Positions 1 to 64,000 of a DNA stretch of 64,000 nucleotides are shown here, piece by piece (the stretch's first letter is position 1; the number at the start of each line of letters is the position of its first letter). The translations under genes and the position numbers were made by a program. The notes beneath the pieces were generated by a model, which saw only the letters and a list, made by a program, of their open reading frames with translations, ran no database searches and was not told the DNA's origin. This DNA comes from a virus. Its lineage: Duplodnaviria > Caudoviricetes. The DNA lies in IMG/VR virus record IMGVR_UViG_3300044656_000027, positions 47,290 to 111,289 of that record; one strand, written 5' to 3'.

Positions 1-1121
1 GATTCATTGATATCTTCCTGGCGGTTCATTCTTGTGGAGTTCAAGTTACGTTGAGCTTCAAAGGCAGACTGGCCAACCCCAATGGACTTAAGCTGATTGC
101 GTGCTGCTAAGCCTGCCTTGGAATTGGAGGACGCTTGATTCATCAGAGAGACATACTGGCTCTGGGACATTCCCTTGTTCTGAGCAAGAACCATTCCTTG
201 TAGGTATCCCATGTACTCTTGCTGAGTTTGTCCACTCCAACCCATCTGCGCACCAAGACTTCTCAAGGTTGTAGCCAAGGAACCGTTTTGAGTTATGGAC
301 TTACCAAATCCTTGAGAGGTGATCTTCTGATTTCCAAAGACATAACTATACAGACTTTGAGCAACATCTCCTACGTTCTGAGTATTGGGATTAATGTTCA
401 GTCCGAATGCTTGTCCCATCATAATGCTTCGTGCAGAGAACGTCTGCTGTGCAGTAGTAGCCGCAGTGCTGAAACCTAGAGTTGGGTTAGCATATGCAAA
501 ACCACCAACAGCACTCATCTGCTGACGGTAGTAAGCATTCTGAGAACCATTAGCATTCATCGAAGGACCGAAAGTGTACTGCCCCGTGTACTGACCCTTG
601 TAAAGATCCTGTGCGGATAGTGCTCCATAGGATTGCTGCATTGCATAACGCGCGGCATTGTTGATATTTGCTTGGGTTACATTACCAGCAAGTTGAGAAG
701 CCTGGACACCGTAGTAATCCTGCTGCATCATGCCAGCCATGTTCTTGTTACCGTAATCAGCCGCAGCCGTTCCAATGGCAGCTAGAGCAGCAAATCCAGC
801 AGACAGGCGAGATCCAGAACCCAAAGCACCAAAGCTTCCGCCCCCACCATTAGCATTGCGGTTAAGCATTCCTCCAAGAGTGAACTTACCGCCGCCCCCA
901 TTAGCGGAGTAGTTAGCGCGATTAGATGACGAGTTCCAATTGTAGGAGCTAGTAGATCCAGTGGCACGGTTGTTGGAGCTGGTCAGTGCATTCATCGCAC
1001 CAGCCAACTTCTCCACATTCATATTCAGTTTATCGATTTTGGCATCTAATGAATCAACCGCCTGTTGAAGACCATTGGTCCCCAACAAGCGGCTGGCTCC
1101 GATGTTGTTTTCCTCAGCCAC
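1..1121 (-). CDS. Tape measure protein, N-terminal part (runs off window)
   Basis: GTG at 1121 with AGGAG RBS; reads MAEENNIGASRLLGTNGLQQAVDSLDAK...; follows tube and chaperone genes. Confidence 0.75.
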   Translation of the reverse strand, partial: MAEENNIGASRLLGTNGLQQAVDSLDAKIDKLNMNVEKLAGAMNALTSSNNRATGSTSSYNWNSSSNRANYSANGGGGKFTLGGMLNRNANGGGGSFGALGSGSRLSAGFAALAAIGTAAADYGNKNMAGMMQQDYYGVQASQLAGNVTQANINNAARYAMQQSYGALSAQDLYKGQYTGQYTFGPSMNANGSQNAYYRQQMSAVGGFAYANPTLGFSTAATTAQQTFSARSIMMGQAFGLNINPNTQNVGDVAQSLYSYVFGNQKITSQGFGKSITQNGSLATTLRSLGAQMGWSGQTQQEYMGYLQGMVLAQNKGMSQSQYVSLMNQASSNSKAGLAARNQLKSIGVGQSAFEAQRNLNSTRMNRQEDINE

Positions 1122-1142
1122 TTGGTCTCCTATGTTAAGTCG

Positions 1143-1403
1143 TTACCTTCCATTATACCTAAATGGCTTTCCGCTGAAAGTAACTCCCTGACCAATAGAG
1201 CCAGTGACGACCTGAGGCGCGTTATTCTGTTGGTGCATTCTCTGGTATTTCTGTTCCAATTCCCAGAGCACTCTGTTAACCCAATGTAGGCGTTCTCTTC
1301 TATTAAGTCTTTTAATATCGGAGAGTGGCCAATTGTAATTATCTACTAATTGTTCATAATCTTTATAGAGTAATTCTAAATTAGATACCGCGAAATAGGG
1401 CAC
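1143..1403 (-). CDS. Tail assembly chaperone, downstream (possibly frameshifted) segment
   Basis: Overlaps the end of the upstream chaperone in the +1 frame; lies between chaperone and tape measure. Confidence 0.6.
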   Translation of the reverse strand: MPYFAVSNLELLYKDYEQLVDNYNWPLSDIKRLNRRERLHWVNRVLWELEQKYQRMHQQNNAPQVVTGSIGQGVTFSGKPFRYNGR

Positions 1404-2253
1404 CCACGCTTAGAGGAATGGTTAGCTCCCCTTCGCAACTTGGGCAAGAACCTGAGACCTCATCATAGCGAGGACCAGGATTGATGTTGTAAATGAAATC
1501 CTGTACAGCTCTGCGGTCAGCTAGACCTAGCTTCTTCACATCATTCAACCCGTTGCATGGAGTCTCATTGCCTGTAGCGTCTACGAAAGACAGAATGCAA
1601 TGGGCAAGAGTTACCGTATTCATTTCGGGAATGGTCAGTGGCTTCTTGAAAAGCTCCGTCTGTAGAGCACCCGTAGGCAGAGTAATACGAGCCTTGCGAC
1701 CCTTACGCAGGTCAACAACATATTCTCTCTGCTCTGGATCTTCCAGCTTACGTACTGGGATATCAGAGAGATTAAGCTGGAGATCATTAGCCTCACCACA
1801 GTGAGGACACTCAAGACCATTAAGCTCAAAGTCTTCTCCGAAGGTAGCACGACGAATACCAAGGATCAGCATGTCTAGGTCTCCCTGTAGCATGCCGTCC
1901 AGAATGGCTGGAGTGGCCTTTACATCGCCGATCGATACCACGCCGCACTGGAGTAGCGTGCTGATGAACTTAGCAGGGTTAGGAGCCTGTCTGGCCTTTG
2001 CCAACAACTCTTCATGCTCTCCAGTAAGTTCCTGTACCTCAGCGTCCTGAAGAACTTCTCCGTCATCTGCTACAAGTCCACCAGGAAGCTGGACATAACA
2101 TTCTGGATATGGCTCGATGACAGGGGCAGATTGCGGAGTAAGAGAACTCAGTACCTTCTTAGTCAATGCATTAAGGTCTGATGTTTCTGCCGTGTGAATC
2201 TGCCCCTGATCATCATCAAAGGACATACTGTATTGTGGCTTCTCGTATTCCAT
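1381..2253 (-). CDS. Tail assembly chaperone / baseplate-hub-assembly-like protein
   Basis: Directly after tail tube; two CPxC motifs (CPHCG, CPSCEG). Confidence 0.65.
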   Translation of the reverse strand: MEYEKPQYSMSFDDDQGQIHTAETSDLNALTKKVLSSLTPQSAPVIEPYPECYVQLPGGLVADDGEVLQDAEVQELTGEHEELLAKARQAPNPAKFISTLLQCGVVSIGDVKATPAILDGMLQGDLDMLILGIRRATFGEDFELNGLECPHCGEANDLQLNLSDIPVRKLEDPEQREYVVDLRKGRKARITLPTGALQTELFKKPLTIPEMNTVTLAHCILSFVDATGNETPCNGLNDVKKLGLADRRAVQDFIYNINPGPRYDEVSGSCPSCEGELTIPLSVGALFRGI

Positions 2254-2291
2254 TTAAACTTCCTTTAGTAGTTCGATTTCAGACTAGCTCT

Positions 2292-2867
2292 TTAGAATGA
2301 TACTCCATTTAGGCCCGTCTTAGAAGCGAGCTTGAAGTCGAATCCTTCGTGTGCCAAGGACATCTGCTGCATAAGAACTGCATTAGCTCCAGCGTCCAAG
2401 TCAGAGAAGGCGATGCTTGTTGGCCATGCGTTGTACACACGATAGATTGCCTTTACAGGAACCTGTGGTGTAGTAACAGGGTGATCAAGAACCATGATGT
2501 CAACCGTTGCGCGGAAGTCCGCACCTGGGAAACCGGTTCCTGTTCCCTGCATAACAGCGAACAATTCCTGCATCCATTGCCATAATGGACCAGAGCCGAC
2601 AGCTACTCCTTGGCTCAACGTGATCGGGGCGAAGTCGCTCTGACCAGGCATCTTCTGAGTTGTCGTGTTCATTCCACCCTCACGGTACGGAATTACTTCC
2701 GTCGTGATGTTTAGTCCACTGACTGTCATGAATCCTAGGTTAGCGAAGCCGCTAATCTTAGGGTGCATGATATTTACGTTGAACTTAAAGTTTCTCAACG
2801 GATCAGTGGCAAGGTGGGCAATAGAGGGAGTCGCCTTTAGGATTGGCGCATTACCTACTGTAGCCAT
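2292..2867 (-). CDS. Tail tube protein (T4 gp19-like)
   Basis: DPLRNFKF...GFMTVSGL...YREGG...KMPG...ITLSQG...NAWP motifs. Confidence 0.9.
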   Translation of the reverse strand: MATVGNAPILKATPSIAHLATDPLRNFKFNVNIMHPKISGFANLGFMTVSGLNITTEVIPYREGGMNTTTQKMPGQSDFAPITLSQGVAVGSGPLWQWMQELFAVMQGTGTGFPGADFRATVDIMVLDHPVTTPQVPVKAIYRVYNAWPTSIAFSDLDAGANAVLMQQMSLAHEGFDFKLASKTGLNGVSF

Positions 2868-2880
2868 TTATCTATTCTCC

Positions 2881-4800
2881 TTAGGCTGAGGTGGTTGTGG
2901 AAGCAGCCATCTGGTTGATGTTAATGACGATGAACTCAGCAGGTGTATTCAAGGCAATACCAACCTGAACGTGAACTTCACCAGCGGCGATTGTGGTTGG
3001 GGTATTTACTCCAGAGTCACACTGTACGTAGTAAGCCTGCTGTGGAGTGTCACCCTGTAGAACTCCTGCCTGCCAAATTCCCTGTAGGTACTGAGCAACT
3101 ACAGCAGACAGGCGAGCCCATAGCTGAGAGTTGTTGTTCTCGAATACCGCGAACTGAGTCAGGTTGTTCAAGTTGTAGGTGATGTTCAACAGCGTACGCT
3201 CAATAGATACATAACGTGTTGGAAGATTTGTCAGGGTAGTACGTGCACCCATTACGCAATATCCATAGGAAGCTACGTTACGAATTACGTTGATACCCTG
3301 AACATTCAGTGTATCCAGGTTGGAGTTCTGGAATGTTAATTCTGTAGAAGCCACACGAAGAAGTGGAATGGTTACACCAGCAGGGGACTTCTGTACTCCG
3401 TAGAGAGCATCAGTCTGGCTGATCAAACCAAGTACAGCGCCACCAGGAGGCAGCGTACGCGTAGCACCAGGAGTCGTAGAGATTGGATCAGGTACATTCA
3501 ACCAAGGACCATAGATAGCGGCTCCAGAAGTCAATGGTGAGATTGAGTTGGAACCAACCACCATAGACAGGTAGTTGTTAACTGTGGAAGTTTCGTTAGG
3601 CGTTACACCATCAGATCCAATTACTGCCTGAGGAGTATCCACAACCACAAACATGTTCGGAGTTGAGGAGGTGTAAGCAAGTAGAGGATTCAGTGTAGAG
3701 GTGGAACTGATTCCTGGGAAGTTGATATCAAGCGTTCCCTGGATTGTTCCAAGCTGTTGTACCGCAGTTAGTAGAGAAGGTGAAGCTACACCATCAGAAC
3801 CAGATGCCAGTGCTACACCGCTTTGAGCTTGTGGCGTCATAGCAGAGGTCCATGTGGTGTATGTTCCTAGGTCAACTGCACGAATGTACTTAGATCCCAG
3901 AAGTGTGGAGTTGATCATAGATACAGCGTATCTTTGGTCAGTGCGGTTCATGGACATATCTAGGAAACGCTCTACGATTGTGGCGTCTGTAGTTCCACCG
4001 TAGTGGACAATTAAGTTGAAGCGCCCGGCTCCAGTGTTGGAGTCAACGATGTCAACGTAGATATTGTTTCCCCACGCACCAGCGGATACACAAGAAAGCT
4101 TTAGGATTGGAACTGGAGTACCTGTGGTGTTGTACAGAGGAATAGCACCAAGAGGTGTGTAGGAACCATTGTCAGTAAAGGTTAAGGTTCCTGCTGCTAC
4201 AGAGCTGAGCTTCAATGGTGTAGCAAGCGGTCCACCAGTAGTCAGGTTACGACGGTAGATGTTGTAACCCGTAATGGTTCCAGAGGTGGCAGTCCATGTC
4301 AGTACAACGTTGTTCGTGTTGGAAAGAGTCTGATTAGCCACAGCAGTTGCAACTACAGAGCCATTGGTCTCTCCACCAGCAGTGGTAGCTGTTACGGTGT
4401 ACTCGTAAGTGTAAGAAGGAGTTACAGTTCCACCCGGAGTAGCTACAAGGTTAGTAGGCGGAAGAACAGCGCCAGCTCCAGCCTCACGGTCATTCATGGT
4501 TAGCGTTGCAGTTACAGCGTCAGAAGCAGTAGCGCGAACTACATAGCACTGGTTACCGTTGTTCTGGAAGTACTGCCATACCGCAAAAGGCAAGTAGTTG
4601 GTAGAGCTGGAAGCAGTAGCGTTTCCGAATCCACCAAAGAGGTTCTGGAAGTCATTCCAGCTCTTTAGAAGGGTAGGGGTGGTTGGTCCCTGTGTGTGAA
4701 CTCCGACGAAGGCAGCGGTAGATTGTCCGGGTGATGTACTCCCCGTTGTAATCGGAGTCAAGAGCGTATTAACATATACGCCTGGACGAGAGTAAGGCAT
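2881..4800 (-). CDS. Contractile tail sheath with inserted Fn3-like domain
   Basis: PYSRPGVYV N-terminus, YFQNNG, LPPGG, GINVIR, GART, PAEFIVI C-terminus. Confidence 0.93.
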   Translation of the reverse strand: MPYSRPGVYVNTLLTPITTGSTSPGQSTAAFVGVHTQGPTTPTLLKSWNDFQNLFGGFGNATASSSTNYLPFAVWQYFQNNGNQCYVVRATASDAVTATLTMNDREAGAGAVLPPTNLVATPGGTVTPSYTYEYTVTATTAGGETNGSVVATAVANQTLSNTNNVVLTWTATSGTITGYNIYRRNLTTGGPLATPLKLSSVAAGTLTFTDNGSYTPLGAIPLYNTTGTPVPILKLSCVSAGAWGNNIYVDIVDSNTGAGRFNLIVHYGGTTDATIVERFLDMSMNRTDQRYAVSMINSTLLGSKYIRAVDLGTYTTWTSAMTPQAQSGVALASGSDGVASPSLLTAVQQLGTIQGTLDINFPGISSTSTLNPLLAYTSSTPNMFVVVDTPQAVIGSDGVTPNETSTVNNYLSMVVGSNSISPLTSGAAIYGPWLNVPDPISTTPGATRTLPPGGAVLGLISQTDALYGVQKSPAGVTIPLLRVASTELTFQNSNLDTLNVQGINVIRNVASYGYCVMGARTTLTNLPTRYVSIERTLLNITYNLNNLTQFAVFENNNSQLWARLSAVVAQYLQGIWQAGVLQGDTPQQAYYVQCDSGVNTPTTIAAGEVHVQVGIALNTPAEFIVININQMAASTTTSA

Positions 4801-4810
4801 TTAATATCTC

Positions 4811-5431
4811 CTAGTTTTGAGGCGGCAGGACAGTAATGTTGTTAACTGTCTTCTGGACCTGGTAGTAGGTATCGATCTCTACTGGCAATAGTTCAGTAGA
4901 TACACGAACAGTGTATACATTGTGGAACAATCTCTTGCCATCGGCATCATGAGTGTTCTGTCTTTCTGGACCTGCCATCAGATCCATTCTGCGCACCGTG
5001 CCATCTTCGGGTATAGCTAGATAGCCATGACGTACGCTGAGGAAATCCGGACCGGACAATATTGCTGTAAGCAAAGTAGAGTGCTTATTGTTCTGGGATA
5101 GGACTTCTATTTGATAATCAATATTATACGGGATTGGCGTGAAAGCCCAGTACGGGCTATTAGTCACATCTAGATTACCATCATTGATCCATTGTGTGAA
5201 ATTCTCCGGAGTATATGGTAATTGGTACCAACCTGACCCAGCTCTCTCTGCATCGAATGAGAGCCCAACATTACAGATAACGATGGATGGGTAGGTCAGG
5301 TTGACTAGTTCAACATCGGGGTCCAACCAAATAGCTTGGACTGGTCTACCCGTGTCTGGCGCGTTCACGTCCGGTACTACTAGGTTGGAGAACTTGTCCT
5401 TCATTGCTCTGTCTTCATTGAAGATAAACAT
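4811..5431 (-). CDS. Probable tail terminator/neck protein
   Basis: Immediately upstream of sheath; YPSI and PIPYNIDYQIEV motifs. Confidence 0.55.
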   Translation of the reverse strand: MFIFNEDRAMKDKFSNLVVPDVNAPDTGRPVQAIWLDPDVELVNLTYPSIVICNVGLSFDAERAGSGWYQLPYTPENFTQWINDGNLDVTNSPYWAFTPIPYNIDYQIEVLSQNNKHSTLLTAILSGPDFLSVRHGYLAIPEDGTVRRMDLMAGPERQNTHDADGKRLFHNVYTVRVSTELLPVEIDTYYQVQKTVNNITVLPPQN

Positions 5432-5447
5432 TGTTCTCCTTTAGGGA

Positions 5448-5723
5448 TTAGTAATTAGCAGAAACGTCAGTTTCAGTCTCAGTTATAAATTCTACTTGGA
5501 ATAAGCTTAGATGCGCACCAGTTCCATAAAGGCTTACCCAGTTAAAACTAGTTAAGTCAGCCTTTATAGCAGAGATCATTCTATTGAGTTGCGTAGATGT
5601 AGCAGAATATTGATTGATGTATATACCAACATTTTCTACTATACTGCCAGAACCGTCTTGTACCTGATATCCAATTAGATATACTGGATAATCAAATGTC
5701 TGACCATTTCTAAATAGAGACAT
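5448..5723 (-). CDS. Hypothetical protein (AT-rich)
   Basis: ATG just after the stop of the fibre gene; start trimmed from ORF track. Confidence 0.5.
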   Translation of the reverse strand: MSLFRNGQTFDYPVYLIGYQVQDGSGSIVENVGIYINQYSATSTQLNRMISAIKADLTSFNWVSLYGTGAHLSLFQVEFITETETDVSANY

Positions 5724-5724
5724 A

Positions 5725-8007
5725 TTAAGCCATTCTTCTAATGTCCCCACCCAACAAGCTTACAGTCTGAGCAGAACTCAGGTTGATCTGTACAGCTAGA
5801 GCAGATGTGGACGTGGTTACGATGGTGACTGGTGCGCTTGATGTGATCAAGAATGGGGTAAGAGCACCTGTAGTTGATGAAGTTCCGATCTGGAATTCCA
5901 GAACACCTACAGCAGAAGTAGTGCTTCGGATGTTTACTACTCCTCTAAACGCAAATGGATACGTCAGAGAAGCAGTTAGAGAAGGAGCAGTACCTATAGT
6001 TGCCAACGCTGTACCTGCCCAGTACAATCCAAAGCCCATTGTAGTGGCCGTGGAGTTCGTAGTGATTGTTCCATATCCATTAATCTCGTATACAGCACCA
6101 GCAATAGCATCGTTAGCAGGAACATTGAAGGTGTATAACGCCTGCAAACCTGTAGTAGTTACGGAGGCCGTAGCCGTTACCTGGTTTGCTAGACCCGCCT
6201 CAGTAAGAACAAGACCATTTGAATTACGTGTCTTTAAGTTTCCACCTTGGCTATACAGCAAACCTCCACCAGTAGGATTGGTAGTTGGAACAGTCGTAGC
6301 GTTAGCTAGCTTAAGCTCACCAACACCATTATCTCCCAGATCCGTAGCCGTACCTACAAGAAGGTTGGGCTGAGCATAGAACACAGTTGCCGCTGCACGG
6401 CCCGTAAAGGCATCTCTGGCGGCCGATCCTGACCCGTAAGCCTGAGAACCATCTCCGAGCAGTCTGTATCGGTCAAACGTGTCCGCACCGTTTACGTTGC
6501 TGGAGATAATAGTGTTTCCTACAACTGTTGGCTGCGAGGCAATCAGACCGTTGGTAATGATGGCGTTACCTGAGGCAGGCAGGAATCTAGTGGTAGTAGC
6601 AAAGGTGTACTGACCGCTGGTTGCCTCTAGCACTCCCAAGGGGGAATTAGTAAACCAGTTGGTAGAAGAAGCACCAGTTCCACCAAACGCACAGTTGAAT
6701 ACACGAACAGGAGCAGAAGCCGGGAAGTTGATAGTCTGCTGAACTCCAGCTACACCAGTGGAAACAATAGGAGAATCGAAACGACATCCACTGATGTACC
6801 CATTGGAAGAACCAGACCAGTTGATGTCATAGTTCGTACCCGTTGCACCAGCACCAGAAGTGGAGAAGAACACGTCAGTGAAGTGAACTACAGCACCAGT
6901 ACCCGTAATGGCAGCGCCATGTGTCTGGTTGTTGATGAAGCGCAAGGTATTGAAGCGAAGCTGTGTAGCTCCACCTGTTACATTCAAACCAATAAGACCC
7001 TGCTGAATAACTCCACCATTGAGCTGAACGTTTTGCGGAGAACCATTGGGTCCGTCCTCAATCAATACACAGTTACCCGTGCTTGGTCCGAGACCGTCGA
7101 AGTTCTTGATGAACTGCGCTGCACAGTTTCCCTTAATGTGGAGTGACGCACCAGTTCCCAAAGAAGTCCAGACCAGGTTGTTGCTAGTCAGAACATCCCA
7201 AGAGTCTTCGATGTGAATACCGTCAAGGTTGGCAGAAGCTCCCGTGGTGACACCACCAGAGATGATCTCGTTGTTCAGAATGAAGGAGTTGACAGCGAAA
7301 CCTGATGCAGTGTTTCCGATGAATCTAATTCCCCCAGCAGAAGAGCGGATGATGTTGTGGGAGATCATCGTTCCGTCAGGGTTGTTGCTTGTTCCAGTTC
7401 CACCAATGATGTTGACTGCCCAACCGTTAATGAACCAGAACACACAACGAGAAACCTTACCTCTACGAACCGAGTTGACTTGGATAGCATCAGCCACAGG
7501 GTTGCTGGTGGTCGTAGAGTTGTTTCCCTGGATAGTCAAGTCAGTAACTTCACAGGTATTGGCTGTGATGTTGAAGACGGTAGAACCCGCGAAGGATGTA
7601 CCAATAGTAATCTTGGCGGCTTCGGCCCCAGCACCCATAATCTTGGTGCCCACATTGGAGACCGTTACGGCTGAGCTGTTGAACAGGTAGTTACCTGGTG
7701 GAACGTATACAGTTCCTCCCGCAGTGGCAGCATTACACGCAGCCTGGAAGGCAGCAGTGTCATCAGCGACACCATTACCTAAAGCGCCATAGTCCTTGAC
7801 GTTGTAGTTGTTTACACCAGAGACGGCACCTGAGGAGATACCTAGATTCTGTCTGGCGAGAGGAACGTTAGTCAGGTCAGATAGATTGTTGGCAGCCTGT
7901 AGAGAGGACGCAATGGCACCAGTAGTATTCGCGTCCAATTGCGCCAAGATGGTATTAAGAGGTGCGTCCCAGTTAAGGGTTCCTCTTGCGATAGGAGTAA
8001 TAGCCAT
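5725..8007 (-). CDS. Fibre/spike protein with pectate-lyase-like right-handed beta-helix
   Basis: NVKDYGALGNGVADDTAAFQAA...GGTVYVPPGNY; AANNLSDL repeat. Confidence 0.85.
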   Translation of the reverse strand: MAITPIARGTLNWDAPLNTILAQLDANTTGAIASSLQAANNLSDLTNVPLARQNLGISSGAVSGVNNYNVKDYGALGNGVADDTAAFQAACNAATAGGTVYVPPGNYLFNSSAVTVSNVGTKIMGAGAEAAKITIGTSFAGSTVFNITANTCEVTDLTIQGNNSTTTSNPVADAIQVNSVRRGKVSRCVFWFINGWAVNIIGGTGTSNNPDGTMISHNIIRSSAGGIRFIGNTASGFAVNSFILNNEIISGGVTTGASANLDGIHIEDSWDVLTSNNLVWTSLGTGASLHIKGNCAAQFIKNFDGLGPSTGNCVLIEDGPNGSPQNVQLNGGVIQQGLIGLNVTGGATQLRFNTLRFINNQTHGAAITGTGAVVHFTDVFFSTSGAGATGTNYDINWSGSSNGYISGCRFDSPIVSTGVAGVQQTINFPASAPVRVFNCAFGGTGASSTNWFTNSPLGVLEATSGQYTFATTTRFLPASGNAIITNGLIASQPTVVGNTIISSNVNGADTFDRYRLLGDGSQAYGSGSAARDAFTGRAAATVFYAQPNLLVGTATDLGDNGVGELKLANATTVPTTNPTGGGLLYSQGGNLKTRNSNGLVLTEAGLANQVTATASVTTTGLQALYTFNVPANDAIAGAVYEINGYGTITTNSTATTMGFGLYWAGTALATIGTAPSLTASLTYPFAFRGVVNIRSTTSAVGVLEFQIGTSSTTGALTPFLITSSAPVTIVTTSTSALAVQINLSSAQTVSLLGGDIRRMA

Positions 8008-8016
8008 TAAAACCTC

Positions 8017-9909
8017 TTATACAGTAAACCACTTAGTAGTATTGCCCCCGCCAGGAACAACCTTTACGTGCTGGTATTGGGTGGTTAGGGAAACAGTTGC
8101 AGCACCATCAATAGTATCTCCTGCGTGTGCCGCAACGGTTACTGCGTTAGCGGTACTGTCGATCTTCTTAACTGTATACGTATTAGGAGTCCACGCTGCT
8201 GGAATCAATGTAATGGTTACAGGTCCAGCAGTAGCATCAACTAGGATCGTGTCATCTACTACGCTAACCGTGTAGTTAGCAGTCTTCGTAACGATCGGAT
8301 AAGCACTCTGACCATTGATGATCTTCAAACCTGTAGGGGAAGTTGTCACGTTGGCCACGGTGTACAGACCGGTCAGCTTGATAGTTCCCAAACAAGACTG
8401 CAAAGCTGCGCCACTTTGTCTGTCTACGAATGTAGGTGCACCAGCTTCAGTGTCTAGTTGAACAATGTCAATGAACGGACCAATACCAGCGGAACCCGCA
8501 CCGAAAACATTCATGACATTAGTGCAAGCCTCAATGGAAAGCTGGGCTGCATAGAAAGCGTGTGTGGCACCAACTCCACCAAAGTAAGCCCCCGTTGGAC
8601 AGTAACCAGACCAGCAGTAAAGGATACGTGCTGAATCAATAACTGTGTGTTCAGTAGCCAGGAATCCGAAGGTGTACCCACCGTGACAGGTCAGGTTGCG
8701 AACCTCACACAGGTCATTGTTTCCATTGGCAGGCATAAGCCAACCGATAACCACACCGTTAGCCAGTAGTCCACCGACATTAAGCTCGTTGGATGGAACA
8801 GTCCCCGTGGTTCCATATCCGAAATCAATTAGAGTGCAGTTGGACATTCCACTCATGTCTCCCGCGCTGTATCCGATTCCATAAGCCGTGTACGCAGTAA
8901 GGATAGACATGTTGGTGAAGGTCACACCCATGTTGCTGAATACACCAGGGCTGACCCCATATCCACCTGGCTGAGACGGACCACCAATAACACACGCATT
9001 TCCGTTGTTATTGATAGCAGTATTCTGTGCAGCAACGCTGGCAAAGGAACCGAAGGATACCCAGGTAGATCCAGAGAACTGTGGAATAGTCTGCTGCCAG
9101 TGCTCAAGCAGTGCACCGTTTCCAATTCCACGGAATGTGATGTTGGACTTGTTTCCAGTGGTTACAACAGGTGGCAAGTAAAGCTGAGCGTTCCCATTGT
9201 GGGAGGTGTTAAGCGGGCCAGCGATTACATAGAACAGCTTAGAGGGTGCAGGAGTGAATACCTCAGCGGCACCGTGCGATGCTGCGTAGCTCACAGCATT
9301 ATTAATCGCCGTCTGAATAGCTAAAGTGTCGTCTGTTCCCCAGAAGAAGTTAACATTGGAAACTGTGGTAGACGCAGTAGCGCTAACGACAATTTGATTT
9401 GCGCTGTTAACCGTAGTAATAGTTCCGGTCAAAACATACTGTGCTGTTGTGCCTGCCTTGTGGAGCATGAAGCTCTTGCCTTGGTCCGCAACAGTGAATG
9501 AACCTCCAGTGAAATTAATGACATTCTGTCCGGAGGTCATAGAGGCGGTACCAATGATCTGTCCATCACCGACAGCACCATAGGACTGAACGTTAAACTG
9601 ATCTGTGCGCGCTGGGGCAAACGCACTAGCGGAAGCTGTTGCAGCGGTTCCTAGACCTAGGTTCGTACGTGCGGTGGATACATTGGTCAAGTCACTCAAG
9701 TTATTGGCTGCAACAAGGCTTCCAGGCGTTCCTGTGGTCCATGCGGCGGTAGCTGTACCTGTGGCAGCGAGAACTTGTCCAACCGCTGGTGCATTTGTGA
9801 CAGAGACACCGTTGATTTGCCCTGTTTGAGCGTCTAGGTACAGCAAAGCATTATTCAGGGTCACATCCCAGCCGGGCTGCCCTGCTGTTGGTAATACAAA
9901 TCCTGTCAT
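8017..9909 (-). CDS. Second fibre/spike protein (beta-helix-like)
   Basis: FNVQSYGAVGDG...DDTLAIQTAIN; C-terminal TKTANYT...DATAGPVTITL...DTIDG module. Confidence 0.8.
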   Translation of the reverse strand: MTGFVLPTAGQPGWDVTLNNALLYLDAQTGQINGVSVTNAPAVGQVLAATGTATAAWTTGTPGSLVAANNLSDLTNVSTARTNLGLGTAATASASAFAPARTDQFNVQSYGAVGDGQIIGTASMTSGQNVINFTGGSFTVADQGKSFMLHKAGTTAQYVLTGTITTVNSANQIVVSATASTTVSNVNFFWGTDDTLAIQTAINNAVSYAASHGAAEVFTPAPSKLFYVIAGPLNTSHNGNAQLYLPPVVTTGNKSNITFRGIGNGALLEHWQQTIPQFSGSTWVSFGSFASVAAQNTAINNNGNACVIGGPSQPGGYGVSPGVFSNMGVTFTNMSILTAYTAYGIGYSAGDMSGMSNCTLIDFGYGTTGTVPSNELNVGGLLANGVVIGWLMPANGNNDLCEVRNLTCHGGYTFGFLATEHTVIDSARILYCWSGYCPTGAYFGGVGATHAFYAAQLSIEACTNVMNVFGAGSAGIGPFIDIVQLDTEAGAPTFVDRQSGAALQSCLGTIKLTGLYTVANVTTSPTGLKIINGQSAYPIVTKTANYTVSVVDDTILVDATAGPVTITLIPAAWTPNTYTVKKIDSTANAVTVAAHAGDTIDGAATVSLTTQYQHVKVVPGGGNTTKWFTV

Positions 9910-9918
9910 TTAAATTCC

Positions 9919-10698
9919 TTATGAGGTAGGTTGGTAGCCACCATAGCCACCCGCACCATATAGCCCAGAGCCATACGTACCGATTGGATATTGTAGATAG
10001 GCTCCATTCAATCGGGGAGTTACCTGAGCCAACTGCTTAGCAAAATTAGCCGCAGGGGCAGGAGTCTTGTAAGTCAGTGGATAAACGTTCTGGCCTACAT
10101 TAACTGGATCGTACTTGGCTACGTTTAGGTTCCACTGCTGCTCAAAGTTATCACCAGACTGAGATACATGAGGGATAGCGTACTGAGCGAATTGAACATC
10201 ATTGACCATTTCACTAGGCTTTACCTGTGTAGCGTCAACAGCAACAATGATATCTCGCTGCTGGATCTGACCAAGGATCTGGAAGCTCGTTACTCTGAAT
10301 ACTTTACCATCATAAACGAATCTATCCTTTAGGTAATTCTGAGTATTGATATCCATATTATTCAGACCAAGGCGCTTTAGCTGGTCGAAAGACATAGTGA
10401 CATGGGCTCTGTCGTTGGAATAGAAACCATACTCAGTATTGTCGTTGTCACCCTCAACGTGGATGACATGGAGAGCGGGAATTAATCCCTGCTCAAAGTA
10501 AATACGCCCAAGGGGGGAGTCAGCTTCTCCATAGACGGGATCTACAGAGGACTGATCATAAGCGAATCTGTAGTAGTAGATTTGGTCGCCTGTCCATCTC
10601 TGCCAATCACGAAGACCCCCATAGATAGAGCCTGTCTCGAAATCGACAGAGAAGCGACCACCTTTCCAACCAGCACGGTCAATCAAGGGAATCACCAC
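9919..10698 (-). CDS. Probable head-to-tail stopper/neck protein
   Basis: Position after adaptor; DRFVYDGKVFRV motif; start trimmed to avoid overlap (uncertain). Confidence 0.5.
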   Translation of the reverse strand: MVIPLIDRAGWKGGRFSVDFETGSIYGGLRDWQRWTGDQIYYYRFAYDQSSVDPVYGEADSPLGRIYFEQGLIPALHVIHVEGDNDNTEYGFYSNDRAHVTMSFDQLKRLGLNNMDINTQNYLKDRFVYDGKVFRVTSFQILGQIQQRDIIVAVDATQVKPSEMVNDVQFAQYAIPHVSQSGDNFEQQWNLNVAKYDPVNVGQNVYPLTYKTPAPAANFAKQLAQVTPRLNGAYLQYPIGTYGSGLYGAGGYGGYQPTS

Positions 10699-10735
10699 AC
10701 TCTTTCTATGAGGGTCTTCAAGTAGGATGGGGAGG

Positions 10736-11560
10736 TTATAGACCCCACATCCCTCCATAAATCGGGCTTTGTATATTTGATTCGTCTTCGTCTCTTGTAG
10801 AGATCGGAGGCAACTGACGGCGTGGTAGCTCGTAGTCGTCGTACTCTCTGTCTTCGAAGATCGGTACCAGACGGTTTGTGGTCTTGGATACGCGACGAAT
10901 CTTAGATACTTCGATTGCGTCAAGTCCTACATTCAGCATTGCACAGAGATGGTTGTATCTCTCGGTCATTCCGTCAATCTGCTCACGGAGCTGCTGATAA
11001 CGCTGGCTACGGGGCACTGTAGTCCCGTCAGCGGAGGAGATGTCAATATCTGTGGAAGCGTCCGTTGCAAGCGCCCAGAGGGCATCTATGGACGCTCTGA
11101 TGGCCACTAGGGACTCTTCTATCGGAGGAAGGTTTGATAGATCCATAGGGACACGTACGTACTTGATAAATCCGTTATTGTCCTTGAATCTCGTCTCCAC
11201 GTAACGCCCGTTGGTGTGCTGGAGAACTGCTCCATTGATGAACTGCGTTAGCTCATCATCAGAGAACATTCCACCTGCTTGCCCAGAAACTACTAAGGTG
11301 TCTCCCTGAGGCAAGGGTGAGGATGGTCCTTGTAGATAGACTCTTCCCTCTTGGGTGTTCAATGTGTAGTCCGTATTAAGGACCAGCACGATTGGAGACT
11401 GGTTGTGAATCCATGTGATAGTGACATTCCATACATTGAAATCAGTCAAGTCATACGTGGAGACCATTCCCGTACCCAAGAAAGTGTTTGAGAACGGGGC
11501 TCCAGTATCACCTAACTCCATGCGGACTCTGTTAATGATGTCCTGAGTAGTGAAACCCAT
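10736..11560 (-). CDS. Probable head-to-tail adaptor
   Basis: RVRMELGD...FSDDELTQF motif; position after capsid. Confidence 0.6.
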   Translation of the reverse strand: MGFTTQDIINRVRMELGDTGAPFSNTFLGTGMVSTYDLTDFNVWNVTITWIHNQSPIVLVLNTDYTLNTQEGRVYLQGPSSPLPQGDTLVVSGQAGGMFSDDELTQFINGAVLQHTNGRYVETRFKDNNGFIKYVRVPMDLSNLPPIEESLVAIRASIDALWALATDASTDIDISSADGTTVPRSQRYQQLREQIDGMTERYNHLCAMLNVGLDAIEVSKIRRVSKTTNRLVPIFEDREYDDYELPRRQLPPISTRDEDESNIQSPIYGGMWGL

Positions 11561-11568
11561 GGCACCCC

Positions 11569-12021
11569 TTACTGTAGCGTGAAGGTCAGGTTACCAATTG
11601 GAATAGTGATTGACTGATTCTGTGGAGCCAGAATTGGGGTGTCCCACTGCCAAGTAAGGATAACCTCACCAGTAGTACCAGATGCAGCGTTTACCAGCGC
11701 ACCAAATGTAGTGGCTGTACCCGAACCATTGGCAGAGGTGAAGACACCAAAGCTGACAAGGTTGGCGTTCTGAATCTGTGAGACTCCACCAGTAGGAGTA
11801 GTAGCAGACGTAAAGGTAACCACCTGACGGGAGTACCCAGTTGCTACTAACTCAGTAAGCTCAGAGAGCTGAGGATTAGTAGGGATCGCAGCAGTAGTTG
11901 TTGGGTCAGCAGTCAAAAGCATGATGTATGCAGTTGATGGAGGAGTCCAACCACCAAGAGAGGTACCTGTAATCCAGTTGAGAATAGCGCGATCCGTCGC
12001 GTCGGTGCAATTACCTGCCAT
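11569..12021 (-). CDS. Virion structural protein
   Basis: YIMLLTADP...GYSRQVVTF pattern common in phage virion proteins. Confidence 0.55.
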   Translation of the reverse strand: MAGNCTDATDRAILNWITGTSLGGWTPPSTAYIMLLTADPTTTAAIPTNPQLSELTELVATGYSRQVVTFTSATTPTGGVSQIQNANLVSFGVFTSANGSGTATTFGALVNAASGTTGEVILTWQWDTPILAPQNQSITIPIGNLTFTLQ

Positions 12022-12032
12022 TAGTTAGTTCC

Positions 12033-12413
12033 TTATCTAACGTATCCACCAGTCCATAGCAATCCCTTTGACTCAAGGTGCTTCGCCAATTCTACAGGAA
12101 CAACGTACTTACGTCCCTCTTCGAAATTGTAATGCTTACCTGCGCCGAAAGTCATGGACTCTAGAGTGGTGTTTGGAATGATGGTACGAGTAGGAGCCTC
12201 AAGCTCAATGTCCTTAAGGACAGTTAGGTCATCCTCTACTGGCTGAACGATAGGACCGTTTGAGTAATCAACTGGAGTAGCCGCTTCTTCATCGCGGACC
12301 TCCTGCATCATGGAGATTTCCTTGGCGCGCTCCTTTAGCGCTTCCTGGTTCTCCTTCTGTAGACGCTCAGTCTCAATACCGGTCAAGTCTCCTGCACGCT
12401 TACGTGGTGGCAT
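12033..12413 (-). CDS. Hypothetical protein
   Basis: ORF with AGGAG RBS and upstream extended -10 (TGATATAAT). Confidence 0.6.
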   Translation of the reverse strand: MPPRKRAGDLTGIETERLQKENQEALKERAKEISMMQEVRDEEAATPVDYSNGPIVQPVEDDLTVLKDIELEAPTRTIIPNTTLESMTFGAGKHYNFEEGRKYVVPVELAKHLESKGLLWTGGYVR

Positions 12414-12461
12414 TCTGTTCTCCTAATAAGTCACGATTGTTAGTTAGATTATATCAAGAAG

Positions 12462-12497
12462 AAAAGCCCCGCCCGAATATAGAAGGCAGGGCTTTTC
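12462..12497 (-). terminator. Intrinsic terminator after major capsid
   Basis: aaaagcccc...ggggctttt hairpin with T tracts. Confidence 0.7.
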
Positions 12498-12507
12498 TAA
12501 ACAAGAA

Positions 12508-13545
12508 TTAGTTGGTGGATGCGATAACCACAGAGATGTCTGTGATCAAACCAAGTCCCCAGATAGCGTACCACGCCAAGGCGTGCTCTCTTCCGAAATC
12601 TAGGATACCACCATCACGCAATTCTACTGGAAGAGAAATAGCGTGACCGAATGCATTATCTCCAATAAAGATGGAGTCATAACGGTTAGCGGAACCATTA
12701 CCAGTGGTTACTCCACCAGTTGTAGTATCAGCGGTCCAACCAGTTCCGGCACCACCGACTACATTTCTAACCTGAGTAGTTTCGATAAATACTACGTCAT
12801 TCAATCTACCAATTTCACCAAGCATGAAATTCCCTGGGGCCGCATACTTAGTCATTTCGATAAATTGAGGATCGTTTCTCAACCAACGGCTCTGGTGAGG
12901 GTGTACGAAACATACATATGTCTCGCCCAAACGTGGAACATTCTTCGTAGCCAAAGTTTCTACGGCATCGAATACAACCTGAGAAGTCAAGTTGAAGTCA
13001 CCAGTCATAGAAGCGTTAGAAGTACCAGGAGTACCGATGTTGTAGTAAACCTGGTTGTTAAGTGCGCCAGTGTCCTTCTGGTATCCGAAGATTTGTGAAG
13101 AAGCCTGTAGAAGAGTGTTACGTGCACTAACGTCTAGGTAGGTGGCCATGTTACGCCCTAGAAGACGAGAAGCAGAAGCCATAACGTCATCGAAGGAAGC
13201 GTTAAGCAATAGCTCAGAAACAGCAACAGCGAATCCCTGCTCAGCCACGGTGATGGAGAACTGAGAAGCTGTCAATGGAGCAGTCTGCATACGAATACCT
13301 TCAACAAGCTGGCTAGCCTGTCCTAGGTTATTGTAACGCATAAAGTTAATTGTGAGACCAGGAGTTACCCCGAGCTCAGTCTTCTTTACGGCAAATTGCT
13401 CGAATCTTAGAATCGGCATTGCCTGGAAGAGGATTTCCTTTGACCATATGGTCTGAATTGCTGGGGATAGCGCGGTGCTACCACCAGGGTAGGAAGTAGG
13501 GGCACCAGAGATATTCGGAGTACCCGTGATGGCTGATCCTGCCAT
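12508..13545 (-). CDS. Major capsid protein (N4 gp56 family)
   Basis: LRFEQFAVKKTELG..PGLTINFMRY; YVCFVHPHQ; GEIGRL..VVFIETT; DFGREHALAWY. Confidence 0.92.
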   Translation of the reverse strand: MAGSAITGTPNISGAPTSYPGGSTALSPAIQTIWSKEILFQAMPILRFEQFAVKKTELGVTPGLTINFMRYNNLGQASQLVEGIRMQTAPLTASQFSITVAEQGFAVAVSELLLNASFDDVMASASRLLGRNMATYLDVSARNTLLQASSQIFGYQKDTGALNNQVYYNIGTPGTSNASMTGDFNLTSQVVFDAVETLATKNVPRLGETYVCFVHPHQSRWLRNDPQFIEMTKYAAPGNFMLGEIGRLNDVVFIETTQVRNVVGGAGTGWTADTTTGGVTTGNGSANRYDSIFIGDNAFGHAISLPVELRDGGILDFGREHALAWYAIWGLGLITDISVVIASTN

Positions 13546-13603
13546 ATTTAGTCCTTATCATTTGTATGGGCTAGGCACCAGCCGCCCAGAGATGTTCTTA
13601 AAC

Positions 13604-14419
13604 TTAGCCTAGGATGCCACGGTCACTAGCTGCTGTACGGGCAGCCATTCCCGACTCCTGGCGGAACTTCGCATACTCACTCATGGACATGTTTGCAATG
13701 TCCTGTGGGGAGAGCTGCTTCTGTCCCATAGCCCCGTCCATTGGACCAAGGGCGGTATATCCCGTAGCTGATACTCCACGCATCTGGGACATCTGTTGTT
13801 GTCTAGCCGCAGCCACTTCATCGGCAATGGACTGAGTAGCAATCTTTGCCTGTGCTATAGCGTTATCGATCTGTTCCTTAGTTTCACCTGTGATGAAGTT
13901 ATGGAACTGCGGTGCGATCTCGTTAGAGTTAGCCGATAGTGCCTGGCTTCTGTACTCTACAAGTTCATTATATGCTCTTTCCTTGGCAAGTAGTGCACGC
14001 TCATTCTCGCGCTCCATCTGGAGCTGATTAAAGCGGGATTCCCAAGTCTCGTTGGTCTCCTTAAGCTTGGCCTCTAGGAGAGCCTTTGCAGACATCTCTT
14101 CTTCCTTTTTGGCCTTCTTAGCGGATTCCTTTTCCTGACGTTCACGCTCTAAGACGCTGAGCTCTTCCTGGCGCTGCTTCTGTAGATCCTGCAATAGCTT
14201 CTGAGAGCTACTGAACTGCTCCTTTAGGGAAGTGATCTCACTGTATAGCTTATCCTTCTCCTGCTTGCGTGCTGCGGCGATATCTGCCTCAGTGAATGTA
14301 CGCTCTCCCGTAGCTCCATGCTGGAATGCTACTGGGGAAGGAGCTGGACTCTGTGCGCCGTTGTCTGGGGTTGGAGACCCAATTGCCGCGTCCAAACCCG
14401 GTTGTACTGGAGTGCCCAT
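13604..14419 (-). CDS. Scaffolding protein
   Basis: Coiled coil between portal and capsid; FTEADIAAARKQEKDKLY; C-terminal MSMSEYAK. Confidence 0.8.
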   Translation of the reverse strand: MGTPVQPGLDAAIGSPTPDNGAQSPAPSPVAFQHGATGERTFTEADIAAARKQEKDKLYSEITSLKEQFSSSQKLLQDLQKQRQEELSVLERERQEKESAKKAKKEEEMSAKALLEAKLKETNETWESRFNQLQMERENERALLAKERAYNELVEYRSQALSANSNEIAPQFHNFITGETKEQIDNAIAQAKIATQSIADEVAAARQQQMSQMRGVSATGYTALGPMDGAMGQKQLSPQDIANMSMSEYAKFRQESGMAARTAASDRGILG

Positions 14420-14486
14420 TATATTATCTCCTGAATTCTCACTGTAAGTTTTCCGAATATATCCCGAATGAATTAACTTCTAAGTC

Positions 14487-16208
14487 TTACTTATTATCGT
14501 CTGTAGGAAGCTGACGTGAACCTAGCTTCGTACCGTAAGCGTCGTTTACCATTGCTCTAAGAGCTTCCATGGAACCCGCACCATCCATAGCCTGTAGGTT
14601 AGGGCTGTTGTCGATGGTTCCTGGTCCTCCGCCTGTTGGCTTCGGATTACCCTCAGAATCTAGCTGAGGTTGTGCGTTCGGGTTAGGCTCTGATCCGTCA
14701 GGACCAGGCATAAGCCCAGTGGTCTCAACCACAATGGAATCAATCTGTGCTCTCAGCATACGTAGAGCACCGTCACGAATTGCATCCTCGTGTAGTTCGT
14801 CGTAAATTTCCTGTAGCTTGTCGTCTGGGAATTGCTCTCCCAGGTCCTTAAGCGCACCGCGACGTGATTCCAGATCCAGATTCATCATTGCCATAATCTC
14901 ATTCAGCTTGACAAGTCTGTCTACTGGCAGTGGAGATGGCCATGTGATATCTGAGAAATAAACTAGAGGGTCATTAGGATCTAATACTGGAGGCTGACCC
15001 TCTTGCATAATTCCTTCTGTATCAGGATTATACACTAATGCTTCCGGCTCGAAGATAAATAGAGTTCTTAAAGCTAACTCATTAATCTTCTGTAGTCCCT
15101 TACCATATTGTATCTTCTTTAATTCGAACTTTTGGATAAGGGGGAAGAATTGAATTGCTAGAGCTACACCTGATGTATTTGAAATAGGCTGGCTCTGTCC
15201 AAGTGCAGACTCAGGTACTCCAGTCATCTCGTGCATAGCACGCTTGATGGTGTTCAGTACCTCTAGTGGCCACTGTAGGTCTACACCGTTCTCAAGGTTC
15301 TGTACAGATACTTCCTTGTTTCCGATGGACCATACTCGGTTGGTACCCTTCTCAAGCTGAGATGGCTTGGCACCGATAACCACAGTAATGGGAGCTGCGT
15401 GGTAATTAACAATGTCAGCAATGTCCGTAGCAGTTTCATTGTACTGACGATTAAGCGTAATCAAGTCCTGCACATCGGACATTCCCCAAGGAGATCCGGA
15501 AGCAGGGTGATTAGCAATGTGAACGATAGGAATAACGCCAAGTACGTTTGGACGCTCGTCAATAAGCTCGTCATTTACATACTCGCGAATAACATCAGAA
15601 CGAATCAACTCAGTGTATGTGTAAACACTTCTGGTTCCCTCTGTGTTGGTTCCCCAAAAGCGATACTTTAGTTTGAACTCTAGCAAACGGTCACGGTCGT
15701 GTGGGTGCCAAGTGGGGAAGCAGAATGCAGAGTTAAGCGGGAGGATACGTACTCTACCCTCATGCATATTTCCTGCGTTGTCTTCCCAAGCTGGTTCGTA
15801 GGCCACCTTGATAAACGTATCTCCAGAGACACCACCTTGCTGACCCATCTCCCAGATTACGGACTTCATATTGTTATCCTGCTGCCAAATGCGCTTTAGC
15901 AGTGCAGGAACAATGTGGTCGTATTCCTTAACGGTGTCGAATGTGATGCCTCTGGAGAAACAGAAGTTATTGATATAGTCAGCAAAAGCCTTGATGTAAT
16001 TGAAGACAAGTTGTGGATCACCAAATTCACGACGGGTTCCCCAGTGATGTCCAAGATACCAAGCCCAGTATTCTGCATAGCGATTGAGTCTTGGTCCGTG
16101 CATTTCAAATTCTTCATCGGAAAGCTCAACTAGACCTAGTGGCGAAATTGCAATCGCTAGGTCTGAGGCTGCTGCTCTCATTGATGGAGAGTAGAAAGAT
16201 GTTGACAT
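14487..16208 (-). CDS. Portal protein
   Basis: GGVSGD, NVLGVIPIVHIAN, GMSD, SNTSGVAL motifs. Confidence 0.9.
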   Translation of the reverse strand: MSTSFYSPSMRAAASDLAIAISPLGLVELSDEEFEMHGPRLNRYAEYWAWYLGHHWGTRREFGDPQLVFNYIKAFADYINNFCFSRGITFDTVKEYDHIVPALLKRIWQQDNNMKSVIWEMGQQGGVSGDTFIKVAYEPAWEDNAGNMHEGRVRILPLNSAFCFPTWHPHDRDRLLEFKLKYRFWGTNTEGTRSVYTYTELIRSDVIREYVNDELIDERPNVLGVIPIVHIANHPASGSPWGMSDVQDLITLNRQYNETATDIADIVNYHAAPITVVIGAKPSQLEKGTNRVWSIGNKEVSVQNLENGVDLQWPLEVLNTIKRAMHEMTGVPESALGQSQPISNTSGVALAIQFFPLIQKFELKKIQYGKGLQKINELALRTLFIFEPEALVYNPDTEGIMQEGQPPVLDPNDPLVYFSDITWPSPLPVDRLVKLNEIMAMMNLDLESRRGALKDLGEQFPDDKLQEIYDELHEDAIRDGALRMLRAQIDSIVVETTGLMPGPDGSEPNPNAQPQLDSEGNPKPTGGGPGTIDNSPNLQAMDGAGSMEALRAMVNDAYGTKLGSRQLPTDDNK

Positions 16209-16322
16209 GGAATCCCATTCTACGAATTAGTGTCTCTTGGTGTAAATCTTATCACATATTAGTATTCGGCCCAGAGTATCTGTAGGTTCCAAACCTGATT
16301 AGTATTTCCTGCTGCTGTGCTA

Positions 16323-16622
16323 TTAGACACCTACCTGCACAGTGAAGTTAGCTGCTGCTGCGGAAATAAGTCTTACATCAGTGCTGGAGGTAATTCCAGA
16401 TCCAACCTGTGGACTGACCTTAGGATTGTTAACAGAGAGAGCGCTGTTAGCTGCAATGAAGAAACAGTCATCTCCTGCAATAGTTGGATCAATTCCATCA
16501 AAGCGAGCCCACATATCTCCTGTGGATCTGTTCTCTACTTCAATGCCACGGAACCAACCGAAGGTGAGGCGCGATACTGTGTTTGCCACAGTCGTACCGC
16601 TAGTGATGTGTACACCAGCCAT
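16323..16622 (-). CDS. Small beta-rich virion/decoration-like protein (paralog 1)
   Basis: WARFDGIDPT motif shared with 16632 and 17206 ORFs. Confidence 0.55.
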   Translation of the reverse strand: MAGVHITSGTTVANTVSRLTFGWFRGIEVENRSTGDMWARFDGIDPTIAGDDCFFIAANSALSVNNPKVSPQVGSGITSSTDVRLISAAAANFTVQVGV

Positions 16623-16631
16623 AGTTACTCC

Positions 16632-16970
16632 TTAGGAAGCATATACAGTGAAAGGAATGGCTGTATCAGATACAAGCAATACGCTAGTACCGTTTACGCT
16701 TCGGGTAATTGGTTCCTGAGTCAGGACACCATTCGGGAATGTCACAGCCTGTCCGGGAAGCACAGGATAGCTGTCATCTGTGTCTGTAGGAGAAGACGGA
16801 TTCCAAATCTTAGGGTTATTACCGTCTGTACGGAGCCAGATGGTTCCTGTCGTTCCTCTGTGAATGACTGTGATGTTTGCAAAATACTGAGGGAAGTTCA
16901 CAGGATATACAACCTGATTGGTTACTATACTCGCTGTGAGAGTATCTGAGTGTGATCTACTTGCAGCCAT
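16632..16970 (-). CDS. Small beta-rich virion/decoration-like protein (paralog 2)
   Basis: WLRTDGNNP motif. Confidence 0.55.
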   Translation of the reverse strand: MAASRSHSDTLTASIVTNQVVYPVNFPQYFANITVIHRGTTGTIWLRTDGNNPKIWNPSSPTDTDDSYPVLPGQAVTFPNGVLTQEPITRSVNGTSVLLVSDTAIPFTVYAS

Positions 16971-16977
16971 AGCTTTC

Positions 16978-17196
16978 CTATCTCATGTTAACGACCGCAG
17001 TAGTTTGGTCTAGAGGATACTTTACTGGAGACGCACCAGGTATCTGTCCTCCGCTGTATCCGAATTCGTTGAGCAGATGAGCATGCATTTGTGCGTCAGC
17101 ATTAGATTGACCGGGAATAGGAACGAACATGTAGTCGCCGCTATTCCCGGTCAGCTCTTCATATGCGGCGGTACGTCTATTATGAAATACCGTCAT
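16978..17196 (-). CDS. Hypothetical protein
   Basis: Compact ORF in operon. Confidence 0.5.
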   Translation of the reverse strand: MTVFHNRRTAAYEELTGNSGDYMFVPIPGQSNADAQMHAHLLNEFGYSGGQIPGASPVKYPLDQTTAVVNMR

Positions 17197-17205
17197 TAAT
17201 CAACC

Positions 17206-17601
17206 TTAGGCTAGAACAGTTGCAGCACCAGGGCTGTTGGACAGTTCAATATTATAGGTTGGTGGATTGGTAGCAAATGTACCAATCAAAGACACCTTGG
17301 TCTGTGCAGTTGTAAACGCTGGCACAGCAGATGGGTCAGTTGCAGCAGGAGTAGTTGCGGACAACTCGGCAGCTGGCAATAGGTTCTTTAGAACTGCGGT
17401 AACAGAACCGGTTGCTGGTACAGAGATTGCAGTGCAGTCTGCTCCACCAACGGTTGGGGTAGATCCATCAACGGTTGCATAAACAATACCAGCAGTACCA
17501 GTACCGTTAAGGGTGATGGATACCCACTTCTGCCAAGAAGTTAAAGTATTTGCGGCCACAGTGTTAGACACAAGAGTACCGCTAACTGCGTGTACAGCCA
17601 T
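17206..17601 (-). CDS. Small beta-rich virion/decoration-like protein (paralog 3)
   Basis: YATVDGSTPT motif. Confidence 0.55.
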   Translation of the reverse strand: MAVHAVSGTLVSNTVAANTLTSWQKWVSITLNGTGTAGIVYATVDGSTPTVGGADCTAISVPATGSVTAVLKNLLPAAELSATTPAATDPSAVPAFTTAQTKVSLIGTFATNPPTYNIELSNSPGAATVLA

Positions 17602-17625
17602 ATTTCACGTCCAATAATAGAAGGA

Positions 17626-17898
17626 TTACTTAGCGGCTGAGTCCACTGCGGCATCCGCAGAATCAACAACCTTATCAACAGTGTCCACATCAGAACGCAG
17701 GGTATCTGCGACCTTCTCTACGTGAGAGGCAGCGTCGTGGACCTTAGAAGCAATGTCCGCCTTTACAACGTCCTCAATTGGGGACTGGTGTACGCGCTGG
17801 AAAATTGCCTCAAGCTTTAGAGTCAGAGCGTGAAGGTCACCCTCCACCTTTCCCTTGACATCTGCAAGCTTCTTCTCTACATCAGCAAATACGCTCAT
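17626..17898 (-). CDS. Hypothetical helical protein
   Basis: ORF with RBS; amphipathic Ala/Asp/Val-rich. Confidence 0.55.
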   Translation of the reverse strand: MSVFADVEKKLADVKGKVEGDLHALTLKLEAIFQRVHQSPIEDVVKADIASKVHDAASHVEKVADTLRSDVDTVDKVVDSADAAVDSAAK

Positions 17899-17907
17899 TG
17901 TTATTCC

Positions 17908-18114
17908 TTAAGAGTTTCGTGCGACAGAGGCATTGAAATGCATGACCGCTTCATCTAACTTTGTAATTGCAGAGGATAATTCTCTGCTTGCCGGGGCGTG
18001 TTCGTCCATCCACAAAGCGAACTCTAAGGCTCTTGAACGTGCCTCCTCATAGAGAAGACCCTGTTCCGGTGTAGCAGGATGGAAAGTAAATCTATTCTGG
18101 ATATCGCTGTTCAT
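17908..18114 (-). CDS. Acb2/Tad1-like helical-hairpin protein (putative cyclic-nucleotide sponge)
   Basis: NRFTFHP...SRELSSAITKLDEAVMHFNASVAR. Confidence 0.65.
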   Translation of the reverse strand: MNSDIQNRFTFHPATPEQGLLYEEARSRALEFALWMDEHAPASRELSSAITKLDEAVMHFNASVARNS

Positions 18115-18138
18115 ATTATGCTCCGAATGGTTTTGGAA

Positions 18139-18576
18139 TTAGTCAGTTACGATAGCACCGTGTAGACGCTCGTAACGACCACCGGAGCGAGATACTTGCT
18201 CAAATCTCTTTGCTGCATTGGAGTCAACCTGTACTCCATGCATAAACTCACCATTCATACCAGCAGAGTCAATCCATGCAGCAGAACCAACGTGAGCACG
18301 CTCACGAAGGGTCTCAGCAGCAGGCTTGATGAATACTGGTAGATTGTGGTTTGGCTTGCCGGGAGCTGTGCGATAACCCTGCATTGCGCCAAGTTGGAAA
18401 TCGTTAGGTACATCTGTATCTGTAGCGATTCCTTCCTCAAAGCGCAGAGGTCCACGACGCTCGCTATTAACGGCTGCCTTGCCCTCATAATTGACCGCTC
18501 CACGGTCTCTTTCTGGGAATCTAGGAGTAGGCGCTAGATTGGTTACGCGGCCTGCTTCCTGGTACATTTCTGCCAT
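18139..18576 (-). CDS. Hypothetical protein
   Basis: ORF with AAGGA RBS downstream of terminase. Confidence 0.6.
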   Translation of the reverse strand: MAEMYQEAGRVTNLAPTPRFPERDRGAVNYEGKAAVNSERRGPLRFEEGIATDTDVPNDFQLGAMQGYRTAPGKPNHNLPVFIKPAAETLRERAHVGSAAWIDSAGMNGEFMHGVQVDSNAAKRFEQVSRSGGRYERLHGAIVTD

Positions 18577-18618
18577 ATGGTTTCCTTAAGTCAGATATCT
18601 ACTAGATATGATACCGCA

Positions 18619-20196
18619 TTACGATCTGCGTCTATCATAGAACGGATTATTGCTGACTTCGATCTCCTCTTGTACTGACTCAGGAATGATACTGAGTGCA
18701 ATAGCCAGAGAGTCACAATAGTCATCGTGAGCATTGGCTTCCTTCGGAGCCTCAGCCAACATGTATGGTCCTTCAAACTTCACCTGTAGGTCAGACATTT
18801 GCTGGATGAAGTTACGGTATGTACGCAGAGAACGTGTCTTAGCGTGAGCGGGCCAACCGATCTTGCCTCTATCGATTACTTCACGAAGGTACTTCCAACG
18901 ATCAGACTGTGCCTGTCGCTGTGAGGATACATCGATAATTTCTATATGAGGCAATAATACCCTAAGTCTGTCAACAACTAGGTCACCCATTCCACCTGAG
19001 TCAACTCCAATTGCGAATACATTGTATTTCGAAACGAATTCAACAATTCGGTGATACTGTGTTTCCCAATCTTGTCCCTGTAAATCAAGCCAATTAAGAA
19101 CTCGGCAATTGTAATATCCGAATTCATCTCTGTGCTCCCAGTCAACAAACATAGCTGTGACAATAGTGGAGTCGATCTTACGTGCAGGGTCAATTCCAAT
19201 AACGATAGGAGTAGTGTAGTAAGCCTTCACTGTCTCCATAGTCTTATCTCCAAGCTCATCAAGGCGCTCGGAGGTGGTAAACATTCCCTGTTCCAGAAGC
19301 CACATGAGGCGGTAGGACAGCTTGAATTCGTCTGAGTCGTAACCCATACGCAGCATGTCTCCCGCTACAGCCTTCTCATACTTCTTATTCCACTTGGATA
19401 CTTCCCTGTAGTCAGCTTCGTAGTGGTTGGTACGAGCTCCGCGCTTAGTGGCATTACGCTTGTTCTGCTGAATCTGTCGGTAGAAAACACCCTTCTCATA
19501 CGTGGGTGTTCCAGTCATGATGAAGGTACCGGCAGTAGAAGCAAGCATCGGGCGAATTGACTTGTCAACAACTCTCTGGTCGGCAACCTGTGCCTCATCC
19601 AAAAGAGCGATGTGATAAGTCTTACCTTCAATAGATGCGCGAGGGTGAGCTGTCTGCCTGCGTACTAGAGAGCCACACTTCTCTAACTTGATCTCAGCTC
19701 CCTTACCCTTGATACGATCATCAATACCAGGGTCCAGAAGAATTGCTTGCGCGCGCTCGGATGTCAGCATGGACACGATACGGCTAAAGAGGGTCTTAGC
19801 CATGTCGTCAACGGGTGCGAAGGCTCCTACCCATACGCCTTCCTTGAAAGAGTCCAGAAGGTCTGCGTAGCGCTCCAGCTTCGCTAATCTGGGAAGCATG
19901 ATCATCATCGTAGCAATGGCAGCCGATACTGTCTCAGTCTTGCCGCTCTGACGGCTAAAAAGGGCTGTCACAGTCGCGTTGTCGTTGATGATGACCGATT
20001 CCATGATGCGCGCTGCAAAGGGTCTCTGATAGCCATACAGAGGGTGTCCTGACAGCTCGTCGGCAAAGATCAGCAGCTTCTCCACCAAGAGATCCACGGA
20101 TGCCTGAGACATCGGGTCTAGTTCGATCTTGGTGGAGTTGAGGGCTTCCAGCTCTTCGGTTGTTAAATCTTCATACGTTTCGTCGTACATTGTCAT
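18619..20196 (-). CDS. terL: Terminase large subunit
   Basis: Walker A SRQSGKT, Walker B LLDEAQ, TGTP, nuclease GIDPAR and DDYCDS; start set at AGGAG-preceded ATG. Confidence 0.93.
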   Translation of the reverse strand: MTMYDETYEDLTTEELEALNSTKIELDPMSQASVDLLVEKLLIFADELSGHPLYGYQRPFAARIMESVIINDNATVTALFSRQSGKTETVSAAIATMMIMLPRLAKLERYADLLDSFKEGVWVGAFAPVDDMAKTLFSRIVSMLTSERAQAILLDPGIDDRIKGKGAEIKLEKCGSLVRRQTAHPRASIEGKTYHIALLDEAQVADQRVVDKSIRPMLASTAGTFIMTGTPTYEKGVFYRQIQQNKRNATKRGARTNHYEADYREVSKWNKKYEKAVAGDMLRMGYDSDEFKLSYRLMWLLEQGMFTTSERLDELGDKTMETVKAYYTTPIVIGIDPARKIDSTIVTAMFVDWEHRDEFGYYNCRVLNWLDLQGQDWETQYHRIVEFVSKYNVFAIGVDSGGMGDLVVDRLRVLLPHIEIIDVSSQRQAQSDRWKYLREVIDRGKIGWPAHAKTRSLRTYRNFIQQMSDLQVKFEGPYMLAEAPKEANAHDDYCDSLAIALSIIPESVQEEIEVSNNPFYDRRRS

Positions 20197-20235
20197 GTCG
20201 TTCTCCTGATCAATATCTCGTTCCTCCATTGTACC

Positions 20236-20264
20236 TTGACAAAGGGTTGACCCTGCGGTACGTT
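20236..20264 (+). promoter_or_regulatory. Housekeeping-sigma promoter for the opposite-strand membrane gene
   Basis: TTGACA-N17-TACGTT. Confidence 0.6.
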
Positions 20265-20298
20265 GGTGGTACCACAACTAAACACCAAGGAGATCATC

Positions 20299-20547
20299 AT
20301 GGACGAGTTCGACCCTTTCGAGCAGATGTCTCAGCACGATCACTCTGGGGAGTTCATGAGACCCTTCGTGGGTGGAATGGTAGGCGGCTTCATTGGCCAC
20401 CAGCTCTCCAAGACACGGTTGGGTCAGCGATTCGAGAACAGCCGCATCGTCGGTTGGATCATTGGTCTGATACTGCTCGGAGTTGCCGGGTACGCTGCAT
20501 TCTGTTGCGTAGTCTTTCTAGGCTTCCTGATTCACGCGTTCCTCTAA
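20299..20547 (+). CDS. Small membrane protein with glycine zipper
   Basis: AAGGAG RBS; VGGMVGGFIG and a C-terminal hydrophobic helix. Confidence 0.65.
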   Translation: MDEFDPFEQMSQHDHSGEFMRPFVGGMVGGFIGHQLSKTRLGQRFENSRIVGWIIGLILLGVAGYAAFCCVVFLGFLIHAFL

Positions 20548-20787
20548 GACTTGGATAGCAGCCAGCAATGATACTGCCCCTTGTCTCATATCCTCTAGAT
20601 GCATAAGAGCCTGAGCCGGATCACTTCGGTTCAGGTTCTTTTGCGTTTCACGCATGTTCTGGCCAATGCCTGTGATCGTATTGTCAGCCCAACGAATGAC
20701 TTCTCCTGTGGTGATGTTGCGAAGTCTGCTGACCACCTTACGTCTGATCTTGTCTCTGGGATTCTCATCCCTCTTGAAAATACTCAT
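20518..20787 (-). CDS. Hypothetical protein
   Basis: ATGA-coupled to upstream ORF. Confidence 0.6.
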   Translation of the reverse strand: MSIFKRDENPRDKIRRKVVSRLRNITTGEVIRWADNTITGIGQNMRETQKNLNRSDPAQALMHLEDMRQGAVSLLAAIQVLEERVNQEA

Positions 20788-21170
20788 AGGTCCAATACCT
20801 CTATTAGTGTCTCTTGTTGATCTGCGGAAAATTGCTTCTTGATAAGGTTTCTGCGGATGTGCACTTTCTCTGCTTCTGTAAACTCTTCATCGGTCATCTG
20901 ACGGCCTTGCATGGCGTCGATGAGCATCTGTTCCTCTGTGCGGTCAGTCGTGTGCCAGCGCCCCACTACAAGCCCGTATGGGGTCAGTGGGAGGTGGAGG
21001 ATCAGTGAGTTGGACCAGCGGAACGGTTCCTCTGTCTCGTGAGAAGGAAAACGATGAGCAACAGAGGATAGAGGCTTCAATCGGATACTGTGCCAGAAGT
21101 AATCCTTGAGTCGGGGTAGTAGCTTGACTATGCGCGGATAGTCTGTCATTTCGTGAGTCGTATAGTGCAT
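20784..21170 (-). CDS. Hypothetical protein
   Basis: Compact operon ORF. Confidence 0.55.
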   Translation of the reverse strand: MHYTTHEMTDYPRIVKLLPRLKDYFWHSIRLKPLSSVAHRFPSHETEEPFRWSNSLILHLPLTPYGLVVGRWHTTDRTEEQMLIDAMQGRQMTDEEFTEAEKVHIRRNLIKKQFSADQQETLIEVLDL

Positions 21171-21171
21171 T

Positions 21172-21675
21172 CTAGTAAATACCTCTTGAGTACGGATAAT
21201 TGTTCAATGTGCTGTTGATGTATCGGCCGGGTGACTGAGCACGCTGAAACTTCCACCATACTGACGGAGGTACCTGGTAATAGGTGTAGATTTCTCCTTC
21301 ACGGAATTGAATACGTAAAGTCATGGACTTCTCGTCATATCCGGCTCGTAGAGTTCTAGGTCTACCAGGATTGATGGTCGGGGTTGGATCGTATGGCAGA
21401 AGTTCATCGAGATCCCCATTAATAGCCATAGCAATGGCATTCTGCATATAGTCATCAGTTAAGTCCTCTGCGCGTTGGCGAATCTGAGGAAGTTCAAACA
21501 TTGACTGCTGACTACGTAAAGGGACTCGACCGATACTGTCTCGCGTATTATATCGGTTATCCCCAGTGTATTGCTTATCCTGATCTGCACGATTTAGAAA
21601 TACGTCATCCCAAGCACCCGCACGACGTGTTGTACGTTGCGGTGTAATTCTTGATGATGCCTTACGTCTCGCCAT
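21172..21675 (-). CDS. KTSC-domain protein
   Basis: GYDEKSMTLRIQFREGEIYTYYQVPPSVW..F..AQSPGRYINS. Confidence 0.85.
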   Translation of the reverse strand: MARRKASSRITPQRTTRRAGAWDDVFLNRADQDKQYTGDNRYNTRDSIGRVPLRSQQSMFELPQIRQRAEDLTDDYMQNAIAMAINGDLDELLPYDPTPTINPGRPRTLRAGYDEKSMTLRIQFREGEIYTYYQVPPSVWWKFQRAQSPGRYINSTLNNYPYSRGIY

Positions 21676-21694
21676 AATTTGCTCCTAAATACAG

Positions 21695-21732
21695 AAAAGC
21701 CCCTACCAGTATATAGGCAGGGGCTTTCTTTT
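21695..21732 (-). terminator. Intrinsic terminator
   Basis: aaagcccct...aggggcttt hairpin with T tracts. Confidence 0.65.
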
Positions 21733-21922
21733 ACTCGTCTACTGGCTCATCCTCTTCAATCCAGAGACCATAGCCTGCACGGTAAAGGTCTGGATCAACC
21801 CCACCCTTTCGCTGCTGCTCTGGATCAGGAAGCTGATCCTTTGTGAATGTCTGTCCTACTGCGCCAGGATCTTCAATCCAAGCGCTCTGAGACTGTGCTG
21901 TCCAGCCATGATTAGTATCCAT
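21731..21922 (-). CDS. Hypothetical protein
   Basis: Coupled small ORF. Confidence 0.5.
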   Translation of the reverse strand: MDTNHGWTAQSQSAWIEDPGAVGQTFTKDQLPDPEQQRKGGVDPDLYRAGYGLWIEEDEPVDE

Positions 21923-22145
21923 CTACTGTCCTTTGCTGTTGTACTGTCCAGCCAGGAGTGATGTCTTCCGGCTGATTGTGAGGACAAGCATAACCCTCAT
22001 AAATATGCACTCCATCATGGAAGACACATACGTCTACGTCCATAGGGAGATACTGTCCTGCATGAGAGCCAGTGTGGAAGGTCCAGCTTTCTTCCTCCCA
22101 CACTTCGCCTTCGTCCCAAACTGGATGATTAAACTGTACGCTCAT
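21912..22145 (-). CDS. Hypothetical acidic protein
   Basis: Coupled small ORF. Confidence 0.5.
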   Translation of the reverse strand: MSVQFNHPVWDEGEVWEEESWTFHTGSHAGQYLPMDVDVCVFHDGVHIYEGYACPHNQPEDITPGWTVQQQRTVDGY

Positions 22146-22551
22146 GGATAAAACTCAAATCTGGTGGGGAATAGGTGGGAGGCTTTAGAACCTTCCCAAG
22201 CTCATTTCTATGAACCTCTCCATCATCCCATACCTTTGACATATTTGAGTTATGTACTGCTTCAAATACCTTATCCAAGGGGATCTGAAACTCATCAGCA
22301 GTTCCATACACTACGTATAGTAGGTCAGCAAGCTCCTTAGCCAGATGCTCCTTGGACTTCTTGTAGTTGTCCCATTCATCTAACGTATGCCAATTACTAT
22401 CAACAGTCTTAAGAGCCTCTATCGTCTCCTCAAATTCCTCAGTAATAAGAGCAATTCGACGCTTGGTTCTATCCGCATGTATATCCTGATATTGCTCAGG
22501 AGAGAAAGTCACATGGAATATACGGACATCATTTTGTGGAGTATATGTCAT
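22129..22551 (-). CDS. MazG-like (PRA-PH type) NTP pyrophosphohydrolase
   Basis: LITEEFEE...KELADLLYVVYG...VHNSNMSK...GKVLKP. Confidence 0.88.
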   Translation of the reverse strand: MTYTPQNDVRIFHVTFSPEQYQDIHADRTKRRIALITEEFEETIEALKTVDSNWHTLDEWDNYKKSKEHLAKELADLLYVVYGTADEFQIPLDKVFEAVHNSNMSKVWDDGEVHRNELGKVLKPPTYSPPDLSFIHERTV

Positions 22552-23687
22552 CAGTATTCCACACCATCCACAGAGAATCGGCCATCCTGAACAGTAATGA
22601 GACGCGGGTAAACACGGTCACCATGAACCTCAAGAATTCCGAATGCCTGCTGCCAGTTAGCCGCAACACCCTTCTTCTTCAGATAGTCAGCCTTGGTAAG
22701 ATCCATGAAGTGTCCAACCTCAAGACCATAACGGGTGTCACGGATCTTGCCGTTGTAACCAGTGGACTCAGAAGTGACTCCAGCACGGTGGGTGTGACCA
22801 CAAACAACGTTGGCACCGAACTTGTTCTTAGCCAGGTTGAATGCGGTACGTCCAGCGATACTGTTCAAAGATCCCTCATCACCATGCGCCATAAGCCAGG
22901 GCTTATCAATTCCAGGTGTAAGTTCAACGACCTCATCACGGATGAACTCCACATCGTACTCATCGAATCCAGCGAGATATTCGATGTTAAGTTCGTCGTC
23001 CATGAGGGATGCAAGTCCAGCGGCACAACCTTCGATGTAAAGTTCCAGCCTGTCATCGTGGTTGGAGCGGACGATTCGGAATCGTCCATCGAAGACGTTT
23101 CGAATGTCTCGAAGAATTGACTTAGCAGTGCGGAAGCCTCCTGCAAGGTCTCCTGCGTACTCAGTCTTCTTTCCGCGTACCCATCGAGAAATCTCTGTGG
23201 AATCCGTAAAGTCACCAACCTGTCCCAACTCTGTAGGCTCGAAGTCCCCAAGGAACTTGACGAACTTGTCAACCAACTCCTGATCGTGCAGTGGAGCCTG
23301 AACGTCTGGCATGATGACAATCGTGTTCGCCTTACGCGTAGAAAGCAGGATCGGAGATACTGCCTTCTCTGGAGCAGGGTTAGTGGTATTCACCGTAATT
23401 GTCTTGCTGGTGTTTCCCAGTAGCCCATAAGGATCAGTTATCGGGAATGGCTCAAACGGATTATACTTCTTCAGTTCATTCAGACGACGCAGCGTCTCTG
23501 CATGCGCAGGCTCTACCGTCTTCTTGCGCCACGTACGAATCAGCTTCTCACTGACCTTGTAGCCCCACTCCGCAAGCATCATGGATGCTCGTGCTCGGCT
23601 GACATCCTCATCGTCCAGAAGAGTCCAGATGTCATCGTGAATGTTCGCCAGAGCGTCAAGCTCCTTGAAACTTGTGATGTGCTTCAA
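22551..23687 (-). CDS. Calcineurin-like metallophosphoesterase
   Basis: PDVQAP, GDFTD, SNHD, HGD, GHTHR motifs. Confidence 0.88.
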   Translation of the reverse strand: MKHITSFKELDALANIHDDIWTLLDDEDVSRARASMMLAEWGYKVSEKLIRTWRKKTVEPAHAETLRRLNELKKYNPFEPFPITDPYGLLGNTSKTITVNTTNPAPEKAVSPILLSTRKANTIVIMPDVQAPLHDQELVDKFVKFLGDFEPTELGQVGDFTDSTEISRWVRGKKTEYAGDLAGGFRTAKSILRDIRNVFDGRFRIVRSNHDDRLELYIEGCAAGLASLMDDELNIEYLAGFDEYDVEFIRDEVVELTPGIDKPWLMAHGDEGSLNSIAGRTAFNLAKNKFGANVVCGHTHRAGVTSESTGYNGKIRDTRYGLEVGHFMDLTKADYLKKKGVAANWQQAFGILEVHGDRVYPRLITVQDGRFSVDGVEY

Positions 23688-23752
23688 CTTGCCTCCTTAA
23701 AAAGAAACTGCATAGTGTAGTACATCCTACACTATGCATCTTCTGTTGTCTA

Positions 23753-24169
23753 CTACTTGTGCTTCATTACAAGATCCACAATGGCAATACCAAGGGGAAT
23801 CATGACCATGGACACCAGCCAGCGGAACTGTGCTTTCTTTGCATCCAAGAATTCCTTAAAAGTCTTCTTACGATCGTCCGTTTCACTCGCTAACGCTGCT
23901 GTTAATTCGTGTCTTAATGCTGTAAGCGCTTCTCTTAGTTCATTGTGCACTCGCGCAATATCAGTCTCGTTGTCGTCAATCTTCTCGTTGATGCCTTGCA
24001 TTTGAATTTCTGTAACGCGCTTATCTGCACGATATTCAGTTAGAGTCAAGAGCTTGTCCAGACGAGTGTAAATGTCCGCAAATCTTGCATCGACGCTTCT
24101 TTGCAAACCGTCCAACTCCCTCTGAACTGCCCCTGACCAGTTGTTCTCTGGCTGTGTAGTCATGGTCAA
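23753..24169 (-). CDS. Coiled-coil protein with C-terminal membrane anchor
   Basis: Heptads followed by WLVSMVMIPLGIAIV. Confidence 0.55.
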   Translation of the reverse strand: MTMTTQPENNWSGAVQRELDGLQRSVDARFADIYTRLDKLLTLTEYRADKRVTEIQMQGINEKIDDNETDIARVHNELREALTALRHELTAALASETDDRKKTFKEFLDAKKAQFRWLVSMVMIPLGIAIVDLVMKHK

Positions 24170-24313
24170 CTCGCTTGGGGCTCGATATTTACGGGGGAAA
24201 TGTAGCTCAGCCTCCCGTATTAGTTCTGCAAGTGAGTGTCCCTTTTATGAGTGGTGGCCTAGCTATCGTCTTTTAAGGATAGCATAGACCACCACTTGAT
24301 TGACCACGCTCAG

Positions 24314-25450
24314 TTACTCTGCGGTAGGCTTGATGATATCCCAAATTGTACTTGAAATATCCTTACCATCTAGCAAAAGAAACATAATTCCAGGGTGCGT
24401 AAGGTTTGCGTCCTTGACTGCAAGAGCAAAATCCTTACGAGTAAAATCTCTAGGAAGAGAGCTTACGATGCCGTCATAAAACAAAGTCTTCAAGATGAAG
24501 ACCTTACGGTCATAGTGATCCTGCAATTCCTTGTAAGTCTCCTGCAACCACGCGTGCCACTCATCCGGAACGATCTCAAGCAAGTCCGCAAGAGTCTTAC
24601 CATCCTTCATGTTCTCCCAGACGCGCCGCTTGGTCAAACCTGTGACAACACGGTGCAGAGCAACGTAATCATCCTGCTTCACCTTGATACGGTAGTCAAG
24701 GTTCGGAAAGTAGACCACGTAACCCTCTGCATTAGCCCGTGGAGGGCACTCCAGCGCCTCTCTAAGCGTCTTGTAGGGAAAGACCTTGGTCTGCTCCCCA
24801 TACCACTCGTATTGGCTCGGAGAGAGCCGTACAAGCCCTGTGGAAAGGTTACGCGCACCTAGCCACGTAAGTCCCTTACGGTCACCGTAGTTGACGACGA
24901 TTCGGTTCTCAGGGTAGATGATCTCTACCATGTATGTCCAGTTAGGATCAAGCAGACCTGTGTGCTGCTCCGCAAGCTTGCGCCCCATTACAGCCTGATC
25001 CGAATCGTAGGAACCCCGAGTGATAAGGGTCCACTTAGGCTCCCAAGGAGCGTAGTAAACAGCCGGAACAGAACGAACTGGGGTAGGGTCATGCCATCGG
25101 TCCTCAGGGAACTGCTGGTTGTAACAGAAGAGGATACCAAGAGACCCGTCCATCTTGTCAGAGACGTGGACTGGCTCATCCATAAGCTGCTTGTCATCCT
25201 CAGACAGGTTCATGAACTTGTCGAAAGGACGAGCCAGGACATTCCAGTTCTCATCAATTACAAGACCACGGCACTGCTTAGTTACCTCGTTCCACAGGTT
25301 ATCGAACTGCGCCTTCTCGGTATACCCCAAAATTCTAAAAGTCTTCTTGTGCAAGTAGCTTACTTCAAGAGTAAACTCATTAACCCGAATATACTTCTCT
25401 CGAACCATTTGACGGTAAAGATCCATATCCATCAAGTCCCAGAGCTTCAC
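24314..25450 (-). CDS. RNA ligase, T4 Rnl1 family
   Basis: CRGL, RPFDKF, KMDGSLG, EIIYPENRIVV, EGYVV, KVK; GTG start after GGAGGAGG. Confidence 0.92.
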   Translation of the reverse strand: MKLWDLMDMDLYRQMVREKYIRVNEFTLEVSYLHKKTFRILGYTEKAQFDNLWNEVTKQCRGLVIDENWNVLARPFDKFMNLSEDDKQLMDEPVHVSDKMDGSLGILFCYNQQFPEDRWHDPTPVRSVPAVYYAPWEPKWTLITRGSYDSDQAVMGRKLAEQHTGLLDPNWTYMVEIIYPENRIVVNYGDRKGLTWLGARNLSTGLVRLSPSQYEWYGEQTKVFPYKTLREALECPPRANAEGYVVYFPNLDYRIKVKQDDYVALHRVVTGLTKRRVWENMKDGKTLADLLEIVPDEWHAWLQETYKELQDHYDRKVFILKTLFYDGIVSSLPRDFTRKDFALAVKDANLTHPGIMFLLLDGKDISSTIWDIIKPTAE

Positions 25451-25862
25451 GATTTGCCTCCTCCTCATAGGTTTCTAGAATCTCACGCGCCCAAGCTACC
25501 AGGTCTTCAACCCTTTGTCCAAGAGGTTGCTTAGTTACCCAAAGTTCTAGATTTTCAAGACGATTGTCGTCTCGTACGCCATTCTTATGGTGCACATTCT
25601 CCCCTTTTCGAAGGGGTCTGTCAAGGTGTCTAGACATCACTAGCACATGCTCTAAAATAGTTCCATTTGCTTGTGCATTTGGATGTTCAGGAGCGTATAC
25701 ACGTCTATAACCTTGCTCAGTAGTTGTGCCAGCTCCGTTAGCCGCACGTCGTCTCACGGGGCGTAGTTCTTGACCTTTAGACTGTTGCCAATAGTGTGCC
25801 CCACACAGTCCGCGTCCTGTCACTTTGCCTCCACAATCAGGGAAGCTGCATGTCTTCTTCAT
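25380..25862 (-). CDS. HNH homing endonuclease
   Basis: EHVLVM...VHHKNGVRDDNRLENLELW; N-terminal CSFPDC...LCGAHY Zn finger. Confidence 0.9.
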   Translation of the reverse strand: MKKTCSFPDCGGKVTGRGLCGAHYWQQSKGQELRPVRRRAANGAGTTTEQGYRRVYAPEHPNAQANGTILEHVLVMSRHLDRPLRKGENVHHKNGVRDDNRLENLELWVTKQPLGQRVEDLVAWAREILETYEEEANREALGLDGYGSLPSNGSREVYSG

Positions 25863-25880
25863 AAACTTAATTGTAGCATA
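25863..25880 (-). promoter_or_regulatory. Extended -10 promoter, probably giving leaderless HNH mRNA
   Basis: TATGC-TACAAT then 7 nt to ATG; no SD. Confidence 0.55.
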
Positions 25881-25937
25881 GTTTAGATTCTAGTGTAAAA
25901 GAAAACCCCTGTCAAGAGACAGAGGCTTTCAGTGGAG

Positions 25938-26019
25938 TGGGTAGAGAGGGACTTGAACCCCCAGATCCGAAGAACGGGTTTTACAGACCCGCGCGCTACC
26001 AATTACGCTTTACCTACCC
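25938..26019 (-). tRNA. tRNA-Tyr(GTA)
   Basis: Cloverleaf by eye; cgggt-CTGTAAA-acccg; variable arm. Confidence 0.9.
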
Positions 26020-26020
26020 A

Positions 26021-26095
26021 TGGGGTGACCAACGGGGATCGAACCCGCGATACTTGAGTCACAGTCAAGCGTGTTACCGCTACACCATGGCCACC
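26021..26095 (-). tRNA. tRNA-His(GTG) with encoded G-1 and CCA
   Basis: cttga-CTGTGAC-tcaag. Confidence 0.92.
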
Positions 26096-26104
26096 ATGTG
26101 AAAG

Positions 26105-26175
26105 AGGGAAGCTAGGGACTCGAACCCTAAATGGCGGGGACACAATCCGCTATGTTACCGTTACATTAGCGACCC
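26105..26175 (-). tRNA. Atypical tRNA-like gene, GTG anticodon
   Basis: Good T and D arms; two acceptor-stem mismatches; loop TTGTGTC. Confidence 0.55.
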
Positions 26176-26181
26176 ATAGAC

Positions 26182-26211
26182 ACTATATCGGATTGGAACA
26201 GTAAGTGTCAA
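26182..26211 (-). promoter_or_regulatory. Internal tRNA-array promoter
   Basis: TTGACA-N18-TATAGT. Confidence 0.6.
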
Positions 26212-26212
26212 G

Positions 26213-26284
26213 TACGAACACCAAGAATTGAACTTGAAATTAGACTTTATCAGAGTCTCGTGATAACCGTTTCACCATGCTCGC
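26213..26284 (-). tRNA. tRNA-Ile(GAT)
   Basis: agact-CTGATAA-agtct. Confidence 0.88.
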
Positions 26285-26289
26285 ATTAT

Positions 26290-26598
26290 TTAAATATCCT
26301 CTAGCATGCGCTTAATGAAGCTCTTTGGCTTAGCTCCAACTGCATACTTAATGATACTGCCTTCGCGGAACAAAAGCAAGGTTGGTATAGATGAGATGTC
26401 GTACTTCTTAGTGAGGTTAGGATTCTCATCTGCGTTTACCTTGATGACCTTGAGCCAGTCGTTCTCTTCTGAGATAGACTCTAGCACAGGTGCCATCATC
26501 TTGCAAGGACCACACCACTCAGCCCAGAAGTCAACTAATACGTACTTGTTATCAGCAATTACTGAATCGAATGTTATTTCTGATACTGCCTGCATCAT
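26290..26598 (-). CDS. trxA: Thioredoxin
   Basis: LVDFWAEWCGPCK...SSIPTL. Confidence 0.95.
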   Translation of the reverse strand: MMQAVSEITFDSVIADNKYVLVDFWAEWCGPCKMMAPVLESISEENDWLKVIKVNADENPNLTKKYDISSIPTLLLFREGSIIKYAVGAKPKSFIKRMLEDI

Positions 26599-26610
26599 CT
26601 CTCCTTTACG

Positions 26611-26683
26611 TAGGGCATAGAGGAATTGAACCTCTTATCGTTGGGATATAAGCCCACTGCATCGACCGTTATGCTAATGCCCC
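26611..26683 (-). tRNA. tRNA-Ile(TAT)
   Basis: tggg-CTTATAT-ccca; canonical D and T arms. Confidence 0.8.
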
Positions 26684-26795
26684 AAAGCCCTGTCGCACAT
26701 TCTCCGACTCTCTATGTAACCTCATTCGGACTACTGTGAGACTTCTCTACTAACCCTCGTTACACAGGGTGTTTGATGGCTCGGACTAGCCAAAG

Positions 26796-26879
26796 CGGAG
26801 GATGAGGGATTCGAACCCCCACGGCTTTTACACCGTATTGTTTTCAAGACAACTCCACGCCACCGATGTTAGATCCTCC
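26796..26879 (-). tRNA. tRNA-Ser(TGA)
   Basis: ttgt-CTTGAAA-acaa; long variable arm; G discriminator. Confidence 0.85.
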
Positions 26880-26925
26880 ATGTGATAAGCCTTTTGGTTA
26901 GTAGGGCGCTTATCTAATCCCTAAG

Positions 26926-27013
26926 CGGAGATAGAGGGATTCGAACCCTCGGGGCGATTTGAATACCCGCTGCCTTTCCAAGACAGTGCACTAGACCTCT
27001 ATGCGATATCTCC
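26926..27013 (-). tRNA. tRNA-Ser(GGA)
   Basis: ctgtc-TTGGAAA-ggcag; long variable arm. Confidence 0.9.
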
Positions 27014-27022
27014 ATTATTTAA

Positions 27023-27127
27023 TTAGCGTGGATCAGGATTCTTTGTTCCACACTTTGGGCAATACAGATTTCTCTTATCAGAAGGCATATAGCACTTTGG
27101 ACAATAGAAGATACTTCCACCAGACAT
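27023..27127 (-). CDS. 34-aa Zn-ribbon microprotein
   Basis: MSGGSIFYCPKCYMPSDKRNLYCPKCGTKNPDPR; TAATG-coupled; absent from ORF track. Confidence 0.75.
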   Translation of the reverse strand: MSGGSIFYCPKCYMPSDKRNLYCPKCGTKNPDPR

Positions 27128-27210
27128 TATCGTGCCACCTTGCAGTTATAGCAGTGACCGTACTTGTCCATGTTGATGTGACCACAATACTTACACTTCC
27201 AAAAGCTCAC
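27127..27210 (-). CDS. 27-aa RanBP2-type Zn-finger microprotein
   Basis: MSFWKCKYCGHINMDKYGHCYNCKVAR; GTGA-coupled. Confidence 0.75.
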   Translation of the reverse strand: MSFWKCKYCGHINMDKYGHCYNCKVAR

Positions 27211-27299
27211 TTTGGCTTACCCTTCATCCATCGACAGTGCCAGCACTTTGCTTTTGCTTCATTGTTGTACGAGCCGCAGTTATTGCATTTCCAACCCAT
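27207..27299 (-). CDS. 30-aa RanBP2-type Zn-finger microprotein
   Basis: GGAGG RBS; MGWKCNNCGSYNNEAKAKCWHCRWMKGKPK. Confidence 0.8.
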   Translation of the reverse strand: MGWKCNNCGSYNNEAKAKCWHCRWMKGKPK

Positions 27300-27312
27300 A
27301 ATATCCTCCAAG

Positions 27313-27392
27313 CGGAAGGAGGAGGATTCGAACCCCCAGCTATTCACTGAACGGTTTAGCAAACCGTCTGCCAGACCCCTGACTCACCTTCC
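27313..27392 (-). tRNA. tRNA-Ser(GCT)
   Basis: acggt-TTGCTAA-accgt; variable arm. Confidence 0.85.
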
Positions 27393-27396
27393 AAAG

Positions 27397-27473
27397 AGCG
27401 CAGCAGGAGAATCGAACTCCAAACCAATCGCTTTGCAGGCGATCCCCAGACCATCCGAGTTAGGACACTGCGC
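27397..27473 (-). tRNA. tRNA-Cys(GCA), enlarged D region
   Basis: atcgc-CTGCAAA-gcgat; U discriminator. Confidence 0.8.
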
Positions 27474-27478
27474 ATAAG

Positions 27479-27558
27479 TGGAGCTGCGGGGATTCGAACC
27501 CCGGTGCTGATAACTTCCGACATGCGGTTTTAATCACCAGACGAAACCAACCAGCCCC
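27479..27558 (-). ncRNA. Minimal tmRNA-like RNA (tRNA-like domain only)
   Basis: GGGGCTG/CAGCTCC-A acceptor with G3.U70; GGTTTCG loop without D stem; P2-like helix; T arm; no tag ORF. Confidence 0.75.
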
Positions 27559-27655
27559 ATTGTGTCTGGCCTCATACGGGCTATTACCAGACTTGAAGTG
27601 CCCAGAGCCCGCACTTAGGGCTACTGTCCCGTAAAGGAATCTCGTCAGATTCCAG

Positions 27656-27726
27656 TACCCAGTGAGGGAATCGAACCCCCGCATGTGGTGTGTAAAACCA
27701 CTGGTCTCCCATTAACCTAACCGGGC
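27656..27726 (-). tRNA. tRNA-Val(TAC)
   Basis: gtggt-TTTACAC-accac. Confidence 0.88.
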
Positions 27727-27758
27727 AGGTAGAAGAACCGAAGTTCTTCTAGTATAGC

Positions 27759-27965
27759 TTAACTGCGATAGGCGATAAAGTCAACCGGCACGCTTTCCTC
27801 AACTCCATCGTGCCATCTGACATCTACGCAAGTGGTTCCCATCCAGTCGTACTCAGGGCAAAGAGTAACGCCTGAGTGATTACGACGAGAACCATTCCTA
27901 CCAACAACATTGATCCCTCGGAAGTTGGAAGGTGCTTCCTTCTTCTTACGACCAAACAGACCCAC
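27759..27965 (-). CDS. Hypothetical protein
   Basis: AAGGGG RBS. Confidence 0.55.
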   Translation of the reverse strand: MGLFGRKKKEAPSNFRGINVVGRNGSRRNHSGVTLCPEYDWMGTTCVDVRWHDGVEESVPVDFIAYRS

Positions 27966-27997
27966 TGTGTTCCCCTTCGTTAGTTGGTGTGTCTATC

Positions 27998-28276
27998 TTA
28001 GACCAGGTAGGACCAAGTGTCAACACTACCGTCAGTGCGCTTGAGGCTAATGGATCGATTGACCTCACCCTCCTCAAACGTCCAAGCCATCAGACGCAGG
28101 TGGTACTCAGTGTCAAGGTGCTGGGGAAGACCCATCTCCTCAAGCTCACACAGAGCCTCCATCGTCTTAGCCACGTTGTAAGCGGCAACGGCAAAGCTCT
28201 CAACAGGAACCGTAGAGCTCTTCTTAAAGCCGTCCTTGGACTCGACATCAATAGTGAGTGTAGCCATTTTGTGCAT
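27998..28276 (-). CDS. Hypothetical protein
   Basis: ORF between tRNAs; phage-like codon use. Confidence 0.55.
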   Translation of the reverse strand: MHKMATLTIDVESKDGFKKSSTVPVESFAVAAYNVAKTMEALCELEEMGLPQHLDTEYHLRLMAWTFEEGEVNRSISLKRTDGSVDTWSYLV

Positions 28277-28298
28277 CCCTTCGATTGATACTATGACG

Positions 28299-28371
28299 TA
28301 CCCTAGACAGGATTCGAACCTGCATTGAACAGCTTAGAAGGCTGGTGAGTTATCCGTTACTCTACTAGGGC
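28299..28371 (-). tRNA. tRNA-Arg(TCT)
   Basis: cagc-CTTCTAA-gctg. Confidence 0.9.
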
Positions 28372-28398
28372 AAGAGGGACCGAAGTCCCGGATACTGC

Positions 28399-28953
28399 TT
28401 AGTCCCACCACATAGCCTTAGCATATAGTGGATTCTCTTCTATGTCAACGTCCCACCAGTTATCAACCTCAGCCCAACGCCAGATCGTTCCCCAGTCGTC
28501 GTATCCATTAGGTACTTCGATAGCAGAATTTGGATCAGTGTCAGCATGGTGTCCCATGTAGTTAATAGCCTGCTTGAGTTGCTGCTTGACGTTGTGTCTG
28601 CGAGCCTGACTTACAGCCTTCTTAGCGCCGTGTCGTGGCCAACCGTAGCCTATATCAGTTGCGTAGTATTTGCAACCATCACGCCAACGATTGTGCGTAT
28701 GTGTCATTGGCTCATCAATATTACAAGGAACTTCCTCAGTCCAACGATCCCAGACGTGAACGGATTCTTGACGCTCTGGAATCTTGTAGTAACGCATTTC
28801 ATCCCAATCCCAAACATACTTGGAAGGGATGGTAGTTACATCCGTACGAACATACTCTCTTCGATGACGCAGATGATTATGGACAGCCTCACGGCGTTCC
28901 TTAGAGTCATTAGAGCGAACCCAGTAAGGACGATCCTTGCGAGTGCGGGACAT
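28399..28953 (-). CDS. Hypothetical basic/Trp-rich protein
   Basis: GGGAG RBS; MSRTRKDRPYWVR N-terminus. Confidence 0.6.
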   Translation of the reverse strand: MSRTRKDRPYWVRSNDSKERREAVHNHLRHRREYVRTDVTTIPSKYVWDWDEMRYYKIPERQESVHVWDRWTEEVPCNIDEPMTHTHNRWRDGCKYYATDIGYGWPRHGAKKAVSQARRHNVKQQLKQAINYMGHHADTDPNSAIEVPNGYDDWGTIWRWAEVDNWWDVDIEENPLYAKAMWWD

Positions 28954-29064
28954 ATTTACTCCCTTGTTAGTGCTAAAGCAAATGCCAGTATTTAGAGGAA
29001 CTGGCTGGCCTCCCGTTCATTGAGACTTTCTAGGGTGTGTTTCAGAACGGCTTAGATATCCCTG

Positions 29065-29140
29065 CACGGATGACAGGAGTTGAACCTGCATGTGTCCTTT
29101 AACCTTTCTACGCGTTCGTAGCGCGAGGGTATACATCCGC
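29065..29140 (-). ncRNA. Non-canonical tRNA-like RNA with ACG anticodon and no D arm in the usual place
   Basis: GCGGATG/CATCCGT acceptor; CGCG-CTACGAA-CGCG; 21-nt post-anticodon segment; T arm. Confidence 0.65.
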
Positions 29141-29551
29141 ATTAAGTTGCCACCAATTAAACTGTCTGGCAGTTCTGTATCTGTGACATTTGACACAACG
29201 AATATCGCACTTAGCGATCTCAGTTTGTAAAACTTCTAAACTAAGCTTTCGCTTAATACCATCCGCTATATTAAAACTTTTGGTTTCTGGATCTCGATGA
29301 TCAAAGTCCAGAAGGACTATATCAGACTCGCCACAATCTATACAGGGATTCTGATCATAGTAATTTACTAAGTAAGTTCTAACCTTTACTAGGTACTTCT
29401 CATCATTACGCCGTGCCTTAGCCAAGTAGCTTTGCTTATTAGCTTGATAATGCTCACGAGTATACTTACGATGACAAGGCTTACACATTGCACTCTTAGT
29501 TGCGAACTCTTCTTTGGCCAACTCTTGGTTGCACCTACTACATGTTTTCAT
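29108..29551 (-). CDS. HNH endonuclease
   Basis: KTCSRC...CKPC; PCIDCGE...LDFDHRDP...CDIRCVKCHR. Confidence 0.85.
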   Translation of the reverse strand: MKTCSRCNQELAKEEFATKSAMCKPCHRKYTREHYQANKQSYLAKARRNDEKYLVKVRTYLVNYYDQNPCIDCGESDIVLLDFDHRDPETKSFNIADGIKRKLSLEVLQTEIAKCDIRCVKCHRYRTARQFNWWQLNADVYPRATNA

Positions 29552-29571
29552 GCTACTAATTATAGCATAGG

Positions 29572-29609
29572 TTCGTAGGCAAGTGCTCTATCCGTTGAGC
29601 TATAGCACC
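29572..29609 (-). pseudogene. 5' half of tRNA-Arg(ACG), truncated at the anticodon loop
   Basis: GGTGCTA-TA-GCTC-AACGGATA-GAGC-A-CTTGC-CTACGAA followed directly by the HNH promoter; no matching 3' half seen. Confidence 0.75.
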
Positions 29610-29617
29610 ATACTTTG

Positions 29618-30121
29618 TTACTTCTTTAAACTTAGCAGATAATCTCTTATAGCACCAGGACTTGTCAAGTATGCTGGCTTGTTAGACAGCTTGGAACCCG
29701 CCAAATCGTAATCCTCAGCACAGAGTTGAGAGCAGATCAAGTGCTTGCTGTTAAGAACTCTAGCAGAGATCCAAGGAAGAGGCAAGTGCAGTCTCTTCGT
29801 GAAAATCGCAAAGTAATCCAGGAAACTGTATGGTGTGCCAATCTGATTGGTTGCTAGAGTAACGATAGTCACTCTTTGCTGAGCTGTCAAATCAATCAGA
29901 CCAGAGGACCACAGGATCTCTCGTCCATCGTACTTCGACAAGTTAGTTCTGATAGCACCACCAGGTTGAGCTTCTACGATCTCACCATTACCAATGTAAA
30001 TGAAGGCATGCTCATAGTTGGAGAAGCCATCTCCGTTAAGCCACTGGCCTAAGCGAATCAGCTTGCCCACAGTACCGTTGATACTTACTAAGCCTACATC
30101 ACCTGGTAATAGTTCCGCCAC
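29618..30121 (-). CDS. Permuted papain-like NlpC/P60 (YiiX/YaeF-like) protein
   Basis: PGD...YEHAFIYIG...VEA...GTPY...ICSQL (His before Cys); start trimmed. Confidence 0.8.
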   Translation of the reverse strand: MAELLPGDVGLVSINGTVGKLIRLGQWLNGDGFSNYEHAFIYIGNGEIVEAQPGGAIRTNLSKYDGREILWSSGLIDLTAQQRVTIVTLATNQIGTPYSFLDYFAIFTKRLHLPLPWISARVLNSKHLICSQLCAEDYDLAGSKLSNKPAYLTSPGAIRDYLLSLKK

Positions 30122-30251
30122 TACACTTCTCCTTGTGCTTAAAGAATGCTTTCTCTGCTTCACCCTCAGAGTCAAATGGACCCTCAGAATGCCTACCAGT
30201 AGCGCACTCGTGAGTAAACTTCCACTTACCTGGTCTATGTTGAATGACCAT
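30099..30251 (-). CDS. Small hypothetical protein
   Basis: AGGAGG RBS; MVIQHRPGKW... Confidence 0.5.
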   Translation of the reverse strand: MVIQHRPGKWKFTHECATGRHSEGPFDSEGEAEKAFFKHKEKCSGGTITR

Positions 30252-30266
30252 CTTTCCTCCTTTACG

Positions 30267-30339
30267 TACCCCCAGTGGGACTCGAACCCACACCACGCGG
30301 ATTAAAAGTCCGCTGCATTAACCGTTGTGCTATAGGGGC
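30267..30339 (-). tRNA. tRNA-Lys(TTT)
   Basis: gcgga-CTTTTAA-tccgc. Confidence 0.92.
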
Positions 30340-30363
30340 ATAGGGCCGAAGCCCTCTTTCGAA

Positions 30364-30798
30364 TTACTTACCAGTGCCAGCCTGAGCAGTAATGGTAGGA
30401 ATACCACCCTGACCAGAAGGAACGTAAACAACAGTGTTGTTCTTGCCAGACTCAGCGATACGCTCAAGAGCCTGAGTCATCTCGTACTGAACGTAGATGG
30501 GAGTCAGAGTCTTAGCGATCTCATCCTGAGCCTCACGGACACCAATGGCGTCCTGGAGACGAATCTCAGCCTGCTGCTTAGCAATCTGAACTCGCTGCGC
30601 CTGATTCTGGATCTCAATGTTAGAGACCTCAACCTGGTTATTCGCAGCAATAATATTCGCCTGAGCCTTGTTCTTAGCATCCTGGATATTCTGGTATCGA
30701 CCAAAAGCCTGGAAACCCGCAATGGCACCCATGAAGATACCGATTACAAGAGCCAGACCAAGAATCGCAGCAACACCCTTGCCCAGAATCTCAGACAT
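30364..30798 (-). CDS. Membrane-anchored coiled-coil protein (band-7 C-terminus-like)
   Basis: N-terminal TM; KTLTPIYVQY...TVVYVP. Confidence 0.6.
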   Translation of the reverse strand: MSEILGKGVAAILGLALVIGIFMGAIAGFQAFGRYQNIQDAKNKAQANIIAANNQVEVSNIEIQNQAQRVQIAKQQAEIRLQDAIGVREAQDEIAKTLTPIYVQYEMTQALERIAESGKNNTVVYVPSGQGGIPTITAQAGTGK

Positions 30799-30847
30799 TT
30801 AGTTATTCTCCTTCTTAATACTCCGAGTACCGATCTAATGATCGGAG

Positions 30848-30921
30848 AGCCCACTATGGGATTCGAACCCATGACCTCTTCATTACCAATGAAGTGCTCT
30901 GCCAGGCTGAGCTAAGAGGGC
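30848..30921 (-). tRNA. tRNA-Thr(GGT)
   Basis: cttca-TTGGTAA-tgaag. Confidence 0.92.
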
Positions 30922-31028
30922 AAAACAAGATTGAGATCGGGACGCCGAACTTGTCACTTCCCAGCGATACTGCCTGCATACAGTTCAATCTCTGGAACTC
31001 ATCTAAGCGCTTAGAGTGTTGTTCGTTG

Positions 31029-31100
31029 TACTCCGCCAGGGACTTGAACCCTGATCCATGGATTAAGAGTCCATTGCATCACCATTAATGCTTGCGAAGC
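31029..31100 (-). tRNA. tRNA-Lys(CTT)
   Basis: atgga-CTCTTAA-tccat. Confidence 0.9.
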
Positions 31101-31129
31101 ATAAGGCTCCTATTGGAGCCCGTTTTACG

Positions 31130-31435
31130 TTACTTACCAAAGAGCCAACGTGCAAGACCCTTTGTCTCTCGATAAGGCTCGTTCTCCTGGTATCCTCCAC
31201 CGAAAGTGCTCTCATACGCAAGACGCTCAGCAGAAACCTGTGCGTGACCCTCAGGAGTTAAAGGGGTACCACGAGAGAACTCCTTGCGCATACCGTCCTT
31301 GGAGGTATACTCGTTCACCTTGAAGTTAGGTGCTGGAGTATCGGAACCATCGTCCTTAAGATACTTATCGTAATAAGCATCGTAATGAACTCCGAGCTTC
31401 TTCTGCTCCTTAGGCGTAAGCCACTTCTCAGGCAT
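31130..31435 (-). CDS. Hypothetical protein
   Basis: GGGAGG RBS. Confidence 0.55.
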   Translation of the reverse strand: MPEKWLTPKEQKKLGVHYDAYYDKYLKDDGSDTPAPNFKVNEYTSKDGMRKEFSRGTPLTPEGHAQVSAERLAYESTFGGGYQENEPYRETKGLARWLFGK

Positions 31436-31469
31436 AAGGTTTTGCCTCCCTTATATTGGTTATAAAACG

Positions 31470-31541
31470 TGGAGCCACGGGGAATCGAACCCCGAACTTC
31501 GGATTGCAAAACCGATGTGTTTCCGTTAGCACCATGGCCCC
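31470..31541 (-). tRNA. tRNA-Ala(TGC)
   Basis: G3.U70; loop TTTGCAA. Confidence 0.9.
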
Positions 31542-31603
31542 AGTGTTCTCATCTAGTGTACCACACTCTAGATGAAATAAAAAGCCCAACTTAATGGGCT
31601 AAG

Positions 31604-31675
31604 CTCTCACAGCTGGATTCGAACCAACAACCTTGGAGTTAACAGCTCCCTGCTCTGCCATTGAGCTATGCGAGA
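31604..31675 (-). tRNA. tRNA-Asn(GTT)
   Basis: ggag-CTGTTAA-ctcc. Confidence 0.9.
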
Positions 31676-31746
31676 ATAAGCCTCAACCACTAGGGAAGAG
31701 GTGGTGTATGTTGTTTATCTTAGCAAACTCTCGTTAGAGAGTCAAG

Positions 31747-31817
31747 CAGGCCACCCAGGAGTCGAACCCGGCCGAATTGGGTTGGAACCAATCATGCTTC
31801 CGATACATCAGTGGCCT
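31747..31817 (-). tRNA. tRNA-Trp(CCA)
   Basis: attgg-TTCCAAC-ccaat. Confidence 0.88.
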
Positions 31818-31863
31818 ATATGGTTCCGTTGTTTCCCACGCACAACGGTTTCCTAAAAGCTCG

Positions 31864-31936
31864 TAGCGCCCGTCGGATTCGAACCGACACTGATTAGTTC
31901 CTAAGACTAATGCCTCTGCCATTGGGCTAGAGCGCC
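31864..31936 (-). tRNA. tRNA-Leu(TAG), short variable loop
   Basis: ttagt-CTTAGGA-actaa. Confidence 0.88.
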
Positions 31937-31976
31937 ATACGCACTCAGTGGCCAAAGCGGGTGAGTGCTTGTGTTA

Positions 31977-32420
31977 CTAGCTTATCAGATTATGAACGTA
32001 ATGGGAAGCTTCATAGTCTGACGCTGATGCATTGTGGATGCCTCCGTGTCCTCTGTGGTGCTTAGCACACAGGAACATGAAGTTCTCTTCTGATTCTACC
32101 CAAGCGCCCACTTCATTAGGATCAGAGATCCCAGGGAAGTCCTGCTCTAGGTACTTCAAGTCTACACCCTGCTGCATGCTGAATTCAACATGGCTGTGGT
32201 GTAGCTCCAGACCTCCAGCACACTCGGAAGTATCTCCGCCACGACGTAATGCGAATTCGCATACAGCGTCCTTGACGTGAGTCTTACGATAGTGCTCAAA
32301 GTCACGATAATGTGGATCATCCTTTCTAGCTGGATGAGCCGGAAATGCTACTGTGTAATGCTTAGTTTCAGCTTGTGTATGCGCTTCTACTACCTTACCC
32401 ATACTGGCCCTATCTGTCAA
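31977..32420 (-). CDS. His/Cys-rich protein, HNH-like
   Basis: LELHHSHVE...LCAKHHRGHGGIH. Confidence 0.5.
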   Translation of the reverse strand: MTDRASMGKVVEAHTQAETKHYTVAFPAHPARKDDPHYRDFEHYRKTHVKDAVCEFALRRGGDTSECAGGLELHHSHVEFSMQQGVDLKYLEQDFPGISDPNEVGAWVESEENFMFLCAKHHRGHGGIHNASASDYEASHYVHNLIS

Positions 32421-32998
32421 TAGCCCTTAGGTGGGCGTGTTGGATCAAATTGCTGAACCTTGGCAGCTAGGTCATGTCCATCTCTGGATACTCCATAGAA
32501 CTGTACCACATAGTTCATAGCCGCACAAGTGTTGGCTACGGCATCGTAAATGTCATATGACGTTCCAAGTTGGTGATACTTTGCAAAGGTTGGTGGAATA
32601 CATTGTAGAACACCACGAGAACAATTTGCAGGATGACCATCAGCAACGATAGGTCCAGTAGCGTTTAGATCATAAGTGTTTACTGCGTTAAAGTCATAAC
32701 TGCTTTCACGGTTGGCCGCAGTAACAAGTCCAGTCTTCCAATAACTCTGTGCTGTCGGATCAGTAATAGACATGATCTCGAATACCTTTGGCAGCACAGT
32801 AGAGGTAAAGGATACAGAGTTGTCTACTAGGCCGTAACTAACAGCACCTACACTAATAGGAGAAGGTGTAAATCCAGTGTCTACTGATATTTCGATACTG
32901 TTCTTAGTCAGCTTAGTCTTAGTTGTTATACCGTTAACAGTAATAATTGCAGTGGCCCCAAGAGGCAATGTGCCGGATGTAAATAAGTGCTCTATCAT
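32417..32998 (-). CDS. Lytic transglycosylase (SLT) domain protein
   Basis: RESS...AVNTYD.NA...SRGVLQCIPPTF...AAMNYV..YG; start trimmed. Confidence 0.85.
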   Translation of the reverse strand: MIEHLFTSGTLPLGATAIITVNGITTKTKLTKNSIEISVDTGFTPSPISVGAVSYGLVDNSVSFTSTVLPKVFEIMSITDPTAQSYWKTGLVTAANRESSYDFNAVNTYDLNATGPIVADGHPANCSRGVLQCIPPTFAKYHQLGTSYDIYDAVANTCAAMNYVVQFYGVSRDGHDLAAKVQQFDPTRPPKGY

Positions 32999-32999
32999 A

Positions 33000-33344
33000 T
33001 TATTCCAATTCAGTAATCGGTATCCAGCCCTTGCCCTCACGGCCCTCTACTAGAAGGTTACGAGGCTCCATGTCTCTGGCTACTCTGTCTTCAACCTTCT
33101 CAAGCCCATGAAGGGTCCTGTGTGTCCATATGCGGAACTTTGAGGACTCTGCCATACGTCTGAATGCCAAACGCTTGTTGATCAGCTGAGAGCGCTCCTC
33201 ACGGCTTTCACCTACAGCACCGGAAGGCTTATGAATTACTCTTACGCCCGTTTCGCGCTTATTCTGATTCTGACCACCCTTTCCTCCTGAACGGAAGGTT
33301 TGGACCTCACAATCATGAATAGTCACGCTAAATGCTTTTTCCAT
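33000..33344 (-). CDS. Peptide chain release factor (RF-1/GGQ) domain protein, ArfB-like
   Basis: [26 protein letters not shown]...ERSQLINK. Confidence 0.9.
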
Positions 33345-33345
33345 G

Positions 33346-33419
33346 TAGTCCTACTCGGATTCGAACCGAGAACCTTCACATTTTGAGTGTGACGCCTCTG
33401 CCAATTGGGCTACAGGACC
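33346..33419 (-). tRNA. tRNA-Leu(CAA), short variable loop
   Basis: tcaca-CTCAAAA-tgtga. Confidence 0.88.
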
Positions 33420-33472
33420 ATTTCTGCCCCCGATGGGCCTTGTGCACTGGAATTTCCAGGATCGGGGTAAAG

Positions 33473-33546
33473 TAGTCCTTGTCGGACTCGAACCGACACC
33501 TGAACAGGGTTTAAGCCTGTTGCCTCTTCCATTGGGCTAAAGGACC
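33473..33546 (-). tRNA. tRNA-Leu(TAA), same decoding as bldA
   Basis: acagg-CTTAAAC-cctgt. Confidence 0.88.
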
Positions 33547-33554
33547 ATAATGTG

Positions 33555-33625
33555 AGCCCTGCGAAGGAATTGAACCCTCATTTGCGCATTACGAAAGCGC
33601 TGTTCTGCCGTTTAACTAGCAGGGC
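33555..33625 (-). tRNA. tRNA-Thr(CGT)
   Basis: gcgc-t-TTCGTAA-t-gcgc. Confidence 0.85.
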
Positions 33626-33629
33626 AATG

Positions 33630-33769
33630 TGGATAGTTGGATTCGATGATTACCAACAAGGCATTTCCTACGTCATACAGTAAATACCTACCATCCCTTT
33701 GGGTGCTACCCAAGACCGCTAAGTCAGGATGTGCGTTCGACCCATAGGCGAGTCTTTTCCGCCATATCC
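33630..33769 (-). ncRNA. Expanded tRNA-like multi-helix RNA
   Basis: GGATA/TATCC-A closing stem; D-like and T-like arms; internal helices. Confidence 0.45.
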
Positions 33770-33795
33770 GGTCAGCATGATCAGTGCCGACTTTG

Positions 33796-33868
33796 AGCCC
33801 CCAGTCGGATTCGAACCGACGACCTACGCTTTACAAGAGCGTTGCTCTGGCCTCTGAGCTATAAGGGC
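33796..33868 (-). tRNA. tRNA-Thr(TGT)
   Basis: acgct-CTTGTAA-agcgt. Confidence 0.92.
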
Positions 33869-33910
33869 ATAGGGAGTCTCCGGAAGGAGGAAACAGAGAC
33901 TCCCAGTATA

Positions 33911-34204
33911 TTAGGCAGTTCCCGTAGCGGTAACTACCCAGTCTGTGTTTGCGTTCAGAGTAAAGTCAATTGGCTTGCTGAACGCGTTACCAGTTAGGTA
34001 AACAGTCCAAAGACCGTCAGTAGCACCAGCACCAGGAGCGTTAACTGCCTGCTGAATTGACGCAACTGTTGGATATCCCAGTCCAGAACCAGACGCAGGA
34101 GCGGTTTGCACGTAGCAGTGACCATCTGCGGCTGCTGCAAGAACAACCTGAGTACCCACAGTCAAAGCATTAACTCTGATTGGAGCATTGTAAGTAATTG
34201 CCAT
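33911..34204 (-). CDS. Hypothetical protein (virion-like composition)
   Basis: Ala/Thr/Gly-rich; start trimmed to ATG. Confidence 0.5.
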   Translation of the reverse strand: MAITYNAPIRVNALTVGTQVVLAAAADGHCYVQTAPASGSGLGYPTVASIQQAVNAPGAGATDGLWTVYLTGNAFSKPIDFTLNANTDWVVTATGTA

Positions 34205-34273
34205 AAGTGGCACCTTTCATGAAAGGGATTGAGCGCTATAGCATTCTCAATAATATCATGAAAGATTATTGTG

Positions 34274-34347
34274 CACCGAAGACGAGATTTGAACCCGCAA
34301 ATACCCAGCTTGAAAGGCTGGTGACTCTACCATTCGTCCACTCCGGC
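34274..34347 (-). tRNA. tRNA-Glu(TTC)
   Basis: ccagc-CTTTCAA-gctgg. Confidence 0.9.
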
Positions 34348-34496
34348 AAGCGCAGAGATGACACCAACCCCTGCGGTTATTACATAGTATTTAATAGGCA
34401 GCCTATCTCTTTTCGGCTAGCGGGAGGACAGGTAGCCCTTTAGCTCAGGCTTCCAACTCTTCCTTTATCCCTAGAGACCTATTATGGTGTCTTACG

Positions 34497-34570
34497 TACT
34501 CCGTACGGGATTCGAACCCGTATTCTCCCGGTTGAGAGCCGGGTGAGATGTCCTATTACTCTAACGGAGC
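34497..34570 (-). tRNA. tRNA-Glu(CTC)
   Basis: cccgg-CTCTCAA-ccggg. Confidence 0.9.
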
Positions 34571-34616
34571 ATACATCTCCTTGGTTGGCGAAGGAGATGG
34601 TTCCTCAATGTACGCG

Positions 34617-34689
34617 CGCCCCTGACGGGATTCGAACCCGCCCTTGCACCTTGACAGGGTACCGTGCTACTCCCATACACTACAGGGGC
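34617..34689 (-). tRNA. tRNA-Asp(GTC)
   Basis: gtacc-CTGTCAA-ggtgc. Confidence 0.9.
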
Positions 34690-34695
34690 TTTTAT

Positions 34696-35154
34696 TTACA
34701 CCATCTTAAAAGCTGCCGTACGCATGGCTTCTGCGAACTCCGTGTCAGGAAGTTTCTTGGCGTCTTGTGGTGCTTCTACATTACCAGTGAACACATCGTA
34801 TGTCAACTCACGTGTGTACTTGTTAGCGATCTTCTCCATCTGAACATACATGTCATTCAGCATGTTCATCATGTCGTTCTGCGCTCTCTGTGATAGAGAC
34901 CTTATACCATCCTGGCGTCCTCTGTCAACAGCAGCCTTGGTGTCCGCAGCAAACTCAGGTGTGTGAATTAGCGCGTCATTTTCGTTGTAGAGCTCTCGAA
35001 TCTTCTTCTCAGTCTCAGATAGCTTCTGACGTAGCGTAAGCGCCTCAGACTGCCATCTAGCCATGCCTAAGCGTGCTTCCTCAAGCTCCCACTTGGTGTC
35101 CTTGAGTTCATCTGACACAAGGGACAACGCGTTTCTAATTGCGGACTTCTTCAT
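34696..35154 (-). CDS. Coiled-coil hypothetical protein
   Basis: AGGAG RBS. Confidence 0.6.
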   Translation of the reverse strand: MKKSAIRNALSLVSDELKDTKWELEEARLGMARWQSEALTLRQKLSETEKKIRELYNENDALIHTPEFAADTKAAVDRGRQDGIRSLSQRAQNDMMNMLNDMYVQMEKIANKYTRELTYDVFTGNVEAPQDAKKLPDTEFAEAMRTAAFKMV

Positions 35155-35238
35155 TATATTCTCCTAGTTATTATCACAATGTAGTGACAGTATATCAGAG
35201 AATAGAAAAAGCCCCTGTAATACAACAGGGGCCTTAAG

Positions 35239-35529
35239 TTACTCAGCAGGCCAAGTAATGTTTGGTCGTTGAAACTTAACTCTGCCATTTCTTACAATGG
35301 CACGTTCAATATCTGGGGATTCCTCACCATAGCGAATCATAATCAGATACTTATCTGGATACTGGTACGCGATCTGCTGTAAATCCTCGTCCCAGTTATA
35401 CCACTTAGCGCTATACATGCAACCATCGTCATCCCAAGACGGACCATAATTGCCTGTATTAGCAGCAAGGACATCCTTAATATCAGGAATGTCCGTGTCT
35501 ACAGTTTCAAAATTTGAGTAATATCCCAT
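35239..35529 (-). CDS. Hypothetical protein
   Basis: AGGAGG RBS; MGYYS...KWY...GEE pattern. Confidence 0.65.
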   Translation of the reverse strand: MGYYSNFETVDTDIPDIKDVLAANTGNYGPSWDDDGCMYSAKWYNWDEDLQQIAYQYPDKYLIMIRYGEESPDIERAIVRNGRVKFQRPNITWPAE

Positions 35530-35652
35530 TCTTACCTCCTACGTAAGTGGTCTTCCCGTAGTCAGTGTGCACCTGACTTTTCCCGTACGTTCCTGCTGCT
35601 AGCTAGCGTTCACGTCTGTAGAGTGTTGTATCCCAGTTAAGGGACGGGGGCG

Positions 35653-35723
35653 CTGGGGCGCAGAGATTCGAACTCCGATAGGCTGATCCAAAGTCAGCAG
35701 TCCTGCCATTAGACGAAACCCCA
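35653..35723 (-). tRNA. tRNA-Gln(TTG)
   Basis: gctga-CTTTGGA-tcagc. Confidence 0.88.
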
Positions 35724-35739
35724 TTAAATTTGCTGCAAG

Positions 35740-35810
35740 CTCCCCGACATGGATTCGAACCACGATTTCTTCGTCCAGAGCGAAGCGTGCTGCCCTTACA
35801 CCATCAGGGA
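35740..35810 (-). tRNA. tRNA-Gln(CTG)
   Basis: cttcg-CTCTGGA-cgaag. Confidence 0.9.
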
Positions 35811-35848
35811 ATAAGTGCCCTGCTATTGCTAGCTGTTTATGGGCTAAG

Positions 35849-35921
35849 TACCGTATAGGAGACTCGAACTCCTTCGTTCACTTTGGAAGAGTGACATGCT
35901 GCCATTAAACATCAATACGGC
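35849..35921 (-). tRNA. tRNA-Gly(TCC)
   Basis: tcact-CTTCCAA-agtga. Confidence 0.9.
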
Positions 35922-35998
35922 ATTGCTTGTAGTCAGGCGGTTCTTTCAGGTTCTACAAGCTCCTCTGTCGCTACATATCGCAGCAACCGCCAGGAAAC

Positions 35999-36394
35999 TT
36001 AGTAATCGTCGTGAGATTCGTCTTCATCCCATTCAGGAACACACCAACCGCAATCACACCAGTCTTCGTAGTATTCCTCTTCCTCTTCGTCCTCATAACC
36101 AATCAAAGTTACTACAGGACCCGCAGAGGTTACATCTACGTCAACAATACGGTCAGAACCATCCTGAACCTCAGCAGATACTCCCCAACCCGTTTCAGAA
36201 CCATATTCAGCCTTCATAAGCTCCTCAATGAGGATACGAGTCAGATATGGAGTATCGTACTTGCGATTAAGTGCTCTTCCGACGCTTAGACCTGTCATAA
36301 CCATTGCTGGCAGGTCCGACCCATTCCAGTGAGTGTAAATGTACACACCTGGACGATTTCCTTCATGAATGTATACGTTAGCTCTATCTCCCAT
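35999..36394 (-). CDS. Hypothetical protein with acidic tail, probably leaderless
   Basis: MGDRANV..IYTHWNG; ATG 7 nt after -10. Confidence 0.65.
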   Translation of the reverse strand: MGDRANVYIHEGNRPGVYIYTHWNGSDLPAMVMTGLSVGRALNRKYDTPYLTRILIEELMKAEYGSETGWGVSAEVQDGSDRIVDVDVTSAGPVVTLIGYEDEEEEEYYEDWCDCGWCVPEWDEDESHDDY

Positions 36395-36401
36395 GTGAGA
36401 G

Positions 36402-36430
36402 ACTGTACTACATTCACTTGAAGATGTCAA
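36402..36430 (-). promoter_or_regulatory. Promoter (leaderless)
   Basis: TTGACA-N17-TACAGT, 7 nt to ATG. Confidence 0.65.
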
Positions 36431-36431
36431 G

Positions 36432-36515
36432 TGGTAGCGGAGGCGGGATTTGAACCTCTTTGTGCGATCTCTAGCTTATGAGGCTAGCGAGATGACCTAG
36501 CTTCTCTACTCCGCG
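36432..36515 (-). tRNA. Initiator-like tRNA-Met(CAT) with T-stem insertion
   Basis: C1:A72 mismatch; encoded CCA; ctagc-CTCATAA-gctag. Confidence 0.75.
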
Positions 36516-36517
36516 AG

Positions 36518-36589
36518 TACCGGGAGTGGGAATCGAACCCACGACGACAAGGTTATGAATCTTGCGTTCTACCATTGAACTATCCCGGC
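36518..36589 (-). tRNA. tRNA-Met(CAT) elongator (or Ile2)
   Basis: Loop TTCATAA. Confidence 0.82.
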
Positions 36590-36599
36590 AAAAGATATG

Positions 36600-36672
36600 T
36601 GCCGCCTGTAGGACTCGAACCTACGACCTGTCGGGCTTCAACCGACCGCTCTTCCAACTGAGCTAAAGCGGC
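36600..36672 (-). tRNA. tRNA-Phe(GAA)
   Basis: gtcgg-TTGAAGC-ccgac. Confidence 0.9.
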
Positions 36673-36746
36673 AATACGAGTAATTACTATGTTTAGTACC
36701 CTAGTCCATTATATTTAGCGGTATTTACTAGTCTATTACTCAAACT

Positions 36747-36821
36747 TGGTCGTCTTTGTGGGGCTGGACCCACTCCTCTGCCCTCCCACGGACAGTGTGC
36801 AACCGGTTACACCATTAGACG
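36747..36821 (-). tRNA. Degenerate tRNA-Pro-like gene with 8-nt anticodon loop
   Basis: C1, A73, CCA; ctgtc-CGTGGGAG-ggcag; aberrant T loop. Confidence 0.45.
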
Positions 36822-36826
36822 ATAAG

Positions 36827-36898
36827 TCGGGTACCGGGGAATCGAACCCCGTTTATCCTGATCCCAAATCAGGCGGATTACCATCTTCCTCGTACCCG
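36827..36898 (-). tRNA. tRNA-Pro(TGG)
   Basis: cctga-TTTGGGA-tcagg. Confidence 0.9.
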
Positions 36899-36955
36899 AG
36901 GGCTCATAGGACGGAAGGGAAACATCCTATGAGCTTTTCGAAAGGAGGCAAGATC

Positions 36956-36984
36956 AGTATAACTCATCTTCTTCCTTAATGCAA
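36956..36984 (-). promoter_or_regulatory. Promoter at head of tRNA array
   Basis: TTGCAT-N17-TATACT. Confidence 0.65.
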
Positions 36985-37126
36985 ATCAAGTCTTACGATA
37001 CTGCTTAACGTGCTTATCGCACATCTTGCGCCATTCTCCTTTGAACCATACTAGCTCAGCCGCCTTGTTATGGCAAGCTCTGAACCAGCATTGCTTACCG
37101 ACTGGATAGTATTTAAAAGGCATGAC

Positions 37127-37351
37127 TTACAGTAGCACGGTCGCCACATCGTTGTCAACGTGTGCGATAAGGATCTCACCAGAACGCAAGCTTAGTCTGA
37201 TACCGATTTCGTCCTTGGTGGGCTCTACGTGCTCCCATACTATATTCCAGCCGCCTTGCTTGTCAAGCTGTTCCTCTGTGACGTACAGATGACCACCAAG
37301 TTGCTTGATAGCCGCTACAAGCATTCTAGCTAACTGTTGCTCCGTTGTCAC
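37127..37351 (-). CDS. Hypothetical protein
   Basis: Coupled small ORF. Confidence 0.5.
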   Translation of the reverse strand: MTTEQQLARMLVAAIKQLGGHLYVTEEQLDKQGGWNIVWEHVEPTKDEIGIRLSLRSGEILIAHVDNDVATVLL

Positions 37352-37538
37352 GCTTGCTCATCTCCCGAACTGTGCGGTTAAGGTGTTCGTTGGCCTCTAA
37401 GACCTCTGAGAAATGGCTCTGTGCCGCCTTACAGGCGATTTGAGCTACCTCATGGACGAATGTGTTCTCGTCTGGAGTATAGGGCTTTAGAGAGGCTGTC
37501 AGAGCATCTAGGATCTCTGTGAATAGTTCGTTCTTCAT
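37326..37538 (-). CDS. Hypothetical protein
   Basis: Coupled small ORF. Confidence 0.5.
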   Translation of the reverse strand: MKNELFTEILDALTASLKPYTPDENTFVHEVAQIACKAAQSHFSEVLEANEHLNRTVREMSKRDNGATVS

Positions 37539-37539
37539 A

Positions 37540-37728
37540 TTAAAGCTCCGGGTATCTCAACTTCTCGTCATCCGGAACCTCAAGGTTGTCAACTAGCTTC
37601 TCAAGCACAGTTCGGATGTAAACGGTAATTCCTAAGCCAAGCTTATCTGCTTCCTTCTGCAAACGCTCAAGAGTGTTCTTGTGCAACCGCAGAGAGCGGG
37701 ATACCATGGCCTTGCTTTCCTGACTCAT
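37540..37728 (-). CDS. Ribbon-helix-helix DNA-binding protein
   Basis: SRSLRLHKNTLERLQKEADKLGLGITVYIRTVLE. Confidence 0.7.
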   Translation of the reverse strand: MSQESKAMVSRSLRLHKNTLERLQKEADKLGLGITVYIRTVLEKLVDNLEVPDDEKLRYPEL

Positions 37729-37743
37729 TCTTCTCCTATCGAT

Positions 37744-38208
37744 TTATGAGGTTGGTGCAGGAAGAGCAAGTGTAGCACAGATTACCAGAGCTACTGCAAC
37801 GATTGAGACAGCGAATGTCTGTACCAGAGCAGTCTTCCAACCCAGATCCTCCTTCTTCATGTACGCTACCACAAAGGTCATACCAATGTAAATACCAACA
37901 GCAGACCAGAGGGCTACTGTTCCTCCTATGAACGCAAAAGGTATCACAGGAGCGAAACAGCCTATAGCAGTAAAGATACCCATATAAGTAGCAGAACGTA
38001 GTCTAGTTCTCTTGGGTATAGACTTATCTGAGGATAGATATTCTCCTAGTCCCATAGAGATAGCTGAACTAACAGCTAATCCTATACAAGTAACAAAGAC
38101 TAGTACATGAGAGAAAGCTAATAGAGGGATTAATACTCCTAGTAAAGAAGTTAATCCATCAAACATTCCAAATATAGAAGGCTTAAGTAAGTCTTTATCT
38201 ATCTTCAT
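37744..38208 (-). CDS. VIT1/CCC1-family Fe/Mn transporter
   Basis: IFGMFDGL...SAISMGLGEYLS...GCFAPVIPF; about 5 TM helices. Confidence 0.85.
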   Translation of the reverse strand: MKIDKDLLKPSIFGMFDGLTSLLGVLIPLLAFSHVLVFVTCIGLAVSSAISMGLGEYLSSDKSIPKRTRLRSATYMGIFTAIGCFAPVIPFAFIGGTVALWSAVGIYIGMTFVVAYMKKEDLGWKTALVQTFAVSIVAVALVICATLALPAPTS

Positions 38209-38233
38209 AACTATCTTTCTAATATAAATATTA

Positions 38234-38296
38234 AGGGTAGCAGAGAGTGGTACATCTGTCAAGTCCTTGACTTTGTACTACGATCTCTGGTAGAGT
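38234..38296. promoter_or_regulatory. Back-to-back divergent promoters
   Basis: Minus TTGACA-N17-TACCCT; plus TTGACT-N18-TAGAGT; at the strand switch. Confidence 0.65.
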
Positions 38297-38346
38297 CTAC
38301 CTAACGGGGGAAGTGGTGGGGGTACACCAATGATAGAAGGTCAACA

Positions 38347-38538
38347 ATGGCTCTTGGTAACTATCGTAGCGTAGAAGATTGCAGCTACGGAAAGATTGGT
38401 CCTTGTCTCTTGAAGAGTCATCCTCAAGAGCATAAGCTAGAGGCTACATGCCTTAATGCTATGTCTGGTTTCTTCTACAATCAGGGCAATTTCGGAAAGA
38501 CATTCCAGCAATTCTTGGATGCAGTAAGAAAGAAGTAA
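38347..38538 (+). CDS. Hypothetical protein
   Basis: First ORF after promoter. Confidence 0.5.
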   Translation: MALGNYRSVEDCSYGKIGPCLLKSHPQEHKLEATCLNAMSGFFYNQGNFGKTFQQFLDAVRKK

Positions 38539-38540
38539 TA

Positions 38541-38960
38541 ATGGAACGCTTGGGACAGAAGAACCAAAGCTCCTATTATTCTAAACCGATTACACGGATA
38601 CACGCTGACTTCAACGGTATCTGTGCTTTATGCGGTGGATATGTGGAGCTTAAGGATGCATCCCGAGACCATATCATCCCTCGCTCAGAAGGCGGGGGTA
38701 ATGGCCGGGATAACATTCAATTAACGCACAAGAAGTGCAATAACCTAAAGGGTAACGTCGTTTACCCGAAGAATTGGCAAGAACAGCTCCAGCGGGAGAT
38801 GGTGATCCCACAGGGATATCGCTGCCGTTACTGTGAAATGCCGATTACCAATCAGCATAAGAAGCACAAGTGGGTAGTCAAGGTTATGAGCCATAAGGGT
38901 CATGTAGAGGCGCTGCACTCTTGGTGTAACGAAGAGAGGATCAAGTATGGTAAGCGTTGA
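38541..38960 (+). CDS. HNH endonuclease
   Basis: CALCG...DHIIPRSEGG...NIQLTHKKCNNLKG. Confidence 0.88.
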   Translation: MERLGQKNQSSYYSKPITRIHADFNGICALCGGYVELKDASRDHIIPRSEGGGNGRDNIQLTHKKCNNLKGNVVYPKNWQEQLQREMVIPQGYRCRYCEMPITNQHKKHKWVVKVMSHKGHVEALHSWCNEERIKYGKR

Positions 38961-39138
38961 TGAAATTCGCAATATGACCATGTCCGAGTATGCTATTTGG
39001 CGCAATACTGTGCTTATTCCTACTGGAGACTATACAGAAATCAAAGATTATGATTATTATCGTGAATTGTATGTCACCACAGGAGACTGGCGCTATTTCT
39101 ATTCAATGCTAGAGAAAGTAGACCCAAATGGCTGGTAA
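38947..39138 (+). CDS. Hypothetical protein
   Basis: Coupled ORF. Confidence 0.5.
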   Translation: MVSVDEIRNMTMSEYAIWRNTVLIPTGDYTEIKDYDYYRELYVTTGDWRYFYSMLEKVDPNGW

Positions 39139-39667
39139 TACGCCAATAATGCTATTAGACGTTGACGGACCACTTAATCCTTATGCGGCTAAGGCAAATA
39201 AGCGTCCAGAGGGCTATACAGTCCATAGAATGACTCCAACCGGCTGGGAAGACAATCCTTTGCACGTTTGGCTCAATCATTCAATGGGTGCGCAGCTAAA
39301 AAGCCTTGGATATGAGATTATTTGGGCTACAACTTGGGCTAAGGATGCCAACGAGTGGATTTCTCCGCACATTGGCCTTCCTACGGACCTAGAGTGCATC
39401 GAATGGGGTCCACATGGAGCAGAGATCGAGCAACCGGGTCTTAGAAAGCTCTATTGGAAGACTCCGCAGATCGCAGCCTGGATGCATGAGCATTATCCGG
39501 ATCGTCCGTTCATTTGGGTGGATGATGAGGCTTTCAAGAAGGATGAGAAATATTTGAAGTCAAAGCTAGGCCAGCCTTTGAAGGTTTTCACCATTAATCC
39601 TGCAAAGGGCATTGATGATGACGATTTAAAGGACTTCAAGGACTGGAAGGACGATTTGGGTGGCTAG
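39128..39667 (+). CDS. HAD-superfamily phosphatase (RNA-repair-associated type)
   Basis: LLDVDGPLNP, WATTW, K, FIWVDD. Confidence 0.82.
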   Translation: MAGNTPIMLLDVDGPLNPYAAKANKRPEGYTVHRMTPTGWEDNPLHVWLNHSMGAQLKSLGYEIIWATTWAKDANEWISPHIGLPTDLECIEWGPHGAEIEQPGLRKLYWKTPQIAAWMHEHYPDRPFIWVDDEAFKKDEKYLKSKLGQPLKVFTINPAKGIDDDDLKDFKDWKDDLGG

Positions 39668-39851
39668 ATTCAGTGAGGAGGAGGTATTTACCCTCCTCCT
39701 TCTGGTTAATTACGAGAAGAATCAGGTTTTGGACAACTCTCGGGAAGCTTACGTGCCTGAATATGTTGGCCATTTGACTAATCTCGGTGAAAAGTTGAAC
39801 AGATATTACGATAAGCACTATCCAGAGGACGAATACGATGGCGGACATTGA
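39660..39851 (+). CDS. Hypothetical protein
   Basis: Coupled ORF. Confidence 0.45.
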   Translation: MARFSEEEVFTLLLLVNYEKNQVLDNSREAYVPEYVGHLTNLGEKLNRYYDKHYPEDEYDGGH

Positions 39852-40026
39852 CAGAAGAGCCTTTAGAAGTTTCACTTACCGCAAATGTCGTGCGGAATGG
39901 GACGCTGAGAAGGGTTTGTGGGTTACAGCAGACCCAAATGGCCATCATTTGATCAGTTCTTCTGACAAAGACGGCATTAAGAGTTATCTCGATGATTATT
40001 TGGAGGTATATTATGAGCTTGTTTAA
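39838..40026 (+). CDS. Small hypothetical protein
   Basis: Coupled ORF. Confidence 0.5.
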   Translation: MADIDRRAFRSFTYRKCRAEWDAEKGLWVTADPNGHHLISSSDKDGIKSYLDDYLEVYYELV

Positions 40027-40177
40027 CAAGGACGCGTTTAACTACAAGGGTTATAGCATTTACAAGGACCCTGAGAACGGTAAATGGATAATCCGTAAGG
40101 GTGGCCGCTATGGTGTAAACGTCGATCAGGCGGATAGTAAGGACCAGGCCAAGCGTATTGTGGATAACTTGACGTAA
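40013..40177 (+). CDS. Small hypothetical protein
   Basis: GGAGG RBS; start trimmed. Confidence 0.55.
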   Translation: MSLFNKDAFNYKGYSIYKDPENGKWIIRKGGRYGVNVDQADSKDQAKRIVDNLT

Positions 40178-40211
40178 ATTGGACTTATAAATCAAAGGAT
40201 CGGAAGAGGCA

Positions 40212-40379
40212 ATGAGAAAGCCGGATATCCATTACAGAGGTTTTACTATGTCGTGGAACGAATATCAAGGTTACTGGGCTATCTATAAGGATGGCGAGAG
40301 TATGTCCTGGAAGTCAAAGCCTAATGAAGCTGACGCCAAGAGGGCAATCGATAAGTATTTGAAGGGTGAAGACGACTGA
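40212..40379 (+). CDS. Small hypothetical protein (55 aa)
   Basis: MRKPDIHYRGFTMSWNEYQGYWAIYKDG...; TGATG-coupled to next gene; not in ORF track. Confidence 0.55.
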   Translation: MRKPDIHYRGFTMSWNEYQGYWAIYKDGESMSWKSKPNEADAKRAIDKYLKGEDD

Positions 40380-40987
40380 TGAAGTATTTTATTGACACCG
40401 AGTTCCTTGAGAACGGCATTACTATTAAGCCGATCTCTATTGGAATCGTCCGAGAGGACGGCGAAGAGTATTATGCCGTTAATTCAGACCTTAGTTTGAT
40501 GGAAAGAGCCTATGAACACCCATGGCTCAATAAGAATGTCCTGTGTCATCTTCCGCTTTTCGTGGATTATGATGGTGATCTGGTCTGGGATCAGTCCCAC
40601 GAGGACTTCAAGAACGTAAAGTCTCTTGCACAGATCGCGGATGATGTGAAGTATTTCATTAGCCAGGACGCTCAGCCAGAGCTCTGGTACTACTATGGTG
40701 CTTATGCCCACGTTGTTCTTGCCCAGTTGTTCGGGACTATGGTACATATGCCTATGGGTATCCCACAGTGGGGACATGAGCTGATGCAGGAGATTGAGAA
40801 GGAGCGTGGATTCACCCCCAAGGCGCAGCTTGAAGGGGCTCACAACGCTCTAGCAGACGCTCGGTGGACCAAGAGCGTATATGACGACATTGAGCACCGG
40901 AGAATGGCTTCTGCGGTCATGGGTGGAAAGGCTCTTCCTATTCCTGCTTTTCCAACCGCAAACCCCGGAAGAACACGAATGTGGTAG
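40379..40987 (+). CDS. DEDDh 3'-5' exoribonuclease, Rv2179c/RNase AS-like
   Basis: YFIDTEF...ISIGIV.EDG.EYYAV...HNALADAR. Confidence 0.88.
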   Translation: MKYFIDTEFLENGITIKPISIGIVREDGEEYYAVNSDLSLMERAYEHPWLNKNVLCHLPLFVDYDGDLVWDQSHEDFKNVKSLAQIADDVKYFISQDAQPELWYYYGAYAHVVLAQLFGTMVHMPMGIPQWGHELMQEIEKERGFTPKAQLEGAHNALADARWTKSVYDDIEHRRMASAVMGGKALPIPAFPTANPGRTRMW

Positions 40988-41174
40988 ACGAAATAGAAGA
41001 GGAAAACATGGGTTACAAGGACAAAGGTAGACCTGAGCGTCTACAAGGTAAAGCTAATCCAAAGAAGGTCATGGTGGCGTGTAACCAGTGTATTCAGGGT
41101 TACCACGACGAATGTCTGGGACTGGCAGCCAACTATGAGCTAAAGTGTCTGTGCGCATGGAATAAGCATAAGTA

Positions 41175-41432
41175 ATGTACATAAAGCGAACAGTGAAAAA
41201 CTGGCTGCTCGGGGGAACCGTTTGTAGAAACTGCTGGCGGTTCCCTTTCGCTTGTACACATATGCCCTGGACTAGAAAGCAGCGTAAAGAAATAACAGCC
41301 AAAGTAGCTAAAGATGGTCCTATGTTTCTCAGGGATGAGAATGGGCAGGCTTATCACAACCCTGCTTGGTTTTATGGAGATGATAGCCCTATTAAAGTTA
41401 GAAAGATGAGGAAACGTGAGCTGGGTGAATAA
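41175..41432 (+). CDS. Hypothetical protein
   Basis: Coupled ORF. Confidence 0.45.
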   Translation: MYIKRTVKNWLLGGTVCRNCWRFPFACTHMPWTRKQRKEITAKVAKDGPMFLRDENGQAYHNPAWFYGDDSPIKVRKMRKRELGE

Positions 41433-41745
41433 CGCTGTAGTCTTCTACGGTATGGAAGAGAAGTACCGCATGGAAGAGGTCAATGACTATCTCCTTGAGC
41501 ACGACCACAGACAGCAGCAATTCCGTATGGGCGACGACTGGTACGGCGGAGTCAAGTTCATGGAAGGCCACGTGTGGGGAGCAGCATTCAACTATGTCAG
41601 CTTCGATACGGTTATGGAAGCCCTCCAAAGTGCCAAGTGGAGATATCCAGAGAAGGTCATTCTCGTCTGGAAGGGTCAAGATGACTTTGAGTGGCGCGTA
41701 TATAAACTCGGAGACGAAGAGATCGTGGAAGAGTATTGGAGATAG
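41416..41745 (+). CDS. Hypothetical protein
   Basis: WYGG.KFME..VWGAAFNY...WRYPE. Confidence 0.6.
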   Translation: MSWVNNAVVFYGMEEKYRMEEVNDYLLEHDHRQQQFRMGDDWYGGVKFMEGHVWGAAFNYVSFDTVMEALQSAKWRYPEKVILVWKGQDDFEWRVYKLGDEEIVEEYWR

Positions 41746-42038
41746 TTATGTGCGGATTATGCAGTGACTATGTAGACTCCTGTGAGATCTGTAAAGAGCT
41801 AAGGCAGTCCAAGAGAAATGTAAACTTTTATATCTTAGATAACTTTTGTGATCATCTCGCTGAGAAATGGGGAACCAGAAGTGCCTCTATGTACTATCAC
41901 GTACAGTACGACCACGGCTGGGAATTCAAGGACGGTTCAGCGTACACATGTGAGGATGAGTGCCTTGAAAATGAGTGGTGGACATACGAAGAACTTGATA
42001 GGGTAATTCAGTCGATACGAAAGGAATACGAGGATTAA
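41736..42038 (+). CDS. Cys-rich hypothetical protein
   Basis: CxxC pairs. Confidence 0.5.
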   Translation: MEIVMCGLCSDYVDSCEICKELRQSKRNVNFYILDNFCDHLAEKWGTRSASMYYHVQYDHGWEFKDGSAYTCEDECLENEWWTYEELDRVIQSIRKEYED

Positions 42039-42239
42039 TGCCGGATAAGCGTGGAGAGAATCCCGTATACAAGAACTACTACACAGGGGATATAACAAGT
42101 GGGGAAGACCGACACAGGAGAGATACGTAAAGCGGTTCGCAGAGTATCTTGACTATGAGGTAGTCTTTCTAGAGGACGGGCTCGTAACTATAACCCTTCC
42201 AAAGGCAGAAGGACGTAAATACACCTTTAAGAGGTACTA

Positions 42240-42554
42240 ATGGCAACTATCACATCTCTCACCAATCCCGATCTATTCCAGAACGCACAAGTACTCCCAT
42301 CGGGCTTTATCTATGTACTGAGCCAGACATCCAACACCTATGCTTTCGGAATAAAGCAGCCTCTCTATCAGATCAGCATCGTCCGACAGAGCGACTCGGC
42401 GACGGTAAACGGAACTCCTTTCTATCCCTCCGATGCTTATCCAGATGCACAGACAATGATCACAGATGAATGTGATAACGTCTACGGCCCGTGGCAGACA
42501 GCATTCAACCAAGACGCAATGACAACGGCAGCAAAAGCCCTAATTGGTTTTTAA
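42240..42554 (+). CDS. Hypothetical protein
   Basis: GAGG RBS. Confidence 0.55.
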   Translation: MATITSLTNPDLFQNAQVLPSGFIYVLSQTSNTYAFGIKQPLYQISIVRQSDSATVNGTPFYPSDAYPDAQTMITDECDNVYGPWQTAFNQDAMTTAAKALIGF

Positions 42555-42562
42555 GGAGAACT

Positions 42563-42706
42563 ATGGCTAAGAACGGCAAGGCAGAAGTAATAAACGGATG
42601 GACCATCAGTCAGTCCAATGGATACTGGCAGGCGGTAAAGAATGGCGTAGTCGGCTTTACAAGTGACAGCTACAACGTAGTAGTCGAATGGGCCAATAGA
42701 AGCTAA
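42563..42706 (+). CDS. Small hypothetical protein
   Basis: AAGGAG RBS; MAKNGKAEVINGW... Confidence 0.55.
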   Translation: MAKNGKAEVINGWTISQSNGYWQAVKNGVVGFTSDSYNVVVEWANRS

Positions 42707-42707
42707 T

Positions 42708-42749
42708 AAAGAAAGACCCCCAATCCTAATCGGAAAGGGGGTCTTTCTT
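42708..42749. terminator. Bidirectional terminator at convergence point
   Basis: aagaaagacccc...ggggtctttctt. Confidence 0.75.
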
Positions 42750-42754
42750 ATGTA

Positions 42755-42940
42755 TTACTTCGGTGGATTCAAAACGATCCAGTAACGGCGCTTGATAGAG
42801 ACAACGGTAAGTGTGTATCCAAGCTTTCGGTGAGTATCAAACTTACCAGCGTTCCAAGGTCCCATGTACTTCTGCATCAGAACCTTCCAAGCCTCATCAG
42901 CACTATCAAAGGACTCCAACCCTACTTGTTCTTTCTTCAC
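42755..42940 (-). CDS. Hypothetical protein
   Basis: GGAGGAG RBS; promoter TTGACG-N17-TAGACT at 42968-42996. Confidence 0.6.
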   Translation of the reverse strand: MKKEQVGLESFDSADEAWKVLMQKYMGPWNAGKFDTHRKLGYTLTVVSIKRRYWIVLNPPK

Positions 42941-42981
42941 GTTGCTCCTCCCCTAGTTGGTGGTACGAGTCTACATGACCT

Positions 42982-43107
42982 CCGATACTGCGTCAAGTCC
43001 CCGGATACTGTACTACGTAAAAATCATGAAGTCCATTCGTTTTACCGATACTGCTTCCAAATTAAAGATACTGTACTACGCGAAAAGTTGTAACTCTATT
43101 CGTTTTA
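42982..43107. repeat. Two imperfect 63-bp tandem units, each with two GATACTG boxes
   Basis: ccgatactgc..gatactgtactacg..attcgtttta repeated at 42982 and 43045. Confidence 0.8.
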
Positions 43108-43532
43108 TCAGGGGCCCCTTCCTACGTGCTCGAATCTTTTAAAGGTAGGGGGGTCTGTATTTCAACGAACTAACAACGGAATTCGTTGTCCTTCTCTAGG
43201 CCAACTAAACGAAATCCGCATAGTTAGGGCACATATTAGAGGGAATTAGTGGTGAATAGGCTCTGGAGTGCAATTACACACCATATTCGGGCATGAATAG
43301 GGGGATACTGCAATTCGTGGGCTATGTAGGGATCTATTCGTGTTGCCTGATATAGGACCAGGGGGAGGCTTAGATCAGTTGGTGCTCTGTATGTCAATCC
43401 ATACTCATGGGTAATATAGAGCAGCACTCACAGTGATAACGGACATATGGTCTGGTATGGCGTCTATGGTGCATGGGTGTGAGTTGACATGTCATCCATG
43501 GGCAACCATTGCAGGTCAGAGGGCATACCAGT

Positions 43533-43581
43533 AGTGGTCTAGACAACATGGTCTGAGATTGGTCTAGTGGTCTATACCTCT
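43533..43581. promoter_or_regulatory. Two DasR-responsive-element (dre)-like boxes
   Basis: AGTGGTCTAGACAACA and AGTGGTCTATACCTCT, each 14/16 to AGTGGTCTAGACCACT. Confidence 0.6.
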
Positions 43582-43952
43582 ACGGAGAGTGAAAATCCTC
43601 TGTAAGCCACGATCTCCCCTGTGTTGGATAGGGAGGACCAGAGAGGCTAAACGATCTCATTAGAGAGCCGTACAGAGCTTTTTGACGTATCTCTGTAGTG
43701 TGTGTTATACGCGTGTGCGTGTGTATGTTGAGCCCGTAGGTGTCATCCATGCTTCCCCCGCCGATTCCCTTCCCCCGCCTTCCCCGCTTGGGTGCCCGCC
43801 TGTGCGTTGGGCGCGCGGTTATCTCATGTGCCATGAGCCTGTGTCAAGAGAGTAGGACTGTCTTTTATGTCACACGAGAAATGGCGTTTGGAGTGTCAGG
43901 CATAGGGCAGGATGGAGGCACAACGACAGAGCAACGCGAGAGGGCAGGGATC

Positions 43953-44927
43953 ATGATCAACGCGCTTGAGATGATGCAGACCACGCTTCCCGTTCAGTTC
44001 AACCGTTCCAAGATCATCCACGCTGGCACGGGTGAGGATGGCCACACGCTCTGTGGCCGTTCGGGAGGTTGGCAGGGGGGCTACTACGGTGAGCCCGTGA
44101 TGATCACGTGCAAGCGTTGCCTTTCCATCAGTGAGCGTGTGGCGCGTGAGGCCAACACTGGGGAGATGATCAAGGAGTCTGACGCGCGTATCGCTGACGC
44201 CACACGTGGTGAGGTGACCGCTCCTAGCGTCGTCATGGACGTTGCCCCATGGGATGGTGAGAACGGTCCCGATCTTGCCAACCTGGATGAGTTCCCGCGT
44301 GACTGCTACTTCGGCGACACGGCCGATGTGGTGGGAGTGTTCTTCGACTACGTGGGGAACGTGGAGGGTGTCTGTGCTCGCCATGCCGCACTGGTTCAGC
44401 GTCCCGTGACCATGTTCCCCGAGGACGCGGGTTTTCACGAGACAGATGTCTATGACCACATTCCGTTTGGCCGCATGCAGGTGGCTACCGTCTTCACTGA
44501 GTTCGCGGGTGAGCCTGTGAACCCTGACTTTCGTCAGCTTCGCCCGTTCAAGCCGATTCCGGGCATGTCGGATGAGTCCTCGTTCCACGCGGTCATTGAC
44601 ATGGCGCGTGCTGGTGAGTGCAACGCGTACCGCCTGCCCGATGGCACATGGGTGCTGGCTCATGTCACGGGTGAGGGTGAGGTGTTGGCGTGCTGGCTGA
44701 TCGGTGACGCTCCCTTGGCTCCCTACGTCGTAGAGGGACGCGTCATGATCAAGATCCCCGGACTCAAGGGGGTTGAGCTTGACGAAGGGACGGAACAGTT
44801 CGTCATCACGCCTGGTTACTCGGACCTCTCGGACTGCGCGCACATGACCTCTATTAAGCGGTACGGGCGACGTAACCCGAACGTTCGCGTCACTCATCTC
44901 CGGTACATCGGTCTGTTGAACCGCTAG
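43953..44927 (+). CDS. Early-region hypothetical protein with N-terminal Zn finger
   Basis: H..TLCGR...CKRC; host-like GC3; start trimmed. Confidence 0.65.
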   Translation: MINALEMMQTTLPVQFNRSKIIHAGTGEDGHTLCGRSGGWQGGYYGEPVMITCKRCLSISERVAREANTGEMIKESDARIADATRGEVTAPSVVMDVAPWDGENGPDLANLDEFPRDCYFGDTADVVGVFFDYVGNVEGVCARHAALVQRPVTMFPEDAGFHETDVYDHIPFGRMQVATVFTEFAGEPVNPDFRQLRPFKPIPGMSDESSFHAVIDMARAGECNAYRLPDGTWVLAHVTGEGEVLACWLIGDAPLAPYVVEGRVMIKIPGLKGVELDEGTEQFVITPGYSDLSDCAHMTSIKRYGRRNPNVRVTHLRYIGLLNR

Positions 44928-45022
44928 GAAGCCCTGTAAGGGGGTATAGAGCGTCTGTACCCCCTTCCTAGGTCATAGTTATCCAACCAACCTGAATGAT
45001 CTTGTCTGAGAGGCTTACAGCC

Positions 45023-45514
45023 ATGCGCTCTGTCTACGCCTACACGTCCCACACGTACACGCTCACCTACGTCACTGAGTCAAGGAAGGTGTTTGAGTAC
45101 ACCAACATGAGCCGTTCGTGGGTGGCAGACCGACTCAAGATCGTTAAGGCCATGATTGAAGAGGGTTACGTCACTGGCTACACGCTGAACCACAAGGCCA
45201 CCCACGTGGAGCCTTACGAGACTGACATCTGCTACGGCTGCAAGGCGCGTCCGTCCCTGTGGGACATGGACTGTGACGGTCCCTACGCGACCGCTCAATG
45301 TGGCGAGTGCGATTGGTGGGCATGCGTCAACGCGCGTGAGCTGGTGTGGTGTAAGGCCATGCTGACCGCGTGGAGGAACGGAGCGTGTGACTACGTGTCC
45401 GACACCATTTCCTACGTGTGTGCCCGTTACGTGTGGCTCACTGAGGGGCACCAACCTGCGAACGACAACTTCCGTGCTCCGAGCGTGGTTTGGGAAGTGG
45501 CTAACCGGTTCTAA
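45023..45514 (+). CDS. Cys-rich hypothetical protein
   Basis: GAGAGG RBS in repeated leader. Confidence 0.6.
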   Translation: MRSVYAYTSHTYTLTYVTESRKVFEYTNMSRSWVADRLKIVKAMIEEGYVTGYTLNHKATHVEPYETDICYGCKARPSLWDMDCDGPYATAQCGECDWWACVNARELVWCKAMLTAWRNGACDYVSDTISYVCARYVWLTEGHQPANDNFRAPSVVWEVANRF

Positions 45515-45595
45515 CCATCTTCTTACCGTGTGGGGGTCTTGACACTGAGACCCCCACATAAGAGGGTGTGAACGTTGGCAGTCACGAGAGGGGAA

Positions 45596-46624
45596 ATGAT
45601 CATGATCACTGGAGCTCGCAAGGGTGGCGCAGTTCGCCACTACGCGCACAGTGCAGACGCGCACAGCCTGTGCGGCCGGTACATGATCCCTGGCATGGGT
45701 GAGGCTCTTCGTGACTGCCGTTCGTGCGTGCGTATCGGCAAGCTTGTTGGACAGGGTGCCAACGATCTTGAGCTGTTGGCCGCTACTCGTTACAACGGCA
45801 ACGTTGCTCACGTGCGTGAGGTAATCGCTAAGCCGCTCACGTCCTCCCGTCGCTCGTTCCTTCGTGAGATCTTGCGAGACACGTCCGGTGACCTTGACCC
45901 CGCTTGCCGTGCGCTTTACATCCTGTGGCTTGAGTACGCGCCGAATGCCGGTATCGACGCGGGCATGTACGCGGACCCTAAGCGTGTCTCTCGCTCTAAC
46001 CCGAATGCGGGAATGATCGATCCGAAGAACGCTCGTCCGGCGCGTTCCATTCTCACGGACAATCAGCGCAACGCGCTCATCCGCATGAGCAACTTTGAGA
46101 ATTCCCTCATTGCGCAGATTCGAGAGGCAGAGGGCAACGAGATTCCGGAGTTGTCTCCGGTCGGGGATGAGTTCTTCGCAAAGCTCGCCAATCGCACTGA
46201 GATTGACAAGGCTTTCACCACGATTTCCGCGAGCATTGACAAGCTCAAGGCGCGGTTGTCTGAGGTGAAGCGCGCCGCTCGTGTGGCCGCACCTGTTGCC
46301 CCTAAGGCTGCATTCAAGGCAGGCGAAATGGTCAAGGGTGGCGTTTACGAAATGGATGGTGAGCTTTACCGCTACGCCATTGCACAGCGCTCCGGTTACG
46401 CCTACGCACTCAAGTGGAATGGCAGTGAATGGGATTACGACAGTGCGCGTGGCATTGTCCGCAAGCTCACTCCCGAAATGGCTATCAGTGCGGAGCGCGC
46501 TAAGGAATTTGGCCACACGCACCACTGCTGTGTCTTCTGCTCTCGCCCGCTGAACGACCCGCGTAGCGAGGATGCCGGTTACGGCTCCACCTGTGCGGAC
46601 AACTATGGTCTTCCTTGGGGCTAG
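45596..46624 (+). CDS. DUF6011-like Zn-finger protein
   Basis: C-terminal CVFCSRPLNDPRS..AGYGSTCA. Confidence 0.7.
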   Translation: MIMITGARKGGAVRHYAHSADAHSLCGRYMIPGMGEALRDCRSCVRIGKLVGQGANDLELLAATRYNGNVAHVREVIAKPLTSSRRSFLREILRDTSGDLDPACRALYILWLEYAPNAGIDAGMYADPKRVSRSNPNAGMIDPKNARPARSILTDNQRNALIRMSNFENSLIAQIREAEGNEIPELSPVGDEFFAKLANRTEIDKAFTTISASIDKLKARLSEVKRAARVAAPVAPKAAFKAGEMVKGGVYEMDGELYRYAIAQRSGYAYALKWNGSEWDYDSARGIVRKLTPEMAISAERAKEFGHTHHCCVFCSRPLNDPRSEDAGYGSTCADNYGLPWG

Positions 46625-46719
46625 GAAGCTCTCCAGGGGGTCTAGGACACGCTTAGACCCCCTGCCCTAGGCAGTCAGTCCAACCACCATGAACGATCTT
46701 GTTAGAGAGGCATACAGCC

Positions 46720-47259
46720 ATGATCAACATTCTTGACGCTGCGATCACTGAGGCTCAGGACCGTGCACGGGAGGCTCAACGCGCAGCGCTTGGCAGTAGC
46801 AGTCTCATTCTGCGAGAGGCACGAGACCGCGCAGAGGATGAGTTTCACGCGCTGCTCACCTGCGCGGGTTACACCTTCCCGCACACGGACGCAGACGACA
46901 ACGACGTGATGGTGTGGGACTACCACATGCGCGGAGTGTGGAGCTTCACTATCAACGACGCTCAGGCGTACGTCAGTTGGAACGGCTCAGGTCTGTGGTC
47001 ATACGTGATCATTGACATTTCCGCGCCTGGCACGCTCATGCGTGATGAGATCATGGAAATCGGGGAGCGTGTTGGTGATGGTTTGCTGCCCAGTTGGGCG
47101 CGTGGTCCTCTCGGGATTATCGCGTACAAAGCGGCTGACCATGACATGAGCATTGCCCAGGCCAACGAGGGTGAGCCGTACGAGGATTACGATGCGGTTG
47201 ACGTGTCGTATGACTACGACGATTACGACTTGCCGGACACGGGTTACTACGGCTACTAG
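46720..47259 (+). CDS. Hypothetical protein with acidic Tyr-rich tail
   Basis: GAGAGG RBS in repeated leader. Confidence 0.6.
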   Translation: MINILDAAITEAQDRAREAQRAALGSSSLILREARDRAEDEFHALLTCAGYTFPHTDADDNDVMVWDYHMRGVWSFTINDAQAYVSWNGSGLWSYVIIDISAPGTLMRDEIMEIGERVGDGLLPSWARGPLGIIAYKAADHDMSIAQANEGEPYEDYDAVDVSYDYDDYDLPDTGYYGY

Positions 47260-47362
47260 AGCCTGTCTCTTCTGGGGCACTGAGAGGCTGTGAGAGAGCC
47301 CTTCAGTACCTCAGTGGACACAGGGTCCAGACACCACAATTGATCTTGTTAGAGGTGCCATT

Positions 47363-47551
47363 ATGGAGCGTTACCAATGTCCTGGATGTGATTACGTGGT
47401 TCCGTGGCAGGGTCTTACGTGGGATCAAGAGACACAGCACGGGAAATGCCCTACCGGACATGCTGTCTGGCGTATCCGCGACACTGACCATGTGTCTGGC
47501 TATTCGTATTGGTTCCTTACCGATTTCATCATGGTCATTACGGAGGGGTAA
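47363..47551 (+). CDS. Small Zn-ribbon protein
   Basis: CPGC...CPTGH; GAGG RBS. Confidence 0.5.
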   Translation: MERYQCPGCDYVVPWQGLTWDQETQHGKCPTGHAVWRIRDTDHVSGYSYWFLTDFIMVITEG

Positions 47552-47832
47552 TGTTCAAGAGTGCAGAACGCAAAGAGCGTAAGGCATTCTCTGACATCAT
47601 CAGTGGTTTGGGAGATGTCAGAGCTACCGAGAGGTTTACTGTTCAGCTCTTCACCATAGGTGGACAGACAATGACTGTCTATGGGATGACCAGAGAGGAA
47701 TTGGACAAGCTCCAAATTCTCTACGCGAATAAGAAAAAGCGTGGTATTTACTACTACGTTCTGAATAAGAAAGAGACTCAGATTGATCTGAGTATGGTTA
47801 CCTCTATTCATGCAGAATATGAGGAGAATTAG
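47551..47832 (+). CDS. Hypothetical protein
   Basis: TAATG coupling; GGAGG RBS. Confidence 0.55.
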   Translation: MFKSAERKERKAFSDIISGLGDVRATERFTVQLFTIGGQTMTVYGMTREELDKLQILYANKKKRGIYYYVLNKKETQIDLSMVTSIHAEYEEN

Positions 47833-47836
47833 TAAT

Positions 47837-47925
47837 TAATATTAAAGAGAAATAGTCACAGTAATACTAGATTATTTCTCTTTAATATTAGATATTAATT
47901 CTAATTAATATCTATATAGTATATA
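47837..47925. repeat. Very AT-rich inverted repeats (18-bp and 11-bp arms)
   Basis: taatattaaagagaaata/tatttctctttaatatta; agatattaatt/aattaatatct. Confidence 0.85.
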
Positions 47926-47962
47926 AATACTAGAGGGTACACCCTGGATTGGAGTCTGTCAA

Positions 47963-48271
47963 GTGCCTAGCTTTACCCTGAATCTTCCTGGTATTGTCCG
48001 TGTGGAAGACACTCACACGTACAAGGGACACCCTGCTACCGTGCTTTACATTTTCGATCAAGCGGTAGCCTATTTCGTTGGTAAGGATAATTACCTTTCC
48101 AATCAGGATTGGGAGGAATGCATTCAATTGCATCTCGCCCGATTCTTTGCGGAAAAGGTAATGGAGCGATTCCCAGACGAGTGGGTAAGTGAGCACCCTT
48201 CTGGACGTGAATTGTATTCTCAGCGCCCCCGTACTATTGAATTCATCGAAGAGAGGCCAGACAGTGAGTAA
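47963..48271 (+). CDS. Hypothetical protein
   Basis: GGAG RBS. Confidence 0.5.
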   Translation: MPSFTLNLPGIVRVEDTHTYKGHPATVLYIFDQAVAYFVGKDNYLSNQDWEECIQLHLARFFAEKVMERFPDEWVSEHPSGRELYSQRPRTIEFIEERPDSE

Positions 48272-48488
48272 GCTTGGTGACATTCCCGTTCCCGTTATGC
48301 TTACGCGTGATCAAGTGCGTTTGATCCGTGGCATGATCTACACCGTTACTCATGATGGGGCAATCAGTATTCCCCTGTTTGATGAGTTGCGGCCTATTCT
48401 GGACAATGCAGAGGACACAGCCACTGTGGAGCACGCTAAGCGGCGTACGCCTGTCGTTGCTTGGTTGGCGACCACGCATAAGGAGTAA
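48264..48488 (+). CDS. Hypothetical protein
   Basis: GAGG RBS; start trimmed. Confidence 0.5.
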   Translation: MSKLGDIPVPVMLTRDQVRLIRGMIYTVTHDGAISIPLFDELRPILDNAEDTATVEHAKRRTPVVAWLATTHKE

Positions 48489-48490
48489 TC

Positions 48491-48823
48491 ATGATCTCTG
48501 TCAGTAGTCACAGAGAATCCCTTACTCTGTCATTGGAGGAGTGGGACACGTACCCTGTGGAGATAGCCAACAAGCGCGGGAGCAATTGGGTAACCATCAC
48601 CCGTGTGGAGCTCAGCTATTCCATTGGAGTGATCAAGGGTCCCAAGCGAGTGACAGTGCACATTCATGGTTGGTACATGGGTGATGCTCGGAAAGTGTGT
48701 GAGTGCACCAACACCATGACTCACAAGCACTTCGAGAGCCGCACGTTTCATGATCTTGACGACGAACGCATGCCCAACTGGGTACGCAAGCTAGCAGAGG
48801 ACTACGCGCCTCACTGGTGGTAG
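48491..48823 (+). CDS. Hypothetical protein
   Basis: AAGGAG RBS. Confidence 0.55.
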   Translation: MISVSSHRESLTLSLEEWDTYPVEIANKRGSNWVTITRVELSYSIGVIKGPKRVTVHIHGWYMGDARKVCECTNTMTHKHFESRTFHDLDDERMPNWVRKLAEDYAPHWW

Positions 48824-48955
48824 CACAGACACAGAGAGCCCCATGGGAGCCCGTAAACGGCCCTGTGGGGCTCTTTGCTGTGTCGGATGGACTGTGAGTC
48901 ATAGGGCTATGTCACAGAGCCTCACAGGGGCATTCAGAGACTTTCGCAATGGGGC

Positions 48956-48984
48956 TTGCGCTAGGCCATACGAGTGTGTAGTGT
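48956..48984 (+). promoter_or_regulatory. HrdB-type promoter
   Basis: TTGCGC-N17-TAGTGT. Confidence 0.5.
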
Positions 48985-49210
48985 TCTTCTTGTCAGCACG
49001 ACAGAGCACAGCCCGAGCGAGACAGCCCAAGTGGCCTAAAACGACGCGACGGACGCTCACAAGAGCGAGTTGACAAGCAACACAGCAAGATGCAAGGATG
49101 TAGCACAGAACGAAACGCACAGCACGACCAGAGGGAAACCCTGGTGTTCCTTGAAAACTAAATGCGCACTCGGCAGCGCTAAAGCCGCTGGATTCTGGAA
49201 AGGTGTCCTT

Positions 49211-49525
49211 ATGGAGACCATGCGCAGTATCCGCGAGGCTTGTGAATTCTTCACGAAAATGTGGAACTATGAGCCCTCTAAGGGCATCGCTCAGGAGTAC
49301 GTATATCCTGAGCGACTGGAATTGACGTTCGCAAATGATTATGGCTTGTCTGTAATCAGGGGACGCAATACCTATGGTGGCCACGAAGGTAAATTCGAAA
49401 TTGCGGTTTTGCTTGACGGCGAAATTACCTATTTCGAAGGCATTACCGAAGAGTGTGACGCGGTTATTGGTTGGCTCACTGCTGACGAAGTAATCGACCT
49501 TGCTCTTACGGTTGCTTGTAAGTAG
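49211..49525 (+). CDS. Phage hypothetical protein
   Basis: FANDYGLSVI...YGG..GKFEIAVL...VIGWLT; start trimmed. Confidence 0.65.
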   Translation: METMRSIREACEFFTKMWNYEPSKGIAQEYVYPERLELTFANDYGLSVIRGRNTYGGHEGKFEIAVLLDGEITYFEGITEECDAVIGWLTADEVIDLALTVACK

Positions 49526-49583
49526 TAATTACGATGAAGAATCCAGCGGCTCTAGGGTTGTCGAGACCGAAAGGATACCCAAA

Positions 49584-49967
49584 ATGCTGGTGGTTTACGA
49601 CGGTGATTTTCTTCCTCTCGCATCCATCGCTGAGGTTGACGACGCGGTATTTCTCTGGGGTTCTCAGGGAATTGTCATTCCCGATTACGTCGCCCAAACC
49701 ATTGCGTCATGGTGGCACTCGCCCGGTAATGAGAGCGCCGCTCTCTCCACTCGTGGTGTTGTCACAGCAACCATGACCATGGCTGATTTCGTCAGCACTG
49801 AGGAGCGGGAAAGTCCGTTCCGCACTACTGAGGAAATCGCGGAATTGAATGCGCTTGAGGCGTACATCAATTCCAAGAAAAGCGATGCAGGAATGGAATT
49901 CTGTCACTGGTGTGAGGAATTCAGCATCCTTGACGGTGAGTGCGTGATCTGCGAAGAGGAGAATTGA
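49584..49967 (+). CDS. Acidic hypothetical protein with C-terminal Zn ribbon
   Basis: AAGGA RBS; start trimmed. Confidence 0.55.
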   Translation: MLVVYDGDFLPLASIAEVDDAVFLWGSQGIVIPDYVAQTIASWWHSPGNESAALSTRGVVTATMTMADFVSTEERESPFRTTEEIAELNALEAYINSKKSDAGMEFCHWCEEFSILDGECVICEEEN

Positions 49968-49968
49968 A

Positions 49969-50178
49969 ATGGCTATGACCAAGCGTGACTTTGCGGCAAT
50001 CGCCGCGATTGTCTACAAGGCGGATCAGGACTCAATCAGTGAGGGAGTCAACTACGGTGCAGAGGTGGAATTCCACGCGTACCGAGAGATGATCCGAAAC
50101 GGGCTGGCGGACTATTTCGCCACCCAAAACCCGCGCTTCGATCGTGAGAAGTTTATCGATGCGTGTTTCGGTGAGTAA
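49969..50178 (+). CDS. Phage hypothetical protein
   Basis: MTKRDF..IA...NPRFDREKFIDAC. Confidence 0.65.
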   Translation: MAMTKRDFAAIAAIVYKADQDSISEGVNYGAEVEFHAYREMIRNGLADYFATQNPRFDREKFIDACFGE

Positions 50179-50273
50179 TTAGCTCAGCTTTCCATTCGGA
50201 ATCACGTAGGGATTGTGTCTCTATAGTCCGAATGGGTTACTGGCCCAATTACTTAACAAAGGGGTGGGACAGA

Positions 50274-50756
50274 ATGATCACGATTGGTGACTACCTCAAG
50301 GGTAAGACCAACGTGGAAGAGAGCCCGTTCTTTGCGGGTTACAGGGACCTGGCTGAGGTTCTGGAGATGTGGACGGGAGACGTTAACGCTTGGATGCGTT
50401 GCCCGTGCTGTTCGTCCGTCAGTCGGCGCTACAGGGAATCTCAGGCACGCTGCTTTGACTGGTGTGAGGCTCCCTCTCGTGAGCTTGTCTCTTGCAAGAC
50501 GGTTGGTGACATTCTCCAGGGAAAGCGACAGGACCCCGGTTACCAGCGGCTTAAGCTCATGATTCAGACTCAGGGCTTTACGTCCATGATTTGGATTGCT
50601 GAGCGTCAGTGGAATTACGAACTTGGGCAATACGTGCCCTGTGTGCGCAATGGTAATCACCGTATCGCGGTGTGTGCCGAATTGGGAATTACTCGCATTC
50701 CCTACACGCACGCGCCTTACTGGGAATTCGATCAGGGTCCTGAGGTTGCCTGGTGA
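50274..50756 (+). CDS. ParB/Srx-like domain protein
   Basis: LKLMIQTQGF...VRNGNHRIAVCAELG...IP. Confidence 0.55.
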   Translation: MITIGDYLKGKTNVEESPFFAGYRDLAEVLEMWTGDVNAWMRCPCCSSVSRRYRESQARCFDWCEAPSRELVSCKTVGDILQGKRQDPGYQRLKLMIQTQGFTSMIWIAERQWNYELGQYVPCVRNGNHRIAVCAELGITRIPYTHAPYWEFDQGPEVAW

Positions 50757-50814
50757 TTAGCTTTAGGGATATTCGGGGAAACTCGAATATGCCTATGGCC
50801 AATCAGGAGGTTAA

Positions 50815-51126
50815 ATGCTTTACTCAATTCGCATTACGGAATACGACCTTGACCGTATTCTCTCCGATTACATTCCGGGTCTTTACGTGAACCCTGAGGC
50901 TTTCGAGCGTTACGAGCCTGATGTGGACGTTTTCGACCAGTCCGCAGCATCATGGGAGCATATGTACATCCTTGGCACGGAGTACACAGACGTGATGGTG
51001 TGGCGTACCTGGCTTGAGGCTAAGGAAGCCCCTCACGGGGTCTACGCGGCCACGTGGGACGGTCGTTGGGCTATCGGTACCAACCTGAACGTTGAGAGCC
51101 TTACAGAGCAGTACAGCCGTTTCTAA
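50815..51126 (+). CDS. Hypothetical protein
   Basis: AGGAGG RBS. Confidence 0.6.
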   Translation: MLYSIRITEYDLDRILSDYIPGLYVNPEAFERYEPDVDVFDQSAASWEHMYILGTEYTDVMVWRTWLEAKEAPHGVYAATWDGRWAIGTNLNVESLTEQYSRF

Positions 51127-51197
51127 GACACAGGGCTGTACCACTTGACACAGGCTCATGGCACATGGTTAGCTAGTGCCAACGAAAGGGGAGCGCG

Positions 51198-51542
51198 ATG
51201 GAACAGGCAATCAGGGAATACCGTGTGTGGTGTGAGACTGGCGACCTGATGGGTTGTGCCAGTGTGTACAAGCGCCGTGCGTGGTGGACGGTTGAGCTTG
51301 AGCCGTTCTATGTGGAGGACCGTAAGACCCTTAGGCCCAAGGGTTTCCGTTCCAAGGAAGCCGCGTACGCTTACGCCAAGGAATATGCGGAAACCTATCG
51401 TGATCAGGCGATTGAGGAAGAAAGGAAGATGCACGAAGCAGATGGCTGCTGTGTTATTCTGCCTGACTTCCTAATTGACAGCTACCGCCTACAGGTGGTG
51501 GATTCCGAAGAGGGGCGCACGCTCGAAGAGTGGGAAATCTAG
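51198..51542 (+). CDS. Hypothetical protein
   Basis: GGGGAG RBS. Confidence 0.6.
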   Translation: MEQAIREYRVWCETGDLMGCASVYKRRAWWTVELEPFYVEDRKTLRPKGFRSKEAAYAYAKEYAETYRDQAIEEERKMHEADGCCVILPDFLIDSYRLQVVDSEEGRTLEEWEI

Positions 51543-51618
51543 TAGCTTTTCTGAGTCTAGGTCTTGATAACCCTAGATTCAGGATGGAATACTGGAATCC
51601 TTAGGGAGGGAAATACAA

Positions 51619-52074
51619 ATGCAGCACCGTTACGCAATCGGCACCCGAATTACCGTTGACTCCACAGGTCTCGGTAAGGCTCTCTCAGGTACGATCATCG
51701 GACAGGTCAAGGACGCTGAGGTTTACCGCGTCGTGTTCGATCACACGTGGGAGAGTGAGGGAATTCTCATCACTGGTGAGCGCATCACCCGCGCTGTTAC
51801 CAAGGGTGCTGTGGAGAACCGTTGCCGTAAGGGTGAGGTGATCAAGGTTCTCCATGAGTTCAACGACATGTTGAAGAACAACACCAAGACTCAGATTCTC
51901 GCATCGGGTGACTCGGCATACTTCTATGAGTATGACGAATACACTTCCAAGGGAATCGCTGAGATCAAGTTGGGTACGATCGTGGAATACCTGCCTTCTT
52001 CCATGTTCTACAAGATCGTTGTGCCTGGTGGCAGGGTCTTCCACCGAACGCGCTCTGAGCTCATTCCTGCATAA
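51619..52074 (+). CDS. Hypothetical protein (tandem SH3-like repeats possible)
   Basis: GGAGG RBS; two GTI..YR/YK.V motifs. Confidence 0.55.
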   Translation: MQHRYAIGTRITVDSTGLGKALSGTIIGQVKDAEVYRVVFDHTWESEGILITGERITRAVTKGAVENRCRKGEVIKVLHEFNDMLKNNTKTQILASGDSAYFYEYDEYTSKGIAEIKLGTIVEYLPSSMFYKIVVPGGRVFHRTRSELIPA

Positions 52075-52154
52075 TCCGCTTTAATCATTCCCAAGAAATT
52101 GGGAGTGGTTATGGCTGGTTATTCCAATCAGCAAATACCCGAGAGGATTTACAA

Positions 52155-52436
52155 ATGTCTGTCAGCCTGCCCCTGACTGAGATTGAGATTGCTGCCCGCG
52201 TCTACGCTCACCCGCTCATTGCGGCGTATGACAAGGCAATCGCACGACTGCACAAGCGTCACACGGAGGCTTATGGAGCTCAGTTCATGGATGACATGGA
52301 CACGGACGCGGACGGCTTCCTGATCTCCGAGCGTGGTTACGACCGCTGGACGGAGCAGGAGGAGGCTCAGTTCATGGGGCTCTACAAGGCGGCTCAGACC
52401 ATGCGTGAGCACGTCCGTAGCTCTCTCCTCAAGTAA
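52155..52436 (+). CDS. Hypothetical protein
   Basis: GAGGA RBS. Confidence 0.6.
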   Translation: MSVSLPLTEIEIAARVYAHPLIAAYDKAIARLHKRHTEAYGAQFMDDMDTDADGFLISERGYDRWTEQEEAQFMGLYKAAQTMREHVRSSLLK

Positions 52437-52481
52437 TCACCCCACCCACCCTCTCACAGGCTCTCAGAAAGGCTTACAACC

Positions 52482-52655
52482 ATGCTGAACCCCCGTTCTT
52501 ACGTCTCTGTCCTCCCGTCCGGTTCTGTCGTGACGCTCCCGTTCAGCGCCAGCAAGCGCGCGGCCGGACAGTACATCAAGGCTCTCGCCAAGATGGACAA
52601 GCGTTACCAGGGTGCACGCACGGTCATGGTCAAGACGGCTTTCAAGGCGTCCTAA
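52482..52655 (+). CDS. Small basic protein (57 aa)
   Basis: GAAAGG RBS; MLNPRSYVSVLPSG...; not in ORF track. Confidence 0.55.
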   Translation: MLNPRSYVSVLPSGSVVTLPFSASKRAAGQYIKALAKMDKRYQGARTVMVKTAFKAS

Positions 52656-52752
52656 AAGATCATGCGGGGAGAGGTTGACAGCCTCTCCCCACCATGCAAG
52701 ACTAGAGGTATCGCAAGGGGGGAAACCAAACCGGAACCATCGGAGGTTTCCA

Positions 52753-52986
52753 ATGCTTATCATGAACTACAACGGTCGTCGTCTCTCGATCCGTCCGACC
52801 GAGCGTGTTGGTGTCTCGCTTGACCTGTACGTCAACCGACACTATGTTGGTTCGACGCGTAGGGGAGCAAGCGTGGAAGCGTACATCGCAGCACTGGAGA
52901 AGTTGACCACTATGGTTGACCGTGCGGACAACAACCGCAAGCCTGAGAAGTACGACGATTTCTGGTTCGAAACCCTCGCGGCCTAA
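52753..52986 (+). CDS. Hypothetical protein
   Basis: GGAGG RBS; start trimmed. Confidence 0.6.
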   Translation: MLIMNYNGRRLSIRPTERVGVSLDLYVNRHYVGSTRRGASVEAYIAALEKLTTMVDRADNNRKPEKYDDFWFETLAA

Positions 52987-53067
52987 CAGGTCCGGTTTCT
53001 CTTACGCTAGTGCGTGAGAGATTCCGAATCGGTTAAACCCGAGACAACCAAATAGGAGGGGACTCAG

Positions 53068-53226
53068 TTGGAAATTGAGATTATCGAAACCATTCCGGTG
53101 TGTCTTTGCGGCCGGTTTATGGAGGTCGTCACGGACGATTTCGGTTTCGAAATGCTCATCTGCTTCTCTTGTTCCGCACCTGTTGAGGTGTTCGGATTCG
53201 AATACGAAGACGATGGGATGTTCTGA
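53068..53226 (+). CDS. Small acidic Zn-ribbon protein (52 aa)
   Basis: AGGAGG RBS, TTG start; CLCG...CFSC; TGATG-coupled. Confidence 0.55.
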   Translation: MEIEIIETIPVCLCGRFMEVVTDDFGFEMLICFSCSAPVEVFGFEYEDDGMF

Positions 53227-53474
53227 TGGAAGATATCGAAGCAATGATCGATCGGCTCAGCAAGGATGCCGACAACGAACTGATGGACGATTCCCTTGGG
53301 AATGCCTACACTTTCGGGTGGCATGCTCTTTTCAGTGCCGATCAGACGATTCTGACTGAGAGGCTTGACAAGATCACCGTAGAGGTGTACCAGGATTACG
53401 GTTCGCTCATGATCGCTTGGAAGCGACTTGAGGACGAGTGGGAAGCCTACGCAAAGATTCACGGCACGGACTGA
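53226..53474 (+). CDS. Acidic hypothetical protein
   Basis: Coupled ORF. Confidence 0.6.
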   Translation: MEDIEAMIDRLSKDADNELMDDSLGNAYTFGWHALFSADQTILTERLDKITVEVYQDYGSLMIAWKRLEDEWEAYAKIHGTD

Positions 53475-53483
53475 GCTAGTGGC

Positions 53484-53512
53484 TTGACAGGGAGAATGGT
53501 ACCTAGTAGCGT
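53484..53512 (+). promoter_or_regulatory. HrdB-type promoter
   Basis: TTGACA-N17-TAGCGT. Confidence 0.65.
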
Positions 53513-53560
53513 TCTTCCTATCAGGCTCCTAACCGGGAGCCACAAACAGGAGGTAATATC

Positions 53561-54412
53561 ATGGCTGCACGTCGTAAGAACGCTGAGGCTGTCGAGATGC
53601 CCGTTTCCCCGTTCGACGTTCTCGTGACCCTGGTGGAGATGGAGAGCAGCGAGGAGAACCCGACCACGGTTGACGACATCGCGTCGGACCTGGCGGAGTT
53701 CCCGGAGCAGATTTCCACCGTGCTGGACCGCTTCAAGGCGGCTGGAATCGCTGAGAAGGGGGCAGACGGTTGGTACCTTCTGATGGAGGTCACCAAGAGC
53801 ACGGCGGCTCAGGTTCTCTCGGAGTACATGGACGAGAGCCCTACGGCCAAGCTTGCTGAGCCCGTGCCCGCTGAGAAGGTCGCGGTTCTCGCCGAGAATG
53901 CCAAGCCCAAGCGGACGCGTCGCACCAAGGCTCAGATTGCGGCCGACAAGGAGAAGGAGCGGGGGCGTCTGGAGTACGCCACGCGCGCCGCTGAGAGCCA
54001 GGATGCGGTTATGTCTCAGGCTCCCGAGCACAAGGCCCCTAAGCCCTCTGCAAAGCTCTTCAAGCCTGCCCCTGACGCTCTGCCAAAGGGTGCTAAGGTC
54101 GTCCTGTCGGATGGCTCCGTGGGAACAGTAATCTCCGATGAGGTGATCAAGGTCAAGGCTCCTGACTACGTGGCTCTGATCACGGGCATGATCGAGACCC
54201 TGACTGAGGAGCACGCGAACGCCACGAACGTCCGTGACGGTTACGGAGAGCCCTCGGAGATCCAGCCTCCCGCGCTTCCTCAGGGTGTCGCAGAGAACAC
54301 GTGGAATGGCGTCTTCAACGCCTACAGCGTGAGTCCTCGTGACACGTTCTCCGCGCGGCTGTTCTACGCCAAGAGGGCTCTTGCCCAGCACACGGCGGCA
54401 ATCGCGGCCTAG
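53561..54412 (+). CDS. Putative DNA-binding protein (N-terminal winged helix)
   Basis: TVDDIASDL...ISTVLDRFKAAGIAEK..GWY; KRTRRTKAQI basic motif. Confidence 0.55.
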   Translation: MAARRKNAEAVEMPVSPFDVLVTLVEMESSEENPTTVDDIASDLAEFPEQISTVLDRFKAAGIAEKGADGWYLLMEVTKSTAAQVLSEYMDESPTAKLAEPVPAEKVAVLAENAKPKRTRRTKAQIAADKEKERGRLEYATRAAESQDAVMSQAPEHKAPKPSAKLFKPAPDALPKGAKVVLSDGSVGTVISDEVIKVKAPDYVALITGMIETLTEEHANATNVRDGYGEPSEIQPPALPQGVAENTWNGVFNAYSVSPRDTFSARLFYAKRALAQHTAAIAA

Positions 54413-54559
54413 TAATTGATGGTGGAGACCCTGACAGTTTAGGGGTCAGGGTTTCTGCCATGGATTCCTAGGAGGGGATTTCAGTCGAGTAATGAGCTTT
54501 AGTGAAGCCCCGTTAATTCGGGGCTTTGCTATGGTCCATTAGTCGAAAGGAAATAGTAA

Positions 54560-54850
54560 ATGGCACTTATTGACAGGATCGAAAGGGCTGCTGATGACGT
54601 TGCAGTCCTCAGCGTGACACTGGCAGATGGGAACAAGCTTCCCGAGGGTGGCACCATCGATCAGGTAGAGCGAGGATTTACCCTCTTCTACGGTCTGTGG
54701 GGCTCTCTGGTCCTTCTGGTCACTCTGGTGTCTGCTCTGTTCGGAACGGCTGTGCTGGCCGTTGTGGGCACGCTTGGCGTCCTCTGGCTCCTGTTGCTTG
54801 CTGCGGGTGGTACGAGGGTAGAAAAGAAGATTCGAGCCGCTAATCGCTAG
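54560..54850 (+). CDS. Two-TM membrane protein
   Basis: Hydrophobic hairpin; AAGGA RBS. Confidence 0.6.
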   Translation: MALIDRIERAADDVAVLSVTLADGNKLPEGGTIDQVERGFTLFYGLWGSLVLLVTLVSALFGTAVLAVVGTLGVLWLLLLAAGGTRVEKKIRAANR

Positions 54851-54913
54851 TGAGCTTTAGTCTCTCTCGGAGCAATCCGAGAAAGGCTATGGCCTACTAG
54901 AAAGGAGACAGTA

Positions 54914-55078
54914 ATGGAAAGCTGGATCGCTCTGGAGACCATTGGAGAGCTCAGGGATTTCATTAAGAAGCTTCCTGACTCTGCCACATTGCAGACCCAA
55001 GAGTTTTGGGATGGTGAGGTTCAATTGACTTACATTGAGGCCACCATCACAGAGGACGGAAAGCTTATCGTCCGCTAG
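54914..55078 (+). CDS. Small hypothetical protein (54 aa)
   Basis: AAGGAG RBS; TIGELRDFIKKLPD. Confidence 0.55.
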   Translation: MESWIALETIGELRDFIKKLPDSATLQTQEFWDGEVQLTYIEATITEDGKLIVR

Positions 55079-55083
55079 AAACA

Positions 55084-55122
55084 CGAAAAGCCCTCTACCC
55101 AAATCGGTAGGGGGCTTTCGTT
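55084..55122. terminator. Terminator at convergence point
   Basis: aaagccctctacc...ggtagggggcttt. Confidence 0.65.
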
Positions 55123-55244
55123 GTATCTGATGGTTGTACTTTGCAGCGAAGACACAGGAGCCTGTCTAACAAGATCGTTCTATGGGGTACGTCTCTCAGT
55201 CCACCTAGACACTGACAGGCTCTCAGAAGGGCACACAGGACCGT

Positions 55245-55406
55245 CTAGGCTCCCTTCTTGGCACCATGGCCGAACTCACTAGCCGCTATGGCTCTGATCT
55301 GTGCGGCGGCTTTCTCTCGGCTCATGGGGTGCTTGCTGTAGGTCTTGCTGGTCCCCTTATGGGCGGCCTTGAATCCGCCCTTGACCTTACGTACCTCATA
55401 TGGCAT
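55245..55406 (-). CDS. Small basic protein (53 aa)
   Basis: MPYEVRKVKGGFKAAHKGTSKTYSKHPMSREKAAAQIRAI...; not in ORF track. Confidence 0.6.
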   Translation of the reverse strand: MPYEVRKVKGGFKAAHKGTSKTYSKHPMSREKAAAQIRAIAASEFGHGAKKGA

Positions 55407-55657
55407 AGCTCTATCCCTTACAAGTCCCTGTGTGGCTCTGTGACGCGCTCTGAGATGGTGTCTGGGGTGATGGGCTCAGTGTCCCTGTCCAGGCTCCCAG
55501 AGAGAGCGTCAGCAGACTTGCTAGGGCTAGTGCGGCTAGGGCTTGAATGCATGTGCCCTTATCCCATAAACGAAATGATGGTGACTCCATGAAAAACTCC
55601 TATAAACGACAAAAAGGCTTACCCCCTATTTTAGAGGTAAGCCTTTGAGTCTTGATA

Positions 55658-55906
55658 TTAGACGTACATGTCTTCGTCAATCTCCTCGCACTGAATGTCA
55701 ACGTAATCCGAGACATTCAGCCAACGAGTTGCAGCAAGGATGACATAGTTCTCGTTGTACTCATCCCAAATGGGATCAGACTCAGCGATGAACGTACGGT
55801 TATATCCCTTGTCGCGAACAACATCACCCGTACGGACAGAGGTAACCGGCTCATTCGGGTAAGTCTTGAGCATGGTAAAGCCTTTCATGTAATGGAGACT
55901 AGCCAC
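55658..55906 (-). CDS. Hypothetical protein
   Basis: ORF; true start probably the later MLKTYP. Confidence 0.5.
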   Translation of the reverse strand: MASLHYMKGFTMLKTYPNEPVTSVRTGDVVRDKGYNRTFIAESDPIWDEYNENYVILAATRWLNVSDYVDIQCEEIDEDMYV

Positions 55907-55959
55907 TCAGCTAGCCATAGTAAAGCCCCCGATTTCTCGGGGACTCCACTAAAGCTGTC

Positions 55960-56460
55960 TCAGTAGTTCAGATCAAAGATGTAGAACCAGCCCTCAAATT
56001 CAACCAGCTCGTAACCGTAGTAATCGGCGTAAGCCGTAACGGTCTCCTCAGCGTCCAGCACAACCCAAGAGGGGATGTTCAACATCTCCTCTTGGTACTC
56101 CTCCACAGCAGCCCACAGGTACTCAAGGCAAGAGCCCTCAGCAAGCTTGGCGTAGGTCATGTTCGAGAAGTTCGCAGACTCATCCACAGTGAGCCATGCC
56201 GCGATGGTGTGCGCGTCGTAGTCGCTTTCCTTGAGCTGATCGAACAGCTCAATCACGTCACGCTCAGAGCTGAGGTCCTTAAGAGCCTCATACTCGAAAG
56301 AGTTACCGTCGATCACAACGGACACCATCTCATAGCCCGCGCCGATCAGTCGAGAGTAAACACCCTCAAAGCGGTAGGTGTCGTGGTCCTCATTCAGGTT
56401 CACGTTAACGAACCGCTCACCCTTGTTGAAGACGACGCGAAGCTCACGGAAGTCAGACAT
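55960..56460 (-). CDS. ArdA-like acidic antirestriction protein (putative DNA mimic)
   Basis: Highly acidic; C-terminal IPSWVVLDAEE..AYAD..GYELVEFEGWFYIF resembles the ArdA C-terminus. Confidence 0.5.
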   Translation of the reverse strand: MSDFRELRVVFNKGERFVNVNLNEDHDTYRFEGVYSRLIGAGYEMVSVVIDGNSFEYEALKDLSSERDVIELFDQLKESDYDAHTIAAWLTVDESANFSNMTYAKLAEGSCLEYLWAAVEEYQEEMLNIPSWVVLDAEETVTAYADYYGYELVEFEGWFYIFDLNY

Positions 56461-56537
56461 TGTGTTTCCCTTCGGTGTGTTGGTTCTAGTGAACCAGACG
56501 GACTAGGGAGTGTCAACCCCCTAGACCATCCTACCCA

Positions 56538-56810
56538 CTAGAGCGTTTCGTAACGCCACGTGTAGGAAATACCTGCGTTGTCAATCCAGTTGAACTCGAA
56601 CGGTGCCCCACCATCGTGCGCCAACCACATGGCCATGATCATGGCAGCAGCGGACACATCCGTGGTATGCACCAGCTCATCCGCCACAGCAAGAGTACAC
56701 ATCGGCCAGTGCAGCGCAAGGTGTTCCCCGTGCTCGCAAGACTCAAGGCTGATCAGCTCGTTGGTGTAGACACCATCCAAGCCAATCTCAGTGATCGTGA
56801 CAGAAGTCAT
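56538..56810 (-). CDS. Hypothetical protein
   Basis: GGAGGG RBS; promoter TTGACA-N17-TAGCGT at 56858-56886. Confidence 0.6.
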   Translation of the reverse strand: MTSVTITEIGLDGVYTNELISLESCEHGEHLALHWPMCTLAVADELVHTTDVSAAAMIMAMWLAHDGGAPFEFNWIDNAGISYTWRYETL

Positions 56811-56886
56811 TGTGTTGCCCTCCCTTTCGTCGTAGCCCCGTTGGGCTGACGAGAAGAACGCTACACGTCTAGGCCGAACGTGTCAA

Positions 56887-57162
56887 CTAGGGCTTGTACG
56901 TGGCCTGTGCTCCTACGCTCCCACCGAAGTTCATAGCGTGTGTCGTAAGGGCTGCATTGCTGGTCACACGGTTCTGAAAGTTGGTTGCGTGGGTTGCGGC
57001 CTGTGCGGCTCTCGCTGTGCTACCTAGGGCCGTCTGTAGCTTCGTGGCAGCGTCTGCCACAGAGGTGCACGCGATCAGTTGCGGATCGCCAATGGTCTGG
57101 TGTGCCGTGTATGCTGTGGTCTGAGCCACAATCTTTGTGTTGTACAGTACGAGTGTTGGCAT
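56887..57162 (-). CDS. Ala/Thr-rich hypothetical protein
   Basis: AAGGG RBS before MPTLVL; start trimmed. Confidence 0.5.
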   Translation of the reverse strand: MPTLVLYNTKIVAQTTAYTAHQTIGDPQLIACTSVADAATKLQTALGSTARAAQAATHATNFQNRVTSNAALTTHAMNFGGSVGAQATYKP

Positions 57163-57332
57163 GGTGTGCCCTTTCTGTAGTTGGTACATCCATGGTACTT
57201 GACACAGCCTCTAGCGTGTGATTGACTGTAGTCATGAACGGAGCGCTTGCGCTCTAAGCCCCACTGGTCGGGGGAGTCGGCCACCTACGGATTCGTACCA
57301 AGCCTGCCCGAAAATAATTAGGAGGAGCACGA

Positions 57333-57578
57333 ATGGATAACGCGACTGCTCGTGAATTCGTGATCTACAGCGCGAGCTTGATCACTCTGGCCAAGCAGAT
57401 GCGAGATCGTCTGAGTGTCAGTGACTTCCTTGAGGTCTACTCGGGGGATGGTCGTGGACAGAAGAAGCGGGTGCTGAATCTGATGATCGATCTTGGTCTG
57501 GTAGTTGTGGAGGCTCGTTACGATAATGGGGAGCCCGCAACTGTTCGTTGGGCACGAAAGCTTCTTCCCTCTATCTAA
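57333..57578 (+). CDS. Small winged-helix-like protein
   Basis: AGGAGGAG RBS; KRVLNLMIDLGLV. Confidence 0.55.
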   Translation: MDNATAREFVIYSASLITLAKQMRDRLSVSDFLEVYSGDGRGQKKRVLNLMIDLGLVVVEARYDNGEPATVRWARKLLPSI

Positions 57579-57649
57579 TTTCACATGAAAAATCCCCCGA
57601 TTTCCACTTAGGATTTCGGGGGATTTCTGCTCCGACTTTTCAGCCATTT

Positions 57650-58111
57650 CTACTTCTCGTAGTATAGAAATTCCGTTTCACTCTTTAAGTAGATTATGGC
57701 TTTTTCGAGTTCTGCAATGCTGTCGTGGAACTTTCCCAGAGCTGTATTGTGATCCATGCACAGCAGTCCTCTAAGGCGACCTGTTTTGTGATCATGGTCA
57801 ATGGCCAAACGCTCAGTGCTTCCGCAAATGAAACAGCTACGGTTAGCCTTTAATTCTTCCACTTCCCTCATCGGAATATTAAAAATGGGATGCAGCTTGT
57901 CCTTCTTGGCTTCCTGACGAAGTTTCTTGGCGGCTGCTCTGGCTTCCTTGGCTCGCTTATTGATTTCATCGCGTGATTGACGGTACTTAACCCCACAAGA
58001 CCAACGAGCGCCATTGCTATTGGTCATCATATCTACTGGGCCACACTCTGAGCAGTCTGCTGTAAGAAGATCAAAATCCTTGTTAGTCAGACGATGCGTC
58101 CATTTACCCAT
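57650..58111 (-). CDS. Endonuclease VII-family (HNH-like) nuclease
   Basis: CFICG...LAIDHDHKTGRLRGLLC..HNTALG. Confidence 0.88.
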   Translation of the reverse strand: MGKWTHRLTNKDFDLLTADCSECGPVDMMTNSNGARWSCGVKYRQSRDEINKRAKEARAAAKKLRQEAKKDKLHPIFNIPMREVEELKANRSCFICGSTERLAIDHDHKTGRLRGLLCMDHNTALGKFHDSIAELEKAIIYLKSETEFLYYEK

Positions 58112-58169
58112 GAAAAACCTCCTGTGTAGTAAGTCTAGAAAACTTATTATACAGGAGGTTTTTCGTTAT

Positions 58170-58436
58170 TTAATTTCCGTTTAGCAGATTGTCCCAATTA
58201 GTCTCATTGACATTAGCCTGTGCTGCGAATTGTGTTTCCAGGAACAGCATCAAATACTCTCTGGCTTCTCCAGAGATTACGATATCTGTCAGGTGTCCAG
58301 GTTGATCAATAGTAATGCCGATCTTATCCAGATCATAGGCTGAGATAGTCATACCGTCATCAAACTCAGCTACCAGTCCCTCACCATCAAGAACTGCGTC
58401 AACCATCTCATCAAAGTCATTAAACTGCGAAGCCAT
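58170..58436 (-). CDS. Acidic hypothetical protein
   Basis: Coupled ORF. Confidence 0.55.
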   Translation of the reverse strand: MASQFNDFDEMVDAVLDGEGLVAEFDDGMTISAYDLDKIGITIDQPGHLTDIVISGEAREYLMLFLETQFAAQANVNETNWDNLLNGN

Positions 58437-58605
58437 CTACGTACCCTTCTCCGAAGCAAACAATACAATCTGTGTCATATTCTCGATCTAAGCCACTACC
58501 ATAGCAAGCCTGGCATCTGAATCCCTCAGGCTCAGTGTCAAACCATTCAGGTTCGATATCGTCTTGGTAATCCCAATCGACATCTTCCTCATCAAATTCT
58601 AACAA
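58420..58605 (-). CDS. Small acidic Zn-finger protein
   Basis: CQACYGSG...CIVCFGEG (DnaJ-type CxxCxGxG). Confidence 0.6.
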   Translation of the reverse strand: MLEFDEEDVDWDYQDDIEPEWFDTEPEGFRCQACYGSGLDREYDTDCIVCFGEGYVDGFAV

Positions 58606-58611
58606 TGGTAG

Positions 58612-60129
58612 TTACTCCTGTTCAATTTCATACACGGGGATATCAATAAAATCGTCATTGAATCCGAGGGCTTGAGCGGCGCTCTGAACGTTCTGTGGGG
58701 CCGGTAGGGCATGCAAAGGCTTGGTGTTGGCTACGTCTCCGAAGATCCTGTCAACCATGCTCATTTCACCCTGTTGCTTGGCTGTGATGGTCAGTGAGAA
58801 GCCCTCTTGCTCAATGGTGTGCTTCTTTTCAATGAGCTTTCCAAGTCTGTCAATTTCGGCAGAAAGAATAGGATCAGCACTTCCACCTTCGATGTCTTCC
58901 ACCATTTTCATAAACATAACACGCTGTGTTTGCATGGAAACCAAGGCATTCATGAGGCTTTGCATTTGTTCCTTAGTTTCCACCTGAATTGGGATGTCAT
59001 AGGCACATGTTGCATTATTCTCAAACATTGGGCACTTGGCAGCCAGGAAACAGGTGTCACAGATACGCATAGAATCAGAACGTACATGGATCATGGAGCG
59101 CTCTACGTATTCTGTCTCGCCCGTGTCCTTATTGCGCTTCTTCTCTGTGTCTACAGTGAAATTCAGCAGTGGAAGGATGGTTCTTTCAGAGGCTTCTCGC
59201 GGTCTCGCAGTTGGTACTCTATTCTGGGGTGTTTTCTCAACAGTACCAACATCGTCATAGTCAAATTCCGTGAAGTCCTCATCGCTGGAATTCATTGGTG
59301 AAGTTACTCCTGTGCTCTTTCTATTGATCTTATTCTCCAATTGGGTCCAAGACCAAAGGGAGAGTCGTAGTAATTCTTTTGGATCGTTGGCCTGAATCTT
59401 ATCATAATCAAATCCAGATCGAATGATTACAGCCTTTTCCTTCTTACGCGCCTGTTCCTTCATGCTTTTTGGGTAGCGCTTTAGCTGATTGTGAGACCAA
59501 ATAATAGTGTCACCATACCTCTGTGGAGTAGTCCAAGAGGTCGAAGATACACTAGTCCATGGCAAAGCCTGCATAATATCAGGCTTGGTCATTGCCAATC
59601 CGTGAATTTCTATTCCGAAGGAAGCCATTCGACTGAGTACGGGGATGAGGTCACGGCCATTGAGAGTAGTCTGCGTAACTCCGACCCTGCCAAAACGCTC
59701 TCCCAGCTCACGTAAGTCTCCAGAGGTACTATCGTCTCCTCGCCAGATTGGTAGAACCTTGTCGTAGTACAGGTCATGGAAACTATTCCGCATTTCTTCA
59801 AGGTATCCAGTACCCAACTGTAGAGCATCAAATTCGGAGAAGAGTTCAATGGACTCGATATTCTGGCCAACCCATGAATAGTAATTGTCTGCAATGGTTC
59901 TGAGTTCATCGTATGTGTATTTCTGCTCCACTGAATTGTTGAGGGTAGAACATCCTGAGTCCACAAATAGGTGGTGACCTTCTGGAAAGTATTTGGTCAC
60001 AGCCCATTTCTCTGGTGTCTTGGTTCGTTTTAATAGTCCGAGAAAAGACATAGAACTCCCACCTATGTTCATCTCCTTAATGAGATTTCTATAGGTTGGG
60101 AGTTCTGCGCCTTGGAAGTAAATGCGCAC
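58612..60129 (-). CDS. TGT/DpdA-like TIM-barrel protein with C-terminal Cys cluster
   Basis: LFVDSG, VLPIW, IHGLAMT, W.SVSSTSW; CDTC.....CP.......C. Confidence 0.6.
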   Translation of the reverse strand: MRIYFQGAELPTYRNLIKEMNIGGSSMSFLGLLKRTKTPEKWAVTKYFPEGHHLFVDSGCSTLNNSVEQKYTYDELRTIADNYYSWVGQNIESIELFSEFDALQLGTGYLEEMRNSFHDLYYDKVLPIWRGDDSTSGDLRELGERFGRVGVTQTTLNGRDLIPVLSRMASFGIEIHGLAMTKPDIMQALPWTSVSSTSWTTPQRYGDTIIWSHNQLKRYPKSMKEQARKKEKAVIIRSGFDYDKIQANDPKELLRLSLWSWTQLENKINRKSTGVTSPMNSSDEDFTEFDYDDVGTVEKTPQNRVPTARPREASERTILPLLNFTVDTEKKRNKDTGETEYVERSMIHVRSDSMRICDTCFLAAKCPMFENNATCAYDIPIQVETKEQMQSLMNALVSMQTQRVMFMKMVEDIEGGSADPILSAEIDRLGKLIEKKHTIEQEGFSLTITAKQQGEMSMVDRIFGDVANTKPLHALPAPQNVQSAAQALGFNDDFIDIPVYEIEQE

Positions 60130-60999
60130 TTACACACGCTTTCTTGGTTCTGGTAGTGTCATCTTCTTTTGCATCAATCCTGCTTCCAAACGAGCACCCA
60201 TAGCCGCAAGACCCTGAGTGTTGCTGGAAGGCTTCTTAGTACCAACAGAGAAGTTGTTCTCTCGCCCTGTCTTAGCTGTCTCAGTGTCGGAGAGCTTAGG
60301 AAGACGTGTCTGAGGGCTTCCAGCGGGGTTCTGATGCTCTTTGAAGCTCCCAGAGCGGGGTTGTACCGTCAAGGGCTGTGCGGGCTTTCCTGGGGCTGGT
60401 GTAGGGCTTTGAGGAGTCATAGCTGCATTCATCTTGAGCGCCTGTCCATGAGCAGTGTTGATCTGCTGCTTTAGTGTACGCGCATGCTGCGCCTGTGTCT
60501 GTGCTGCTTGACGATTCATTTGATTCTGCATTGCAATAGCTTGACCATGAGCATGGTTGCGCTGTTGCTGCATGACCTTGGCTGCTTGAGCAGATGCCGC
60601 AGCGTGAGCCTGTGCAGCCTGTCCCTGAGGACCAGCAGGCATGGCAAAGGTTCTAGGTGCTGCCCCCTGTGCTGGGGCTGCTGTACCCGCCTTTACGTTC
60701 TTTGCATGAGCGGCTGCTGCCTTCTTTGCTGTTGCTTGTTGTGCAGCCGCAGCCTTGGCGGCATTCTTCTTTCTTGCATCGAATGCCTGATTTTCAAGCT
60801 TTGCATTGGCGTGAGCCTGATTATAGGCAGCCTGAGCCTGTCTTGCGTTCTGCTGCTGAGCTGCTGTAGCCATACGCTGCTTGCGTGCCTTGTTCTGCAA
60901 AACCTTGTGTTGGAGTTCACCAGCCATCTTAAATGCATTAGGCTTTGAAGCTTCGGCTGCTGCTACATGGTTGATATTCTCCATGTTTGGCATAACCAT
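60130..60999 (-). CDS. Ala/Gln-rich low-complexity protein
   Basis: Repeated AHGQA/AHA motifs. Confidence 0.55.
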   Translation of the reverse strand: MVMPNMENINHVAAAEASKPNAFKMAGELQHKVLQNKARKQRMATAAQQQNARQAQAAYNQAHANAKLENQAFDARKKNAAKAAAAQQATAKKAAAAHAKNVKAGTAAPAQGAAPRTFAMPAGPQGQAAQAHAAASAQAAKVMQQQRNHAHGQAIAMQNQMNRQAAQTQAQHARTLKQQINTAHGQALKMNAAMTPQSPTPAPGKPAQPLTVQPRSGSFKEHQNPAGSPQTRLPKLSDTETAKTGRENNFSVGTKKPSSNTQGLAAMGARLEAGLMQKKMTLPEPRKRV

Positions 61000-61007
61000 A
61001 TTGTCTC

Positions 61008-61508
61008 CTAGAAGATATCGGTAAGTCTAGTATCGGTTGCTCTAGCTTCCTGCTGTCTGATCTTCTCTGCCAATAGATCATCCCAAGGAGTTATCTCAGT
61101 TCTGAATCCAGGGCGGTGCTCAGGATGAGTGTACTGAGGGTGTAGGTAAAGGAATGAAGGAATACCAGCATTGAGTAATGCAGTAGCTACAGTGGTATCA
61201 GCTTCGAATACCAGAGACAGTGGACCTTGCTTTCGCAATCTACCAACCTGAGCTATTCGTCTGGAAGGAGCATCATCAGGATCAATGTCTTCCCAATAGA
61301 TTTCATTAACATGATCAGTAAGGCTGTTCATCAATAACCAATACTGAACCTTCTCTTTAGCTGCACTATCAATGATAAGGCTTACTCTATGATCCTTAAC
61401 TAAAGACTTATATAGTAAGAGACCTTGTACCAGAACACCACTGTCATTAGGTTGCTTAAGGATTCCATCAACAACAATAGCTACGTGATTACCCCATGAA
61501 TCCGCCAT
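61008..61508 (-). CDS. Degenerate HAD-like protein
   Basis: IVVDGIL N-terminus; Rossmann-like pattern. Confidence 0.45.
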   Translation of the reverse strand: MADSWGNHVAIVVDGILKQPNDSGVLVQGLLLYKSLVKDHRVSLIIDSAAKEKVQYWLLMNSLTDHVNEIYWEDIDPDDAPSRRIAQVGRLRKQGPLSLVFEADTTVATALLNAGIPSFLYLHPQYTHPEHRPGFRTEITPWDDLLAEKIRQQEARATDTRLTDIF

Positions 61509-62371
61509 TAATAGCTCCCAATTATATTATTTAGAGCCATTACAAGACCGTCTTGCTTAGCTCTTTGCCATTGGTAATTGTAGTAATCGCCATAGCCTTC
61601 TCCATTACCTGTGAAAGCTGCACGTCTACCCAAATGGATGGAGTCTAGCAGGTTGCGAGCCTCTTCGACAATCAGACGCTTATGAGCTGCTGCGTTGACA
61701 GCGTAGGGTGAACCTGGTAGCGTCTGAGCTTCTTCTCTCTGTACTGCATTGTAACGGTCCACTATAGCCTGTGTGGTCTGGATATTCAAGTCAGCAGCTC
61801 TGGCGAACTCTTCGGGATGCTGGAATACTGGACTTCCGCTCTTAGCTGGCTTGGTAGTCCATTCATCTTGCGTTAGATCGTATGCAGCATAAGGATGAAT
61901 ATTCATAATATCTTCCTTACCTGCACCAACTCCAGGATTAAGAAAGAACGTAACTTCGTAATGGTTGTAGTTATAGAGGTCATCATCCGTTAACGGAAAA
62001 CTTATATAAGCAGTGCTAGGCCAAAGATTAGTGCGCAAGTCAGCATCTATCTGTTCGGCGATCTCTTCTCTGGTGTCATATGCGAAGCGAGGATTACTCT
62101 GTACGAACTTGTCATAGTCTAGCCCGAATAGAACGTCAAGATCACCATTGCCACGTGCAGCACTCCATTGATAGCTGATACCAGAACCAGCCAGCCATAT
62201 ACGAGTCCAGCTATTGGCATCGCGATAACGAGAATCAAGATAATCCAGAAGAAGATTGATGAGGCGCGTTCTGACATTTTCCTTTAAGTGCGTCCCGTCG
62301 AATAGAAATGGATCAAGTGTTTCAGTCGGTCTGGAGAAATATCCGCTTTCTCCTGGGGTAATTGTTAGCAT
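61508..62371 (-). CDS. Pol-beta-superfamily nucleotidyltransferase
   Basis: LAGSGISYQW...GDLDVL...YEVTFF...AAYDL. Confidence 0.75.
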   Translation of the reverse strand: MLTITPGESGYFSRPTETLDPFLFDGTHLKENVRTRLINLLLDYLDSRYRDANSWTRIWLAGSGISYQWSAARGNGDLDVLFGLDYDKFVQSNPRFAYDTREEIAEQIDADLRTNLWPSTAYISFPLTDDDLYNYNHYEVTFFLNPGVGAGKEDIMNIHPYAAYDLTQDEWTTKPAKSGSPVFQHPEEFARAADLNIQTTQAIVDRYNAVQREEAQTLPGSPYAVNAAAHKRLIVEEARNLLDSIHLGRRAAFTGNGEGYGDYYNYQWQRAKQDGLVMALNNIIGSY

Positions 62372-62441
62372 GACTTTATCCTACCGTATAAAACGACAAA
62401 GGGGAAGCCCTATAAAGAGCTTCCCCTTAAGTCTAGCTGTA

Positions 62442-63371
62442 TTAGACAGCCTTACCGTTTACGTTAACTGTAGCTGTAATAGCTGTGCTGGCAACGGCCT
62501 TTTCGACGGCTGCGGATAGCTCAGATACAACCGCAGGGTCTAGCTTGCCCAAAACGCCTGCTAGCTCGCTTTGTAGGCTGTTTACCACGTTTTGAATCTG
62601 AGTGTTGGCAACAGTAATTGGCTTTCCGCTGAATACGTCAACGAGCCAGTATAGGTTAGCGAAAGCAAGCTCATCACGAACTGCCTGTGAAGAGACAGCC
62701 TTCACTACCTCAGAATTGATGATGGTGCGCAGTTGCGCCTCTGTGTATGGCAAGTCATCCTCCACTGGTGGTGGTGTTGGGTTGGTCTTATTGAAAGAGT
62801 TGATCCAAGACTTTAGATCAGCTACAGAACTGAAATTACCATAATCCTTGTCTACCGGATCAGCGGAATACTGGTGGAACTTCCATGGAGCCTTGATACC
62901 AGGATCTCCAGCAGCTCTACCAGCGGTAGCAATCCACAGGAAATCTCCAGCGTGCCCAGTTGTATCTACGTTGTACCAATAATCGGTATTGCAGTACATT
63001 CCAACTGGATTGTTAGGGAATTCCTTCTTCATAAGAGTAAGGAATTGCTCCTTGTAAGCAAGCTTCTCCGCATTGGAAAGGCCAGCATTGTTACTATCGT
63101 AACCTTCCCAGTCCAGAACGATCATCTCGCCTGGCTGAATCTGTGCGTGCGTCTTGAAGTAGTCAATCTCTCCAGGAACACTATTGTGCATGTGAGGGTA
63201 GTGGTACTTTCCAATAGCTGCGCCAGCCTTTAATGCGTCAGCCTTCTGTGACTGCCAATAAGGATTGACGTAAGACTCACCCTCAGTGATCTTTAAGAAT
63301 ACAAATGCAAGACCAGCAGCAGGAGGATATGTCCCCTGGAAGCTAGCCCAGTCTTGCCCATAAACTCCCAT
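62442..63371 (-). CDS. Endolysin, GH25 muramidase
   Basis: GQDWASFQ, FVFLKITEG, YVNP, YHY, LDWE, LWIA, WKFHQY. Confidence 0.9.
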   Translation of the reverse strand: MGVYGQDWASFQGTYPPAAGLAFVFLKITEGESYVNPYWQSQKADALKAGAAIGKYHYPHMHNSVPGEIDYFKTHAQIQPGEMIVLDWEGYDSNNAGLSNAEKLAYKEQFLTLMKKEFPNNPVGMYCNTDYWYNVDTTGHAGDFLWIATAGRAAGDPGIKAPWKFHQYSADPVDKDYGNFSSVADLKSWINSFNKTNPTPPPVEDDLPYTEAQLRTIINSEVVKAVSSQAVRDELAFANLYWLVDVFSGKPITVANTQIQNVVNSLQSELAGVLGKLDPAVVSELSAAVEKAVASTAITATVNVNGKAV

Positions 63372-63722
63372 TTACTTCCCCTTAAGGTTTAACTGCTGTG
63401 CGATCTGCTGGTTCTGATATGCCTGCTGCATGGCGTGTGCCTGCTGCTGCATCATGGAGACAGTCTGGAAGGCTGTAATCTGTGCCTGTGCGCCTGTCTG
63501 GATGGCCGCTGAACCGCCGATAATGTCATCAATGGTAGCTGCACGCTCTGGAGCCAGTTCGAAGCTGCTCCAGTCGTGTAGGGCCGTCCACTGGCCATTC
63601 GTGTCCTGAACAACAAGGAAGGCTGTTGTAACTGGTCGTCCCTCTGGCTGAGTCTCCTTGCGCTCTGCTTCTAGCGCTTCCGCAGCCTTCTTCTGACGTA
63701 GCTCTTCCAAATCAATTGTCAT
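63372..63722 (-). CDS. Hypothetical protein
   Basis: GGGAG RBS; adjacent to lysin. Confidence 0.6.
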   Translation of the reverse strand: MTIDLEELRQKKAAEALEAERKETQPEGRPVTTAFLVVQDTNGQWTALHDWSSFELAPERAATIDDIIGGSAAIQTGAQAQITAFQTVSMMQQQAHAMQQAYQNQQIAQQLNLKGK

Positions 63723-63909
63723 TCTTATTGTTCTCCCGGTTTAGTTTCTTATGAATTGCCATGTGGCTAACAGCCATGGGGTAAGCCCAAACAGCAGACG
63801 CTTCTAAGTTGCCTTGTATATCTGCTGTGCGAAAGAATATCAGATAAAGACAATATAGTCCATAGATAATATCTATCGCCAGGGCACTCTTGGAAGCATA
63901 TCTCTTCAT
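63712..63909 (-). CDS. Small membrane protein
   Basis: Hydrophobic segment; coupled. Confidence 0.45.
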   Translation of the reverse strand: MKRYASKSALAIDIIYGLYCLYLIFFRTADIQGNLEASAVWAYPMAVSHMAIHKKLNRENNKNDN

Positions 63910-64000
63910 TACTTTCCTAGCTCTGTACGAACACTCTGATGGTACGGGCAGTATTCACAGATGAAAGACTTACGAATCTTTGTCTCGTCGTATGTAGGCA

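What the first reader, a model, noticed from the sequence alone, without database searches (positions are those of the whole stretch)
29065..29140. tRNA-like RNA with rearranged topology (anticodon arm before a D-like segment)
Seen: 7-bp acceptor, an 8-nt linker (TATACCCT), anticodon arm with ACG, then 21 nt (TAGAAAGGTTAAAGGACACAT) with GG pairs able to pair back to the linker, then a normal T arm. Total length is 76 nt, like a tRNA. The canonical Arg(ACG) gene next door is broken, so this is the only intact ACG carrier seen. Inference: a functional arm-swapped tRNA or a decoy for anticodon nucleases or synthetases.
Basis: partly seen in the sequence, partly recalled or inferred. Interest (0 to 1): 0.7.

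Follow-up and report, generated by a model that had tools for sequence, protein, structure and literature searches.

The report
Rewired phage arginine tRNA, non-cloverleaf
This 76-base gene is a conserved phage tRNA for arginine in which half of the D arm has moved to behind the anticodon arm; standard tRNA finders miss this non-cloverleaf layout, I could not find it described in print, and it recurs in hundreds of phages.

Summary
Window 29065-29140 (- strand) is a 76-nt tRNA-like gene with anticodon ACG. ARAGORN misses it and Rfam's tRNA model scores it 27.1 bits, below its 29-bit threshold.

It is not a broken tRNA. It belongs to a large, almost purely viral family: at least 119 IMG/VR contigs, against 7 MAG contigs in 185,579 cellular genomes. 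In this family the block for positions 10-21 (5' D-stem strand plus D loop) lies after the anticodon arm, and the 22-25 strand follows U8-A9 directly.

- All four helices covary. The rewired D stem is paired in 127 of 127 sequences, using 11 different triplet pairs.
- The elbow contact covaries too: GG/UC in 113 sequences, GA/UU in 9, AG/GC in 4.
- Members carry only Arg or Ile-type anticodons, with matching A20 or U20 and A73.
- Half of them encode CCA.
- They tend to exclude the ordinary tRNA with the same anticodon.

In this 111-kb phage it is the only ACG tRNA, and 65% of the Arg codons are CGU, CGC or CGA.

Best reading: a working tRNA-Arg. Charging and decoding are untested.

This scan noted the same architecture earlier on other phage DNA (Arg-UCU forms). 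I found no publication describing it.

The parts
29065..29140 (-). Whole rewired tRNA-Arg(ACG) gene, 76 nt including discriminator G73; no CCA is encoded (the next bases are CAG)
   Evidence: family model R1 scores 86.9 bits; Rfam tRNA scores 27.1 bits.
29134..29140 (-). Acceptor stem, 5' strand (pairs with 29066-29072)
   Evidence: 7 pairs, all with two-sided changes in the family; 98.5% of cells paired.
29132..29133 (-). U8 A9 equivalents
   Evidence: Invariant in 127 sequences, though fixed by the search patterns. Their tertiary role is inferred from canonical tRNA.
29128..29131 (-). UACC: the equivalent of D-stem 3' strand 22-25, placed directly after A9
   Evidence: The last three bases pair with 29102-29104. 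Complementary in 95/95 hits of the relaxed pattern, with 11 triplet pairs; 100% paired in A1.
29110..29127 (-). C26 equivalent plus the anticodon arm: U.U, a 4-bp stem, loop CUACGAA; anticodon ACG at 29117-29119
   Evidence: 4 pairs covary, 99.6% paired. By textbook knowledge the loop equals that of E. coli tRNA-Arg(ICG).
29105..29109 (-). Linker AGAAA (44 and 45 equivalents plus AAA) joining the anticodon stem to the relocated D-stem strand
   Evidence: GAAA was fixed by the search patterns; divergent members have AGAA, AGCA or AGUA.
29101..29104 (-). GGUU: the equivalent of D-stem 5' strand 10-13, relocated to after the anticodon arm
29093..29100 (-). D-loop equivalent AAAGGACA: A14, A15, G18 G19 (29097-29096), A20 (29095), A21
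   Evidence: The 18-19 dinucleotide covaries with T-loop 55-56 (GG/UC 113, GA/UU 9, AG/GC 4). In the Arg-type members with GG the next base is A in 77/77; the 13 without GG (GA or AG forms) also show A there in the printed D loops.
29090..29092 (-). CAU connector ending in the U48 equivalent
   Evidence: CAU in 120 of 127 sequences, although no search pattern constrained it.
29073..29089 (-). T arm: 5-bp stem and loop UUCAACU
   Evidence: 98% paired; 4 of 5 pairs show two-sided changes.
29065..29072 (-). Acceptor stem 3' strand (29066-29072) and discriminator G73 (29065)
29108..29551 (-). Free-standing HNH homing endonuclease gene (147 aa). Its last 11 codons and its stop codon lie inside the tRNA gene
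   Evidence: phrog_2255 HNH endonuclease, E = 9e-33; no Pfam hit.
29572..29609 (-). Remnant 5' half of a canonical tRNA-Arg(ACG): acceptor strand, D arm, anticodon stem 5' strand and loop. It ends after CUACGAA
   Evidence: Rfam 14.9 bits, 5' part only. About 90% identical over 30 nt to annotated tRNA-Arg genes of Streptomyces phages BillNye, Circinus and Faust.

Best explanation
The element is a phage-encoded elongator tRNA-Arg(ACG) whose core is wired differently from the cloverleaf.

In tRNA numbering, the gene order is: acceptor 1-7, U8 A9, then strand 22-25, 26, the anticodon arm 27-43, 44-45 plus AAA, then strand 10-13, D loop 14-21, CA, U48, the T arm, and acceptor 66-72. The block 10-21 has in effect been transposed into the variable-loop position.

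The D stem therefore forms around the anticodon arm and makes one continuous long hairpin with it. This hairpin corresponds to the D-stem/anticodon-stem stack of the normal L shape. The relocated D loop then links that hairpin to the T stem and still presents G18 G19 to U55 C56.

The nucleotides used for the canonical tertiary core are all present: U8, A14, A15/U48, G18, G19, A21, A9 with U12-A23, and G45 with G10-C25.

Shown here: the four helices and the elbow contact (by covariation), identity nucleotides, encoded CCA in half of the family, and the distribution of the family.

Inferred:
- the RNA is transcribed with the tRNA array;
- it is cut by RNase P and 3' nucleases and receives CCA from the host enzyme;
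- A34 is deaminated by host TadA, which needs only the anticodon arm;
- it is charged by host ArgRS through A20, C35 and G36;
- it reads CGU, CGC and CGA for the phage.

In this genome it most likely arrived in a cassette with the HNH homing endonuclease gene, which replaced the 3' half of an ordinary tRNA-Arg(ACG).
For: 1. Homologs with compensatory changes. Mildred21, Braelyn and Persimmon have different acceptor, anticodon and T stems but the same core. A1 holds 127 distinct sequences: 98.8% of cells are paired, the covariation score is 0.887 against 0.222 when shuffled, and 18 of 19 pairs show two-sided changes. RNAalifold independently predicts the same 19 pairs.
2. The rewired D stem. 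The triplets were left free in the search pattern, yet they are complementary in 95/95 hits with 11 triplet pairs.
3. Tertiary covariation of 18-19 with 55-56 in 126 of 127 sequences, across several acceptor-stem lineages.
4. Identity. Only Arg anticodons (ACG, UCG, UCU, CCU) and Ile-type anticodons (GAU, UAU, CAU) occur, even in a descriptor scan of 1.59 Mb. The base after G18 G19 is A in 77/77 Arg members with GG and U in 36/37 Ile members. A73 is present in 37/37 Ile members.
5. CCA follows the discriminator in 64 of 128 sequences.
6. Members sit in tRNA arrays: 155 of 162 loci hold ordinary tRNAs, about 10 per locus. They tend to exclude the ordinary tRNA of the same anticodon: for ACG, 1 locus with both, 76 with the rewired form only, 8 with the canonical form only; Fisher p = 8.6e-4.
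7. This genome has tRNAs for all 20 amino acids but no other ACG tRNA. CGU, CGC and CGA make up 65% of its Arg codons.
8. Model R1 separates the family cleanly from ordinary tRNAs: 77-97 bits for core members and 36-68 bits for the divergent ones, against at most 28 bits for ordinary tRNAs.
Against: No expression, processing, modification or aminoacylation data exist for any member.

The single-sequence fold is unremarkable (z = -1.59) and its minimum-energy structure is not exactly the comparative one.

The main subfamily has only a 4-bp anticodon stem closed by U.U.

The HNH reading frame overlaps the first 33 nt of the gene, so 5' processing would cut that mRNA.

No three-dimensional model was computed. 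That the new strand connections (9 to 22, 45 to 10, 21 to 48) are sterically possible is my inference from the canonical tRNA structure.

The exclusion statistics rest on partial loci (14 kb or less), on ARAGORN calls, and on sequences that are not phylogenetically independent.

Mildred21 carries both a rewired and a canonical tRNA-Ile(GAU), so replacement is not absolute.
Confidence: 0.7

Rival explanations
1. It is a tRNA mimic or decoy. The RNA folds as described but is not used on the ribosome. Instead it soaks up a host tRNA-directed factor (an anticodon nuclease, ArgRS, or a modification enzyme), or a phage factor.
For: The fold and the anticodon loop are conserved. Phages of this group encode tRNA-repair genes (RNA ligase, polynucleotide kinase, tRNA nucleotidyltransferase, Ro-like protein in Mildred21), which suggests that tRNA-directed host attack matters to them. 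No charging data exist.
Against: A decoy would be expected to sit alongside the ordinary tRNA of the same anticodon, not to replace it. A nuclease decoy does not need conserved A20/U20, A73 and an encoded CCA. In this genome the decoy reading would leave the phage's commonest Arg codons without a phage tRNA, although all 20 amino acids are otherwise covered.
Confidence: 0.15
2. It is a tRNA-shaped processing or regulatory signal, for example an RNase P/Z cleavage site that trims or silences the overlapping HNH mRNA, with no decoding role.
For: The HNH frame ends inside the gene. The same overlap occurs in L098 (41 nt) and L120 (22 nt).
Against: Most family members have no overlapping ORF; in Mildred21 and Braelyn no HNH is adjacent at all. 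A punctuation signal would not need a conserved anticodon loop, position 20 or a discriminator matched to the anticodon.
Confidence: 0.06
3. It is a decaying pseudogene left by rearrangement next to the HNH insertion.
For: It lies beside a truncated tRNA and a mobile endonuclease. ARAGORN and Rfam's threshold reject it.
Against: 127 distinct homologs from phages with 23-57% GC keep every helix through compensatory changes. A real decayed copy looks different: L050 5159-5229 scores only 38.8 bits and has lost its stems.
Confidence: 0.02

Closest known systems
Canonical bacterial and phage tRNA-Arg(ACG) (Rfam RF00005; E. coli tRNA-Arg ICG)
   Same: The 7-bp acceptor stem, the 5-bp T arm with UUCRANY loop, the anticodon loop CUACGAA, the D-loop motif with G18 G19 A20 A21, and the discriminator. 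It presumably has the same L shape, the same enzymes and the same codons.
   Different: The order of segments along the chain. Block 10-21 lies after the anticodon arm, so there is no D hairpin and no ordinary variable loop. The core is a three-way rather than a four-way junction. It scores below Rfam's threshold and ARAGORN does not see it.
D-armless mitochondrial tRNAs (animal mt-tRNA-Ser(AGY), nematode mt-tRNAs; PMC4013460, PMC7609411)
   Same: No hairpin between the acceptor and anticodon stems, and standard finders miss them.
   Different: Those tRNAs have lost the D stem and the G18 G19 elbow and are floppy. Here the D stem and D loop are kept intact but relocated, and the elbow pairs covary. 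The carriers are phages of bacteria, not organelles.
Circularly permuted and split tRNA genes (Cyanidioschyzon merolae, PMC3728597; Archaea, PMC3218864)
   Same: The gene order of tRNA segments differs from the mature cloverleaf order.
   Different: Those are repaired at the RNA level by cutting and ligation at bulge-helix-bulge motifs, giving a normal cloverleaf. Here the acceptor strands are in normal order, no splice motif is present, and no simple processing could restore the canonical order. The rewired chain is presumably the mature form.
allo-tRNAs with 8/4 or 9/3 acceptor/T configuration (PMC5389517)
   Same: Natural non-standard tRNAs found by metagenome mining, some of them in phages.
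   Different: They change helix lengths but keep the cloverleaf connectivity.
Laboratory-evolved use of a non-canonical-fold tRNA in E. coli (PMC11551756)
   Same: It addresses whether bacterial translation can use a non-cloverleaf adaptor.
   Different: That tRNA was engineered and imported. [quoted passage not shown]

Membership tests
tRNA, canonical cloverleaf (Rfam RF00005) | Score at or above the family's gathering threshold (29 bits) | tested here: not met
   27.1 bits. In the alignment the D arm is deleted and 17 nt are inserted in the variable region.
tRNA, canonical cloverleaf (Rfam RF00005) | 7-bp acceptor stem, 5-bp T stem with a 7-nt T loop, and a 7-nt anticodon loop with U33 and R37 | tested here: met
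tRNA, canonical cloverleaf (Rfam RF00005) | D hairpin (10-13 / 22-25 with the loop between them) located between position 9 and position 26 | tested here: not met
   Only 6 nt lie between A9 and the anticodon stem. The partner strand and the loop lie 3' of the anticodon arm.
tRNA, canonical cloverleaf (Rfam RF00005) | Elbow contact G18-U55 / G19-C56 | tested here: met
   Family-wide covariation: GG/UC 113, GA/UU 9, AG/GC 4, with 1 exception. The window copy has GG and UC.
tRNA, functional definition | Aminoacylated and used by the ribosome | not testable with these tools
   Only indirect evidence: identity nucleotides, encoded CCA, exclusion of the canonical tRNA with the same anticodon, and codon usage.
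Rewired-D-arm phage tRNA family (model R1, defined here) | All four helices, including the D stem that encloses the anticodon arm; a high R1 score | tested here: met
   86.9 bits, E = 1.5e-24. The window sequence was, however, one of the 127 used to build the model.
D-armless mitochondrial-type tRNA | D stem and D loop absent, replaced by a short connector; elbow contact lost | tested here: not met
   The D stem and the G18 G19 loop are present and covary. ARAGORN in mitochondrial mode calls only 8 of 127, and only 4 of those as Arg-acg.
Permuted or split tRNA gene | 3' half encoded upstream of the 5' half, or on another locus, and joined by splicing | tested here: not met
   The acceptor 5' and 3' strands are in normal order and pair within the 76 nt. 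The upstream half-tRNA's acceptor strand does not match this gene's 3' strand.
tRNA gene interrupted by a group I intron carrying the HNH ORF | A 5' exon and a 3' exon that together make one cloverleaf, plus a ribozyme core | tested here: not met
   No sequence complementary to the half-tRNA's acceptor and anticodon-stem strands follows. There is no intron family hit in Rfam. The interval is almost entirely ORF.

The most novel reading that the evidence does not exclude
Rewired tRNAs are charged and read codons as they are, which would make them the first natural non-cloverleaf tRNAs in bacterial translation. Beyond that, the rewiring would be adaptive. It would let the phage's own Arg and Ile adaptors escape something that recognises the ordinary D-arm/variable-loop core. 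That could be a host tRNA-cleaving defence, or a phage factor that disables host tRNAs. Homing-endonuclease cassettes would then spread the rewired alleles by overwriting ordinary tRNA genes.
Probability: 0.15. Interest if true: 0.95.

Novelty: new variant of a known kind. Interest (0 to 1): 0.82.

Why it matters
The cloverleaf is taken to be universal outside mitochondria. [quoted passage not shown]

This family would be a natural counter-example. The same L-shaped core appears to be built from a differently connected chain, and it is conserved in hundreds of phages of hosts as different as Streptomyces, Microbacterium, Pseudomonas and Salmonella.

Practical consequences:
- Phage tRNA inventories are systematically incomplete or wrong. 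These genes are unannotated in nearly all the GenBank records listed in the searches here, and some are mislabelled: tRNA-Phe(gaa) in Mildred21 and tRNA-Leu in EGole.
- Analyses of phage codon usage against tRNA content inherit these gaps. One example is the Arg(AGA) tRNA that the Felix O1 genome paper expected but did not find.

The family also offers:
- a natural test of which connections in the tRNA core RNase P, CCA-adding enzyme, TadA, ArgRS, IleRS, EF-Tu and the ribosome actually need;
- new scaffolds for orthogonal tRNA engineering.

Tried and rejected
1. D-armless tRNA with a long variable arm. This is how Rfam aligns it. Rejected: the "variable" segment has no internal stem, it contains a D-loop motif, and its GGU pairs with ACC upstream.
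2. The upstream half-tRNA plus this gene as a split or intron-containing tRNA. Rejected: the strands are not complementary and there is no ribozyme core.
3. Single-sequence folding. Uninformative: z = -1.59.
4. Pfam on the neighbouring ORFs gave nothing for the HNH; PHROGs identified it.
5. A phage CCA-adding enzyme in this genome (PF01743): none found, although BE-cluster relatives have a nucleotidyltransferase next to their rewired tRNA-Ile.
6. A dedicated protein partner. I clustered 946 ORFs lying within 3 kb of the rewired tRNAs in 117 non-redundant loci. Of the six commonest clusters, four are homing endonucleases, one is of unknown function, and one is the BE-phage nucleotidyltransferase. 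No synthetase or modification enzyme recurs.
7. Members with other amino-acid identities. A pattern open to any anticodon, the covariance model and a descriptor scan gave only Arg and Ile types, apart from two mis-parses.
8. Literature. Seven full-text searches and the 2020 review of non-canonical tRNAs turned up no description of this architecture.
9. Promoter and terminator scan of 28900-29700: nothing above background.

Full report
**What is there.** The window is part of a 111,289-bp phage genome with direct terminal repeats. It is related to the tRNA-rich Streptomyces phages of the family Stanwilliamsviridae. ARAGORN finds 32 tRNA genes, all on the - strand between 25.9 and 36.9 kb, and none at the finding.

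It does so by deleting the D arm and inserting 17 nt in the variable region.

**Homologs.**
- Streptomyces phages Mildred21, Braelyn and Persimmon carry an unannotated homolog. Its acceptor, anticodon and T stems all differ from the window's but stay paired, while TATACCCT and GAAAGGTTAA are unchanged.
- A second type with anticodon GAU sits after a nucleotidyltransferase gene in dozens of BE-cluster phages. It is unannotated, except in EGole, where it is called tRNA-Leu.
- The same pattern hit only 7 contigs, all from metagenome-assembled genomes, in 185,579 cellular genomes.
- Cultured carriers also include Microbacterium phages A3Wally and Zooman and a 462-kb uncultured phage. More divergent forms occur in Stenotrophomonas, Agrobacterium and Pseudomonas phages such as PAK_P2, and in Salmonella phage Felix O1.
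- The loci range from 23 to 57% GC, so the hosts are diverse.

**Structure.** I repeated the scan with the three bases after TAT and the three before TAA left free. All 95 hits were complementary at these triplets, using 11 different pairs: ACC/GGT 65, GCC/GGC 10, AAC/GTT 7, CTC/GAG 4, and others.

In an alignment of 127 distinct sequences (A1):
- 98.8% of cells in four helices are paired;
- 18 of 19 pairs show changes on both sides;
- the covariation score is 0.887, against 0.222 for shuffles and 0.12-0.15 for slid controls;
- the new helix is paired in 127 of 127.

RNAalifold, given only the alignment, returns the same 19 pairs.

In tRNA numbering, the chain runs: 1-7, U8 A9, [22-25], 26, [27-43], 44, G45, AAA, [10-13], [14-21], CA, U48, [49-65], [66-72], 73. 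The D stem (G10-C25, G11-C24, U12-A23, U13.U22 in the window copy) therefore encloses the anticodon arm. It forms one long hairpin with that arm, which corresponds to the D-stem/anticodon-stem stack of the canonical L.

The segment after it reads as a D loop: A14, A15, G18 G19, position 20, A21. Its 18-19 dinucleotide covaries with T-loop positions 55-56: GG with UC in 113 sequences, GA with UU in 9, AG with GC in 4, and one exception. The variant forms occur with at least six different acceptor stems, two anticodons and several D-stem variants. This is the elbow contact of ordinary tRNA, so the L shape is very likely kept.

CAU before the T stem is present in 120 of 127 although no pattern constrained it. 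I suggest, without a test, that U48 pairs with A15 and that the A contacts the U13.U22 pair.

**Identity and use.**
- *Anticodons.* Across the strict pattern, the covariance model R1 and a descriptor scan of 1.59 Mb, members carry only Arg anticodons (ACG, UCG, UCU, CCU) or Ile-type anticodons (GAU, UAU, CAU).
- *Position 20.* The base after G18 G19 is A in 77 of 77 Arg members that have GG. The 13 Arg members without GG (GA or AG forms) also show A there in the printed D loops. It is U in 36 of 37 Ile members. From the literature on tRNA identity, A20 with C35 is the main ArgRS determinant in E. coli.
- *Discriminator.* Ile members always have A73.
- *CCA.* It directly follows the discriminator in 64 of 128 sequences, against about 2 expected by chance.
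- *Context.* The genes lie in tRNA arrays: 155 of 162 loci hold ordinary tRNAs, about ten per locus.
- *Exclusion.* They tend to exclude the ordinary tRNA with the same anticodon. In non-redundant loci, for ACG there is 1 locus with both, 76 with the rewired form only, 8 with the canonical form only and 33 with neither (p = 8.6e-4). For GAU p = 0.019 and for UCU p = 0.049.
- *Mildred21.* It has four rewired genes: Ile-GAU; Arg-ACG; Arg-UCG, annotated as tRNA-Phe(gaa); and a weaker match (41 bits) annotated tRNA-OTHER. Its only ordinary Arg tRNA is CCU.
- *This genome.* It has ordinary tRNAs for all twenty amino acids, including Arg-UCU, but no other ACG tRNA. CGU (35%), CGC (19%) and CGA (11%), the codons read by an inosine-34 ACG tRNA, make up 65% of the Arg codons in its long ORFs.

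Together these points favour a working tRNA over a decoy.

**Context in the window.** Upstream lies the 5' half of an ordinary tRNA-Arg(ACG) (29572-29609). It stops right after its anticodon loop and is followed by an HNH endonuclease gene (phrog_2255, E = 9e-33). That frame ends 33 nt inside the rewired gene.

A second contig, L098, has the same layout: a half tRNA-Arg(ACG) with a different acceptor strand, broken at the same point; an HNH 54% identical in protein; and a rewired tRNA-Arg(ACG) overlapped by 41 nt.

The simplest reading, which is an inference, is intron-less homing. The endonuclease cuts ordinary tRNA-Arg(ACG) genes near the anticodon loop. Repair then copies in the HNH gene together with a rewired allele that restores the function. 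Homing endonucleases are also the commonest neighbours of family members generally, and no dedicated synthetase or modification enzyme recurs.

**What remains open.**
- Nothing shows that the RNA is made, charged or used.
- I could not model the three new chain connections in three dimensions.
- Why only Arg and Ile, and whether the rewiring is adaptive or a neutral isomer spread by mobile endonucleases, is unknown. Descent from one ancestor is plausible, since UCU to UAU is a single anticodon change.

**Standard tools and the literature.**
- ARAGORN in default mode finds 0 of 127 members.
- GenBank records almost never annotate them.
- Seven literature searches and a dedicated review of non-canonical tRNAs gave no description.
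- A 2024 paper states that all known bacterial tRNAs are cloverleaves.
- Earlier notes of this scan describe the same architecture for Arg-UCU genes in Felix O1-like and other phages. I confirmed the Felix O1 copy (NC_005282 25951-26029, 44.7 bits, unannotated). I also confirmed that the Felix O1 genome paper expected an Arg(AGA) tRNA it did not find.

Noticed in passing
window 29572-29609 (-) with 29108-29551 (-); also L098 2064-2640 (-): A half canonical tRNA-Arg(ACG), then an HNH gene, then a rewired tRNA-Arg(ACG). The same three-part layout occurs in a second phage contig. Its HNH is 54% identical in protein and its half-tRNA has a different acceptor strand but is broken at the same point. 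This suggests repeated homing into ordinary tRNA-Arg(ACG) genes by a cassette that carries its own replacement tRNA.
   Followed up: partly
L177 21368-21443 (Mildred21 91367-91442); L005 1195-1271 (EGole 75265-75341); Yaboi 86692-86754: GenBank mislabels rewired tRNAs: SEA_MILDRED21_169, annotated tRNA-Phe(gaa), is a rewired tRNA-Arg(UCG) (87.8 bits); EGole gene 108, annotated tRNA-Leu, is a rewired tRNA-Ile(GAU). Yaboi gene 148, annotated tRNA-Val, overlaps a blastn match to a divergent member; I did not check that one further.
   Followed up: partly
window 27476-27558 (-): An 83-nt stretch matches Rfam tmRNA end to end in model coordinates (58.2 bits, E = 6e-21), although ARAGORN reports no tmRNA. 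It looks like a tRNA-like domain without the usual tag-coding and pseudoknot body. Relatives such as Mildred21 have a 267-nt tmRNA.
   Followed up: no
window 33626-33791 (-): A manA RNA motif match just under the threshold (52.6 against 55.2 bits, E = 2.5e-11), wedged between tRNA-Thr genes in the array.
   Followed up: no
window 27396-27473, 35848-35921, 36432-36515, 25937-26019 (-): Several ARAGORN tRNAs score poorly or only partially with Rfam's tRNA model: Cys 19.9 bits (partial), Gly-UCC 32.8, an 84-nt Met-CAU 35.8, and Tyr 39.9. The array may hold further non-standard tRNAs.
   Followed up: no
L177 (Mildred21 70-105 kb): The tRNA region of BE-cluster phages also encodes a tRNA nucleotidyltransferase (directly upstream of the rewired tRNA-Ile), a Ro-like RNA-binding protein, an RNA ligase and a polynucleotide kinase. 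That amounts to a tRNA repair and quality-control kit.
   Followed up: no
L050 5159-5229 (+): A decayed copy of a rewired tRNA-Ile(GAU), with the T arm and acceptor lost (38.8 bits), lies between two intact rewired genes. It shows what a real pseudogene of this family looks like.
   Followed up: no
L130 841-917 and 1400-1476 (-): Two near-identical rewired tRNA-Arg(ACG) copies lie 560 bp apart on one contig. They have a CAC/GUG D stem and one extra base in the T-stem region.
   Followed up: no

Follow-up and report, generated by a model that had tools for sequence, protein, structure and literature searches.

Cuckoo RNAs silence mRNAs, and a C-rich/anti-Shine–Dalgarno (anti-SD) loop is their sole conserved sequence, the stems diverging through compensatory changes (PMC4615179); one of them, NfeR1, is reported to silence many mRNAs through redundant anti-SD motifs (10.1101/2025.11.14.688489). 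In Actinobacteria, the C-rich loops of 6C RNAs pair with purine-rich ribosome-binding sites (RBSs) without an RNA chaperone (PMC6486639). Together, the cuckoo RNAs of the Alphaproteobacteria (RSs0680/CcsR1–4, alpha-r14 and NfeR1) and 6C are the closest analogues of the elements analysed here, which lie in the tRNA array of an uncultured 111-kb soil phage related to Streptomyces phage BRock; all coordinates refer to the window, a stretch of 64,000 nucleotides of this genome. No Rfam family matched these elements at the gathering threshold, nor at E values up to 10 over 33700–37050, the cuckoo-family and 6C covariance models included, and a literature search found no paper describing these motifs.

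tRNA transcription units provide a further point of reference. RNase P cleaves at the tRNA 5′ end, and the tRNA regions of phages T4 and T5 give rise to stable small RNAs that are co-transcribed with the phage tRNAs and have no known function; these RNAs are larger than the elements considered here, and no anti-SD motifs are known in them. The 3′ trailer 3′ETS-leuZ of Escherichia coli is reportedly a persistent by-product of tRNA processing that base-pairs with small RNAs and sponges them with Hfq.

Pre-tRNA hairpins in the phage array

The sequence-only reading of the window had proposed that two hairpins in tRNA spacers display near-identical loops on unrelated stems, and both hairpins proved to be real (Table 1). 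Hairpin 1 has a 9-bp stem (GGGAGTCTC/GAGACTCCC) that RNAfold lengthens to 11 bp, leaving UUUCCUCCUUC as the loop, with a minimum free energy (MFE) of −19.3 kcal/mol (z = −4.36) and none of 200 shuffled sequences as stable. Hairpin 2 has a 10-bp stem (GCTCATAGGA/TCCTATGAGC), extended to 12 bp around the loop UUUCCCUUC, and an MFE of −18.6 kcal/mol (z = −6.72). The two loops differ by a 2-nt indel (TGTTTCC[TC]CTTCCG), and the gap to the following tRNA is exactly 3 nt in both cases, with the 5′ ends of tRNA-Thr and tRNA-Pro at 33868 and 36898. Hairpin 1 sits after the stop codon of a 100-amino acid (aa) ORF that matches no Pfam or PHROG family, and its motif is unpaired with a probability of 1.0 in the modelled RNA. 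No other hairpin of the genome with a stem of 8 bp or more has an all-pyrimidine loop.

Table 1 Features of the array region discussed in the text
Feature	Position	Strand	Basis
Hairpin 1, 9–11-bp stem, loop UGUUUCCUCCUUCCG, core UCCUCCUUC	33872..33904	−	Fold, relatives
Spacer TAT (33869–33871) followed by tRNA-Thr(TGT)	33795..33871	−	ARAGORN, Rfam
ORF, 100 aa, function not assigned	33911..34213	−	Syntenic homologues in every relative, BRock-type Streptomyces phages also included
Canonical terminator	35235–35208	−	Terminator scan; sole terminator on the transcribed strand of 33700–37100
Spacer CCT (36899–36901) followed by tRNA-Pro(TGG), first tRNA of the array	36826..36901	−	ARAGORN, Rfam
Hairpin 2, leader stem-loop, 10–12-bp stem, loop UGUUUCCCUUCCG	36902..36934	−	Fold
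GCCTCCTTTC, presumed 5′ end (10 nt) of the array transcript	36940..36949	−	Conservation, position after the promoter-like site
Sigma-70-type promoter-like site, TTTGCA-18-TATACT or TTGCAT-17-TATACT	36956..36985	−	Consensus scan

Two further C-rich loops that had been put forward as similar, at 34415–34437 and 31686–31705, do not form stable hairpins (z = −0.90 and −1.16); when the tRNA-Glu/tRNA-Glu spacer of the window is folded, the former supplies the 3′ strand of an inner helix. The outer helix of this spacer is kept across relatives.

Hairpins as such are a generic device of these arrays. In the window phage one ends 3–5 nt upstream of 10 of the 32 tRNAs, compared with 4.4% of random positions, 7 of the 10 at exactly 3 nt. 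Most of their loops are arbitrary, and a different stem is not special in itself. The likely role of such hairpins would be to protect the 3′ end of the RNA upstream of the RNase P cut. Loop-pattern matches across the genome equal the shuffled expectation, the transcribed strand shows no excess of CCTCCT-type words, and CCTCCTT occurs on that strand three times in 111 kb, namely in the hairpin 1 loop, at the start of the leader and inside one tRNA-Ser. A relaxed scan (7-bp stems) returned 2–10 weak matches per strand per genome, nearly all outside tRNA arrays, and because of this background only strong hairpins are counted here. Across IMG/VR, the hairpin 1 loop word gave more than 114 matches; among the matches listed, it lies between inverted repeats only in the window genome and one relative, and several read as reverse complements of RBS-plus-start sites. 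An equivalent scan with the loop of the BRock-type phages gave two unrelated chance matches. Because the motif is not enriched, the case for it rests on conservation in relatives and not on counts.

Conservation of the exposed motif

Selection on an anti-SD-like sequence appears most strongly, judging from the alignments, at the start of the array transcript. GCCTCCTTTC begins 6 nt after the −10 hexamer of the promoter-like site and is invariant at 10 of 10 columns in five diverged lineages, with variable sequence in the preceding 6 nt and after it; the hexamer TATACT and the G that follows it are likewise invariant in the five-lineage alignment. These five lineages were found through the neighbouring ORF, independently of the motif, and three further lineages that carry it were found by a pattern that itself contains the motif. 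The motif follows none of the other promoter-like sites in these genomes. The array transcript would begin with GCCUCCUUUC, which matches over 9 consecutive nt what we take to be the actinobacterial 16S ribosomal RNA 3′ tail. A transcript start of this kind had been anticipated from the letters of the window, and the motif is present, although at 36940–36949, one base from the anticipated 36939–36948.

Modelling of the leader RNA gives the motif a probability of at least 0.98 of being unpaired, and every modelled leader consists of a free 5′ tail of 13–15 nt, a hairpin of 8–12 bp and a 3-nt tail. The duplex predicted between the leader and GAAAGGAGGU has an energy of −17.0 kcal/mol, compared with −16.5 kcal/mol for the 16S tail. 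The promoter-like site lies 51 nt before tRNA-Pro, and an RNase P cut at 36898/36899 would free a leader RNA of 51 nt.

The proposal that the hairpin loops are under selection is supported for hairpin 1 and not for hairpin 2. In hairpin 1 the core TCCTCCTTC occurs on three unrelated stems in three lineages: those of G001/L127/L128 (ACAACAG...) and of G004 (GAGGCCCGTAG...) bear no relation to the stem in the window, and the 9-nt loop core is identical in all three, with third-position synonymous identity in the adjacent ORF at 0.58 and 0.43, near saturation. By this comparison, the exposed CCUCCU, rather than the hairpin itself, is the conserved and apparently selected feature. A hairpin is found at the position of hairpin 2 in every relative, with both stem and loop varying; most relatives have unrelated loops, and TGTTTCCCTTC is common to the window phage and L163 only.

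Only weak pairing with SD sequences (−6 to −7 kcal/mol) is predicted for the hairpin 2 loop, and its sole extended candidate target, an 11-nt match to the RBS of the ORF at 55960–56460, is probably a chance match: the weak homologue of this ORF in G001 has a different RBS, and G001 lacks the hairpin 2 loop. Pairing in cis of the hairpin 1 loop with the SD of the 100-aa ORF itself (GAAAGG) was discarded, as just 4–5 bp are possible.

BRock-type phages carry a CCUCCU-loop hairpin in the tRNA-Gln/tRNA-Asp spacer, mostly 3 nt before tRNA-Asp (1 nt before it and with a longer stem in L130). The loop reads UUUU(U)CCUCCUACUUUC. Its stems (GCGGGGAGG, GCGGGTAGG and GCGGAGAGG) all show full compensation, with two compensatory changes among them; in L134 a further CCUCCU loop precedes tRNA-Leu. 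These phages have an array of the same kind but no leader motif. Every lineage examined has one or more exposed CCUCCU in its array; no such hairpins are present in approximately 24 kb of tRNA-array sequence from Streptomyces phage Sham and Rhodococcus phage Trina. All stems were read directly and with a scripted scan; MAFFT misaligned the unrelated stems, so no covariance model was built. The BRock-type version occurs in the cultured Streptomyces phages BRock, LuckySocke, GiJojo and pSt2308, which makes it experimentally tractable.

A possible anti-SD function and its alternatives

We tentatively propose, as a possibility somewhat short of probable, that RNAs derived from the array prevent initiation by pairing with AGGAGG-type RBSs in mRNAs of the host or the phage. 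Array transcripts would carry single-stranded anti-SD copies, CCUCCU(U). From its conserved start, the primary transcript would continue through hairpin 2 as a stabilizing element and 3 nt into tRNA-Pro, and RNase P would free a leader of 40–64 nt that offers an unpaired anti-SD ‘seed’ at its 5′ end and is shielded by the hairpin at its 3′ end. Hairpin 1 displays UCCUCCUUC in its loop where a small conserved ORF ends, in this phage directly before tRNA-Thr, and BRock-type phages have the same kind of loop in their own spacer; the RNAs would then occlude RBSs as cuckoo/NfeR1 and 6C RNAs do. Release of stable small RNAs and SD occlusion would fit both the anatomy and these analogues. Several observations count against SD masking. 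Leaders at the 5′ side of tRNA precursors usually do not last long, and hairpin 1 is absent from lineages G002 and G003. Hairpin 1 is cut off from the tRNA by a promoter in G001 and G004, so release by RNase P is not general, and hairpin 1 would there be an mRNA 3′ end, not part of a tRNA spacer. An SD of at least 5 nt precedes approximately 59 of the 211 phage genes in a crude gene call, most others having a 4-nt match, so a general SD mask would strike the phage too.

The hairpins could instead be purely structural, protecting upstream RNA 3′ ends or insulating tRNA folding at RNase P sites with no role in trans, and sequence conservation would then stem from promoter escape, from avoided pairing with purine-rich tRNA or RBS sequence nearby, or from shared descent. 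The prevalence of pre-tRNA hairpins with arbitrary loops, the freedom of the hairpin 2 loop to vary among relatives and the lack of motif enrichment all speak for such an account. It is nevertheless rather unlikely in our judgement, given the identical 9-nt core on three unrelated stems despite near-saturated synonymous sites, a leader motif that is invariant though the adjoining promoter discriminator varies and is shared with no other promoter-like site, and the recurrence of CCUCCU elsewhere in the array of BRock-type phages. A DNA-level role, in which the inverted repeats and CCTCCT core bind a phage DNA-binding protein or form parts of promoters, is highly improbable: the arms covary freely with pairing kept, the position is tied within 3 nt to tRNA 5′ ends, the strand is the transcribed one, and neither the window nor G001 has a −35 element at the right spacing, even if the hairpin 1 loop of G004 provides a TATCCT 17 nt after TTGACA and BRock-type phages embed a promoter in the hairpin before tRNA-Thr.

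Other readings give the exposed sequence a different partner. By-products of the tRNA operon, a leader freed by RNase P with an exposed CCUCCUUUC 5′ end together with CCUCCU loops, might mimic the 16S 3′ tail as a general decoy, re-programming initiation in the infected cell by drawing off host mRNAs with strong SDs, to the benefit of phage genes that are leaderless or have a weak SD, or absorbing a host defence nuclease that attacks the anti-SD; we regard this as unlikely. Quite improbable is the related idea that the same exposed stretch mimics the 16S tail to bind or distract a protein that recognizes this tail, whether a MazF-type endoribonuclease toxin, a ribosome-maturation factor (Era or YbeY, for example) or a protein of the phage itself. 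The anti-SD or its vicinity is where MazF toxins cleave, the 9-nt match of the leader goes beyond what SD pairing needs, and other translation cargo lies nearby (32 tRNAs, a tmRNA-like RNA and an RF-1-domain protein, from ARAGORN, Rfam and Pfam/PHROG searches); however, no candidate protein emerged, the neighbouring ORFs contain no RNA-binding family in Pfam and PHROG searches, and beyond CCUCCU the loops depart from the 16S tail, a pattern that accords better with base pairing than with a specific protein site. Very doubtful, too, is a transcriptional role, with leader motif and hairpin acting in nut/boxA-like antitermination over approximately 11 kb of mostly untranslated array and hairpin 1 acting, without a U-tract, as a terminator of the small ORF. 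The linear motif, short spacer and variable hairpin directly after the promoter do recall lambda nut, which consists of boxA, spacer and boxB (PMC2724277), and the promoter directly after hairpin 1 in G001 and G004 recalls a terminator–promoter arrangement. Yet GCCUCCUUUC fits boxA (UGCUCUUUA in rrn, CGCUCUUA in lambda) only with two inserted C and differs in the last base, in comparison with a consensus that is not actinobacterial (PMC2724277). The same kind of array exists in BRock-type phages without the leader motif, CCUCCU in loops elsewhere would be left unexplained, and hairpin 1 lacks a U-tract in a phage that has a canonical terminator.

If array-derived RNAs do accumulate and bind RBSs, tRNA arrays would be more than a codon supply and would also deliver translation regulators, whose ends would be cut by host RNase P. 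A conserved, single-stranded copy of the sequence with which ribosomes dock mRNAs gives the extra RNAs of phage arrays a testable job.

Comparison with known systems

The free variation of stems around a kept loop, a cuckoo trait, is found here in hairpin 1 and in the BRock-type hairpin. Cuckoo RNAs are chromosomal, independent small RNAs of two to four adjacent hairpins, whereas the elements described here belong to an actinophage tRNA array beside RNase P sites, where single hairpins lie approximately 3 kb apart, each between an ORF or promoter and a tRNA. The cuckoo loop reads CCUCCUCCC and those of the arrays UUUCCUCCUUC, UUUCCCUUC, UAUCCUCCUUC and UUUUUCCUCCUACUUUC, with CCUCCU alone in common; UCCUCCUU(U)C is carried here on single hairpins or a linear 5′ tail, in contrast to the multi-hairpin cuckoo form. 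6C is a small RNA of high-GC Gram-positive bacteria, the probable host clade of the window phage. Its architecture includes more than one C-rich loop, and it is encoded by the host, with a promoter and terminator of its own, whereas the window elements lie in a phage tRNA array.

Unlike intrinsic terminators, neither hairpin 1 nor hairpin 2 is followed by a T-run. As in lambda nut and rrn boxA, a conserved linear motif is followed by a spacer and a hairpin immediately downstream of a long operon's promoter, but the motif also occurs here in hairpin loops far from promoters. With RNAs derived from tRNA precursors, both hairpins have their location in common: they lie within the tRNA unit, directly 5′ of a tRNA.

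The tRNA array and its relatives

The window covers bases 47290-111289 of an IMG/VR virus record that is complete at 111,289 bp, carries direct terminal repeats and has a G+C content of 48.8%. On the minus strand of the window lie 32 tRNA genes (25937-36898). The array runs Pro, Phe, Met, Met, Gly, Gln, Gln, Asp, Glu and Glu, followed by an open reading frame (ORF) of 100 amino acids and then Thr. This order is shared, together with the ORF, with the cultured Streptomyces phages BRock, LuckySocke, Alone3, GiJojo and pSt2308, so that Streptomyces or another actinobacterium is the likely host. Nearer uncultured relatives were collected through homology to the 100-aa ORF, whose amino acid identity to the window is 78% in relative G001 and up to 80% in two metagenome contigs, 52%, 50% and 53% in relatives G002, G003 and G004, and 40-47% in the BRock-type phages (cultured Streptomyces phages and related loci).

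Several further features occur within the array (table below). One is a 114-aa RF-1 domain protein (GGQ; Pfam PF00472, E 4e-16); another, between tRNA-Cys and tRNA-Val, is a segment of 83 nt that matches the tmRNA model of Rfam (RF00023) with 58.2 bits against a gathering score of 47; it is much too short for a tag reading frame and receives no ARAGORN call. A 131-aa ORF (PHROG 31860, unknown function) has its ATG 7 nt after a promoter-like site and looks like a leaderless gene. The ribosome-binding site (RBS) of the 100-aa ORF is overlapped by a perfect palindrome, kept in G001; roughly 50 nt farther upstream, a second CTTTCATGA stands in promoter-like surroundings. Immediately 3' of tRNA-Glu(CTC), all lineages, BRock-type included, carry a conserved structured RNA with the core UAGCnGAAA..GAUAnGCUGCCU; the outer helix of this Glu-Glu spacer RNA is conserved across relatives, with compensatory changes at 3 pairs, and Rfam gives no family for it.

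Positions and sequences of features in the window and in compared loci (hairpins written stem-loop-stem)
Feature	Position	Sequence
Transcript-start motif	window 36940-36949 (-)	GCCTCCTTTC
Hairpin 2, before tRNA-Pro	window 36902-36934 (-)	
Hairpin 1, before tRNA-Thr	window 33872-33904 (-)	GGGAGTCTC-TGTTTCCTCCTTCCG-GAGACTCCC
Hairpin 1 counterpart, G001, L127, L128		(AG)ACAACAG-TGTTCCTCCTTCCG-CTGTTGT(TT)
Hairpin 1 counterpart, G004		GAGGCCCGTAG-TATCCTCCTTC-CTACGGGCCTC
Promoter between hairpin 1 and tRNA-Thr, G004	L124 4350-4413	TTGACT-17-GATACT
Promoter between hairpin 1 and tRNA-Thr, G001	L003 6326-6360	TTGACA-18-TATAGT
BRock-type hairpin	directly before tRNA-Asp	GCGGGGAGG-TTTT(T)CCTCCTACTTTC-CCTCCCCGC
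BRock-type promoter, ORF/tRNA-Thr spacer	L119 4303-4337; L120 4296-4330	TTGACG-17-TACTGT
Structured RNA after tRNA-Glu(CTC)	window 34390-34495 (-); L003 5611-5710; L122 3516-3615; L123 3534-3633; L119 3460-3560; L120 3663-3765	
Palindrome over RBS of 100-aa ORF	window ~34213-34232 (-); L003 ~5983-5996	CTTTCATGAAAG
Canonical terminator with U-tract	window 35235-35208	
Promoter-like site of 131-aa ORF	window 36394-36430 (-)	TTGACA-17-TACAGT
RF-1 domain protein	window 33003-33344 (-)	
tmRNA-model match	window 27476-27558 (-)	
RBS of ORF 55960-56460	window 56461-56475 (-)	GAAGGGAAACA

Anti-Shine-Dalgarno sequence in the leader and hairpins

The two main hairpins proposed by the sequence-only reading are present and fold far better than shuffled sequences, with minimum free energies of -19.3 kcal/mol for hairpin 1 (z -4.36) and -18.6 kcal/mol for hairpin 2 (z -6.72). 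Their stems are unrelated, their loops differ by a 2-nt indel only, and each stops exactly 3 nt short of a tRNA. Two further 'C-rich loops' put forward with them (34415-34437 and 31686-31705) fail as hairpins (z -0.90 and -1.16), the former being one inner-helix strand in the window's own Glu-Glu spacer fold. By counts alone, there is nothing unusual in motif frequency: matches to the loop pattern are no more frequent than shuffled expectation, and the transcribed strand of the entire genome has just three copies of CCTCCTT, two at the sites discussed here and one within a tRNA-Ser.

Selection on a loop kept on different stems had also been suggested, and this is supported for hairpin 1, where the same loop core is kept in three hairpins with unrelated stems, all following the 100-aa ORF. 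Synonymous third positions of that ORF are near saturation, with an identity of 0.58 between the window and G001 and of 0.43 between the window and G004, a divergence at which an identical 9-nt loop core would not outlast drift. A promoter separates the hairpin from tRNA-Thr in G001 and G004, so that there it would form the end of an mRNA. Beside the hairpin in G004 there is still part of a duplicated tRNA-Thr 5' end, TATGCCCCTTA, a remnant that suggests an insertion.

The claim does not extend to hairpin 2, in whose place relatives carry the loops TTAACG, TAGGTTCGTC, a 22-nt loop or TACTCCTTTT; the loop segment TGTTTCCCTTC recurs in one locus only (L163), there partly within a stem. The RBS of ORF 55960-56460 contains an 11-nt perfect complement of this loop, 2 nt from the ATG and with its own promoter-like site (TTGACA-17-TTCACT) upstream. 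It was the sole extended target candidate, and it is not conserved: the weak homologue in G001 has no such match.

The motif proposed as a transcript start resembling the 16S tail is present as well; a promoter-like site has its -10 hexamer 6 nt before it, so that G36949 is likely the first transcribed base. An alignment of the five lineages reached via the ORF shows no change in GCCTCCTTTC, while its flanks vary, both the 6 nt separating it from the -10 hexamer and everything downstream. A pattern scan added three lineages with the motif, which count as extra members and not as independent evidence of conservation, the pattern itself including the motif; none of the other promoter-like sites in four whole genomes precedes GCCTCCTTTC. 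When modelled between their inferred start and the RNase P site, the five leaders share one fold: a free 5' tail of 13-15 nt, in which CCUCCUUUC has an unpaired probability of at least 0.98, then a hairpin of 8-12 bp whose sequence varies freely, and finally 3 unpaired nt. This nonamer equals the 3' end of actinobacterial 16S rRNA, ...ACCUCCUUUCU. The 16S rRNA of B. subtilis has the same tail, of which CCUCCU is reported to be the universal anti-Shine-Dalgarno (anti-SD) core (PMC6107228). The predicted duplex with GAAAGGAGGU reaches -17.0 kcal/mol for the leader versus -16.5 kcal/mol for the 16S tail; predicted SD duplexes lie at -8 to -13 kcal/mol for the loops of hairpin 1 and the BRock-type hairpin, and at only -6 to -7 kcal/mol for that of hairpin 2. 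What is conserved is the exposed anti-SD sequence, with its strongest signal at the transcript start and not in hairpin 2.

Hairpins before tRNAs and the BRock-type phages

Hairpins of at least 7 bp end 3-5 nt upstream of 10 of the 32 tRNAs of this phage (7 at exactly 3 nt; tRNA 5' flanks of window 25937-36934, minus strand); of positions taken at random, only 4.4% have one. Relatives show this too, though in G001 just 3 of 30 tRNAs do at the 7-bp cutoff, and the loops are mostly arbitrary (for example TTCG, AATA or CGCCAACC). Since hairpins are generic at tRNA 5' flanks, differing stems are unremarkable on their own. The phage has a canonical U-tract terminator elsewhere, so the U-less hairpins before tRNAs are a distinct device; on the simplest reading, the RNase P cut at the tRNA 5' end would create a new 3' end on the upstream RNA, which the hairpin would guard.

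The leader motif is absent from BRock-type phages, which carry their own hairpin, often taking up the entire Gln-Asp spacer, with a gap to tRNA-Asp of 3 nt in most and of 1 nt, with a longer stem, in L130. Two independent, compensated stem changes (GCGGGTAGG/CCTACCCGC in L134, GCGGAGAGG/CCTCTCCGC in pSt2308) accompany a near-identical loop, and L134 has an additional CCUCCU loop before tRNA-Leu. Every lineage examined exposes at least one CCUCCU in its array; the element is absent from the array regions sampled in Sham, a more distantly related Streptomyces phage, and in Rhodococcus phage Trina. The ORF/tRNA-Thr spacer of BRock-type phages holds a promoter, with TG, inside a hairpin whose arms are swapped between BRock (CCTGTGG/CCACAGG) and LuckySocke (CCACAG/CTGTGG).

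Possible roles and known systems

We propose, tentatively and with somewhat less than even confidence, that the elements are small RNAs released by RNase P, protected by their hairpins and pairing with AGGAGG-type sites. Cleavage at the tRNA 5' end would free the upstream RNA, the hairpin would shield its 3' end, and the exposed CCUCCU would base-pair with AGGAGG-type ribosome-binding sites. A crude count finds SD sequences in use by genes of the phage itself, so any masking would have to be selective or timed. The sequence-only reading, in which spacer RNAs occlude SD-led mRNAs, is partly confirmed in its observation and partly supported in its interpretation.

The same elements might instead play a purely structural role, act as sites at the DNA level, serve as a decoy for a protein recognising the 16S tail, or form a boxA/nut-like antitermination site, for which the sequence fit is poor. 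RBS-masking RNAs are typically built with a free 5' seed ahead of a hairpin, or with CCUCCU displayed in the loop of a stable stem; the leader and loops are of this type, which favours SD-pairing small RNAs. Cultured BRock-type Streptomyces phages make this candidate riboregulator directly testable.

Rfam gives no family for the elements, whether at the gathering threshold or with E relaxed to 10, and literature searches turned up no account of phage tRNA arrays that carry anti-SD motifs. For the RNA source there are precedents: the tRNA regions of T4 and T5 give unexplained stable RNAs, and 3'ETS-leuZ is reportedly a regulatory use of a tRNA-precursor spacer. C-rich loops of the actinobacterial 6C RNA repress by RBS pairing without chaperones (PMC6486639), and NfeR1 is reported to work via three redundant anti-SD motifs (10.1101/2025.11.14.688489). 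In design the present elements come nearest to the cuckoo family, which has variable stems and a conserved anti-SD-like loop (PMC4615179); they differ from it in how many hairpins they have and in the loop motif, and do not match its covariance models. They would represent a new version of a known type of riboregulator.

Follow-up and report, generated by a model that had tools for sequence, protein, structure and literature searches.

Two 16-bp palindromes that resemble dre, the operator of the Streptomyces repressor DasR, lie close together in the control region of a soil phage genome. Our analysis indicates that these paired boxes are a real, non-random feature of that genome, and their match to known operators makes binding of host DasR plausible. 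The window analyzed here comprises the final 64 kb of a metagenomic phage contig from IMG/VR (111,289 bp), the ends of which overlap by 127 bp as an assembly artefact. A preliminary description of the window had reported boxes at 43533 and 43566, 33 bp apart from start to start, each agreeing at 14 of 16 positions with A(G/C)TGGTCTAGACCA(G/C)T. Both 16-mers were found there, and a consensus scan likewise returned 14/16 for each (Table 1). Across the entire 111,289-bp genome they are the only matches of at least 14/16, as compared to 0.065 such sites per genome in mononucleotide shuffles.

Table 1. Coordinates, in window positions, of the dre-like boxes and of the features surrounding them.
Feature	Position	Strand	Basis or remark
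Leftward ORF, 61 aa	42755-42940	-	good ribosome site
Promoter of the 61-aa ORF, TTGACG-17-TAGACT	42996-42968	-	consensus scan
Predicted direct terminal repeat	left edge ~43111-43113, right edge ~43322-43369	+	homology only
Array of six YATGGK (43406, 43446, 43465, 43472, 43497, 43547)	43406-43552	+	one orientation
Fifth TGGTCT copy, within TATGGTCT	43448-43453	+	
Candidate promoter reading rightward: TTGACA without mismatch, then a poor -10 (CATTGC) after 17 nt	43484-43512	+	
dre-like box 1, AGTGGTCTAGACAACA	43533-43548	.	14/16 consensus; 18.25 bits (+), 18.84 bits (-)
Two TGGTCT half-sites (43549, 43560) filling the inter-box spacer	43549-43565	+	
Possible weak third site, ATTGGTCTAGTGGTCT	43558-43573	+	7.45 bits; overlaps box 2
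dre-like box 2, AGTGGTCTATACCTCT	43566-43581	.	14/16 consensus; 18.85 bits
First early-side ORF, 324 aa	43953-44927	+	no Pfam/PHROG family

The preliminary description had also proposed scoring the boxes with a DasR matrix against the phage background. Table 1 of PMC4398421 lists 43 distinct dre elements, from which we compiled a log-odds matrix by manual counting. The boxes score 18.3-18.9 bits on this matrix, whereas sites sampled from the matrix itself have a median of 17.0 bits. According to the exact background tail, 0.09 sites of at least 18.25 bits are expected in the genome, with a probability of 8e-5 that an independent second one falls within 50 bp. The two boxes have a 13-nt direct repeat in common, however, and are therefore not independent events. 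Given TGGTCT, the right half of each box is more dre-like than chance would predict (P ~2e-3 each), and at positions outside the direct repeat the corresponding value is P ~0.07 each. In addition, a palindromic core of 12 bp can take no more than 4096 forms, and some chance look-alikes of dre are to be expected across many phage windows. The third-best site of the genome scores 15.1 bits, and with two strong sites only, a many-copy set of promoter operators was rejected. This third site (26985-27000) lies inside a tRNA-Ser(gga) gene; DasR binding at tRNA gene clusters has been reported in S. coelicolor (PMC4398421).

In terms of individual operators, the reverse complement of box 1 is identical at 14 of 16 positions to the dre of ptsH, which has the highest score in the table of PMC4398421; this reverse complement also has a GGTCTAGACAA core in common with the two SCO6300 dre. 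Box 2 shows the same level of identity (14/16) to both the crr-ptsI dre and the ngcE dre. The ptsH, crr-ptsI and ngcE sites are all S. coelicolor dre that were validated by ChIP or EMSA, and the authors of PMC4398421 state that no high-scoring dre escaped DasR binding in their in vitro assays. Both boxes contain the HutC-type core GT-N-TA-N-AC, and both have in their left half the GG pair that has been described as recognised by two arginines (PMC4918961). The right-half CC is kept in box 2; in box 1 it is replaced by CA, as in the ChIP-positive SCO6300 sites. The possible weak third site combines a good left half (11.7) with a poor right half (-4.3). The box sequence is identical in contigs from an independent soil study; among the sequencing runs, contigs of the one diverged strain (X15) and of X13 do not extend over the boxes.

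With respect to genomic setting, the boxes had been described as lying in a long non-coding stretch just before putative early genes, and this was borne out. The gap extends for ~1 kb (42941-43952) between two divergent ORFs, the leftward one of 61 aa and the rightward one of 324 aa, and the boxes are positioned 372-420 bp upstream of the latter. A coding reading of the box stretch was rejected, as the overlapping minus-strand ORFs of 51 and 84 aa have no visible ribosome-binding site. The 324-aa ORF opens a GC-richer block and has weak similarity to BRock gp1 (E 6e-5); protein searches also found homologues of its product in other assemblies, one of them on a 113-kb contig. At the opposite side of the gap, GATACTG occurs five times, together with two direct repeats of 63 nt (42984-43107 and 43304). 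These elements cover the region of the leftward promoter that serves the 61-aa ORF, and are candidate operators of a different regulator.

Many promoters of the form TTGACA-17-TAnnnT are used by this phage. A consensus scan, together with a scan for a -35 hexamer matching at least 4/6 plus TAnnnT, revealed no sigma-70-type promoter of the TTGACA/TAnnnT kind that overlaps or adjoins the boxes, and for the gap as a whole the same scans yielded a single rightward candidate, a weak one at 43440-43470. The TTGACA candidate at 43484 fails the TAnnnT rule and lies 44 nt upstream of the boxes; were this promoter to be active, box 1 would fall at about +12 to +30. Two other elements of the region were observed in the course of this analysis. 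An identical 23-nt element is present at 43825-43847 (minus strand) and 51145-51167 (plus strand), which starts with TTGACA, contains CATGGCACATG and is promoter-like, without a good -10. The second is a 36-nt stretch (43647-43682; also L038 1501-1536) that is 97% identical to the non-coding DNA preceding gene 10 of two tectiviruses of Streptomyces, WheeHeim and RickRoss. Weaker copies of this stretch are found near 46690-46724, 47342 and 51091, its core (TTAGAGAGCC.TACAG) recurs in Alone3, and a looser form heads several genes of the present phage; a scan of genome contigs for the element shared with WheeHeim gave no match.

The sequenced relatives of this phage are only BRock, Alone3, LuckySocke, GiJojo and pSt2308, and at ~33% identity in a neighbouring protein they are distant. 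All five were isolated on Streptomyces (S. lividans, S. mirabilis, S. turgidiscabies and Streptomyces sp.). Exact direct terminal repeats are present in BRock (221 bp), Alone3 (197 bp) and GiJojo (197 bp). The relatives' repeats are located in a ~1-kb non-coding gap between divergent genes, ~2.5 kb upstream of a homologue of this phage's ORF 45575-46624, and they have landmarks in common with the gap described here, namely TTAAAGGTAGGGGGG (43139-43153) and ATGAATAGGGGGATA (43293-43307). On the strength of these shared landmarks a terminal repeat is predicted in this phage as well, which would place the boxes ~165-260 bp genome-inward of a short terminal repeat and ~420-470 bp from the left physical end.

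Several further observations concern this end region. In an independent soil run, 42920-43773 forms a single contig with a depth of 18.2, as compared to 10.3-11 on both flanks. A terminal repeat of ~250 bp is by itself insufficient to explain this depth; either the terminal repeat is longer than homology predicts, or the segment is a module common to a second phage in that sample. An HNH endonuclease gene, which in BRock, Alone3, GiJojo and pSt2308 immediately adjoins the genome end, is located here at 38550-38960 (plus strand), ~4 kb from the end region and on the opposite strand relative to it. Between the terminal repeat and gene 1, Alone3, pSt2308 and GiJojo have in common promoter-like units in which TTGACA is followed 12-13 nt on by TATGGT or by TATGAG/TTGAGA, a spacing that is too short for a standard sigma-70 promoter.

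Conservation of the boxes in relatives, put forward as a check in the preliminary description, was not observed. No site with two or fewer mismatches is present in the whole genomes of BRock, Alone3, pSt2308 and GiJojo, in which dre matches with three mismatches occur at the level of a reversed-pattern control, and the equivalent regions of the relatives contain nothing above 11-12/16 to the dre consensus. Megablast and blastn against phage records, as well as protein-seeded scans of viral, metagenome and genome contigs, found no closer relative with a comparable control region, and a scan for the conserved end landmark gave 31 chance matches, none of them related.

The spacer between the boxes is itself unusual. 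Extra copies of TGGTCT had been noted at 43549 and 43560, and both were found, along with another at 43448. In the surroundings of the boxes this half-site occurs five times on the plus strand and zero times on the minus strand, with four copies arranged head to tail at 14, 11 and 8 nt. At the genome-wide frequency of TGGTCT (56 per 128 kb, both strands), ~0.009 copies are expected in the 20-nt spacer versus the two that are present. Two TGGTCT copies belong to an array of YATGGK, a motif that occurs six times on the plus strand and once on the minus strand within 842 nt, as compared to 0.7-1.6 per kb in the genome. A plus-strand-only YATGGK array is also present after the terminal repeat in BRock, Alone3, GiJojo and pSt2308, and each relative has its own repeat words in the region between terminal repeat and first gene. 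Another TGGTCT pair, at 57093/57117, is inside a coding frame and was set aside as unrelated.

Turning to the protein that might read the boxes, six-frame searches with E values up to 1 found no GntR winged-helix domain (PF00392) and no UTRA domain (PF07702) in the phage, whereas control genomes were positive. A phage-encoded HutC regulator was rejected on these grounds, and a HutC-type reader would have to come from the host. The boxes may represent operator-grade sites for a host amino-sugar repressor of the GntR/HutC type, which would be DasR if the host is a Streptomyces. DasR dimers could bind both palindromes on the same helix face, 33 bp apart and perhaps aided by the intervening half-sites. 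Once bound, DasR might hinder rightward transcription into the early block, either by promoter occlusion or as a roadblock, and GlcN-6P or GlcNAc-6P would release it from the boxes. That a host DasR-type repressor binds the boxes and affects entry into the early block is the reading we tentatively favour, at somewhat short of an even chance. The presence of DasR in the host, its binding to the boxes, the identity of the affected promoter and any benefit to the phage are inferences; sensing of amino sugars and titration of DasR by the phage are conjectural.

The host-DasR reading offered in the preliminary description therefore holds up in part. The boxes are good matches to dre, the phage is without a GntR/HutC protein of its own, and its relatives grow on Streptomyces; on the other hand, dre are absent from four relatives and no sigma-70-type promoter is found at the boxes. 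The boxes also adjoin the predicted terminal repeat and belong to an array of short repeats with one orientation, which keeps packaging or terminal sites, the refuting case named in that description, a real alternative. The arrangement of the sites provides two additional points against an input from DasR. Many DasR targets contain two dre 15-40 bp apart (PMC4398421), but the distance is usually 15-22 bp, with one 40-bp case listed, so that a spacing of 33 bp is wider than usual. Furthermore, the three extra TGGTCT copies in the same orientation would not be needed by a dimeric protein that binds palindromes.

Palindromes of this type were also encountered in other phages. A perfect dre consensus was found in nine contigs of an IMG/VR scan, a number that is not enrichment in itself. 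Three of the nine (G001, G002 and G003) carry several dre copies, and no GntR domain was detected in any of these three. The 44.5-kb contig G001, whose terminase is 67% identical to those of the Streptomyces phages Stella and FlowerPower, has two dre 86 bp apart within 21-nt repeats in its left terminal non-coding region (L044 58-159), and in G002 two dre are situated 119 bp apart in non-coding DNA (L048 10042-10176); the palindromes of both contigs are perfect or near-perfect. G003 (IMGVR_UViG_3300012942_000035) is 115 kb long, tRNA-rich and 47% GC, and contains three dre, each 1-12 nt from a -35 hexamer. Specifically, a GOLLD RNA (RF02032, 199.7 bits) set within a tRNA array is preceded by a TTGACA-17-TAGAGT promoter, and 12 nt upstream of this promoter there is a perfect dre (L043 2000-2853 for the whole arrangement); the other two copies (L051, L052) adjoin other -35 hexamers. 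FlowerPower, Stella and Manuel have no dre at the place where G001 has them, and contain other repeats there (CATGTCC and the like).

This evidence from other phages cuts both ways, as dre recur in genomes without a GntR protein of their own and terminal regions hold fast-changing, phage-specific repeats. One could propose that Streptomyces phages of several unrelated lineages lacking their own GntR, comprising this 111-kb phage, the 44.5-kb FlowerPower-like phage, a 60-kb contig and the 115-kb tRNA-rich phage, took up operator-grade DasR sites that would couple early transcription or genome-end events to a host checkpoint for GlcNAc and cell-wall turnover. We consider this broader proposal doubtful, and advance it as a possibility only.

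The main rival to the DasR reading holds that the TGGTCT units form an array of short direct repeats that is specific to this phage and lies beside the terminal repeat. A phage protein would read this array to recognize or package the genome end, to start replication or to transcribe the early genes, and the likeness of two units to dre would be coincidental. We regard this as a serious possibility, albeit one that is probably incorrect. The single orientation of all five TGGTCT copies, with four head to tail, supports it, as does their place 165-260 bp from the predicted repeat in a YATGGK array whose position and orientation are conserved in the BRock-like relatives. The individual repeat words found there in each relative, and the lack of conservation of the boxes, point the same way. 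Moreover, the unrelated phages FlowerPower, Stella and Manuel carry phage-specific repeats in their left terminal 300 nt, and it is at this left-terminal place that G001, a relative of the FlowerPower group, has its dre-like 21-nt repeats. Nonetheless, recognition of bare TGGTCT leaves the dre-like right halves and the 2-nt distance to validated dre unexplained, and no candidate phage binding protein was identified. The two readings are also not exclusive, because the DasR of a Streptomyces host should bind such sites whatever else does so.

Three further explanations carry less weight. The boxes might be without function, having arisen when a word that resembles dre by chance was duplicated locally and neutrally. 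This is consistent with the 13-nt direct repeat common to the boxes, with their absence from relatives and with the very many windows that were scanned. We consider it unlikely, as even a single site of at least 18.25 bits is expected well below once per genome, the sequence recurs unchanged in contigs of an independent study, and the two half-sites in the 20-nt spacer together with the independently dre-like right halves argue for selection. Less probable still is a role as decoy, in which multiplying genomes with two strong sites each would soak up DasR and derepress host GlcNAc, chitin, PTS and development genes, with no phage promoter being controlled. The strength of the sites and the absence of an overlapping phage promoter suit such a role, in which ~200 predicted chromosomal dre would compete for the repressor; on the other side, only two sites are present per genome, and the relatives do not have the boxes. 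Finally, the stretch might encode a structured RNA element instead of a DNA site, given that the two half-palindromes pair with each other in the predicted fold. Fold energies were no better than those of shuffles (z -0.61 and -0.19), and with E values of up to 1 allowed, nothing in Rfam matched the boxes; on these results the RNA element was rejected, and we view it as very improbable.

Comparison with known systems places the boxes closest to the dre of S. coelicolor (PMC4398421; PMC4918961). Both are 16-bp palindromes of the same consensus, the boxes differ from validated sites by as little as 2 nt, dre are likewise often paired and non-coding, and the effectors would be GlcN-6P and GlcNAc-6P. 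The boxes differ in being located on a lytic-type phage genome rather than on a chromosome, as well as in their 33-bp spacing and extra same-strand half-sites, and no promoter under their control was identified. The NagR (YvoA) protein of Bacillus subtilis uses the same type of operator and the same effectors, and its DNA-contacting residues are conserved with DasR (PMC4918961), which means that a Gram-positive host other than Streptomyces could also read the boxes. There is no sign of a Bacillus-type host, however, and the phage's relatives grow on Streptomyces. The boxes are also distinct from the TGGCCTAGGCCA-type operators described for phage-encoded GntR/HutC repressors of large Streptomyces phages, in that there is no GntR/UTRA gene, that there are two sites and that the core is of the host type.

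Sites for host factors on phage DNA have precedents, including LexA boxes on temperate phages, IHF sites at lambda cos and attP, and DnaA boxes in the first-step-transfer region of T5. As in those cases, a phage control or terminal region would here hold sites for a host DNA-binding protein, but the host factor would be a nutrient-sensing repressor. Our literature searches returned no phage precedent for sites of a nutrient-sensing host repressor and no paper on DasR sites in phages. A parallel for the rival reading is provided by T7, in which the terminal repeat is flanked by short repeat arrays (SRL/SRR) with a poorly defined role. As in T7, short repeats of a single orientation would separate a short direct terminal repeat, here a predicted one, from the early promoters; T7 has another repeat word, and two units in the present phage form dre-grade palindromes.

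As for what the boxes would mean, it is through DasR that Streptomyces development and antibiotic production are coupled to N-acetylglucosamine and to recycling of the cell wall. Strong DasR sites before the early genes could time infection by the nutritional or developmental state of the host, or could alternatively disturb the host switch by soaking up the repressor. Either timing or titration would amount to a new kind of coupling between phage and host in an industrially important genus, and if the proposal of DasR sites in several phage lineages were true, it would be the first link of phage infection to the DasR feast-or-famine switch. The end and packaging signals of BRock-like phages are poorly characterized, and the repeats would help to pin them down if they are instead terminal recognition sites.
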